From NCBI GenBank assembly GCA_964454455.1, contig CAYVVQ010000007.1, forward strand, positions 18,188 to 50,187: 32,000 nt of DNA, given 5' to 3'. Each line of letters opens with the position of its first letter. Positions within the stretch are counted from its first letter, which is position 1. Made by a program: the position numbers and the translations under genes. Below, one piece after another: positions 1 to 32,000 of the stretch. The DNA is from an uncultured Desulfobacterales bacterium. Its GTDB lineage: Bacteria; Desulfobacterota; DSM-4660; Desulfatiglandales; HGW-15. The notes beneath the pieces are model-generated. The model made no database searches. It had not been told where the DNA came from and saw only the letters and a list, made by a program, of their open reading frames with translations.

Positions 1-164
1 TCCACGCTCTTGCCCAGGAACTTCTCGATGGACTTCATGCCCCGCGCCACGAACTCATCCTTGATGTCCCGGAGCACCACGTCGCAACCGATCTGGGCCG
101 CGACCTGAGCGATTCCGTTTCCCATGGCGCCTGCGCCCACGACGCCGATCTTTTTGATGTCCAT
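1..164 (-). CDS. 3-hydroxyacyl-CoA / 3-hydroxybutyryl-CoA dehydrogenase, N-terminal fragment (gene runs off the window start)
   Basis: Not in the ORF track because it is truncated. The reverse complement of 1-164 reads [55 protein letters not shown]. This is the GxGxxG Rossmann N-terminus typical of Hbd-type dehydrogenases. ATG is the 'cat' at 162-164, with AAGGAGG about 11 nt upstream on the minus strand. Confidence 0.75.
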
Positions 165-314
165 ACCCGTTTCAACCTCCTTCTCGAGATGCCCCGCGCC
201 TGTCTCCGGGTGCGGAGCGGAATGGGTGTTCGGATCGCCCCGGAGCCGCCCGTTTACCATCGGGCGGCCCGGGAGAGTACGACCTCCTGATCGCTCACGT
301 CGGGCGATCGGCTC

Positions 315-545
315 TCAGACCGATTCCACCCGCTGAACCTCGGGAACACTCTGCTTGAGCATCTTCTCGATGCCCATCTTCAGGGTCATCTGCGACATGG
401 GGCAGCCTGCGCAGGCCCCCTGGAGACGCACCTTGACCAGCCCTTCGGGCTCGTCCACCTCGACGAGCTCCACGTCGCCGCCGTCGGCCTGCAGGGACGG
501 CCGGACCTTGTTCAGGGCATCCTGGACGTTTTCCTTGAATGACAT
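315..545 (-). CDS. NifU-like (Nfu-type) Fe-S cluster protein, 76 aa
   Basis: Internal Met of ORF 315..836(-). The sequence is [76 protein letters not shown], with the CxxC (CAGC) pattern of the NifU C-terminal domain. The upstream part of the ORF is Pro/Arg/Gly-rich junk. Confidence 0.8.
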
Positions 546-705
546 GGCGTGCTCCTCTCCTCTACGATGTGCTCGGATCGTTGTCCGTGAATGGCGCTTA
601 CCATATCCCAGCGGAGGGCTGAAAATCAACGGCAAAGGCGCACATGAGGACCAAGGAAACCGAAAATGCGCCCCAACGCAGGGAAATGCGGCCTTGCGTT
701 CCGTG

Positions 706-1812
706 TCACGGCATGGAGAACCGCTCCCGGGCGCGCTCGTCCAGGAAGCGGGCCAGCCCGGCCGACGTCCCTGGGGACCAGCCCATGGCGCCGCCCCAGA
801 CGTCGTCGCTCTCCATGCAAAGATAGAGGCCGGCATCGGTGTTCCAGGCCGCGATCCGCTCCCGAAGGAAGCCGTACATCTCGGTGCGCAGCGGCTTGAA
901 GGTGCGCATCTTGCCGTCCAGCCCCGGGACGAACTCCCCGTGGAGCACGGCGCTTCCGGGATGGCGGCGGCGGATCACGGCCTTGAGCCCCGGCATGTAT
1001 CGCATGGCGCCCATGCTCATCCAGATGACGTTCCGGGGCGCCACGTACCGGTCGAGGAGGTCCACGGTCCGCGCGTACTCATCGCGCCACCCGGGGTGCC
1101 GGACAAGGGGGTCGAAATGAAAGCCCACGGCAAACCCCTCCTCCTGGCACCGGGCGGCAGCGCGAAGCCGCCGCTCCAGTCCCGGGGCCCGGTGCTCCTC
1201 GCGAGAGACGATCCAGGGGCTGTTCAGAGACCAGGAGACGATGATGCGGTCCCGGCAGGGGGAAGCGAGCAGGCCCCGGATCCGGTCGGTCTTGGTCTTG
1301 AGCTCCAGCACGGCGTTCGGGTGCTCGCCCAGGAACGGCGGGAGCCATTCGGTCCAGCGGGCCACGGGGTCCAGGGCCAGGCTGTCGGTGAACTCCCCGG
1401 TGCCGATCCGCCAGAGCCGGGAGCGGTCCGCAGCGAGCCGTCGACCGATCCCGGGCAGGGCCTCGGGAAGGTTGACGAAGAGCCGCAGGGAGGGCTGGTT
1501 CACGTAGGCCTGGAGGATGCAGTATGAGCAGTCCAGGGGGCAGTTCGTTCCCACGTTCAGGATCTGGTACCCGCAGCAGATGTAGCCCTCCCCGGTGCCC
1601 GGGCAGGGTTTGAGGAGCTCGCCGGGAAAAGCCACCAGCCGGAGGGTGTCCTTGTCCATGCCGGCGCCGGCGCCCTCTCCGGGTGCGTTCCGGATCGCGG
1701 CCGGGGCGGAATCGGGCTCCCGCGCCTCCCACGTCTCACGAATCCTCCGGGCCATGGGGAACCGGGACGCCTCCGGCTCCACGACCAACCGGCGGATCTC
1801 GTGAAGGTTCAT
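706..1812 (-). CDS. Radical SAM enzyme of the spore-photoproduct-lyase (SplB-like) family, 368 aa
   Basis: ORF 706..2049(-) taken from the Met of MNLHEIRR ('cat' at 1810-1812). It carries the radical-SAM triad CPLDCSYC followed by ILQAY. The overall layout resembles SP-lyase-family proteins of non-sporeformers. Its start overlaps the upstream gene's stop in an ATGA. Confidence 0.7.
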
Positions 1813-2852
1813 GCGTCCTCCTCCCACGGCGGCCCGAGGGAGTCGATCCCCGGTGTCCCCGCCAGGCGAACCAGCTCGTCCCGGAGCTCGGCCCCGGATC
1901 GGAAGGCGACCTCCAGGCGGAAGACCGGGCCCTCGAAGCCCGGGGGCGGGATCACCCGTACGTTCCGGGCAAGGCCCAGCCCCTCCACCCGGCGCTGAAA
2001 GGCCCGCTCCGCCGCGCTCACCGCGGGGAACCGGCGCCGCCGCAGCCACTCCAGGAGCCGCGCCGCGGCCTGGGGCGGGTTGGTCCCGCCCTGCTCCAGC
2101 AGGGCCCGAACGGGGGGCGACTCCAGGATGTCCTGCGCATTGCTTTCCTCTATCAACATTAAATCAAACAGTATATCAATAAATTGATTCTGTTTATTGA
2201 AGTTGATTCTAAGCTTTCGGATGTACTGCACGGCTGCGGCCCGGTCCTCTACCGTCCAGGCCTGCAGCGCCTGAAAAGCCCGCATGCCGAGCCTCCCCGC
2301 GGCCACGGCAGCTCGTACGGCCGGGTCGGCCTGCTCCAGGGCGAGGTAGGCCGCCAGCAGTCCGTCCCGCCGGGGAAGGCCCAGGAGGGGCATGTAGTCG
2401 GTTCGCAGGGTGTCCCGGTCCACAAAGGCCGAGAGCCTGGACAGCGCCATGCCCTTGTCCATCTCGCCGAGGGGTCGGGTGGCCAGGTTGTCGTGGAGGC
2501 CCAGGAGGAGCCGCTCCAAGCCGGAGCGAGGGGTGCCCGAGAGGTCCCGGCCGCGGCAGGAGGAGCATCCCAGGGCGCGCAGCGCTCGAAGTCTCCGGAA
2601 GCCCGTGACCACCTCCCACCCCCCCTCCCCGTCTTCGTGGACCAGCGGGGGGTTGAGGAGGCCGACCCGGCGGATCGAGGCCACCAGCGCCTCGGGCGCG
2701 TCACCGAAGCTCGTGCAGCAGGGCCCGGCCTCCAGATGGAGCGCCTCCAGGCGCAGCCGGACCTCGGGGAGCCCTCCGAGGTCCGGGCAATCCGCAGGGC
2801 CCGGTCCCTCCGGCGGGGTCTTGTTCGTGGCGTCACGGCTCATGACGGTCAT
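1809..2852 (-). CDS. ParB/Srx N-terminal-domain protein (ParB-like nuclease domain protein), 347 aa
   Basis: ORF 1809..2852(-). The ParB-N motif region is LVASIRRVGLLNPPLVHEDGEGGWEVVTGFRRLRALRALG, which includes a GxRRxRA box. GAAAGGGGGG lies 7 nt upstream of the ATG. The stop overlaps the start of the radical SAM gene. Confidence 0.7.
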   Translation of the reverse strand: MTVMSRDATNKTPPEGPGPADCPDLGGLPEVRLRLEALHLEAGPCCTSFGDAPEALVASIRRVGLLNPPLVHEDGEGGWEVVTGFRRLRALRALGCSSCRGRDLSGTPRSGLERLLLGLHDNLATRPLGEMDKGMALSRLSAFVDRDTLRTDYMPLLGLPRRDGLLAAYLALEQADPAVRAAVAAGRLGMRAFQALQAWTVEDRAAAVQYIRKLRINFNKQNQFIDILFDLMLIEESNAQDILESPPVRALLEQGGTNPPQAAARLLEWLRRRRFPAVSAAERAFQRRVEGLGLARNVRVIPPPGFEGPVFRLEVAFRSGAELRDELVRLAGTPGIDSLGPPWEEDA

Positions 2853-2898
2853 GCGTCCGCCCCCCTTTCACCGCGAACCTACCCCAAACGGGGCGGCC

Positions 2899-2917
2899 GG
2901 TCAAACCCGGGTTGACC
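2899..2917. promoter_or_regulatory. Near-perfect 19-bp palindrome GGTCAAACCCGGGTTGACC in the divergent ParB-like / kinase intergenic region
   Basis: The core AACCCGGGTT is a perfect 10-bp palindrome. The outer arms GGTCA/TGACC pair with one extra A. The element presents TTGACC (-35-like) on both strands. Confidence 0.3.
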
Positions 2918-3026
2918 CCTCCCCCGATCCGCGATAAGAAAGAATGGAAGAGCCTGTCCGCCGACCCCGTCCCTCGGGGGCCGTTTTCCCGGGGGCGCCG
3001 CCCGTCACCACCCGGTGGGGTTCGCC

Positions 3027-5513
3027 ATGAAGGTCCGCTCCATCCTGGTGGCCTTGAGCCTCCTTGCCTTCCTGTCCACATCCGTCGGCGGGGTTCTCTA
3101 CTACAGCTCCCTCAAGCAGTCCGCCCTGGACGAGGTGAACCGGCAGGCCGTCTCCAGGGTCCAGACGCTTCGAAATCACCTCTCTTCCTACCTCCAGGAG
3201 AACCTCAAGGCCGCCCGGGTCATGGCGGGGCTGGAGGGCGTTCGCCGTTTCCTGGAGCACCCGGGGCGACCCGGCGAGCTCGAGGAGGCAAACGCCATCC
3301 TGGACCACTTCCAGTGGGCGCTCCGGGCGGACGTCTGCTACGTGATGGACCGGCGGGGCGCCACCCTGGCCTCCAGCAACCGGGAGGAGCCCCGCAGCTT
3401 CGTGGGCGAGAACTATGCATTCCGTCCTTACTTCCAGCGGGCCATCCAGGGGGAGACCGCCGTCTACATGGCCCTGGGCGTCACCTCGGGGAAGCGGGGC
3501 GTTTACTACAGCCACCCGGTGTACGGGCGGAGCCCCTTCGACGGGCCCATCGGGGTGGCCGTGGTCAAGGCGGGGATCGAGTCGATCGAGGAGGAATTCC
3601 GGGAGAGCGAAAGCGGGATCGTGGTGCTGGCCGACCCCAACGGCGTCATCTTCGCCTCGAGCCGCCCCGACTGGCTCTTCCGCCTCCTCTGGGACCTGCC
3701 GCCCGGGGAGCGGGAGCGGATCGTCGCCTCCCGCCAGTTCGGCCGGACGCCTCTCGACTGGGTGGGGTTGGAGAGAGAGGAGGAGCGCCTCGCGGTGGAC
3801 CGGGAGGGCAACCGCTACTTCATTCACCGGGTCGACGTGCGCGAGCGGCCCGGCTGGCAGGTCCTTTATCTGACCAACCCGGACCTGTTCCTCGAGCGCG
3901 TCTCTCACTCGCTGATCCGGATCAGCGGCTCCCTAATCCTGGTCCTGTGCCTCATCGTCGGTATGGGGGTGTTCGTCCTCTTCCGAAAGGCGAACCACGA
4001 GATCATCCGGCGGCGTGAGGCCGAGCAGGCCCTCCGGGAGAGCGAGGAGACGGCCCAGGCCCTGCTGAACGCCCCCACGGACAGCGCCCTGCTCCTGGAC
4101 ACCGGGGGCCGGGTCCTGGCCGCCAACGAGAGCGCGGCCCTGGCGCTGAGCGTGCCGGACGCCGAGGAGCTGGTCGGTCGGACCATCTTCGACTGCTTCC
4201 CGGAGGAGATCGCGGAGCGGGAGCGCGCCCACCTGGACGAGGTCCTCCGATCGGGACGACCCACCCGCTATGAGGAGCGTCGCGGAAGCCGCACCTTCGA
4301 CACCCACCTCTACCCGGTGTTCGACGCCGGCGGGAAGGTGGTGCGGGTGGCCATCTTCAGCCTGGACATCACGGAGCTCAAGAAGACCGAGGAGGAGCTC
4401 CGGCGCGCCCAGGAGGAGCTGAGTCTCCACTCGAGGGAGCTGGAGCGGCAGGTCCGGCAGCGCACCCGGGAGATCACCGGCATCCTGGAGAACACGCCCG
4501 CCGTGGTCTACATCAAGGATCGGGACTACCGCTACGTCATGGTGGGCTCCCGGTTCGAGAAGCTCTTCGGCGTGCAGAGCCGGGACGCCAGGGGAAGGAC
4601 CGACTACGAGATCTTTCCCCGGGAGATCGCCGACCAGTTCCGGGCGAACGACGAGCGGGTGGCCAGGGAGCAGGAGGCCATCCAGGTGGAGGAGCGCGTT
4701 CCCCAGGAGGAGGGGGTCCGCACCTACCTCTCGGTCAAGTTCCCCCTGAAGGACGAGGACGGCCGGGTCCGGGCCATGTGCGGCATCTCGACCGACATCA
4801 CGGACCTGATCAAGGCCCAGGAGCAGCTCCGCAGGCTGTCGGGCCGGATCATGGACAGCCAGGAGCAGGAGCGCGCGTTGATCGCCCGGGAGCTCCACGA
4901 CGAGCTGGGGCAGCTGCTCACGGCCCTGCGCATGGACGCCGTCTGGCTCCGGCGGCATTTGCGGACGGGCGGTGGAGCCGCCTTCGGCCGCGCCGATGCC
5001 ATGTGCGGGCTGATCGACAGGACCATCGACGAGGTCCGCGGCATCGCCATCCGCCTCCGGCCCGGGGTGCTGGACGACCTGGGGCTGATCGACGCCCTGG
5101 AGTGGTACACCGAGGAGTTCGATCGCCGCTACGGCGTGGCGTGCAGCTTCCATCAGCACGGCGCCCTGGGACCGCTGAAGGATCTCCCTGCCACATCGGC
5201 CTACCGCATCGCCCAGGAGGCGCTCACCAATGTGGCACGGCACGCTGCGGCCTCCCACGCGGAGGTGACCCTGGCCCTGCAAGGGACCGAGATGGTCCTG
5301 CGGGTGGAGGACGACGGCGTCGGCTTCGACCTGGGGCGGGTTTCGGAGAACGACTGTCTCGGGATTGCGGGGATGCGGGAGCGGGCCGGGCTGGCGGGCG
5401 GCCGCCTCGAGATCCGATCGACGCCCGGAGAGGGGACCACGGTTTGCTTTTACGTCCCGGTGAACGGAAATGGAAGGGGGGAGACCCATGATTCGAGTCC
5501 TGCTGGCCGATGA
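3027..5513 (+). CDS. Sensor histidine kinase: N-terminal TM, periplasmic Cache-like domain, TM, PAS domains, HisKA_3 and HATPase
   Basis: ORF 3015..5513. ATG at 3027 (MKVRSILVALSLLAF) is preferred over GTG at 3015. A second TM is LIRISGSLILVLCLIVGMGVFVLF. A coiled coil/PAS region follows. The H-box is HDELGQLLTALRMD (NarX/DegS type), and the ATPase motifs are EDDGVGF and GIAGMRERA..GG.L. Confidence 0.85.
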   Translation: MKVRSILVALSLLAFLSTSVGGVLYYSSLKQSALDEVNRQAVSRVQTLRNHLSSYLQENLKAARVMAGLEGVRRFLEHPGRPGELEEANAILDHFQWALRADVCYVMDRRGATLASSNREEPRSFVGENYAFRPYFQRAIQGETAVYMALGVTSGKRGVYYSHPVYGRSPFDGPIGVAVVKAGIESIEEEFRESESGIVVLADPNGVIFASSRPDWLFRLLWDLPPGERERIVASRQFGRTPLDWVGLEREEERLAVDREGNRYFIHRVDVRERPGWQVLYLTNPDLFLERVSHSLIRISGSLILVLCLIVGMGVFVLFRKANHEIIRRREAEQALRESEETAQALLNAPTDSALLLDTGGRVLAANESAALALSVPDAEELVGRTIFDCFPEEIAERERAHLDEVLRSGRPTRYEERRGSRTFDTHLYPVFDAGGKVVRVAIFSLDITELKKTEEELRRAQEELSLHSRELERQVRQRTREITGILENTPAVVYIKDRDYRYVMVGSRFEKLFGVQSRDARGRTDYEIFPREIADQFRANDERVAREQEAIQVEERVPQEEGVRTYLSVKFPLKDEDGRVRAMCGISTDITDLIKAQEQLRRLSGRIMDSQEQERALIARELHDELGQLLTALRMDAVWLRRHLRTGGGAAFGRADAMCGLIDRTIDEVRGIAIRLRPGVLDDLGLIDALEWYTEEFDRRYGVACSFHQHGALGPLKDLPATSAYRIAQEALTNVARHAAASHAEVTLALQGTEMVLRVEDDGVGFDLGRVSENDCLGIAGMRERAGLAGGRLEIRSTPGEGTTVCFYVPVNGNGRGETHDSSPAGR

Positions 5514-6126
5514 CCACAACATCGTTCGCGAGGGGCTCCGCCGGATCATCGAGGAGAGCGAGGACCTTCAGGTGGTGGCCGAGGCCGGGGACGGCCGGGA
5601 GGCGCTCGGGCTCCTCCAGAAGGCCGAGCCCGACGTGGCGGTGATCGACATCTCCATGCCGGGCATGGACGGGCTCGAGGTCATCGGCCGCATCCGGACG
5701 GAGCGCCCTTCCCTGCCCGTGCTGATCCTGACCATGCACGAGGAGGAGCAGTACGTGGTCCGCGCCATCGGGTCCGGCGCCAGGGGATACGTCACCAAGC
5801 GCTCTGCCTCCGAGGAGCTGGTGGAGGCCATCCGCAAGGTCCACGCGGGCGGTCGCCACCTCACCGAGTCGGCCGCCGAGTCCCTGGCCCTCCGCCTGGC
5901 CCGCGGCCGGGAGGGTCTGGGTCCCCTCGACGCCCTGAGCAACAGGGAGATCCAGGTGCTCCGCCGCCTCGCCCTGGGCCAGACCAACCGGGAGATCGCC
6001 GAGGTCTACCACCTCAGCACCAAGACCGTGGACACCTACCGGACCCGGTTGCTCAAGAAGCTGAACCTGAGGAACAACGCGGACCTGTCCCGGTTTGCCA
6101 TCCAGACTGGCCTGATCGAAGCCTGA
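5488..6126 (+). CDS. NarL/FixJ-family response regulator (REC + LuxR-type HTH)
   Basis: ORF 5470..6126 taken from MIRVLLADDH (ATG 5488, with GGAAGGGGGGAG upstream). It has the receiver Asp context VAVIDISMPGMDG. The C-terminal LuxR HTH is SNREIQVLRRLALGQTNREIAEVYHLSTKTVDTYRTRLLKKL. It overlaps the kinase 3' end by 26 nt. Confidence 0.9.
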   Translation: MIRVLLADDHNIVREGLRRIIEESEDLQVVAEAGDGREALGLLQKAEPDVAVIDISMPGMDGLEVIGRIRTERPSLPVLILTMHEEEQYVVRAIGSGARGYVTKRSASEELVEAIRKVHAGGRHLTESAAESLALRLARGREGLGPLDALSNREIQVLRRLALGQTNREIAEVYHLSTKTVDTYRTRLLKKLNLRNNADLSRFAIQTGLIEA

Positions 6127-6360
6127 GTCCGCTCTTTTGTAGGTTTTTTTCTTACAGCAAAAACCCAACATTTCGGCATTGAAGCGGCGGGGCCTCTCGG
6201 GTTATGATTTTCCTGTAGTGCTTTCCTGTATGGAAAAGTCGTCACCGTTCGCCTCGGACCCGGCGCCTCGAGCGGGGCGCACCGCCGGGCCGCGGACGGC
6301 CGGATCGAGGCGGGGACCACCCCGCGCACCACCCTGCATTATCTCGAAAGGAGGAACGTC

Positions 6361-7638
6361 ATGAAAAGGAAGGGGATCCTTGTGTTCATGGGCGTCGCCG
6401 CAGCGGTCGGGCTCCTGGTCTGCGGGAACGCGCTGGCCGTCTCCAAGATCGTCATCGGCCACCCCGCCTGCCTCTCCGGAAAATACGCCAAGGCCGGCGA
6501 GCAGGCCGTGGGCGGCATCAACGCCTGCGTGGACTGGGTGAACAACGTCTACGGCGGGGTGATGATCGACGGGAAGCGGGTGCCCATCGAGTACAAGTAC
6601 TACGACTGCGAGTCCAAGAAGGAGTCCGTCACCAGCCTGATCGGCCGCCTCGTCACGGTGGACAAGGTCAACGTGGTCTTCTCCCCCTACAGCTCCGGCC
6701 TGACCCTGCGCGGGGCCCCGGTCACCGAGAGCCACCGGATGCTCTACATGGACCACGGCGGCGCCAACAATGCGATCTTTCAGCAGGGCTTCCGCTACGT
6801 GGTCCAGACCATCGGCCCGGCCACGAGCTACCACCAGGGCACCCTGGACATGATCAAGACGATCGATCCCTCCGCCAGGAAGGTGGCCCTGGCCTACGAG
6901 GACTCTGAGTTCGCCAAGATGGTCATGGAAGGCGCCCGGGAGCACGCCAAGGAGCTCGGCTTCGAGGTGGTGTTCGAGCGCACCTACCCCAAGGGCGTGA
7001 CCGACCTCACCCCGCTGCTCTCCGCCCTCAAGGCGGCCGATCCCGACTTCATCCTGGGCGGCGGCCACTTCGAGGACGGACAGCTCTTCAACCGCCAGAT
7101 GGCGGACCTGGACATCGATGCCAACGCGCTCTCCCTGATCGCCGCGGCCACCCTGCCCGCGTTCTACGAGGCCCTCACCACCATGGCCGAGGGCGTCATG
7201 GGCCCCTCCCACTGGGAGTACGGCGTGACCTACTCCGAGGAAGGCGCCAAGGAGGCCGGGCTGCCCTGGATCGGACCCGGCCAGGACGAGTTCGTGGCGC
7301 TCTTCAAGAAGGCCGTGCAGAAGGACATGATCCCGGACTACCACGCGGCCGAGGCGGGCGCCCAGGTCCTGGCCTACGTGCTGGCGGTGGAAAAGGCCAA
7401 CTCCCTGGCCTCGGACAAGGTGCGGGCCGCCCTGGGGGACCTCCAGTTCATGAGCTTCTACGGCGGCTGGGACGTGGACGAGACCGGGCTCCAGGTGGGC
7501 CACACCATGGTGGACGTCCAGTGGCAGGACGCCAAGCGGGTCATCGTCTGGCCCGAGTCGGCCCAGACCGGGAAGCCCTGCTACCCCATGCCCACCTTCG
7601 AGGAAAAGGCCAACGGCGTGAAGGCCATCCCCAAGTAA
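6361..7638 (+). CDS. ABC transporter substrate-binding protein, branched-chain amino acid (LIV/HAAT) family
   Basis: ORF 6361..7638 with an AAGGAGG RBS. It has a signal peptide (MKRKGILVFMGVAAAVGLLVCGNALA). A Peripla_BP_6-like body begins VSKIVIGHPACLSGKYAKAGEQ. Confidence 0.9.
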   Translation: MKRKGILVFMGVAAAVGLLVCGNALAVSKIVIGHPACLSGKYAKAGEQAVGGINACVDWVNNVYGGVMIDGKRVPIEYKYYDCESKKESVTSLIGRLVTVDKVNVVFSPYSSGLTLRGAPVTESHRMLYMDHGGANNAIFQQGFRYVVQTIGPATSYHQGTLDMIKTIDPSARKVALAYEDSEFAKMVMEGAREHAKELGFEVVFERTYPKGVTDLTPLLSALKAADPDFILGGGHFEDGQLFNRQMADLDIDANALSLIAAATLPAFYEALTTMAEGVMGPSHWEYGVTYSEEGAKEAGLPWIGPGQDEFVALFKKAVQKDMIPDYHAAEAGAQVLAYVLAVEKANSLASDKVRAALGDLQFMSFYGGWDVDETGLQVGHTMVDVQWQDAKRVIVWPESAQTGKPCYPMPTFEEKANGVKAIPK

Positions 7639-7660
7639 CGAACGACACCCTCCCCCGTCC

Positions 7661-7684
7661 CCGCCCTGCGCGGGGGCGGTTTTC
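7661..7684 (+). terminator. GC hairpin plus TTTT after the binding-protein gene (partial terminator/attenuator or mRNA stabiliser)
   Basis: CCGCCC (7661-7666) pairs with GGGCGG (7674-7679) across a 7-nt loop, followed by TTTT (7680-7683). It lies 23 nt after the stop, ahead of the permease genes. Confidence 0.4.
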
Positions 7685-7749
7685 CCGGCGCTCGGCGGCC
7701 CTCTTCGGGCCCTACGGACCGGCACACACCACCACGAGGAAGGGTTCGC

Positions 7750-8637
7750 ATGTTCTTTGAACTGCTTGCCGGCAATCTCATCCAGGGCGTGTTCCTGGGC
7801 GCCGTCTACGGCATGGCCACCATGGGCCTCAGCCTGATCTTCGGGGTCCTCAAGGTGGTCAACGTGGGCCACGGGGCCTTCATCATGGTGGGCGCCTTCG
7901 TCACCCTGGCCCTGTTCGACGGCCTCGGGATCTCCCCCATCCTGGCGATCCCGGCCGCCTTCGGCGTGGGCCTGGCCCTGGGACTCTTTTTCTACTACAC
8001 GGTCATCCAGCGCCTCATCAAGGCGCCGGAGCTGGCCACCCTCCTGGCCACCTTCTCCATCGGCATCCTCCTGGAGGAGGTGATCAAGCTCGTCTTCGGC
8101 TCCGAGTTCCGCGGCTACAACTGGGTGGTGGGCAAGATCGACCTCGGCGTCACGGTGATCCCCATGAGCAAGCTTTATGCCGGCGTGGGGAGCGTGGTGA
8201 TCGCGGTCCTCCTCTACCTCTGGTTCAACCGGACCCGAGCGGGATCGGCCATGCGGAGCGTGGTGGAGGACAGCGAGGGGGCGCGGGTCTGCGGCGTGAA
8301 CGTGGGGGCCGCCTACGCCTGGAGCTTCGCGCTCGGCATCGGTCTGACCGTGGCGAGCGGCGTGCTCCTCACCATGTTCATCCCCGTGGGGATCAACCCC
8401 TACATGGGCGGGGGCTACACCCTGAAGGCGTTCGTCATCGCCGTCCTGGGCGGGCTGGCCTCTCCCTACGGCGCCTTTTTCGGGGGCTTGGTCTTCGGGC
8501 TCATCGAGAACGGCTCCTACACCCTCTTCGCCCTGCTGCCGGGCGTGGAGCCGTTCGCCCTGACCCGGTTCCTGTCGTTCATGATCCTGCTGGTCATCCT
8601 TCTGATCCGGCCCACAGGACTGCTGAGGGGAAAATGA
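7750..8637 (+). CDS. livH: Branched-chain amino acid ABC transporter permease (LivH-like)
   Basis: ORF 7750..8637, a polytopic membrane protein. The sequence MFFELLAGNLIQGVFLGAVYGMATMGLSLIFGVLKVVNVGHGAF is typical of the LivH family. Confidence 0.9.
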   Translation: MFFELLAGNLIQGVFLGAVYGMATMGLSLIFGVLKVVNVGHGAFIMVGAFVTLALFDGLGISPILAIPAAFGVGLALGLFFYYTVIQRLIKAPELATLLATFSIGILLEEVIKLVFGSEFRGYNWVVGKIDLGVTVIPMSKLYAGVGSVVIAVLLYLWFNRTRAGSAMRSVVEDSEGARVCGVNVGAAYAWSFALGIGLTVASGVLLTMFIPVGINPYMGGGYTLKAFVIAVLGGLASPYGAFFGGLVFGLIENGSYTLFALLPGVEPFALTRFLSFMILLVILLIRPTGLLRGK

Positions 8638-9635
8638 AAAGAGACACAGGCAAGTACCTGCCGCTGATCCCGGTCTTCGTCGTCTACCTGGTGCTCTTTC
8701 TGGTGGGAAAGAACATGCCGGGCATGTGGCAGCTCATGGCCATGCTCCTCTTCTACTGTGCCCTGGGTCAGGCCTTCAACATCTTCCTGGGGATGACCGG
8801 GTACGTGGACTTCGGGTACGTGGCCTTCATGGGCGTGGGGACCTACGGGATGGCCCTCTCCATCGTGCACCTCGCCCAGTACGAGGGCCTCGGCGCCTGG
8901 GTGATCGTGATCGGGTTCGTCATGGCGATCCTCTTCTCCACGGCCCTCTCCCTCTGTGTGGGCGCCGTGGCCCTGCGGCTCCGCGGGGCCTACTTCGCCA
9001 TCGCGACCATCGGCGTGAACGAGGGGTTCCGGTTCCTCATCGAGGGCGCCCGCATCTGGAACGGCTCCGAGGGCATGATCTTCATGGCGGAGCTGAACCG
9101 GATCCTGGGCCGGGAGAGCGCGAGCGCGCTCGCCACCTTCTGGGCGGACGTCATGGTCCTGGTGATCGCCGTGCTGGCCGCCGCCGTGACCCTGGTCTAC
9201 ATGAGAAGCAAGATCGGCTACGCCCTGACGGCCCTTCGCGAGGACGAGGACGCGGCCAAGGTGATGGGGATCAACGTCACCAAGTTCAAGATCATCGCCT
9301 TCGTCACCAGCGCCAGCTTCGCCGGGCTGGTGGGGGCCACCTCCTGGGCCCTGAAGACCCCCTACGTGTTCCCGCCCGAGGTGTTCGAGATCCACTACAC
9401 CATCGAGGCGATCATCATCGTGCTCCTGGGCGGCGCGGGCACCCTGCTCGGACCCGTGGCCGGGGGTCTGATCTACGGTCTTTCCAAGTACTACCTGTCG
9501 ATCTTTCTCCCGGGGTTCCAGCTCCTCATCTTCGCCCCGATCATCATCTGCATCATTGTCCTGTTCCCGGAAGGCGTCGTGGGGATGTTCAAGAAACGAT
9601 TCAGGGACACCGCCCTGGGCCGTTACATCGTGTAA
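8634..9635 (+). CDS. livM: Branched-chain amino acid ABC transporter permease (LivM-like)
   Basis: ORF 8634..9635, with an ATGA overlap onto the livH-like stop. LivM-type motifs are GQAFNIFLGMTGYVDFGYVAF and ALREDEDAAKVMGINV. Confidence 0.9.
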   Translation: MKRDTGKYLPLIPVFVVYLVLFLVGKNMPGMWQLMAMLLFYCALGQAFNIFLGMTGYVDFGYVAFMGVGTYGMALSIVHLAQYEGLGAWVIVIGFVMAILFSTALSLCVGAVALRLRGAYFAIATIGVNEGFRFLIEGARIWNGSEGMIFMAELNRILGRESASALATFWADVMVLVIAVLAAAVTLVYMRSKIGYALTALREDEDAAKVMGINVTKFKIIAFVTSASFAGLVGATSWALKTPYVFPPEVFEIHYTIEAIIIVLLGGAGTLLGPVAGGLIYGLSKYYLSIFLPGFQLLIFAPIIICIIVLFPEGVVGMFKKRFRDTALGRYIV

Positions 9636-9647
9636 GGCGGGACGAAT

Positions 9648-10388
9648 ATGGCTCTGCTCAAGCTCGAGGAGGTGACCAAGCGCTTCGGAGGCCTCATTGC
9701 GGTCAACGCGGTGAGCCTCGAGATCGAGGCCGGGGAGTTCGTCGGCATCGTGGGCCCCAACGGCAGCGGCAAGACGACCCTGTTCAACGTGATCAGCGGG
9801 GTCTTCTTCCCCGAGGAGGGGCGCGTGTTCTTCGAGGACAAGGACATCACGCGGCTTCCTCCTTTCAAGCGGGCCCCCCTCGGTCTCGGCCGGACCTTCC
9901 AGATCCCGCGGCCGTTCGCCTCGGCCTCCGTCCGGGAGAACGTGGCCGTGGGCGCCATGTTCGGCGTCCTGGGCCCCGAGGTGAACGTGAACGAGTCCCT
10001 GGAGATCGCCGACCAGATCATCGACCGCGTGGGTCTCCAGGAGCACCGCGCCAAGCAGGCCGGCGCCCTCACCCCCGTGGAGAAGAAGCTCATGGAGGTT
10101 GCCCGGGCCCTGGCCATGAAGCCCAAGCTGCTCCTCATGGACGAGGCCATGGCGGGCATGCACCCGAGCGACATCGACGGCATGGTGCAGTTCATCAAGG
10201 ACCTGGCCAGGGACGAGGGCATCGCCGTGGTGGCCATGGTGGAGCACATCATGCGGGCCGTCGTGGGCATGGCGGAGAAGGTGATCGTGCTCGACCAGGG
10301 TTCCAAAATCGTGGACGCCCCGACCAAGCAGGCGCTCGAGGACCCCAAGGTCATCGAGGTCTACCTGGGGCACCCGCCGGAGGAGTGA
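9648..10388 (+). CDS. livG: ABC transporter ATP-binding protein (LivG-like)
   Basis: ORF 9648..10388. Walker A is GPNGSGKTT. LivG-type features are LLKLEEVTKRFGGLIAVN and the C-terminal KVIEVYLG. Confidence 0.9.
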   Translation: MALLKLEEVTKRFGGLIAVNAVSLEIEAGEFVGIVGPNGSGKTTLFNVISGVFFPEEGRVFFEDKDITRLPPFKRAPLGLGRTFQIPRPFASASVRENVAVGAMFGVLGPEVNVNESLEIADQIIDRVGLQEHRAKQAGALTPVEKKLMEVARALAMKPKLLLMDEAMAGMHPSDIDGMVQFIKDLARDEGIAVVAMVEHIMRAVVGMAEKVIVLDQGSKIVDAPTKQALEDPKVIEVYLGHPPEE

Positions 10389-10391
10389 TAC

Positions 10392-11099
10392 ATGCTCGAC
10401 GTCAAAGACCTGGAGTCCGGCTACGGGCCCATGCAGGTCCTGTGGAAGCCGAGCCTCACCGTGAAGAGGGGGGGGATCACCGCCCTGCTCGGGCCCAACG
10501 GCGTGGGCAAGAGCACCCTTCTCGGGACGGTGTTCGGCAGCGTGCCCCCCTGGGGCGGGCAGGTGATGTACAACGGGGAGGACGTGACCCGGGTCCCCAC
10601 ACACAAGAAGGTGGACCTGGGGCTGGCGCTGGTGCCGGAGGGAAAGCACCTGTTTCCCAGCATGACCGTCTACGAGAACCTGGCCATGGGGGCCTATCCC
10701 AAGAAGGCCCTGCCCCACCGGGACGAGAACATGGAGCAGGTCTTCACCCTGTTCCCCCGGCTCCAGGAGCGCCAGTGGCAGGCCGCAGGCTCCCTCAGCG
10801 GCGGCGAGCAGCAGATGGTCACCATCGGCCGGGCCCTGATGACCCACCCCCAGCTCATCATGCTGGACGAGCCCAGCCAGGGGCTCGCCCCGTTGCTTGT
10901 AAGGGAGGTATTCGAAACCATTAGCAAAATGAAAACCGACATCGGCCTGACCGTGCTCCTCATCGAGCAGAACGCGGACGCGTCGCTCGGCTCGGCGGAC
11001 TACGTCTACATCATGCACGAGGGGATGATCAAGGCTGAGGGCACGCCCGAGGAGATCAAGGGATCGTCGGAGATCAGGGAGGCCTATCTCGGGATCTGA
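10392..11099 (+). CDS. livF: ABC transporter ATP-binding protein (LivF-like)
   Basis: ORF 10392..11099. Walker A is GPNGVGKST, the signature is LSGGEQQM, and the LivF-type C-terminus is IREAYLGI. Confidence 0.9.
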   Translation: MLDVKDLESGYGPMQVLWKPSLTVKRGGITALLGPNGVGKSTLLGTVFGSVPPWGGQVMYNGEDVTRVPTHKKVDLGLALVPEGKHLFPSMTVYENLAMGAYPKKALPHRDENMEQVFTLFPRLQERQWQAAGSLSGGEQQMVTIGRALMTHPQLIMLDEPSQGLAPLLVREVFETISKMKTDIGLTVLLIEQNADASLGSADYVYIMHEGMIKAEGTPEEIKGSSEIREAYLGI

Positions 11100-11136
11100 A
11101 CGGCTTTTCCACCGGAAGCCCGCTCCGACAGCTCTT

Positions 11137-11162
11137 CCACCCGCGTGGGGCGGCTTTTTTTT
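11137..11162 (+). terminator. Weak intrinsic terminator candidate after the ABC operon
   Basis: A short stem CCGC(11141-44)/GCGG(11050+100-11153, i.e. 11150-11153) with a 5-nt loop is followed by T8 (11155-11162). The stem is only 4 bp, so support comes mainly from the U-tract and the position after the last gene. Confidence 0.35.
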
Positions 11163-11325
11163 GCACCGCGCCTTGCCGTGCGGCGTGTTTCCACCCCGCC
11201 CCTACCGGCCCCTCCCGGCCGGATGCCCGCTCCTGCCCGGTTCGCTTCCGCACATGGCGGGGCCCTTGACCGGCGGCGGGAAGGACATGCCCTTCCTTCT
11301 TTTCGCCGAGTGGAGCGTTCGGATA

Positions 11326-11367
11326 TTGACGGGTTCGCAAAAACCCGCTCACCCGCCGCTGGAAACG
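11326..11367 (+). repeat. 42-nt intergenic repeat, copy A (partner at 23969-24010, 41/42 identical)
   Basis: The sequence is TTGACGGGTTCgCAAAAACCCGCTCACCCGCCGCTGGAAACG. It contains the inverted repeat CGGGTT(11330-35)-N6-AACCCG(11342-47). Looser similarity continues about 13 nt further (ATA.CCTA.TG). It ends 126 nt before the oadA-like ATG. Confidence 0.85.
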
Positions 11368-11437
11368 CCATAGCCTACTGATATTTCCAGGGCAGATCTC
11401 AAGGCTCAGGGCTTTTTACGACGCCGTCAATATTCCA

Positions 11438-11465
11438 TTGACACAAATTTCACAAGCGATATAAA
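11438..11465 (+). promoter_or_regulatory. Sigma70-type promoter of the oadA-like/mdh/sdh/fum operon
   Basis: TTGACA (11438-43), a 16-nt spacer, then TATAAA (11460-65), all within an AT-rich patch. The ATG at 11493 is preceded by AAAGGAGGA. Confidence 0.55.
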
Positions 11466-11492
11466 AGCAGGTCATTAAAGGAGGACGACACT

Positions 11493-12989
11493 ATGGATCC
11501 GTTTTTGGAAGAAGGACCGAAAAATCCCATCAAAATCCAGGACAACACGTTCCGCGACGGGCACCAGTCGCTGTTCGCCACCCGGATGCGCACCGAGGAC
11601 ATGCTGCCCATCGCGGAGAAGATGGACTCCGTGGGCTTCTGGGCCATGGAGGTCTGGGGCGGGGCCACCTTCGACACCATGCACCGCTTTCTGGGCGAGG
11701 ACCCGTTCGAGCGGATCCGGACCCTCAAGAAGCACATCAAGAAAACCCCCTTCTCCATGCTGCTTCGGGGGCAGAACCTCGTGGGCTACCGCAACTACGC
11801 GGACGACGTGGCCCGGCTCTTCGTGGACAAGGCCTGCGAGGCGGGCATGGACGTGTTCCGGGTCTTCGACGCGCTGAACGACTTCCGCAACTTCAAGACG
11901 GTGGTCGAACGCATCAAGGCCAACGGCAAGCACTTCCAGGGGACCATCTGCTACTCCCTGACCGAGCGCCGGATGGGGGGAGACGTCTTCAACCTGGACT
12001 ACTACCTCGCCAAGGCCAAGGAGATCCAGGAGATGGGGGCGGACACCCTCTGCCTCAAGGACATGGCGGGCATCATGAGCCCGTTCGACATCGCCAAGCT
12101 GGTGACGGCGCTCAAGAAGGGGATCTCCATCCCCATCCACCTCCACACCCACTACACCAGCGGCATGGCCTCCATGATCTACCTGGAGGCGATCAAGGCC
12201 GGCGTGGACATCGTGGACACCTGCCTGGCGCCCTTCGCGCTGAGGACCTCCCAGCCCGCGGTGGAGCCCCTGGTGGCCACCCTCTACCAGACCACCCGGG
12301 ACCCGGAGTTCGACATCGAGCTGCTCCTCGAAATGGGCGAACACCTCGAGGAGGTCGCCCCCAAGTACCGCGACTACATCTCCAAGCACCGGATGTCCGT
12401 GATCGACACCGGGGTCCTTCTCCACCAGGTGCCGGGCGGCATGCTCTCTAACCTGGTGAGCCAGCTCAAGGAGGCCAAGGCCCTGGACCGGCTTCCCGAG
12501 GTGTACAAGGAGGTGGCCGTGACCCGGCGGGAATTGGGCACCCCTCCCCTGGTGACCCCCACCAGCCAGATCGTGGGGGTCCAGGCCGTGCTGAACGTGC
12601 TCTTCGGCCGGTACAAGATGGTGACCAACGAGGTCAAGGACCTGGTCTACGGCCTCTACGGAAAAACCCCCACGGGCGTGGACCCCGAGGTGCAGAAGAA
12701 GGTGCTCAAGGGCTACAAGCGCGGAGAGACGCCCGTCACCGGGCGGGCGGCCGACTACCTGGAGCCCGAGCTGGACAAGGTCCGGGAACGGGTGGGCGAC
12801 CTGGCCAAGGACGACTTCGACCTGCTCATCGCCGCCCTCTACCCCAACACGGGGCAGCAGTTCCTGAAGTGGAAGTACGGTCTGGAGGAGAGGCCGCCCG
12901 AGGTAAGGCCCAAGACGCTCGAGGACATTCGCAAGGAGGACGAGGCCATGGCGGCCGCCATCGAGCAGGTCTGCAAGGCCTCCCTCTGA
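11493..12989 (+). CDS. Oxaloacetate decarboxylase alpha / pyruvate carboxylase B / transcarboxylase-5S-type carboxyltransferase, 498 aa, without a biotinyl domain
   Basis: ORF 11493..12989. The HMGL-like TIM barrel includes IQDNTFRDGHQSLFATRMRTEDM and HLHTHYTSGMA. The conserved C-terminal region includes GGMLSNLVSQL. The protein ends ..AAIEQVCKASL with no (A/V)MKM biotinylation motif. Confidence 0.85.
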   Translation: MDPFLEEGPKNPIKIQDNTFRDGHQSLFATRMRTEDMLPIAEKMDSVGFWAMEVWGGATFDTMHRFLGEDPFERIRTLKKHIKKTPFSMLLRGQNLVGYRNYADDVARLFVDKACEAGMDVFRVFDALNDFRNFKTVVERIKANGKHFQGTICYSLTERRMGGDVFNLDYYLAKAKEIQEMGADTLCLKDMAGIMSPFDIAKLVTALKKGISIPIHLHTHYTSGMASMIYLEAIKAGVDIVDTCLAPFALRTSQPAVEPLVATLYQTTRDPEFDIELLLEMGEHLEEVAPKYRDYISKHRMSVIDTGVLLHQVPGGMLSNLVSQLKEAKALDRLPEVYKEVAVTRRELGTPPLVTPTSQIVGVQAVLNVLFGRYKMVTNEVKDLVYGLYGKTPTGVDPEVQKKVLKGYKRGETPVTGRAADYLEPELDKVRERVGDLAKDDFDLLIAALYPNTGQQFLKWKYGLEERPPEVRPKTLEDIRKEDEAMAAAIEQVCKASL

Positions 12990-13050
12990 TCCGATCGCTT
13001 TCGGGCGGTCTTCACGCAGTCACAGATCACGACCAAGGAGAAACCAACCC

Positions 13051-14196
13051 ATGACCTCCAACGAAATTCTCGACCTGCTCTTCAGTACCCTGCGAACCAC
13101 CGGCGTCTGGAACTTCCAGTTCAACATCATCGTGATGTGGGCCATCGGCTCCCTCTTCATCTGGCTCGCCATCGCCAAGAAGTACGAGCCCCTGCTGCTC
13201 CTCCCGATCGGGTTCGGCATCTTCATCGTCAACTTCCCGCTGGTGCCGATGATGGGGTACTCAGGGGACGGGCATCCTCACCTGCTCCAGTTCTTCTACC
13301 ACTACGGCCTCGAGTGGGAGATCATCCCCTGCGTGATCTTTCTCGGCCTGGGCGCCATGACCGACTTCGGACCGCTCATCGCGAACCCCAGGGTCCTGAT
13401 CATCGGCGCCGGCGCCCAGCTGGGCGTGTTCATCACCTTCACCGGGACCGTGCTCGCGGGCTTCACCCTCAAGGAGGCCGCCAGCGTCGGCATCATCGGA
13501 GGCGCGGACGGCCCCACCACGGTCTACCTCACCCAGCACCTGGCCCCCCATCTGCTGGGGGCGAACGCCCTGGCCGCCTACTCCTACATGGCCATGGTGC
13601 CCATCCTCCAGCCGCCCATTATGCGCCTGATGACCAACAGCAGGGAGCGGGTCATCAAGATGCGCCAGCTGCGGACCGTGTCCCGGCAGGAGAAGATCCT
13701 CTTCCCCCTGATCACCGCCGGCATCATCGCCCTGCTGGTCCCTTCGGTCATTCCGCTGATGGGCATGTTCATGCTCGGAAACCTCATGAAGGAGAGCGGC
13801 GTGGTGGCCCGGCTGACCGACACAGCCCAGGGCTCGCTCATGAACATCGTGACCATCTTCCTGGGTCTCTCGGTGGGCGCCACCATGCACGCGGACAAGT
13901 TCCTGAGCTGGAAGCCGCTGTTCATCTTCGGGCTGGGGCTGGTGGACTTCGGTGTCTGCACGATTGGAGGCATCCTCACCGTCAAGATCATGAACATGTT
14001 CCTCAAGGAGAAGATCAACCCGCTCATCGGGGCGGCCGGCGTCTCCGCCGTGCCCATGGCGTCCCGGGTCGTCCAGATGGAGGGCATCAAGTACGACAAG
14101 TCGAATCACATGCTCATGCACGCCGTGGGCCCCAACCTGGCGGGCGTGATCGGTTCGGCCGCGGCCGCGGGCATGTTCATCGCCATGTTCGACTGA
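13051..14196 (+). CDS. Sodium-ion-translocating decarboxylase beta subunit (OadB/GcdB/MmdB family)
   Basis: ORF 13051..14196, polytopic, with an AAGGAGAAA RBS. Family-typical stretches are IAKKYEPLLLLPIGFGIFIVNFP, GAMTDFGPLIANP, IGGADGPTTVY and AAGVSAVPMASRV. Confidence 0.9.
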   Translation: MTSNEILDLLFSTLRTTGVWNFQFNIIVMWAIGSLFIWLAIAKKYEPLLLLPIGFGIFIVNFPLVPMMGYSGDGHPHLLQFFYHYGLEWEIIPCVIFLGLGAMTDFGPLIANPRVLIIGAGAQLGVFITFTGTVLAGFTLKEAASVGIIGGADGPTTVYLTQHLAPHLLGANALAAYSYMAMVPILQPPIMRLMTNSRERVIKMRQLRTVSRQEKILFPLITAGIIALLVPSVIPLMGMFMLGNLMKESGVVARLTDTAQGSLMNIVTIFLGLSVGATMHADKFLSWKPLFIFGLGLVDFGVCTIGGILTVKIMNMFLKEKINPLIGAAGVSAVPMASRVVQMEGIKYDKSNHMLMHAVGPNLAGVIGSAAAAGMFIAMFD

Positions 14197-14269
14197 TTCG
14201 TGCTTCCCCGACTGTGGTGAGCGCTTGAATGCATTCGATTCCACTCCGACGCGTGCGAAAGGACGAGCC

Positions 14270-15743
<1,474 letters not shown>

Positions 15744-15811
15744 AACGCGCCGGGCACGGGCGGTGGGCCCCCGAGCCGGACGACCAGGCCGGCGAGCCCG
15801 CGGAGGTGCAG

Positions 15812-16462
15812 ATGAACTGGCTCGCGTCCACACTCCTCTCCTCCATCGGCAAGAAGCTGATGATGGCCTTCACCGGGGCCTGCTTCCTCCTGTTTCTCTG
15901 CGTGCACCTCGCCGGCAACCTCACCCTGTTCGAGGGCGGCGTCCTGTTCGAGGCCTACGCGGAGAGCCTTCACCGGCTGGGGCCGCTGGTGGTGGCGGCC
16001 GAGTGGGGACTCGTGGTGCTGGCCCTTGTACACGTCGTCACCGGTCTCTGGCTGTTCGCTTCGAACCTGCGGGCCCGCCCGCAGCGCTATCAGGTGAAAC
16101 GGCGGGCCGGCGGCCGCACCTGGGGATCGGCCACCATGCCCTACACCGGGATCCTGATCCTGGCCTTCGTGGTCCTGCACCTGTTCCACTTCCACTTCGC
16201 CGACCGGGTCGACACCGGCCTCTACCGCATTGTCTCGGACGTCTTCTCGAGCCCCTGGATCGTGGCCGTCTATGTGGTCGCCATGATCGTCCTGGCCTTT
16301 CACGTAAGCCACGGGCTCTGGAGCCTGTTTCAGAGCCTGGGAGCGAACCACCCCAAGTACATGCCCTTCCTCCAGAGGGTCGGCATCGCGGCCAGCCTGG
16401 CCTTCGGAATCGGGTTCGGGGCCATTCCGCTCTACATCGCGCTCTTCGGCCAAGGAGGATGA
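15812..16462 (+). CDS. sdhC: Succinate dehydrogenase/fumarate reductase cytochrome b subunit (single-subunit, b558/type B-like), 216 aa
   Basis: Frame of ORF 15179..16462 taken from [20 protein letters not shown] (ATG 15812, GGAGGTGCAG upstream). It has about 5 TM helices. Conserved-looking His residues are in [23 protein letters not shown] and [10 protein letters not shown]. It sits directly upstream of sdhA. Confidence 0.8.
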
Positions 16463-16463
16463 C

Positions 16464-18370
<1,907 letters not shown>

Positions 18371-18374
<4 letters not shown>

Positions 18375-19144
18375 CAGAGGAGACGAGCACCATCCGCATC
18401 CAGCTGCAGGTCTGGCGACAGAAGGGCCCGCGGGAGGGGGGACGGTTCGAGACCATCGACGTCCCCGACGTGGAGACCCACATGTCCTTCCTGGAGATGC
18501 TCGACGTGGTGAACGAGCGCCTGACCCTGGAGGGGAAGGAGCCCATCGAGTTCGACAGCGACTGCCGCGAGGGCATCTGCGGCATGTGCGGGGCCGTGGT
18601 GGACGGCATCGCCCACGGGCCGGAGCCCGCCGCAACCCTCTGCCAGCTCCACATGCGCAAGTTCGCGGACGGGGACGTGATCGTGGTGGAGCCCTGGCGG
18701 GCCAGGGCCTTTCCCCTGGTCAAGGACCTGGTGGTGGACCGATCCGCCCTGGACCGGCTGGTGGAGGCCGGGGGCTACGTCTCCGTGAACACCGGGGCGG
18801 CACCCGAGGCCAACACCCTTCCCGTGCCCCAGCCCAAGGCGGACGAGGCCATGGACGCGGCCGCCTGCATCGGCTGCGGCGCCTGCGTGGCCGCCTGCCC
18901 CAACGCGTCGGCCATGCTCTTCACGGGGGCCAAGGTCTCGCACCTGGCGCTCCTGCCCCAGGGGCGTCCCGAGGCGGCCCGCCGCGCCCTCGGCATGCAG
19001 CGGACCATGGACGGCCTGGGGTTCGGAAACTGCTCCAACGAGCGGGAGTGCGAGGCGGTCTGCCCCAAGGAGATCAAGATCACCCACATCGCGCGGCTCA
19101 ACCGGGAGTTCGTCAAGGCGAGCCTCGGGTCGAAGGAGCGGTAG
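18371..19144 (+). CDS. sdhB: Succinate dehydrogenase/fumarate reductase iron-sulfur subunit
   Basis: Frame of ORF 17990..19144 taken from GTG 18371, which forms a GTGA overlap with the sdhA stop. The 2Fe-2S cysteines are [10 protein letters not shown]. The ferredoxin cysteine clusters are [12 protein letters not shown] and [12 protein letters not shown]. Confidence 0.85.
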
Positions 19145-19156
19145 CCGGGAGTCCCC

Positions 19157-20773
19157 ATGCCCGAGTTCGTGTATCAGGAGCCCTTTCCCCTGGCCGAGGA
19201 CGCCGCCTCCTACCGGCTGCTGACCCCGGAGTTCGTCTCCGAGGGCCGGTTCGAGGATCACCGCATCCTGAAGGTCGATCCGGCCGGGCTCACCCTCCTG
19301 GCCGGGGAGGCGTTCCGGGACGTGGCCCACCTGTACCGGACCCGACACCTGGAGCAGCTGGCCGCCGTCCTGGAGGACCCCGAGGCCTCGGCCAACGACC
19401 GGTACGTGGCGCTGGAGATGCTCAAGAACGCCGTCATCTCGGCCGAGATGGTGTTCCCCATGTGCCAGGACACGGGAACGGCCATCGTTCTGGGAAAGAA
19501 GGGGCAGAGGGTCTGGACGAACGCTTGCGACGAGGAGCACCTCTCCCGGGGCGTGTTCGACGCCTATACCCGGAACAACCTGCGCTACTCCCAGAACGTG
19601 CCCCTCACCCTCTACGAGGAGAGGAACTCCGGCTCCAACCTGCCCGCCCAGATCGAGATCCAGGGCGTTACCGGAGACGCCTACTCGTTTCTGTTCATCG
19701 CCAAAGGCGGCGGCTCCTCGAACAAGACCTACCTGTTCCAGGAGACCAAGGCCGTTCTCCACCCCGACACCCTGGTGCCCTACCTGGTGGACCGGATGAA
19801 GGGGCTGGGCACCGCGGCCTGCCCGCCCTATCACCTGGCCTTCGTGATCGGCGGGACCTCGCCCGAGGCCAACCTGAAGACCGTCAAGCTGGCCACGGCC
19901 GGGTACCTCGACACCCTCCCCGTTACGGGAAACGAAGGGGGGCGGGCCTTTCGCGTGCCCGAGCTCGAGGCGGAGCTCCTGCAGCGATCCCGCGACCTCG
20001 GTATCGGGGCCCAGTTCGGGGGCAAGTACTTCTGTCACGACGTGCGCGTGATCCGGCTTCCCAGGCACGGCGCCTCCTGCCCCGTGGGCGTGGGGGTGAG
20101 CTGCTCCGCGGACCGGAACGCCCGTGCAAAGATCACCTTCGACGGGGTCTTCCTGGAGGCCCTGGACCGGGACCCGGCCCGGTTCCTCCCGAAGCCGGAG
20201 CCCGTGGACGAGGAGCCGGTCCGCATCGACCTGGACCGCCCCATGCACGAGATCCGGGCCGAGCTCTCCAGGCACCCCGTGGCCACCCGGCTGGCCCTGA
20301 GCGGCGACATCGTGGTGGCGCGGGACATCGCCCACGCCAGGCTCAAGGAGCGGCTGGACTGCGGAGAGGACCTCCCCGACTATGTCCGGGACCACATCAT
20401 CTACTATGCCGGTCCGGCCAAGCCCCCCGAGGGGCACCCCTCCGGGTCGTTCGGCCCCACCACGGCCGGCCGGATGGACCCCTACGTGCCGGTGTTCCAG
20501 GAGCGCGGCGCCTCCCTGGTGATGCTCGCCAAGGGCAACCGCTCCAGGCAGGTCACCGACTCCTGCAAGCGGTTCGGCGGCTTCTACCTGGGCTCCATCG
20601 GCGGCCCGGCCGCCCGCCTGGGTCGGGACTGCATCCGCGAGGTGGAGCTCCTGGAGTACCCGGAGCTCGGGATGGAGGCGATCTACCGGATTCGCGTGCA
20701 GGACTTTCCCGCCTTCATCATCGTCGACGACAAGGGGCATGATTTCTTCGAATCCGTCCTGCCTGAGGCCTGA
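19157..20773 (+). CDS. Class I (Fe-S dependent) fumarate hydratase, fused alpha/beta type, 538 aa
   Basis: ORF 19157..20773. Supporting stretches are [41 protein letters not shown] and [12 protein letters not shown]. Confidence 0.9.
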
Positions 20774-20774
20774 G

Positions 20775-20822
20775 AAGCTTTCGGAAATTATATGTTATAT
20801 CCAAAGCTTGTTTTATTTTCTT
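20775..20822 (+). terminator. Intrinsic terminator of the 8-gene operon
   Basis: AAGCTTTCGGA (20775-85) pairs with TCCAAAGCTT (20800-09), giving 10 bp with one bulged C and a 14-nt AT loop. GTTTTATTTTCTT follows. It begins 2 nt after the fumarase stop. Confidence 0.55.
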
Positions 20823-20844
20823 AAAGTAGTGCAAAAGTAGTGCA
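20823..20844 (+). repeat. Exact tandem duplication of an 11-mer: AAAGTAGTGCA x2, followed by T7
   Basis: Read directly: 20823-20833 and 20834-20844 are identical, and T7 occupies 20845-20851. The repeat is in the AT-rich gap about 95 nt upstream of the flavoenzyme ATG (20939). Confidence 0.85.
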
Positions 20845-20938
20845 TTTTTTTGAGGCGGATCTCCCCACCCCGTTTTGTCCCCTTGCTTTTCCGGGCGGAA
20901 TCGTTTAGTTCCTTACTCATGAAAGCGAGGATGCCGAG

Positions 20939-22861
20939 ATGCTCAAAGCCCTGTTCACCCCCTTTACCCTGAAAAACCTCATCCTCGAAAACCGGATCGT
21001 GATGCCCGGCCTGGCCTCGTTTCTCATCGAGGAGGACGGCTCCATCACGGACCACACCGTGGAGCACTACCGGCGAAGGGCGGCGGGCGGTCCCGCCATG
21101 GTCATCATGGAGGCCTGCTCGGTGGCGCCCGAAGGCATCGTTTCTCCCCACCAGGCCCGGATCTACGACGATCGCTTCGTGGAGGGCCTGGCCAGGATCG
21201 CCTCCAGTATGAAGGCCGAGGGGGCGGTGCCCGCCGTGCAGATCCACCACGGCGGGCGGCAGACCTCGCCCCGGGTCATCGGCCGCAAGCCGTTCGCCCC
21301 GTCTCACCTGCCCTGCCCCACCATCCGGGGGGAGGTGGAGCCGTTGAGCGTGGAGCGCATCCAGGAGATCGTACAGCAGTTCGGCGACGCCGCAGACCGT
21401 GCCGTGGAGGCCGGCTTCGAGATGATCGAGATCCACGGCGCCCACGGCTACCTGATCAACCAGTTCCTGTCCGCGTTTTCCAACGTGCGGGAGGACGGCT
21501 ACGGCGGCGGCGGCGAGGGCCGGTCGCGCTTTGCGCGCGAGGTGGTCCGGGAGATCCGGAGCCGGGTGGGATCCGACTACCCGCTGCTGTTCAAGATCAG
21601 CGCCCAGGAGTTCGTTCCCAACGGGCTCACCGTGCCCGAGAGCATCGAGATCCTGAAGGGTCTGCTTTCATACGGGGTGGATGCCGTGCAGGTCTCGGCC
21701 GGGAACGACGCCACCCCGGAGTGGATCTGCCAGCCCATGTTCATGGAAAAGGCCTGCCTGGCCGACTCGGCCGCACAGGTCCGAAAGGCCCTGAACGTCC
21801 CGGTCATGGCCGTGGGACGGATCAACAGCCCGCAGATCGCCGAGGAAATCATCGCCCGGGGCAGCGCGGACCTGGTCTGCATCGGGCGGGGGCTCCTGGC
21901 GGACCCCCGGATGCCCATCAAGGCCCGCGAGGGGCGTCTGGAGGACATCCGCACCTGCATCGCCTGCAACACCTGCATGGAGTCCATCTTCCGGCGGGGG
22001 CGGGTGGAGTGCCTGGTGAACCCCACCCTGGGCCGCGAGCAGGAGATGGCCGTGGTCCCCACGGACGCCCCCAGGAAGGTCATGGTGATCGGCGGCGGTC
22101 CGGGCGGCCTGGACGTGGCCTGGGTGGCGGCCAAGCGGGGCCACGAGGTCCATCTCTACGAGCGGCAGCGCACACTGGGAGGCCAGCTCCTGCTCGGTGC
22201 GGTCACCAGCTACAAACGGGAGCTGCTCACCCTGATCGAGTACCAGAAGAAGCAGATCGAAAAGCACGGGGTCCGGTGCCACCTGGGCGTCAACGTGACC
22301 CCCGGGCTCATCGCCGAGGTCCGGCCCGACGTGGTGGTGCTTGCCACCGGCTCCGTCCCCAACCCCCCGCCCATCCCCGGCATCGACGGCGCCATCGTCC
22401 GCACCGTGGGTGAGGTGCTGGAGAACGCTTCACCCCGGGGGAACGTCCCCTCCGTGGTGATCGGTGGCGGATCCACCGGGTGCGAGGTGGCCCTTTACCT
22501 CGCAGAGGCCGGGTGTCCCGTCACCATCGTGGAGAAGCTCATGCGCATCGGGGCCCGGATCGAGTCCGTGACCCGCAAGCTGATCCTGGAGAGGCTCGAG
22601 GAGCACGGGGTGGGCCTGATGACGGGGGCCGAGGTGCTGGCCATCCAGGACAACGGGGTTCTGGTGCAGAACCGGGACTCGGGCGAGCATTTCGTCGACG
22701 CCGGGCAGGTGGTGGTGGTCACGGGGATGAGGCCGGAGAACGGCCTCCACGAGAAAGTTCGCGAGCTGGGGATCCCCGTCTACCAAGTCGGGGACTGCCT
22801 CGAGCCCCGAAGCGCCAAGGCGGCGATCTACGAGGGCGCCGTGATCGGGCGGACCATCTAG
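20939..22861 (+). CDS. Old-yellow-enzyme / 2,4-dienoyl-CoA-reductase-like FMN + 4Fe-4S + FAD/NAD(P) oxidoreductase, 640 aa
   Basis: ORF 20939..22861. The OYE barrel includes LKNLILENRIVMPGLAS, VQIHHGGRQ and EIHGAHGYLINQFLS. The cysteine cluster is CIACNTCMESIFRRGRVEC. Two Rossmann motifs are present: VIGGGPGGLDVA and VIGGGSTGCEVA. Confidence 0.85.
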   Translation: MLKALFTPFTLKNLILENRIVMPGLASFLIEEDGSITDHTVEHYRRRAAGGPAMVIMEACSVAPEGIVSPHQARIYDDRFVEGLARIASSMKAEGAVPAVQIHHGGRQTSPRVIGRKPFAPSHLPCPTIRGEVEPLSVERIQEIVQQFGDAADRAVEAGFEMIEIHGAHGYLINQFLSAFSNVREDGYGGGGEGRSRFAREVVREIRSRVGSDYPLLFKISAQEFVPNGLTVPESIEILKGLLSYGVDAVQVSAGNDATPEWICQPMFMEKACLADSAAQVRKALNVPVMAVGRINSPQIAEEIIARGSADLVCIGRGLLADPRMPIKAREGRLEDIRTCIACNTCMESIFRRGRVECLVNPTLGREQEMAVVPTDAPRKVMVIGGGPGGLDVAWVAAKRGHEVHLYERQRTLGGQLLLGAVTSYKRELLTLIEYQKKQIEKHGVRCHLGVNVTPGLIAEVRPDVVVLATGSVPNPPPIPGIDGAIVRTVGEVLENASPRGNVPSVVIGGGSTGCEVALYLAEAGCPVTIVEKLMRIGARIESVTRKLILERLEEHGVGLMTGAEVLAIQDNGVLVQNRDSGEHFVDAGQVVVVTGMRPENGLHEKVRELGIPVYQVGDCLEPRSAKAAIYEGAVIGRTI

Positions 22862-23757
22862 CGGGACTTGAAGCGCTTCTTGATCTTCTTGATCATCTCC
22901 TCGGCGCTCTGCTCGAGGAACAGGTCCAGGTCCTTTTTCCAGTCCGGCATGATGTTGATGCCCTGCTTCTTGAGAAGGCGGTTCTCCAGAATGCCGTTGG
23001 GGGGCCTCACGGCCTTGGCTTGTCCCGCTCGGCCCTTGGCGGGCTCCAGGTTGGCCTTGACGTTGAGCTTGTCCAGGACGGCCTGCGCAAAATCCAGAAG
23101 GCTGCAGTGTCCTTCCGATGTGGCGTGAAAGGTCCCGTGGACGTCCTCCTGGAGCATCTCCCGAATCTGGTAGGCCAGCCGGTAGGTCCAGGTGGGCGAG
23201 CCGAACTGACCGGCGTCCACCCGAATGGTCTGCTTCTTTCTTCCCCCTTTCAGGGCCCTGGAGAGGATGTCCGTGATGAAGTTCTTTCCATGGGCCCCGT
23301 AAAGCCACCCGGTCCGGATGATGGCGTAGTGGGGGGCGTTCTCCCGCACGGCCGTCTCGCTGTACACCTTGCTGCGGCCGTACTCGTTCAGGGGATCCAC
23401 CGTGTCGTCCTCGAAGTAGGGCTGGGGAACGGGCTTGGCGCCGTTGTACACGCAGTAGGTCGAGATGTGCACCAGCCGGGCGTCGAACCTGGCGCATCCC
23501 TGTGCGAGGTTCCTCGGTCCTTCCACGTTGATCTTCCGCACCAGGAACTCATCCTTTTCGCATGCCTCGATGTCCCTCAACGCGGCGCAGTTGACCACGG
23601 CGTCGGGGGTGAGCTCCTGCATGGTCTCGATGACGTGGTCCCAGCTGATGATGTCGAGCGTCTTTTGATCGGGGGCCAGCACCTCGTGCTCGCGCTCGAG
23701 GGCCAGCTTGCAGTCGGTGCCGAGCATTCCGGTGCCGCCCAGGAGTAGGATTTTCAT
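22858..23757 (-). CDS. RmlD-like (dTDP-4-dehydrorhamnose reductase family) NAD(P)-dependent SDR, 299 aa
   Basis: ORF 22858..23856(-) taken from MKILLLGGTGMLG ('cat' at 23755-57). The catalytic YxxxK is in NEYGRSKVYSE. The RmlD substrate-binding-domain order is kept (IIRTGWLYG). No rmlABC genes are nearby. The stop codon overlaps the stop of the convergent flavoenzyme gene. Confidence 0.7.
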   Translation of the reverse strand: MKILLLGGTGMLGTDCKLALEREHEVLAPDQKTLDIISWDHVIETMQELTPDAVVNCAALRDIEACEKDEFLVRKINVEGPRNLAQGCARFDARLVHISTYCVYNGAKPVPQPYFEDDTVDPLNEYGRSKVYSETAVRENAPHYAIIRTGWLYGAHGKNFITDILSRALKGGRKKQTIRVDAGQFGSPTWTYRLAYQIREMLQEDVHGTFHATSEGHCSLLDFAQAVLDKLNVKANLEPAKGRAGQAKAVRPPNGILENRLLKKQGINIMPDWKKDLDLFLEQSAEEMIKKIKKRFKSR

Positions 23758-23968
23758 GTCCGGAAGGGCCCCTCCTTTGCAAGGTTGAACGGAAATGCCG
23801 TACCCTGTCGAAACGCCGCAGGTGGATATCGGGGCTTCGGGTCTTTGCATCTCCATCGAGGTTGAACTCTCGCAGCGCCGAGAGCGAAAAAAAGCACAAA
23901 CTCTAGTATAATCACTCAGGAACCATATGCAAACGTTTCGAGCCCTTTTGGGGAGCGAGGCCGCAAAT

Positions 23969-24010
23969 TTGACGGGTTCTCAAAAACCCGCTCACCCGCC
24001 GCTGGAAACG
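23969..24010 (+). repeat. 42-nt intergenic repeat, copy B (partner at 11326-11367)
   Basis: The sequence is TTGACGGGTTCtCAAAAACCCGCTCACCCGCCGCTGGAAACG, with one mismatch (T at 23980 versus G at 11337). The same CGGGTT-N6-AACCCG inverted repeat is present. It ends 117 nt before the tatT-like start. Confidence 0.85.
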
Positions 24011-24126
24011 TTATAACCTATTGGTCAAGATAGGGATGAGCCACGACCTCGAGGGCGACCGGGAGGCCGCCCTCGACCTTTACGAGTGCGACCGTTCCAT
24101 GGAGAACGGCGCAGGAGGCCAGTTCC

Positions 24127-25035
24127 TTGCAGAAAAGCATCTCGAGCAGCCGATTCAACAGGACGATCCGTTTCTGGCCTATTGAGCTCCTCGCCTGCCT
24201 GCTGCTGTGCGGCGTCCTCGCGGGATGCGCCCAGGTGGCCGTACGGGGCTCGTCCTCGCTGGTCCCTCACTTCACCGGGGCCCTCTTCTCCGAGTGCGAC
24301 CCGGTGCTCGCCCGGAACTCCCTCCCCTCGAGCCTCAAGATGCTGGAGGGGCTCCTCCGGGCCGACCCGGGAAACCCGCGGCTCCTGGAGGCCCTCTCCA
24401 TGGGCTACACCGGGTATGCGGTGCTCTTTCTGGAGGACGAGGCCCCGGAAAGAGCCGAAAGACTCCTTCGACGGGCCCTGGGCTACGGCCTGGATGCGCT
24501 CGGCGATCGCGGTCGGGCCGTGGAGGCGGCCTCCATGGACCCGGACGCCCTTTCCCGGGCCCTCCAGGCCATGCGGGCCGAAGACGCCGAGCGTCTCTTC
24601 TGGGCCGGCCTCGCCTGGAGCGGCTGGGTCCGTCTCAACCTGGACGACCCCGAGGCCCTGGCCCAGCTCAATGCGGCCAAGGCCTGCCTTCGCCGCGTGA
24701 TCGAGCTGGACGGGACCACCTTCTACGGCATGCCCTACGCGGCCCTGGGAAGCGTCCTTTCCGCGGTCCCTCCCATGCTCGGCGGGGACCCGGAGGAGGC
24801 GCGGGCGCTCTTTGAAAAGGCAATCGCCGGAAATCACGGACGGTTTCTCCTGGCCAAGCTCTACTTTGCGCGGTACTATGCAGTCCGGGTCCAGGATCGC
24901 GCGCTGTTCGTGCGATTGCTGGACGAGATCGAGCAGACGGACCCCGACCTGCTCGGGGAGGTCTGCCTCCTCAACGCAGCGGCCCGGTTCCAGGCTCGGG
25001 GGCTGCGCGGGCAGCTGGATGACCTCTTTCTCTAG
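24127..25035 (+). CDS. TRAP-transporter-associated TPR lipoprotein (TatT-component family), 302 aa
   Basis: ORF 24127..25035, with a TTG start 8 nt after AGGAGG. The lipobox is LLCGVLAGC. Helical-repeat content includes LKMLEGLLRADPGNPRLL and LAKLYFARYYAV. It sits immediately upstream of dctP/Q/M homologues, as in TPAT systems. Confidence 0.65.
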   Translation: MQKSISSSRFNRTIRFWPIELLACLLLCGVLAGCAQVAVRGSSSLVPHFTGALFSECDPVLARNSLPSSLKMLEGLLRADPGNPRLLEALSMGYTGYAVLFLEDEAPERAERLLRRALGYGLDALGDRGRAVEAASMDPDALSRALQAMRAEDAERLFWAGLAWSGWVRLNLDDPEALAQLNAAKACLRRVIELDGTTFYGMPYAALGSVLSAVPPMLGGDPEEARALFEKAIAGNHGRFLLAKLYFARYYAVRVQDRALFVRLLDEIEQTDPDLLGEVCLLNAAARFQARGLRGQLDDLFL

Positions 25036-25044
25036 GAGCGCACA

Positions 25045-26067
25045 GTGAACCTTTCCCCTCGATTCCGCATCGCCCTCCTCTTCCCGGTCCTCTTTCTCCT
25101 GGTCGCGCCGGCCCCGGGCCCGGCGGCGGACCGGGCCGAGTTCGCCATCAAGTTCGCCGCCCTGGCGCCGGACGGCTCCACCTGGATGAAGGCCATGCGC
25201 GCCCTCGACCGGACCCTCCGGGAGAAGAGCGGAGGCCGACTCGGATTTCGCTTCTACCCGGGCGGCATCGCCGGCGACGAGCTGGACGTGCTTCGCAAGA
25301 TTCGCATCGGGCAGATCCACGCCACCGCATTCAGCGGGGTGGGCCTGACCCAGATCCTGCCCGAGGTGCGGGTGCTGGACCTGCCCTTCCTCTTTCGCGA
25401 CCTGGACGAGGTGGACCGGGTGCACGACACCCTCCGGGATCACTTCGCCCGGGGGTTCCGGGACAAGGGCTTCGAGCTCCTCGACTGGGCCGAGGTGGGC
25501 GATGTGCACCTCTACAGCAAGCAGTCCATCGACCGCCTCGCCGACCTGGCCCGGCGCAAGGTCTGGACCTGGTCCGGGGACCCCGTCTCCATGGAGACCT
25601 TCACGGCCATGGGCGCGAGCCCCATCCCGCTGGCCGCCACGGACGTGACCACCTCTCTCTCCACCGGAATGATCGACACGGTGTACGGTCCTCCCCTCGC
25701 GGCCCTGGCCCTCCAGTGGCACGCCTACACCAGCCACATGACCTCCTACCCCATCACCCACGCCACCGGGGCCATTCTCATCTCCCGGCGGTTCCACGGC
25801 CGCCTCCCGGAGGAGCTGGCCGGCCTCCTGAAGATCGAGCTCGAGGAGGCCACGGAGGAGCTCACCTATGCCCTGCGGGTGCAGAGCAACCAGGCCCTGG
25901 AGGTCCTCGAGAAGAAGAGCGGCCTCAGACCCACACCCGCGCCGACCGAAGAGGAGAAGCAGGCGTTCGATGCGGTGCACCGGGAGGTGGCCGACCGGCT
26001 GACCGGCCGGCTCTACCCGCAGGAGACACTGGATCGGGTCTATCGCATCCTCGGACGGACGCCCTGA
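25045..26067 (+). CDS. dctP: TRAP transporter substrate-binding protein (DctP family)
   Basis: ORF 25045..26067, with a GTG start 6 nt after AGGAG and a signal peptide. DctP-type motifs are GGIAGDELDVLRKIRIGQIHATAFSG and VLDLPFLF. Confidence 0.85.
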   Translation: MNLSPRFRIALLFPVLFLLVAPAPGPAADRAEFAIKFAALAPDGSTWMKAMRALDRTLREKSGGRLGFRFYPGGIAGDELDVLRKIRIGQIHATAFSGVGLTQILPEVRVLDLPFLFRDLDEVDRVHDTLRDHFARGFRDKGFELLDWAEVGDVHLYSKQSIDRLADLARRKVWTWSGDPVSMETFTAMGASPIPLAATDVTTSLSTGMIDTVYGPPLAALALQWHAYTSHMTSYPITHATGAILISRRFHGRLPEELAGLLKIELEEATEELTYALRVQSNQALEVLEKKSGLRPTPAPTEEEKQAFDAVHREVADRLTGRLYPQETLDRVYRILGRTP

Positions 26068-26077
26068 GTCGAACCGG

Positions 26078-26608
26078 ATGATCAAGACCTTGCATTTCAT
26101 GCGAGCCCTGGACCGGGGGCTGGCGCGCTGGGAAAAACGGGCGGTGGTGCTCTTCCTCTCGGCCATGGTCTTCTTCACCCTGGCCCAGGTCCTCCTCCGC
26201 GCCCTGGCCGCCTGCGCGGGCCTGGCCTGGGCCAATACGCTCCTCGCCCGCATCGCCTGGACCGATCCACTGGCCCGGGCGCTCATGCTCTGGCTCACCT
26301 TTCTGGGCGCCTCCCTCATCGCCCGCAAGAACCGGCACATCCGCATCGACGTCGTCTCGGCGGTGCTGCCGGAAAAATGGATGTCCCTGCGCGAGTCCGT
26401 GCTCGCATTCGCCACGGCGCTCATCTGCTGCATCATGTGTGCGGCCGCGGTTGCCATGGTGCGCATGGAACGGCAGTTCGGAGGCGCCCTCTTCCTCGGC
26501 GTGCCCACCTGGGCGGTGCAGGTCATCATCCCCCTGGGATTCCTCCTCCTGGCCTTCCGCTTCCTCCTGATCGCCCTGGAGCCTTTCCAGCCCGGGACCG
26601 GGGGGTGA
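26078..26608 (+). CDS. dctQ: TRAP transporter small permease (DctQ family)
   Basis: ORF 26078..26608. It has 4 predicted TM helices, including the typical RKNRHIRIDVV loop. It sits between the DctP and DctM homologues. Confidence 0.8.
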   Translation: MIKTLHFMRALDRGLARWEKRAVVLFLSAMVFFTLAQVLLRALAACAGLAWANTLLARIAWTDPLARALMLWLTFLGASLIARKNRHIRIDVVSAVLPEKWMSLRESVLAFATALICCIMCAAAVAMVRMERQFGGALFLGVPTWAVQVIIPLGFLLLAFRFLLIALEPFQPGTGG

Positions 26609-26612
26609 GCCC

Positions 26613-27890
26613 GTGATCGCCGCTCTGGCCGCCCTCATCATCCTCCTCATCCTGTTCGGCATGCCCGTGTTCGCCGGGATCACGGCCGCGGCCATGCTCG
26701 GCCTCTACTCGAGCGGGGTGGACCTCTCGGCCGTGGCCATCGAGATGTTCCGCCTGGCCAACGCCCCGGTGCTCCTGGCCATCCCCCTGTTCACCTTTGC
26801 GGGCTACCTCCTGAGCGAGGGCGGAACCTCCAGGCGGCTGGTCCGGTTCTCCCGATCGCTCCTCGGCTGGCTCCCCGGCGGCCTGGGCGTGGTGGCCCTG
26901 GTCTCCTGCGCCTTTTTCACGGCCATCACCGGCGCCACCGGGGTCACCATCATCGCACTGGGCGGGCTCCTCCTGCCCGCACTCATGTCCGAGCGTTACA
27001 CCGAGCGCTTCTCCCTGGGGCTCATGACCACCTCGGGGAGTCTGGGGCTTCACTTTCCCCCCAGCCTCCCCCTGATCCTCTTCGGCTTCGTCTCAGGCGC
27101 CTCCATCGAGACGCTGTTCGCGGCCGGCGTCATCCCTGGGGGGATCATGGTGGGCATCCTCTGCCTCTTCTCCGTTTTCATGGGCCGCAAGTGGAGACTG
27201 GAGAGCCCCGGGTTCTCCTTTTCCGAGTTCGCGGCCGCCATCCGCGAGGCCGCCTGGGAGCTCCCCATCCCGTTTCTGATCCTGGCAGCCATCTACACGG
27301 GATTCTCCACCGCCACCGAGACAGCCGCCCTCACCGTGGGCTACGTCCTCTTTATCAAGGTGATCGTCTACCGGGAGATCCGCCCCTTCTCCGATCTCCC
27401 CCGCATCATGGTGGAGAGCATGGAAATGGTGGGCGGCATCCTGATCATCCTGGGCGGCGCCCTGGGCTTCACCAACTACCTGGTGGATGCCTTCGTGCCC
27501 ATGAAGATTCTGGCCTACATGGAGGGCACCATCGAGACCCGCCTGGGCTTCCTCCTGGTCCTGAACGGCTTCTTGATCCTCGTGGGGTGCATGATGGACA
27601 TCTTCAGCGCCATCCTCATCGTGGTGCCCCTGGTCATGCCCCTGGCGCAGAAGTACGGCGTGGACCCGGTCCACCTGGGGGTGGTGTTCCTGGCCAACCT
27701 GGCCATCGGCTACAACACGCCGCCCGTGGGACTCAACCTCTTCATCGCGAGCTCCCGCTTCGACAGGCCCATCGTCACCCTGTACCGCGCCACCCTTCCC
27801 TTTCTGCTCCTCCTCCTGGCCTCCCTCCTCCTCATCACCTACTGGCCGGACCTGAGCCTCTTCCTCCCCCGGCAGCTGGGGCTGAGATAG
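26613..27890 (+). CDS. dctM: TRAP transporter large permease (DctM family)
   Basis: ORF 26613..27890 (GTG start), polytopic and 425 aa. Supporting stretches are PLFTFAGYLLSEGG, FTAITGATGVTIIALG and YNTPPVGLNLFIAS. Confidence 0.9.
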   Translation: MIAALAALIILLILFGMPVFAGITAAAMLGLYSSGVDLSAVAIEMFRLANAPVLLAIPLFTFAGYLLSEGGTSRRLVRFSRSLLGWLPGGLGVVALVSCAFFTAITGATGVTIIALGGLLLPALMSERYTERFSLGLMTTSGSLGLHFPPSLPLILFGFVSGASIETLFAAGVIPGGIMVGILCLFSVFMGRKWRLESPGFSFSEFAAAIREAAWELPIPFLILAAIYTGFSTATETAALTVGYVLFIKVIVYREIRPFSDLPRIMVESMEMVGGILIILGGALGFTNYLVDAFVPMKILAYMEGTIETRLGFLLVLNGFLILVGCMMDIFSAILIVVPLVMPLAQKYGVDPVHLGVVFLANLAIGYNTPPVGLNLFIASSRFDRPIVTLYRATLPFLLLLLASLLLITYWPDLSLFLPRQLGLR

Positions 27891-28031
27891 GCCCGGCTCC
27901 TGATTGGCGCGCCGGCCTGCGCGGCGGGCGCAAAACCCTTGCATTCCCCCGGGACAGTTGTTATGGAAATCATGCCGCGAGGCGATCGGTGATTCCGGAT
28001 TCATTCGGCAAAATTGAGGAGATACGTCACC

Positions 28032-29336
28032 ATGCCCACCATCGAGGATATCAAGCGGCGGCTGAGCGACGCGACCACCACCAAGGTGTTCTTCGTGGAC
28101 CTGAACGGCCGGGTGATGAGCCTGCCCATCAACCCGGAGAAGATCGAGCGGTTCCTGGAAACGGGCCTCGGGTTCGACGGCAGCTCCATCGCCGGGTACG
28201 CATCGGTGGAGAGCAGCGACAGGATCCTGATACCCGATCCGGAGAGCTTTCGGCTGGTGCCCTTCCAGGACGAACGGCTGGGGTTCTTCATCGGCCACAT
28301 CTTCAACGAGCAGGGCGAGCGCTCCAGAACCGACCCGCGAGCCGTCCTCGAGAAGGTGGTGGCCCAGGCCGAGTCCGAGTTCAACGCCCGGTTCACCGTG
28401 GGGCCGGAGCACGAGTTCTTTCTCCTGAACGGCGCCGACTGGTCGGACGGGATCCACACGGACAAGGCCGGCTACTTTCACCCCACGCCCCACGACCGGG
28501 GGGAGGCCGTCCGGAACGAGATCATCGCCATCCTCGCCGCGTGCGGCATCCGCTTCGAGAAGGCCCATCACGAGGTGACCCCGTCCCAGCACGAGATCAA
28601 CCTGGAGGCCACGGATCCCCTCCAGGCTGCGGACCGAACGGTCCTGTTCAACCACGTGACCCAGCAGACCGCCGCGGCCCACGGGTTTCACGCCACCTTC
28701 ATGCCCAAGCCCTTCGACGGGCAGAACAGGAGCGCCTTTCACATCCACCTCTCCATGCAGGACGCCCGGGGGAACAACCTGTTCTTCGACGAATCGGCCG
28801 AAGGCGGCCTGAGCCGAACCGCACGGAGCTTCATCGGCGGCATCCTCCAGCACGCCCGGGGCACCTCCCTCGTCATGGCCTCCACCCTCAACTCCTACAA
28901 GGCCTACGTGCTCGAGCGGGAGGCCCCGATCGTACGCACCTGGGGGTTCAGGAACCGGAGCTCCATGGTGCGCGTCCCCTACAGCCCGGACGCCCGGGGC
29001 GTCCGCCTCGAGCTCCGGAGCCCCGACCCCGCGGGGAACGTCTACCTCCAGCTGGCCACCTTCATCGCCATGGGGCTCGACGGCTTGAGAAACCGGACCG
29101 ACCCCGGCAAGCCGGATTCCGGAAGCACTTACAACAAGAGGTTCCGTCCCAAGGTGTGGGACCGCCGCTTCCTGCCCAAGAGCCTCTACGAGGCCCTGGT
29201 GGAGGCGGAGCGAAGCCGCTTCCTCCCGGAGCTGCTGGGCGATCACGCATACCGGAGCTACATGACCCTCAAGACCAGGGACTGGGAGGAGCACCGCACC
29301 CACGTGACGCCGAGGGAGCACGCGAAGTACCTCTAG
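28032..29336 (+). CDS. Glutamine synthetase family (type I-like) ATP-dependent amide ligase, 434 aa; physiological substrate unclear
   Basis: ORF 28014..29336 taken from ATG 28032 (GAGGAG upstream). GS motifs present are VGPEHEFFLL, AHHEVTPSQHEINL, TFMPKPF, NRSSMVRVPYS and RLELRSPDPAGNVYL. The usual G-S-G-x-H loop reads NRSAFH. Confidence 0.8.
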   Translation: MPTIEDIKRRLSDATTTKVFFVDLNGRVMSLPINPEKIERFLETGLGFDGSSIAGYASVESSDRILIPDPESFRLVPFQDERLGFFIGHIFNEQGERSRTDPRAVLEKVVAQAESEFNARFTVGPEHEFFLLNGADWSDGIHTDKAGYFHPTPHDRGEAVRNEIIAILAACGIRFEKAHHEVTPSQHEINLEATDPLQAADRTVLFNHVTQQTAAAHGFHATFMPKPFDGQNRSAFHIHLSMQDARGNNLFFDESAEGGLSRTARSFIGGILQHARGTSLVMASTLNSYKAYVLEREAPIVRTWGFRNRSSMVRVPYSPDARGVRLELRSPDPAGNVYLQLATFIAMGLDGLRNRTDPGKPDSGSTYNKRFRPKVWDRRFLPKSLYEALVEAERSRFLPELLGDHAYRSYMTLKTRDWEEHRTHVTPREHAKYL

Positions 29337-29393
29337 CAGAAAACGGACCCATCCTCCCGGGACCTGCCCCGGGCGGGAAAGGAGAGCACCCCC

Positions 29394-30467
29394 ATGGAAG
29401 CATGGACGGAACAGGTCCAGAACGCGGTCAACACCCTGGACAAGCTCAAGGAGTACATCAACGTCTCCCCGGATGAGGAGAGGGCGATCACCACCCTTCA
29501 CACCAAGTGGGGGACCACGCCCTACTTCGCCTCCCTCATGGATCCGGACGATCCCGACTGCCCCATCCGCAAGCAGGTCATCCCCTCCATGAGGGAGACC
29601 GAGAACCGCTACGGCATCCCCGACTACCTCATCTGGAAGGAAAACCGCGCGGGCGACGAGAGGCGGCCCGACGCCATCGCCCGACAGTACCACGACCGGA
29701 TCGCCTTCACCGTCACGGACGTCTGCGCCAACTACTGCCGCCACTGCTTCCGCAAGGAGCTCGTGGTGGACCGCGACCTGAAGCTTCGCATGGACGTGGA
29801 CGAGGGCCTCCAGTGGATCGCCGAGCACGAGGAGATCCGGGACGTGCTGGTCACCGGCGGGGACCCGTTCATCCTGTCGGACGACAAGATCGAGTACGTG
29901 ATCCGAAAGCTCCGGGAGATCCCGCACCTGGAGATGATCCGTTTCGGCACCCGCACGCCCATCGTGCTGCCCCATCGAATCACGGAAGGCCTCAAGGAGA
30001 TCCTGAGCCCCTTCCATCGAGTTCCCATCTGGGTGAACACCCAGTGCAACCACCCCAAGGAGATCACCGACCTCACCGCGAAGGCGGTCTACGACCTTCT
30101 CACCTGCGGGGTGAATGTGGGCAATCAGGCCGTGCTCCTCAAGGGCATCAACGACGACGTGGAGACCTTCCGCGAGCTCCATCAGAAGCTCCTCCGGGTG
30201 CGTATCCGCCCCTACTACGTCTTCTACTGCGAGCCCGCGCCCGGCATCGACCACTTCCGCACGCCCGTGGAAAAGGGCGCGGAGCTGATCCGGGACGCCA
30301 TCCGCGGCCACACCACGGGCCTGGCCCAGCCCATGTACGTGATCGCCACGAACATCGGCAAGGTCCCGCTCATGCCGGACTACTACATCGAAGGGGTAAC
30401 GGAGAAAGAGTACCTGCTGGTGAACTACAAGGGCGAGAAGACCTCCATCCCGAACATCCCGGAGTAG
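29394..30467 (+). CDS. KamA-family radical SAM / PLP aminomutase (lysine-2,3-aminomutase-like), short 357-aa form
   Basis: ORF 29394..30467 with a GAAAGGAGAG RBS. The radical-SAM triad is CANYCRHC. Family-typical stretches are TPYFASLM, PIRKQVIP, VLVTGGDPF, RFGTRTP, GNQAVLLKGIND, RPYYVFYC and HFRTPV. NIGK is the candidate PLP lysine. Confidence 0.9.
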   Translation: MEAWTEQVQNAVNTLDKLKEYINVSPDEERAITTLHTKWGTTPYFASLMDPDDPDCPIRKQVIPSMRETENRYGIPDYLIWKENRAGDERRPDAIARQYHDRIAFTVTDVCANYCRHCFRKELVVDRDLKLRMDVDEGLQWIAEHEEIRDVLVTGGDPFILSDDKIEYVIRKLREIPHLEMIRFGTRTPIVLPHRITEGLKEILSPFHRVPIWVNTQCNHPKEITDLTAKAVYDLLTCGVNVGNQAVLLKGINDDVETFRELHQKLLRVRIRPYYVFYCEPAPGIDHFRTPVEKGAELIRDAIRGHTTGLAQPMYVIATNIGKVPLMPDYYIEGVTEKEYLLVNYKGEKTSIPNIPE

Positions 30468-30468
30468 G

Positions 30469-30897
30469 CTACCGGACCCGCTCCAGGCGCTCCAGGCACT
30501 GGCGGAGGATCTCCACGTTCTGCCGGAGCGCATCCCGGGAGACCCGGGCGGCCTCGTCCTCGATGATCCGCGTGAGCAGGGCCACGCTCCGCTGCAGGGG
30601 GGCCTTGATCTCGTCGATGCGCGGGTCGCGCTCCGGTTTTTCCTGGGGCATCGACTCGGCGGCCGCCAAAATGGACGATGCGAAGACGGCCGTGTCGTTG
30701 GTGTCGTCGTCCTCCTCGGCAGGGGCCGTATCCCCGGTCAGCTTCCGGATGAGGGCGGCCATGTCGCTGCTGACCATGCGGATGGGGTCGATGTGGTAGA
30801 GCTCCATGTCCTCCAGGACGCCCTCGGAGATGAGATCCTGGTAGAGCTCCTGAAGCTCCTGGATCAGATCGTTCTGCCGGGTGTCCTGCTCGGCCAT
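30469..30897 (-). CDS. Hypothetical acidic, helical protein, 142 aa
   Basis: ORF 30469..31041(-) taken from MAEQDTRQ ('cat' at 30895-97). The composition is coding-like and rich in Glu/Asp/Leu. I recognise no family. It is convergent with the aminomutase gene, with 1 nt between the stop codons. Confidence 0.45.
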   Translation of the reverse strand: MAEQDTRQNDLIQELQELYQDLISEGVLEDMELYHIDPIRMVSSDMAALIRKLTGDTAPAEEDDDTNDTAVFASSILAAAESMPQEKPERDPRIDEIKAPLQRSVALLTRIIEDEAARVSRDALRQNVEILRQCLERLERVR

Positions 30898-31136
30898 GGG
30901 CCGCTCCCGCAACGGTTGGTGTGATCCACCATTCAAAGCCCCAGCCGAACCCCGAGCCGAGCCTTTGACGCCTTCATGGCGGGATGGTATCCTCGTCGCA
31001 TGGGATTCACAACCAAATTCTGCACCGCCCAAGGATCCCAAAGATCGGAACCCCTCGAAGATGTTGAAACGTTTTTCGCCGAAGATGCTCTATACCCCAA
31101 CGGCGAGAGAGTCGAAAGAACATGGAGGAGGACAAC

Positions 31137-31346
31137 ATGCCCATCTATGAGTACAAATGCGATGCATGTGGAGAAATGTTCGAGCAACTGGTCTTCGCGT
31201 CCGACAAGGATGAACCCGTCCCCTGCCCGTCCTGCGGCCGTCACAGGACGAAAAGGCAGCTGTCGTCCTTTTCCTGCGGATCCAGCTCCGAGGGCCTGGG
31301 AGCGGCCCTCTCCTCAGGATGCGGGTCTTCGGGCGGTTTCTCTTGA
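31137..31346 (+). CDS. FmdB-family zinc-ribbon protein, 69 aa
   Basis: ORF 31122..31346 taken from MPIYEYKCDACGEMFE, the hallmark N-terminus. The second CxxC is CPSCG. GGAGGAGG lies 5 nt upstream. The tail is Gly/Ser/Cys-rich. Confidence 0.8.
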   Translation: MPIYEYKCDACGEMFEQLVFASDKDEPVPCPSCGRHRTKRQLSSFSCGSSSEGLGAALSSGCGSSGGFS

Positions 31347-31480
31347 GCGGGTTGAGACCGCGGCCGTGCGCCGCCGAGGATAAATCAAAAATCATAACGC
31401 TCTCAGTTATTTGAGATAGATTTCTCAAGCGATGGATCACAACACCAGCGATGGCATCGAAGCAGGAAAAGGAGAAAGAC

Positions 31481-31567
31481 ATGGGTATCGGGTGGTTCCT
31501 GATCATCATTGCCGCCTGGGTTCTTCTGCAGGCGGTGATTCTGCCGAAGATGGGCATCTCCACTTGA
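31481..31567 (+). CDS. Small hydrophobic membrane ORF, 28 codons to UGA (63 codons, to 31672, if the UGA is decoded as selenocysteine)
   Basis: Below the ORF-track size cut-off. ATG 31481 lies 7 nt after AAGGAG. The product is MGIGWFLIIIAAWVLLQAVILPKMGIST, then TGA at 31565-67. The same frame stays open: MRPGCQVDNRAGTQQVSSPGDSERIERTEDAETN, then TGA at 31670-72. Confidence 0.45.
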   Translation: MGIGWFLIIIAAWVLLQAVILPKMGIST

Positions 31568-31573
31568 ATGCGA

Positions 31574-31598
31574 CCAGGTTGTCAGGTGGACAACCGGG
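31574..31598 (+). other. Stem-loop 9 nt downstream of the UGA (bacterial SECIS-like geometry)
   Basis: GGTTGTC (31577-83) pairs perfectly with GACAACC (31589-95). The loop is AGGTG (31584-88). Two further C-G pairs lie beyond an A/G mismatch. There are 16 nt between the UGA and the loop, and G is the second loop base. No U-tract follows, so it is not an intrinsic terminator. Confidence 0.35.
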
Positions 31599-31775
31599 CC
31601 GGCACCCAACAGGTCAGTTCTCCGGGCGATTCAGAGAGGATCGAGCGCACGGAGGATGCAGAAACGAACTGAGCGGAAGGTCCATCACGATGGGATCTTG
31701 TACGCGCGGGAGGATCTCCGAACGACAACATCGAATGTCCTTGTGTACGATGCCGGGTCACGCTGGAGCATTGAG

Positions 31776-32000
31776 ATGGTACGTTCGAATCGTATCGGGT
31801 CTGGGAAGGCCGTGAGGAACGGATTCCTCGGGTTTCTGATCGTCCTCCCTCTTTTCTGCTTGCAGTGCACGGCCACGCTCCCCAGGGAAGGCCCGCCCGG
31901 GACGGGCACCTACAGGATCAATCTGGATACCGCGGTGATGGGCGCGAAGCGCTACTACCTCCTGCACATACCCAGTCGCTCTGATCCGGGAAACAAGGCG
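31776..32000 (+). CDS. Secreted esterase, PHB-depolymerase/LpqC-like family, N-terminal fragment (runs off the window end)
   Basis: Not in the ORF track because it is truncated. ATG 31776 lies 7 nt after GGAG. The product is MVRSNRIGSGKAVRNGFLGFLIVLPLFCLQCTATLPREGPPGTGTYRINLDTAVMGAKRYYLLHIPSRSDPGNKA. A signal peptide followed by an R-Y-Y-L-L-H-I-P type motif is common in that esterase family. Confidence 0.45.
   Translation, partial: MVRSNRIGSGKAVRNGFLGFLIVLPLFCLQCTATLPREGPPGTGTYRINLDTAVMGAKRYYLLHIPSRSDPGNKA

Follow-up and report, generated by a model that had tools for sequence, protein, structure and literature searches.

The window (the whole 32,000-nt stretch of Desulfobacterota DNA that was analysed) contains two adjacent genes on the forward strand. 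The first (28032..29336, +) encodes 434 aa from its ATG and is a candidate amide synthetase gene, with a product that is predicted to be ATP-dependent and to derive from type I-alpha glutamine synthetase (GS); this protein is termed GS-like. The second (29394..30467, +) encodes a 357-aa KamA-family protein, predicted to be a radical-SAM/PLP amino-acid 2,3-aminomutase and termed here the KamA homologue. The spacing from the GS-like stop to the start of the second gene is 57 nt (median over loci 55 nt), and a ribosome-binding site was read directly within this spacer (GAAAGGAGAG, 29377..29386, +), in line with the original prediction of a downstream ORF with its own site. A Shine-Dalgarno-like GAGGAG (28016..28021, +; direct reading) lies 10 nt 5' of the GS-like ATG. 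An alternative start at a TTG (28014) is mechanically possible; the ATG was taken as the start because orthologues begin there, with M1 nearly invariant. Both proteins match their own families with E-values of 1e-86 or less and dozens of unrelated contigs carry the same pairing, so the pair is not due to chance.

Directly upstream is a TatT-DctP-DctQ-DctM TRAP transporter (24127..27890, +; Pfam and NCBIfam matches), the link of which to the pair is uncertain. Of the relatives, the three closest (L001, L003 and L004) alone keep it beside the pair, and C4-dicarboxylate genes sit further upstream of it in the window; the transporter may belong with these genes rather than with the pair. Its binding protein has a best match of 108 bits among solved structures, too distant to name the ligand. 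On the 3' side of the KamA homologue are a convergent 190-aa ORF, for which no family match was obtained, and an FmdB zinc-ribbon gene. With these flanks, ablB, efp and epmA are absent next to the pair, as had been noted before. A terminator-like hairpin with a T-run (30619..30641, +; consensus scan only) occurs about 150 nt past the KamA homologue stop, within the convergent ORF, and the sigma-70 and terminator scan gave nothing else of use. An Rfam scan of the whole window returned zero RNA families, indicating that there is no glutamine or other riboswitch, and a search for sigma-54 promoters upstream of 58 GS-like genes gave one weak match, indicating that there is no Ntr-type signal.

Family position and side-chain pocket of the KamA homologue

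The KamA homologue passed the general KamA family model (TIGR00238; 289.1 bits, cut-off 199.2) and fell below the cut-offs of the models for lysine 2,3-aminomutase (TIGR03820, KamA/AblA; 334.8 against 525.4), EpmB (TIGR03821; 191.5 against 369.3), glutamate 2,3-aminomutase (Eam; TIGR04368; 334.9 against 650) and arginine 2,3-aminomutase (ArgAM; TIGR04468; 364 against 600). The last was the best-scoring curated model, on which a true ArgAM member (P0123) scores 630. Sequences of the clade are about 80 % identical to one another and at most 46 % identical to anything outside, and among 1.84 billion representatives the clade reduces to P0121, a single full-length cluster at 50 % identity with 660 bits; the next match has 311 bits and 46 % identity. 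In a neighbour-joining tree with 60 bootstraps the clade was supported in 60 of 60 replicates. The most frequent sister was the ArgAM representative P0123 (16/60), followed by P0130 (14/60), and descent from ArgAM is not claimed because neither sister position prevails. A place within EpmB or AblA would have counted against the original prediction; by the model cut-offs, the homologue belongs to none of the EpmB, AblA, Eam and ArgAM equivalogs. No epmA or efp partner was found in the window or in the annotated recurrent neighbour gene clusters.

Residues were mapped with HMMER onto the solved structure 2A5H of lysine 2,3-aminomutase (LAM), against which the KamA homologue scored 304 bits. The motif CANYCRHC (29724..29747, +; residues 111–118) supplies the CxxxCxxC for the [4Fe-4S]/SAM cluster (C111, C115 and C118) and is followed by R120, while VIATNIGK (30339..30362, +) carries the candidate PLP lysine K323; both motifs had been picked out by eye. 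These five residues align to LAM C125, C129, C132, R134 and K337, of which R134 is the alpha-carboxylate-binding residue. They are conserved in 200 orthologues (the cluster motif in 200 of 200), and the protein thus has every catalytic hallmark of a radical-SAM/PLP amino-acid 2,3-aminomutase.

The side-chain pocket is different. In LAM, Asp293 and Asp330 bind the epsilon-ammonium group of lysine. The KamA homologue has E280 at the D293 position (YCEPA, 30225..30239, +) and A318 at the D330 position (within VIATNIGK, which also has a two-residue deletion); the earlier by-eye reading likewise had Glu at the first position and no obvious Asp at the second. Glu is present in 200/200 orthologues and Ala in 197/200, and among the 150 top matches listed the Glu/Ala signature is unique to this clade. 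It matches neither the D/D pair of lysine enzymes nor the K/N pair of glutamate enzymes, and a pocket that combines Glu at D293 and Ala at D330 with a shortened loop is not known from any characterised subfamily. Compared with AblA, both Asp are missing and the model is failed (335 against 525 bits). Eam-type sequences (six among the top matches listed; P0131 best matches Eam) carry Lys/Asn. The arginine enzyme (BlsG type; Streptomyces griseocarneus RLV04635.1) is similar in its core of about 350 aa without a long C-terminal domain, in the absence of Asp at 330 and in the two-residue deletion before the PLP lysine, which is common to the KamA homologue and P0123 (D/T signature). It differs in having Asp at 293 and Thr at 330, with 46 % identity, and the representative's host is a Streptomyces, whereas the KamA homologue occurs in Desulfobacterota in contexts resembling primary metabolism.

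Family identity and substrate site of the GS-like protein

GS-like has the Pfam domains Gln-synt_N and Gln-synt_C, and among solved structures it comes closest to archaeal and Bacillus GS of the GSI-alpha lineage, at approximately 40 % identity. It fell below the cut-offs of the GlnA equivalog (TIGR00653, 362.3 against 429.15 bits) and the PuuA equivalog (NF045547, 230.9 against 650 bits), and orthologues are named by PGAP only as 'glutamine synthetase family protein'. The identity gap to canonical GS is sharp, with metagenome relatives of GS-like at 55 % identity or more and others at 41 % or less. All 14 of the former have NSYKAY; the 66 relatives at 41 % or less have nearly all NSYKRL, with four lacking a motif match and none having NSYKAY.

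The GS motifs reported before were all present (GPEHEFF, HHEVTPSQHEI, FMPKPF, NRSSMVRVP and RLELRSPD), and conservation was counted over 55 orthologues. The Asp50'/Ser53 ammonium-binding latch is retained in FDGSSI (28173..28190, +; D49 and S52), with D in 55/55 and the S53 equivalent in 54/55. The metal ligands, the equivalents of R339, R344 and R359, and D50, S53, Y179 and E327 are likewise invariant or nearly so. The Arg for glutamine feedback is lost: at the position of B. subtilis R62, GS-like has Ser (GYASVESSD, 28194..28220, +) and 52 of 55 orthologues have Thr or Ser. Roles of the Asp50' loop and of R62 in glutamine feedback have been described for GS (PMC10799026).

Replacements are found in the Asn264 loop and the flap. 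The loop reads N-R-S-A-F-H, as originally described (NRSAFHIH, 28725..28748, +), keeping N232 and H237 and exchanging G265 for R233 and G267 for A235, both invariant (55/55). In the flap (NSYKAYVLEREAP, 28890..28928, +), R321 is replaced by A291 (54/55), Leu by Y292 (55/55), G325 by E295 (acidic in 54/55) and Y326 by R296 (Arg or Lys in 52/55), while the flap Glu (E297) is kept. The L-glutamate-binding residues G265 and R321 (MtGS Gly246 and Arg303) are thus replaced; in bacterial and archaeal GS both are counted among the glutamate contacts described as 'perfectly conserved' (PMC10799026). By these patterns GS-like retains the machinery for forming an acyl-phosphate (ATP and two metals) that is attacked by ammonium, and the residues gripping the alpha-amino/alpha-carboxylate end of L-glutamate have been replaced, though R233 or R296 may make up for their loss.

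Linkage and genomic neighbours of the pair

Adjacency, examined from both genes, is conserved. A GS-like gene is directly upstream of the KamA homologue in 56 of 70 KamA homologue loci and missing from that position in 14, and the KamA homologue adjoins GS-like in 9 of 11 informative metagenome loci with the GS-like signature, in two gene orders. Overall the two genes are adjacent, in one order or the other, at roughly 80 % of loci. GS-like lacked an adjacent KamA homologue in 4 of 15 sampled loci (L086, L087, L091 and L098), and no KamA neighbour occurred beside canonical GS in 66 loci. The flanks of the pair otherwise differ between loci. The pair is therefore a real conserved module that corresponds to neither AblAB nor EpmAB, as originally proposed, and in literature on aminomutases with GS, on beta-glutamate/beta-glutamine and on sulfate reducers it was not found described. 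AblA/AblB is comparable as a two-gene operon of a KamA-family aminomutase and one modifying enzyme, but its partner is a GNAT beta-lysine acetyltransferase rather than a GS-family ligase, and no ablB is adjacent here. In methanogens AblA/AblB yields a beta-amino-acid derivative, N-epsilon-acetyl-beta-lysine, which is an osmolyte (PMC1224877).

Genes that recur beside the pair encode a GlnH-type glutamine transporter, an M20 hydrolase and a GltB-like protein, and one locus has a glutaminase. The substrate-binding protein scored 339 on the GlnH equivalog, above its cut-off of 303, and did not reach the Lys/Arg/Orn model (188 against 256). It shares about 57 % identity with E. coli GlnBP and keeps the amide-binding residues. 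It adjoins the KamA homologue in 12 of about 100 loci (about 12 %), in several arrangements, and in 0 of 66 canonical-GS loci. In one locus (L078) the order is GlnHPQ, a KamA paralogue, RpiR, the KamA homologue and glutaminase A. The GltB-like protein is near the pair in seven loci and occurs beside canonical GS too; at a Desulfobacterota-like canonical GS (L153) it is 70 % identical to those beside the KamA homologue. None of kamDE, kdd, ablB or natural-product genes was found near the KamA homologue in the loci annotated.

Candidate substrates and their meaning

The pair is probably a functionally coupled module of an aminomutase and an NH4+-dependent amide synthetase. GS-like would be an ammonia-dependent enzyme that holds its carboxylate otherwise than L-glutamate is held in GS, and the KamA homologue would act on the amide corresponding to that carboxylate. 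As substrates, glutamine and beta-glutamine are put forward tentatively; the narrower assignment, a glutamine 2,3-aminomutase with a dedicated beta-glutamate/beta-glutamine synthetase, is possible though doubtful. Glu280 would then accept hydrogen bonds from the carboxamide NH2, although a cationic side chain would fit a Glu at the D293 position just as well, and, like Eam, the aminomutase would link the alpha and beta forms of a C5 amino acid, here on the amide. In a salvage direction GS-like would make beta-glutamine from beta-glutamate, NH4+ and ATP, and the KamA homologue would turn it into L-glutamine for central nitrogen metabolism. In a synthetic direction a feedback-insensitive GS-like would make glutamine from glutamate, and the KamA homologue would convert this into beta-glutamine as a compatible solute. 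Both directions fit the data, with a slight preference for salvage.

In Methanohalophilus portucalensis, beta-glutamate is reportedly amidated by the organism's ordinary GS through relaxed specificity. That enzyme forms beta-glutamine with ATP and NH4+ (PMC1224877), which is the reaction proposed for GS-like; the latter differs in being a separate clade, with fixed G265 and R321 substitutions and linkage to an aminomutase. The same precedent, together with the tight linkage of the two genes and the glutamylation of amines by PuuA, GlnA2 and GlnA3 (PMC8998196), would suit an arrangement in which beta-lysine or beta-glutamate comes from the KamA homologue and is gamma-glutamylated by the GS paralogue in the manner of PuuA, or in which the paralogue amidates the beta-glutamate so formed. 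PuuA, GlnA2/GlnA3/GlnA4 and GmaS are, like GS-like, GS paralogues recruited into specialised small-molecule metabolism. However, in gamma-glutamyl-amine ligases the glutamate site is conserved and the changes fall in the ammonium site (PMC8998196), and GS-like shows the reverse, with D50, S53, Y179 and E327 invariant and G265 and R321 lost; its PuuA score is 231 against 650. The gamma-glutamylation considered in the original prediction is for this reason unlikely (PMC8998196; PMC10799026). Formation of beta-glutamate from glutamate is also unlikely, since the KamA homologue lacks the K/N pair of Eam-type sequences and the Glu in its place should repel a gamma-carboxylate. This explanation as a whole is very improbable. 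As for the earlier proposal that a beta-amino acid is made and then amidated, that order is not required, and the context (GlnH, glutaminase and Glu for Lys) favours an amide as substrate or product.

An unlikely but better-placed explanation is that the KamA homologue represents a variant 2,3-aminomutase for arginine, lysine or ornithine, with GS-like converting the carboxylate of the beta-amino acid to yield a beta-amino-acid amide, or otherwise modifying the product. The arginine model is the best curated HMM (364 bits), and the Streptomyces ArgAM P0123 is the nearest relative of a characterised type (46 %), sharing the short C-terminus and the two-residue deletion. Glu at D293 also stays negative and is one methylene longer, which would suit a shorter cationic chain, and the loss of R321 with an acidic residue at 295 (54/55) would suit a cationic tail. 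Nevertheless, 364 bits is well under the cut-off of 600, P0123 was sister in just 16/60 bootstraps, and GS-like has acquired two basic residues as well (R233 and R/K296). The binding protein beside the KamA homologue passes GlnH (339/303) and not the Lys/Arg/Orn model (188/256). Glutaminase and GltB-like genes are among the neighbours, genes of arginine or lysine pathways are not, and neither kamDE, kdd and ablB nor genes for natural products were found nearby. It was further considered that GS-like is the lineage's housekeeping GS with compensating substitutions, the KamA homologue being merely adjacent, for instance as an aminomutase that consumes glutamine or is unrelated, with no dedicated ligase partner. 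The catalytic and ammonium-site residues are all intact, GS-like stands alone in four loci, and GltB-like genes adjoin GS-like and canonical GS alike, so GS-like could simply be the GS of its carriers. This is nonetheless improbable: GS-like is under the curated GlnA cut-off and is only a 'family protein' to PGAP, two reportedly universal glutamate-binding residues are replaced across its members (55/55 and 54/55; PMC10799026), identity to canonical GS drops sharply (at least 55 % against at most 41 %), the signature tracks KamA adjacency (9/11 against 0/66) and a sigma-54 promoter-like site was present in 1/58 loci.

The glutamine/beta-glutamine interpretation draws ecological support from the abundance of beta-glutamate in marine archaea, which reaches 730 mM in Nitrosopumilus (PMC8269262). 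Judged from the sequences, the locus is a conserved pair in Desulfobacterota that comprises a predicted aminomutase of a new type and a GS relative with a rebuilt amino-acid pocket, and for which glutamine/beta-glutamine handling is the likeliest of the roles considered.

To our knowledge, the substrate classes of radical-SAM 2,3-aminomutases are only lysine (which takes in EpmB, the enzyme that modifies EF-P), glutamate and arginine, and we know of no description of glutamine as a substrate class for the KamA family. The present clade, which is sharply separate, occurs in hundreds of species and has a new, invariant pocket, would make a further class. The characterised GS paralogues known to us differ in the amine accepted; in GS-like the change seems to lie in the acid, and the GS fold would thereby have diverged in a new direction. 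Marine Thaumarchaeota and methanogens contain beta-glutamate as a very abundant solute. Should beta-glutamate and beta-glutamine be the substrates, the pair would provide the missing genes with which dominant sulfate reducers of sediments turn over or synthesise a major solute of marine archaea, by a route that either salvages the archaeal solute in sediments or makes beta-glutamine as a solute. This would be the first genetically defined bacterial link between beta-glutamate/beta-glutamine and central nitrogen metabolism, in Desulfobacterota.

Gene order around the pair

The GS-family gene (28032–29336, +; 434 aa, with GAGGAG upstream of its ATG start) is followed, after a 57-nt spacer holding GAAAGGAGAG, by the KamA-family gene (29394–30467, +; 357 aa). 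All motifs quoted for the two proteins in the original prediction were found to be present. The products are referred to here as the GS-like protein and KamA*, the latter name also covering its clade. KamA* and a 190-aa ORF on the opposite strand (30469–31041, −) converge, their stop codons separated by 1 nt. The 190-aa ORF had no match in Pfam or NCBIfam, was kept only in the closest relatives (loci L001, L002 and L004; 64–75 % identity) and is shorter (142 aa) in the JGI annotation; an FmdB zinc-ribbon gene lies beyond it. The window has a G+C content of approximately 65 % and lies within a 56-kb JGI metagenome contig (Ga0153773_1000371).

Upstream of the pair, on the same strand and separated from it by a gap of 141 nt, are TatT (24127–25035), DctP (25045–26067), DctQ (26078–26608) and DctM (26613–27890). 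This TatT–TRAP transporter could work instead with a stretch of C4-dicarboxylate genes further upstream (11493–20773), comprising oxaloacetate decarboxylase alpha-like (11493–12989) and beta (13051–14196) genes, malate/lactate dehydrogenase (14802–15743), a fumarate reductase/succinate dehydrogenase flavoprotein (16464–18374) and fumarase (19157–20773). Elsewhere in the window, genes for a Liv-type branched-chain amino-acid ABC transporter (6361–11099) come after those for a Cache/PAS histidine kinase (3015–5513) and a LuxR-type response regulator (5470–6126). A candidate ORF at 706–2049 (−), whose ends are provisional and which overlaps other long ORFs in a high-GC stretch, gave a Pfam SPL match (74 bits), indicating a radical-SAM domain like that of spore photoproduct lyase.

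Two-way linkage and distribution of the pair

The original prediction treated the two genes as one module, and their adjacency proved to be conserved in relatives, with tight linkage in both directions. From the KamA* side, 70 genome loci had upstream sequence of sufficient length, and in 56 of these the GS-like gene was directly upstream on the same strand, with a median spacer of 55 nt. The bare pair was the most frequent architecture, and beyond it the flanks are wholly different, for instance between loci L081 and L082. From the GS side, a search of metagenomes with an alignment of GS-like proteins gave 80 loci, of which 14 were at least 55 % identical and all carried NSYKAY. The other 66 were at most 41 % identical; NSYKAY was absent from all of them and nearly all had the canonical NSYKRL, with no match to the motif in four. 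KamA* adjoined the signature GS-like gene in nine of 11 metagenome loci with enough flank, either gene coming first, compared with no KamA neighbour at any of the 66 canonical loci. Pairing was also retained in a divergent sub-lineage (GS-like approximately 56 % and KamA* 64–76 % identical), in which the YCE motif was found in two of three KamA* copies (L099 and L100); the pattern search missed the position in the most divergent copy, L097. Four more GS-side look-ups gave two loci with KamA*, one of them frameshifted, and two without. In the frameshifted locus (Desulfobacteraceae Eth-SRB1, L084, RPGP01000001.1, 8525–9594) KamA* is split near residue 323, which points to a pseudogene or to an error in the assembly.

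When 1.84 billion representatives were searched in full with HMMER, 5078 KamA-family members were detected, among which the KamA* clade formed a single full-length 50 %-identity cluster (representative P0121; 77 % identity, 660 bits). The next match fell to 311 bits and 46 % identity. This Streptomyces griseocarneus protein, P0123, scored above the arginine 2,3-aminomutase (ArgAM) cut-off (630 vs 600), in agreement with its source annotation. KamA* itself passed the NCBIfam model for the KamA family (289 bits, cut-off 199) and fell below those for ArgAM (364 vs 600), glutamate 2,3-aminomutase (Eam; 335 vs 650), the lysine enzyme AblA (335 vs 525) and EpmB (191 vs 369); the last two results agree with the original prediction, which had set the pair apart from the AblAB and EpmAB arrangements. 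The clade was recovered in 60/60 bootstraps of a neighbour-joining tree, with a variable sister group (ArgAM in 16/60, an uncharacterised D/G protein in 14/60). One genome per species was also scanned, which gave 335 stretches encoding relatives. Each of the best 80 showed 79 % identity or more, and nearly all came from Desulfobacterota MAGs, with Desulfobacterales, Desulfocapsaceae, Syntrophobacteria and Desulfatiglandales among the carriers.

Kept and replaced residues in the two enzymes

Alignment by HMMER to the solved lysine 2,3-aminomutase (LAM, 2A5H; 304 bits) placed the Cys triad, the alpha-carboxylate Arg (R120) and the PLP Lys (K323) of KamA* as expected. Glu280 and Ala318 occupy the positions of the LAM side-chain residues D293 and D330, as had been read by eye in the original prediction, and the loop before the PLP lysine is two residues shorter than in LAM. 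Among aligned full-length top matches, this E/A signature was confined to the window protein and P0121, while D/D was found in 100 and the Eam-type K/N in six. P0123 has a D/T signature and the same two-residue deletion. Across 200 orthologues of KamA* the Glu was invariant and the Ala was present in 197. Judged by these residues, KamA* reads as an aminomutase that is intact and has a pocket of a new type.

The GS-like protein contains both GS domains, is nearest to archaeal and Bacillus GSI-alpha structures (approximately 40 % identity) and scored under the GlnA cut-off (362 vs 429); PGAP labels its orthologues 'glutamine synthetase family protein'. Conservation was assessed in 55 orthologues, all from loci where the gene is linked to KamA*. 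The metal ligands (equivalents of E129, E131, E212, E220, H269 and E357), R339, R344, R359, Tyr179 and the flap Glu327 were invariant or nearly so, and the Asp50'/Ser53 latch was kept (D50 in 55/55, S53 in 54/55); the Asp50' loop has been assigned to ammonium binding (PMC10799026). Replacements comprised G265 (R233 in the window protein) and G267 (A235), each in 55/55, and R321 (A291) in 54/55, the residue after it being Tyr in all 55. G325 was acidic in 54/55 and Y326 was R or K in 52/55. G265 and R321 correspond to Gly246 and Arg303 of MtGS, glutamate-binding residues described as 'perfectly conserved' in bacterial and archaeal GS (PMC10799026). The position of B. subtilis R62, the Arg mediating glutamine feedback inhibition (PMC10799026), was Thr or Ser in 52/55. 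This pattern marks the GS-like protein as a GS-type ligase that depends on NH4+ and is apparently intact, its alpha end having been rebuilt. It would still use ammonium, but would bind a different acid, or glutamate in another way.

The original prediction also allowed for gamma-glutamylation by this protein. Known gamma-glutamyl-amine ligases keep the glutamate and ATP sites and alter the ammonium site (PMC8998196), whereas here the ammonium site is kept and G265 and R321 are replaced, which makes gamma-glutamylation unlikely. Several observations speak against the gene being a housekeeping GS instead: its GlnA score is below threshold, two conserved glutamate-binding residues are invariably lost, a gap in identity separates it from canonical GS, NSYKAY is strictly associated with KamA*, and a sigma-54 promoter-like site is present in only one of 58 loci. 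Bearing on the same question is a GltB-like FMN protein found near KamA* in seven loci and beside canonical GS in three. In metagenome loci L153, L109 and L125, the FMN-domain protein is 62–70 % identical to the KamA*-side ones and adjoins a canonical NSYKRL GS; GS-like and canonical genes can therefore share similar neighbourhoods.

Recurrent neighbours and proposed function

An M20 hydrolase gene is found after KamA* in 12 to 14 loci, every one of which also has the GS-like gene. A five-gene form in six loci (L065, L021, L025, L038, L057 and L071) adds an ATP-grasp ligase with a weak BesA-like match and a long KamA paralogue, the fullest order being ATP-grasp, KamA(S/T), GS-like, KamA* and M20, or a permutation (ATP-grasp, S/T paralogue and M20 in L065, 9406–13610). 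The S/T paralogue (approximately 530 aa, with an N-terminal extension; FNCSYRN ... ATAGGK) was under every equivalog cut-off. This cluster suggests a longer pathway, the product of which could be a dipeptide containing a beta-amino acid. In other loci the GS-like gene is preceded by a 110-aa ORF (L011, approximately 6210–6542; cluster c49, three to four loci) that fuses the ATP-grasp N-terminus to the C-terminal end of the S/T KamA. This scar records a deletion sparing only the GS-like/KamA*/M20 part, so the longer cluster was the ancestral one in at least one lineage. In locus L069 (4506–6329), a 607-aa KamA-like radical-SAM protein is encoded upstream of the GS-like gene; its alignment shows no lysine at the PLP position, so that it is perhaps not an aminomutase.

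A substrate-binding protein encoded beside KamA* scored above the GlnH equivalog cut-off (339 vs 303) and under that for Lys/Arg/Orn (188 vs 256). With a permease and an ATPase, this GlnH-type protein adjoins KamA* in 12 of approximately 100 loci, in several orientations; the transporter was present at five of 14 KamA* loci without a GS-like gene, compared with 0/66 canonical-GS loci. Its identity to E. coli GlnBP is approximately 57 % (278 bits). In L073 (6624–7364) and 10 other loci it keeps D10, A67, K115 and H156, save for H156F in a second group; in the 1WDN structure these would be the amide contacts. One group has G68A, T70F and G119A, presumably at alpha-end contacts in the same structure. 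The ligand could thus be a glutamine isomer such as beta-glutamine. In a Desulfobacula MAG (L078, 3265–10000) the order is GlnHPQ, KamA(M/D), RpiR regulator, KamA* and glutaminase A (481, cut-off 368), with no GS-like gene adjacent to KamA*. The M/D protein (approximately 400 aa; YQCMPVA ... GHDIGK), a third type of KamA paralogue, lies just upstream of KamA* in L078 and L072.

The pair is probably a coupled aminomutase and NH4+-dependent amide-synthetase module, whose two enzymes would act on a single substrate skeleton, one forming an amide and the other making a 2,3-amino shift. Glutamine and beta-glutamine are tentatively proposed as substrates, on the basis of context (glutamine-type binding protein, glutaminase, GltB-like protein and GS-type partner) and of a pocket with a hydrogen-bond-accepting Glu where Eam-type enzymes use Lys for the carboxylate. 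The GlnH and glutaminase associations concern a minority of loci, and the carriers are almost all MAGs. By atom count, the carboxamide N of glutamine is one position closer to C-alpha than the epsilon-N of lysine, which the Asp-to-Glu change could compensate. A cationic substrate (Arg, Lys or Orn) is a serious alternative: ArgAM was the best-scoring HMM for KamA*, the Glu retains a negative charge and R321 is gone from the GS-like protein, yet the neighbours are glutamine-type and the ligase has gained two basic residues.

With glutamine and beta-glutamine as substrates, the module could run in either direction. In salvage, the GS-like protein would amidate beta-glutamate and KamA* would shift the amino group to give L-glutamine; in synthesis, a feedback-insensitive GS would make glutamine for conversion by KamA* to beta-glutamine, a known osmolyte. 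Salvage is slightly preferred. The alpha-end changes would make sense if beta-glutamate were the acid amidated, and the uptake systems and glutaminase fit this direction. Beta-glutamate is abundant in the sea, as a methanogen osmolyte and at 730 mM in Nitrosopumilus (PMC1224877, PMC8269262).

No description of the pair was found in the literature searched, and it lies outside the Eam, ArgAM, EpmB, GlnA and PuuA equivalogs. It resembles AblA/AblB in architecture (an aminomutase with one modifying enzyme) and the GS-catalysed step from beta-glutamate to beta-glutamine of Methanohalophilus in chemistry, and belongs to neither system. Both folds and both chemistries are already known; what the sequences indicate as new are the specificity determinants and the pairing.

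What the first reader, a model, noticed from the sequence alone, without database searches (positions are those of the whole stretch)
31481..31672. Small membrane ORF whose UGA is followed by a SECIS-like hairpin and 34 more open codons: candidate selenoprotein with a U-x4-C motif
Seen in sequence:
- A strong RBS (AAGGAG, 7-nt spacer) precedes the ORF.
- The ORF encodes one TM helix (MGIGWFLIIIAAWVLLQAVILPKMGIST) and then TGA at 31565-67.
- The same frame continues MRPGCQVDNRAGTQQVSSPGDSERIERTEDAETN to a second TGA at 31670-72.
- Nine nt after the first TGA there is a perfect 7-bp stem (GGTTGTC/GACAACC) with loop AGGTG. That places 16 nt between the UGA and the loop, with G as the second loop base.
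- No U-tract follows the hairpin.

Established knowledge: bacterial Sec insertion needs a hairpin immediately 3' of the UGA with a G-containing apical loop at about this spacing. Sec is common in anaerobic deltaproteobacteria. Sec often pairs with a nearby Cys in redox motifs, and here the motif would be T-U-M-R-P-G-C.

Inference: this is a 63-aa membrane-anchored selenoprotein that a standard gene caller would miss or truncate. The FmdB zinc-ribbon gene lies 134 nt upstream.
Basis: partly seen in the sequence, partly recalled or inferred. Interest (0 to 1): 0.7.

Follow-up and report, generated by a model that had tools for sequence, protein, structure and literature searches.

The report
Tiny membrane selenoprotein gene, with partner
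The small ORF very probably encodes a 63-residue membrane-anchored selenoprotein of a widespread family I found in no catalogue, and the zinc-ribbon gene just upstream also appears to end in a selenocysteine, so public annotation cuts both genes short.

Summary
In this 66% GC window the single sequence is not beyond chance. Comparison with relatives decides the matter.

- **UGA codon.** In 92 distinct homologous loci from Desulfobacterota metagenomes and MAGs, the codon after ...LPKxGxxT is TGA in 92 of 92. The true terminal stop of the same gene is TGA 31, TAA 31, TAG 29.
- **Reading frame.** The frame stays open for 15-42 more codons in every locus. A Cys is invariant five residues after the UGA (seven in an insertion variant).
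- **Hairpin.** It meets the published bacterial SECIS consensus in the window and is kept by compensatory changes. The synonymous third base of the Cys codon pairs T-A 50, C-G 41, T-G 1, with no mismatch.
- **No Cys homologue.** None was found. "Full-length" database entries carry W there, apparently from UGA-as-Trp gene calling.
- **No catalogued family.** Pfam, NCBIfam (June 2026) and a 2026 inventory of 119 prokaryotic selenoprotein families contain no match.
- **Upstream gene.** The FmdB zinc-ribbon gene shows the same signature: TGA in 61 of 61 loci, then 1-3 codons, then a mixed stop, then a strongly covarying 3'-UTR hairpin.

Not shown here: Sec-decoding genes in this genome, selenium incorporation, and function. 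A membrane-face selenol/thiol relay is inference only.

The parts
31137..31355 (+). FmdB-family zinc-ribbon gene (MPIYEYKCDAC...SSGGFS), read through its TGA to a two-codon tail (U-A-G) and a second stop, TGA 31353-55
   Evidence: TIGR02605 scores 63 bits (cut-off 31.3) and PF09723 58.9 bits. The family consensus start is MPIYEY. The tail pattern is conserved in 61 of 61 loci.
31344..31346 (+). In-frame TGA of the FmdB gene, predicted selenocysteine codon (...GGFS-U-A-G-stop)
   Evidence: The first stop is TGA in 61 of 61 distinct loci. It is followed by 1-3 codons (AG 20, A 18, G 10, AS 8). The second stop is TGA 33, TAA 17, TAG 11. One homologue has Cys there: P0290 ...PGGFSCGSGG.
31360..31374 (+). 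3'-UTR hairpin GCGGC / CGUGC / GCCGC, 18 nt after the FmdB UGA; candidate SECIS
   Evidence: It folds at -9.0 kcal/mol. The family alignment A9 has 8 pairs, 79.8% of cells paired against 22-58% when slid. All 8 pairs carry double-sided changes, and 0 of 500 shuffles reach the observed value on any of the five measures. There are 41 distinct 5' arms, and the loop is CGUGY.
31469..31474 (+). Shine-Dalgarno AAGGAG, 6 nt before ATG 31481
   Evidence: Read directly. The apparent 'KEK' conservation upstream of the Met in homologues coincides with AAGGAGAAA. Other clades start directly at the TM helix.
31481..31672 (+). Complete small gene: 63 codons including the UGA, then the true stop TGA 31670-72
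31487..31546 (+). Single transmembrane helix (GIGWFLIIIAAWVLLQAVILP)
   Evidence: KD(19) is 2.56. W13, L16, Q17, A18, L21 and P22 are invariant across 15 diverse members. K+R average 0.19 before the helix and 1.89 in the 12 residues after it.
31565..31567 (+). In-frame TGA, predicted selenocysteine codon (residue 29)
   Evidence: TGA in 92 of 92 distinct loci. Never TAA, TAG, TGC or TGT. Read as W in entries that extend past it, apparently from UGA-as-Trp gene calling.
31580..31582 (+). Cys codon TGT (residue 34), the C of U-x4-C; lies inside the 5' arm of the hairpin
   Evidence: Invariant Cys. Its third base always pairs with its partner: T-A 50, C-G 41, T-G 1. Column pair 24-32 reads CG 26, UA 18.
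31577..31595 (+). SECIS-like hairpin GGUUGUC / AGGUG / GACAACC, with a weaker lower stem reaching about 31569-31604
   Evidence: It folds at -8.8 kcal/mol. CM R1 scores 48.1 bits here and at most 9.7 bits elsewhere in the window. There is one hit per locus, at the UGA, in 92 of 92 loci.

Best explanation
**What it is.** The ORF 31481-31672 is a genuine selenoprotein gene.

**How it is decoded (inferred from anatomy).** UGA 31565-67 is read as selenocysteine by the canonical bacterial route, SelB with Sec-tRNA(Sec). The hairpin directing this starts 9 nt downstream and lies inside the coding sequence.

**The product.** It is a 63-residue single-pass membrane protein. The N-terminus is almost absent. 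A 21-residue helix with a conserved LLQA...LP motif comes first, then -K-M-G-I-S-T-U-M-R-P-G-C-, then a hydrophilic, poorly conserved tail. By the positive-inside rule, the Sec-x4-Cys pair and the tail face the cytoplasm at the membrane surface (inferred).

**The partner gene.** The gene forms a conserved two-gene unit with the FmdB-family zinc-ribbon gene upstream. That gene also appears to be a selenoprotein gene, ending ...C-x7-GGFS-U-A-G, with its SECIS-like hairpin in the 3' UTR.

**Proposed function (speculative).** The membrane-anchored U-x4-C forms a reversible selenenylsulfide, or binds a soft metal. It exchanges with the flexible Cys...Sec tail of the soluble zinc-ribbon partner. This would be a selenol/thiol relay at the inner face of the membrane.

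**Status of each step.**
- Shown: conservation of the UGA, the reading frame, the Cys and the hairpin, and the gene pairing.
- Inferred: Sec insertion itself, topology and function.
For: **1. UGA invariance.** The codon is TGA in 92 of 92 distinct loci. The terminal stop of the same genes is TGA 31, TAA 31, TAG 29.

**2. Coding continuity.**
- Frame 0 stays open at least 15 codons after the UGA in 100% of loci, against 22% and 47% in the other frames.
- A 2-codon in-frame insertion (MRPNASC / MRPGASC) occurs between the UGA and the Cys.
- The residue after U is M, L, V or I. It is encoded partly by non-start codons: CTT 6, CTC 4, ATA 2, ATC 1, GTC 1.

**3. Invariant Cys** five residues after the UGA.

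**4. Hairpin and the published bSECIS consensus** (PMC13188914, Fig. 2 legend). The consensus asks for a 3-9 nt loop, a 4-16 bp stem, G in the first two loop positions, 16-37 nt spacing, and MFE of -7.5 kcal/mol or lower.
- The window has loop AGGUG, a 7-bp stem, 16 nt spacing and -8.8 kcal/mol.
- Across the family, loops are AGGU(N), GGU or AGUUG. The first loop base lies at +19 or +20 in 82 of 92 loci.

**5. Covariation.**
- On the gapless codon-anchored alignment, 74.5% of cells are paired, against 25-51% when slid. The covariation score is 0.310, against 0.203 or less, and 0 of 500 shuffles reach it.
- TGT pairs with ACA and TGC with GCA/GGC, so the amino acid three positions on switches (D/G, T/A) with a synonymous Cys codon.
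- L024 carries a different stem, CCGAAU/AUUCGG, shifted 3'.

**6. Specificity.** The CM finds exactly one hit per locus in 422 kb. It is unique in the window.

**7. Database behaviour.** The proteins that extend past the site have W there.

**8. An independent second UGA plus hairpin 220 nt upstream,** in non-coding sequence and with strong covariation. It supports Sec decoding in these genomes, if it too is a Sec site.

**9. Taxon.** Relatives are Desulfobacterales, Desulfobacteraceae and Thermodesulfobacteriota MAGs. Desulfobacterota hold several of the largest known bacterial selenoproteomes (PMC13326102).

**10. Gene pairing.**
- FmdB lies directly upstream in 61 of 71 loci of the window's clade.
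- The order is reversed in a Desulfovibrio MAG, where both genes again carry UGA plus hairpin.

**11. Redox hints.**
- A DsbD_TM/CcdA gene lies 27 nt downstream in L024.
- A thioredoxin gene sits next to FmdB-U in Acidobacteria.
Against: - **No Sec machinery seen.** The window holds no tRNA gene and no Rfam match. No tRNA-Sec was found in the flanks of 91 loci. The rest of the genome could not be examined.
- **No Cys-containing homologue was found.** This fails the usual Sec/Cys criterion. Reviews say nearly all selenoproteins have Cys homologues (PMC13188914; PMC12013277).
- **The stem overlaps conserved codons.** Part of its conservation is therefore protein-driven. Holding the peptide fixed, synonymous recoding gives only mean z = -1.6 across the family. 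The window alone is not significant, since 12.8% of recodings fold as well.
- **Two robust covariation measures** (pairs with double-sided change, further pair types) do not exceed shuffles for this hairpin.
- **Composition.** GC3 of the tail is about 0.65 by my own count from the sequence, against 0.83-0.96 in the window's confident genes.
- **The tail is poorly conserved.**
- **There is no experimental evidence.** Function is inferred from motif and neighbours only, and neighbours vary in the FmdB-less clade.
Confidence: 0.85

Rival explanations
1. The UGA is a true stop. The product is a 28-residue micro-membrane protein. The hairpin is a regulatory or mRNA-stabilising element, or the region after it is a separate tiny ORF translated by termination-reinitiation at the UGA-AUG junction.
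For: Public gene calls end there. In the window and in 54 of 92 loci the codon after TGA is ATG. The tail is poorly conserved and has lower GC3. No Cys homologue exists.
Against: A true stop should drift among TGA, TAA and TAG, as the real stop of this same gene does (31/31/29). Here it is TGA in 92 of 92. In 38 of 92 loci the next codon is not ATG, and 14 are non-start codons: CTT, CTC, ATA, ATC, GTC. The frame stays open in 100% of loci and indels are in-frame. The Cys codon stays TGY while its third base covaries. There is no U-tract.
Confidence: 0.07
2. The UGA is read through, but not as selenocysteine. The hairpin stimulates near-cognate decoding, for example as Trp or Cys. This gives a mixture of a 28-residue and a 63-residue protein.
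For: The sequence data alone cannot tell which amino acid is inserted. The Sec machinery was not observed.
Against: If Trp or Cys were acceptable, TGG or TGY should have replaced TGA somewhere among 92 divergent loci, and none has. The hairpin geometry and G-containing loop match the SelB-type consensus. The carriers belong to Sec-rich lineages. A neighbouring gene shows a C-terminal UGA plus hairpin, as published for SaoC.
Confidence: 0.04
3. This is a chance ORF-plus-hairpin coincidence in a GC-rich genome, and no gene is present.
For: In this window alone the fold statistics are weak. TGA codons with open frames on both sides are frequent.
Against: There are 209 representative clusters at 50% identity and 448 metagenome relatives. 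Synteny is conserved. Residues in the helix are invariant.
Confidence: 0.01

Closest known systems
Canonical bacterial selenoprotein genes with an in-ORF SECIS (fdhF paradigm; bSECIS consensus of Zhang & Gladyshev as summarised in PMC13188914)
   Same: There is an in-frame UGA. A hairpin lies immediately 3' within the ORF. The apical loop is small, with G then G/U. Spacing is 16 nt. A redox-type Sec...Cys pair is present.
   Different: The protein is only 63 residues and membrane-anchored. It has no recognisable fold or domain, and no Cys-containing homologue was found. The E. coli-type bulged U is absent (that feature is from my own knowledge).
C-terminal-Sec proteins whose SECIS lies after the stop: SaoC (UGA-UAG double stop, 7-bp stem, GGU loop; bioRxiv 10.1101/2022.07.06.499078) and the 'UXX-star' / 'KCU-star' families listed in PMC13188914
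   Same: The upstream FmdB gene has the same layout. A UGA is followed by 1-3 codons and a real stop. A short perfect stem with a G-containing loop then sits 14-24 nt downstream in the UTR.
   Different: The protein family differs (zinc ribbon, TIGR02605). In one search the listed matches for the FmdB product included none of those families. The only FmdB-family selenoprotein form in the 2026 inventory has Sec in the zinc-ribbon motif (UxxU), not at the C-terminus.
LULAxC-motif selenoprotein TsoA (NF045695) and other short-motif families of Haft & Tolstoy 2025, as listed in PMC13188914
   Same: They are small uncharacterised selenoproteins defined by a short Sec...Cys motif, and were found by neighbourhood analysis.
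   Different: The motif is U-x3-C, not U-x4-C. No NCBIfam model of release 20 matches any of 15 family members at E of 10 or below. I could not read that paper, as it is not held.
Eukaryotic SELENOK / SELENOS (from my own knowledge, not tested)
   Same: They are single-pass membrane proteins with a short disordered cytosolic tail carrying Sec. They work with soluble partners.
   Different: There is no sequence relationship. Sec sits near the C-terminus rather than next to the membrane. The SECIS type is eukaryotic and lies in the 3' UTR. This is analogy only.

Membership tests
Bacterial selenoprotein gene (SelB / bSECIS-dependent UGA recoding) | In-frame UGA conserved among homologues, with the reading frame continuing beyond it | tested here: met
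   TGA in 92 of 92 loci. Frame open at least 15 codons in 100% of loci. Real stop usage is mixed.
Bacterial selenoprotein gene (SelB / bSECIS-dependent UGA recoding) | Hairpin meeting the bSECIS consensus: 3-9 nt loop, 4-16 bp stem, G in the first two loop positions, 16-37 nt from the UGA, MFE of -7.5 kcal/mol or lower (PMC13188914) | tested here: met
   The window has loop AGGUG, 7 bp, 16 nt and -8.8 kcal/mol. A few members fold more weakly, for example L063 at -5.0 kcal/mol for the 48-nt segment.
Bacterial selenoprotein gene (SelB / bSECIS-dependent UGA recoding) | Hairpin maintained by compensatory substitutions | tested here: met
   Cys third base against partner: T-A 50, C-G 41, T-G 1. 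74.5% paired against 25-51% when slid, and 0 of 500 shuffles reach the covariation score. Caveat: the two pair-count measures do not exceed shuffles, and the stem overlaps coding constraints.
Bacterial selenoprotein gene (SelB / bSECIS-dependent UGA recoding) | Homologues with Cys aligned to the UGA (the Sec/Cys pair criterion used by SECIS-independent methods) | tested here: not met
   No Cys form appears among 183 hits, 209 representatives, 8 genomes or the 80 best of 448 metagenome loci. Every extended protein has W. This is a discovery heuristic, not a mechanistic requirement.
Bacterial selenoprotein gene (SelB / bSECIS-dependent UGA recoding) | selA, selB, selC (tRNA-Sec) and selD present in the same genome | not testable with these tools
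   Only 32 kb is available, with no tRNA gene in it. The flanks of other loci hold no tRNA-Sec. Indirect support: a second UGA plus hairpin in the same locus and a Sec-rich taxon.
Bacterial selenoprotein gene (SelB / bSECIS-dependent UGA recoding) | Selenium demonstrably incorporated at the UGA position | not testable with these tools
   Needs 75Se labelling or mass spectrometry.
Any catalogued selenoprotein or protein family (Pfam-A 2025, NCBIfam r20, Table 1 of PMC13188914) | Significant match to a curated family model | tested here: not met
   No family at E of 10 or below for the window protein. For 15 diverse members only 5 chance-level matches appear, the best at E = 0.084. None of the 119 listed families has a U-x4-C motif or a small TM architecture.
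FmdB-family zinc ribbon (TIGR02605 / PF09723), for the upstream gene | N-terminal M-P-x-Y-E-Y-x-C-x2-C ... C-x2-C zinc ribbon scoring above the curated cut-off | tested here: met
   TIGR02605 scores 63 bits against 31.3. PF09723 scores 58.9 bits against 34.4.
C-terminal-Sec ('U-x-x-stop') selenoprotein layout, for the upstream gene | Conserved UGA a few codons before a variable true stop, plus a SECIS-like hairpin in the 3' UTR | tested here: met
   TGA in 61 of 61 loci, a tail of 1-3 codons, and a second stop of TGA 33, TAA 17, TAG 11. Hairpin covariation gives 0 of 500 shuffles on all five measures. One Cys homologue, P0290. The same layout occurs in Acidobacteria and Desulfovibrio MAGs.

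The most novel reading that the evidence does not exclude
The two adjacent genes encode an obligately selenium-dependent two-component module. One part is a soluble zinc-ribbon protein with a flexible Cys...Sec C-terminal arm. The other is a membrane-anchored peptide with Sec-x4-Cys next to the membrane. Together they would form a selenol relay at the cytoplasmic face of the membrane in sulfate reducers and relatives. The relay might feed CcdA/DsbD-type transmembrane thiol transfer, or handle soft metals. No Cys-only version exists, so this would be a selenium-requiring membrane process invisible to current selenoprotein-finding methods.
Probability: 0.35. Interest if true: 0.8.

Novelty: new member of a known kind. 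Interest (0 to 1): 0.64.

Why it matters
**1. Annotation.** Hundreds of sequence clusters in public databases list this gene as a 28-40 residue hypothetical protein. Some list it with a spurious Trp, and others probably omit it. The FmdB partner is cut one to three residues, plus its Sec, short.

**2. Method blind spot.** Current selenoprotein discovery leans on Cys-containing homologues and on minimum ORF length (PMC12013277; PMC13188914). A widespread family with no Cys form shows what those filters miss. It suggests prokaryotic selenoproteomes are under-counted for small proteins.

**3. Biology.** This would be a bacterial membrane-anchored selenoprotein with no fold beyond a helix and a Sec-x4-Cys motif. 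It is paired with a second selenoprotein. That points to an uncharacterised selenium-dependent process at the membrane of sulfate-reducing bacteria.

**4. Codon-structure coupling.** An RNA hairpin dictates amino-acid choice (D/G, T/A) through pairing with a synonymous Cys codon.

Tried and rejected
- **Rfam scan of the window:** nothing at gathering thresholds.
- **Pfam and NCBIfam on the read-through product and on 15 family members:** nothing.
- **tRNA-Sec search** in the window and in 91 loci: none. These are short flanks, so the result is uninformative.
- **Exhaustive protein search with the read-through product.** I used the truncated homologue profile instead.
- **Crude scan for other UGA-interrupted genes** in the window and in L013. 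It gave only off-frame noise typical of 66% GC DNA. The two unannotated gaps turned out to be the Sdh/Frd cytochrome b and Fe-S subunits.
- **Covariance model R1.** It did not realign the 4-nt-loop subclade, so A8 adds little beyond A7. I relied on the gapless codon-anchored alignment and on register-specific counts instead.
- **Termination-reinitiation at UGA-AUG:** rejected because of non-start codons in 14 loci.
- **Rho-independent terminator:** rejected, as there is no U-tract. The only terminator-like site is at 31813-31830.
- **The upstream ATG 31451 start used by gene callers:** rejected in favour of ATG 31481. That start has an RBS, and other clades lack the extension.
- **Haft & Tolstoy 2025** could not be read. 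I relied on its family list in PMC13188914 and on the NCBIfam models.
- **Function from neighbours in the FmdB-less clade.** The neighbours are heterogeneous: MobB, HD, 3D, a sigma-54 activator, CopA, Hcp. No single pathway emerges.
Full report
**1. The observation**

The sequence is as described.
- AAGGAG lies at 31469-31474 and ATG at 31481. The spacer is 6 nt, not 7.
- The ORF encodes MGIGWFLIIIAAWVLLQAVILPKMGIST, followed by TGA at 31565-67.
- The same frame continues for 34 codons to TGA at 31670-72.
- Nine nt after the first TGA lies GGTTGTC-AGGTG-GACAACC (31577-31595). No U-tract follows it.
- The FmdB-type ORF, as normally called, ends 134 nt upstream.

Taken alone, this is not clearly beyond chance.
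- The 19-nt hairpin folds at -8.8 kcal/mol, z = -2.77.
- The 40-nt and 66-nt contexts give z = -1.39 and -0.31.
- The window is 66% GC, with long spurious ORFs in every frame.
- A crude scan of the window and a second strain's locus finds dozens of TGA codons with open frames on both sides.
- Rfam, Pfam and NCBIfam recognise nothing in the small product.

**2. Relatives**

A word-indexed protein search with the read-through product returned eight proteins of 38-53 residues. All end exactly at ...GIST.
- Their contigs show conserved synteny: DctM, GlnA, a KamA-like radical-SAM gene, a minus-strand gene of about 140 aa, FmdB, then the small ORF.
- In every one, the stop is TGA. The frame continues as (M/I)R(P/Q)(G/S)C(Q/P)VDN... 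to a second stop 34-37 codons later where the contig reaches that far.
- One lineage has a two-codon in-frame insertion between the TGA and the Cys.

Wider searches extended the family.
- A scan of one genome per species found eight MAGs: Desulfobacterales, Desulfobacteraceae, "Deltaproteobacteria" and Thermodesulfobacteriota. All show the same arrangement, at identities down to 38%.
- A profile search found 183 proteins. An exhaustive HMMER search of 1.84 billion representatives found 209 clusters.
- Almost all of these end exactly at the ...LP(K/R)xGxxT motif. The few that extend carry W at that position followed by x4-C, for example ...GISTWMRNSCQVGD. I read that W as UGA translated as Trp by the gene caller.
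- No homologue with Cys at that position was found.
- A metagenome scan found 448 relatives, of which the best 80 were fetched.

**3. Tests on 92 distinct family sequences**

- **The UGA.** The codon after the motif is TGA in 92 of 92. The retrieval patterns did not include that codon. A Cys form would have scored better, so the sample is not biased toward TGA.
- **The real stop.** The stop that ends the extended frame is TGA 31, TAA 31, TAG 29. Stop codons in these genomes therefore drift freely, except at this one position.
- **The frame.** The frame after the UGA stays open at least 15 codons in 100% of loci, against 22% and 47% for the other frames.
- **The next residue.** It is M, L, V or I. 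In 14 loci it is encoded by CTT, CTC, ATA, ATC or GTC. This rules out a restart codon.
- **The Cys.** It is invariant five residues after the UGA, or seven in the insertion lineage.
- **The tail.** It is hydrophilic (K 15%, E 11%, D 10%), 15-42 residues long, and poorly conserved.

**4. The hairpin**

Nearly every member has a 4-9 bp stem whose 5' arm contains the Cys codon.
- Loops are AGGU(N), GGU or AGUUG. The first loop base lies at +19 or +20 from the U of UGA in 82 of 92 loci.
- The published bacterial SECIS consensus asks for a 3-9 nt loop, a 4-16 bp stem, G in the first two loop positions (usually followed by G or U), 16-37 nt spacing, and MFE of -7.5 kcal/mol or lower (PMC13188914).
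- The window element meets all four criteria: AGGUG, 7 bp, 16 nt, -8.8 kcal/mol.

The stem covaries.
- GUUGUC/GACAAC alternates with GUUGCC/GGCGAC, GCUGCC/GGCAGC, CUUGUC/GACAAG, CUGCC/GGCAG and GCGUGUC/GACACGC.
- L024 has a shifted stem of different sequence, CCGAAU/AUUCGG.
- The synonymous third base of the Cys codon always pairs with its partner: T-A 50, C-G 41, T-G 1, and no mismatch. As a result, the amino acid encoded by the partner codon switches (D with TGT, G with TGC; T with TGT, A with TGC).
- On a gapless codon-anchored alignment of 56 sequences, not fitted to the structure, 74.5% of cells are paired against 25-51% for slid partners. The covariation score is 0.310 against 0.203 or less, and 0 of 500 shuffles reach it.

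Caveats on the hairpin.
- The two pair-count measures do not exceed shuffles.
- With the peptide held fixed, synonymous recoding gives a family mean z of only -1.6. The window alone is not significant.
- The peptide here is itself shaped by the stem, so that control is conservative.

A covariance model built from the alignment scores 48.1 bits at the site and at most 9.7 bits elsewhere in the window. It hits exactly once per locus, always at the UGA, in 422 kb.

**5. The neighbour**

The FmdB-family zinc-ribbon gene scores 63 bits on TIGR02605. It lies directly upstream in 62 of 86 loci with enough sequence.
- The family splits by hairpin register. FmdB is upstream in 61 of 71 loci of the window's clade. 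It is absent from all 21 loci of the other clade (4-nt loop...ACQVT...).

This gene has the same signature as the small ORF.
- Its first stop is TGA in 61 of 61 distinct loci. One to three codons follow (AG, A, G, AS). The second stop is TGA 33, TAA 17, TAG 11.
- Between 14 and 24 nt after the UGA, in untranslated sequence, lies a hairpin with 41 distinct 5' arms and a conserved CGUGY loop.
- On an alignment anchored only on the loop motif, 79.8% of cells are paired against 22-58% when slid. All 8 pairs show double-sided changes, and 0 of 500 shuffles reach the observed value on any of the five measures.
- In the window, the UGA is at 31344-46, the tail is GCG GGT, the stop is at 31353-55, and the hairpin GCGGC/CGUGC/GCCGC is at 31360-74 at -9.0 kcal/mol.

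Further support for the FmdB reading.
- One homologue has Cys in place of the UGA (...PGGFSCGSGG, P0290).
- A Cys lies 6-7 residues before the UGA in the sequences I inspected.
- The same ...SGFS-UGA-x-stop plus hairpin occurs in Acidobacteria MAGs, next to a thioredoxin gene.
- It also occurs in a Desulfovibrio MAG where the gene order is reversed. There a distant small-TM relative...IPKMGISP-UGA-...GGGCGGN with its own CGUGC-loop hairpin, sits immediately before FmdB.
- The layout (UGA, very short tail, SECIS after the stop) has a published precedent in SaoC (bioRxiv 10.1101/2022.07.06.499078).

The locus therefore holds two independent candidate Sec codons. This partly compensates for my inability to inspect the genome for selABCD.

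**6. Mechanism**

*Decoding (well supported, not proven).* SelB with Sec-tRNA(Sec), recruited by each hairpin, inserts Sec at 31565-67 and at 31344-46. Termination at these codons presumably competes with insertion, as I understand it does at other Sec codons.

*Product (read from sequence).* One TM helix, KD(19) = 2.56, with invariant W13, L16, Q17, A18, L21 and P22.

*Topology (inferred).* K+R average 0.19 before the helix and 1.89 in the 12 residues after it. This predicts N-out, C-in. The Sec-x4-Cys pair would then sit at the cytoplasmic membrane surface, where the signal-less FmdB protein could reach it.

*Function (speculative).* A selenenylsulfide or soft-metal site that exchanges with the Cys...Sec arm of FmdB.
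- Supporting hints: a CcdA/DsbD_TM gene lies 27 nt downstream in L024. A thioredoxin gene is adjacent to FmdB-U in Acidobacteria. In the FmdB-less clade, neighbours include a CopA/HMA metal cluster, Hcp/YgbA_NO, and MobB.
- These contexts are heterogeneous and do not define a pathway.

**7. Comparison with what is known**

The decoding mechanism is the canonical bacterial one. The protein matches nothing curated.
- No Pfam or NCBIfam (release 20, June 2026) model matches.
- None of the 119 families or subfamilies in the 2026 inventory matches (PMC13188914).
- The nearest motif, LULAxC (TsoA, NF045695), is U-x3-C, and its model does not hit.
- The only FmdB-family selenoprotein form in that inventory has UxxU in the zinc ribbon, not a C-terminal Sec.

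Existing discovery pipelines require Cys-containing homologues (PMC12013277; PMC13188914). That requirement, with the product's small size, plausibly explains why the family is missing.

Residual uncertainty remains.
- I could not read Haft & Tolstoy 2025.
- An earlier unnamed listing therefore cannot be excluded.

**8. Verdict**

- I put the probability that this is a true selenoprotein gene at about 0.85.
- It is a new family within a known kind of system. Its unusual features are its tiny size, its membrane anchoring, the absence of a Cys form, and its pairing with a second, C-terminal-Sec selenoprotein.
- Function remains unknown beyond a motif-based redox or metal hypothesis.

**9. Surroundings of the window**

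- Oxaloacetate decarboxylase alpha and beta: 11493-14193.
- Malate dehydrogenase: 14802-15740.
- Succinate dehydrogenase / fumarate reductase subunits C, A and B: 15812-19138.
- Fumarase: 19157-20770.
- An OYE-type flavoenzyme, an epimerase, a TRAP transporter, GlnA and a KamA-like radical-SAM enzyme follow.
- A branched-chain amino-acid ABC transporter and a two-component system lie upstream.

None of these is a recognisable selenoprotein or Sec-machinery gene.

Noticed in passing
window 31137-31374: The FmdB-family zinc-ribbon gene upstream appears to be a selenoprotein gene itself. Its 'stop' is TGA in 61 of 61 loci. One to three codons follow, then a variable true stop, then a strongly covarying 3'-UTR hairpin with loop CGUGY. 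The predicted C-terminus in the window is ...C-x7-GGFS-U-A-G.
   Followed up: yes
L114:2339-2710 and L115 (Desulfovibrio sp. MAG): The gene order is reversed. A distant small-TM relative (MSDLLGLVAVFAVVFLIVKVVIPKMGISP-UGA-QIAKQRKSRADSEKNGGGCGGN) has its own CGUGC-loop hairpin. It lies 4 nt before an FmdB gene ending SGFS-UGA-GGC-TAA plus hairpin. The Cys sits far from the UGA here, not at x4.
   Followed up: partly
L112/L113:2139-2760 (Acidobacteria MAG): An FmdB gene ending ...CGSSGFS-TGA-GCG-TAA is followed by the hairpin GCAGGC/GGU/GCCUGC. It sits 30 nt after a thioredoxin gene. No small TM gene was seen there.
   Followed up: partly
L024:3196-3672: A CcdA/DsbD-type transmembrane thiol-disulfide transfer gene (PF02683, E = 1.1e-8) starts 27 nt after the small selenoprotein gene in a Thermodesulfobacteriota MAG.
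   Followed up: partly
Proteins P0009-P0012, P0014, P0130, P0151, P0153, P0219: Public protein collections hold 'full-length' versions of the family with Trp at the UGA position. This is apparently because gene callers read UGA as Trp on short contigs. The artefact could be mined to find other missed selenoproteins.
   Followed up: partly
L027, L028, L049, L061, L067, L073, L102, L104 and similar loci: A second clade of the small protein (4-nt loop AGGU, ...(A/S)CQV(T/A)...) never has FmdB within 3 kb. Its neighbours include MobB (sometimes overlapping by 7 nt), a CopA-type P-type ATPase with HMA and metal-resistance genes, Hcp plus ferredoxin before YgbA_NO, HD-domain proteins, and a sigma-54 activator.
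   Followed up: partly
L027:2022-3278: A YHS-domain gene and a short gene with a weak GRDB hit lie near the small gene in L027. Both Pfam families have catalogued selenoprotein forms. I did not check whether these copies carry in-frame UGAs.
   Followed up: no
window 11493-20770: A C4-dicarboxylate / TCA-branch cluster: oxaloacetate decarboxylase alpha and beta, malate dehydrogenase, Sdh/Frd cytochrome b, flavoprotein and Fe-S subunits, and class I fumarase. An unassigned 170-aa ORF lies at 14225-14734.
   Followed up: partly
window, for example 27093-30533 (-), 8517-11018 (-), 24025-26529 (-): Very long ORFs (up to 1146 aa) lie antisense or off-frame to real genes. They are artefacts of 66% GC. 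Their codon-position GC lacks the very high GC3 (0.83-0.96) of the confident genes.
   Followed up: yes
window 30472-31041 (-) and 1812-2852 (-): Two ORFs with coding-like GC3 have no Pfam match. The first (190 aa as listed, called at about 142 aa in other strains' contigs) is conserved in synteny between the radical-SAM gene and FmdB.
   Followed up: no
window 31356-31380 versus L013: The window is not identical to the closest metagenome contigs in the FmdB 3' hairpin region (GACCGCGGCCGTGCGCCGCCGAGG against GATCGCGGCCGTGCGCCGCGGCGG). The outer stem pairs differ between strains, while the 5-bp core and the loop are kept.
   Followed up: partly
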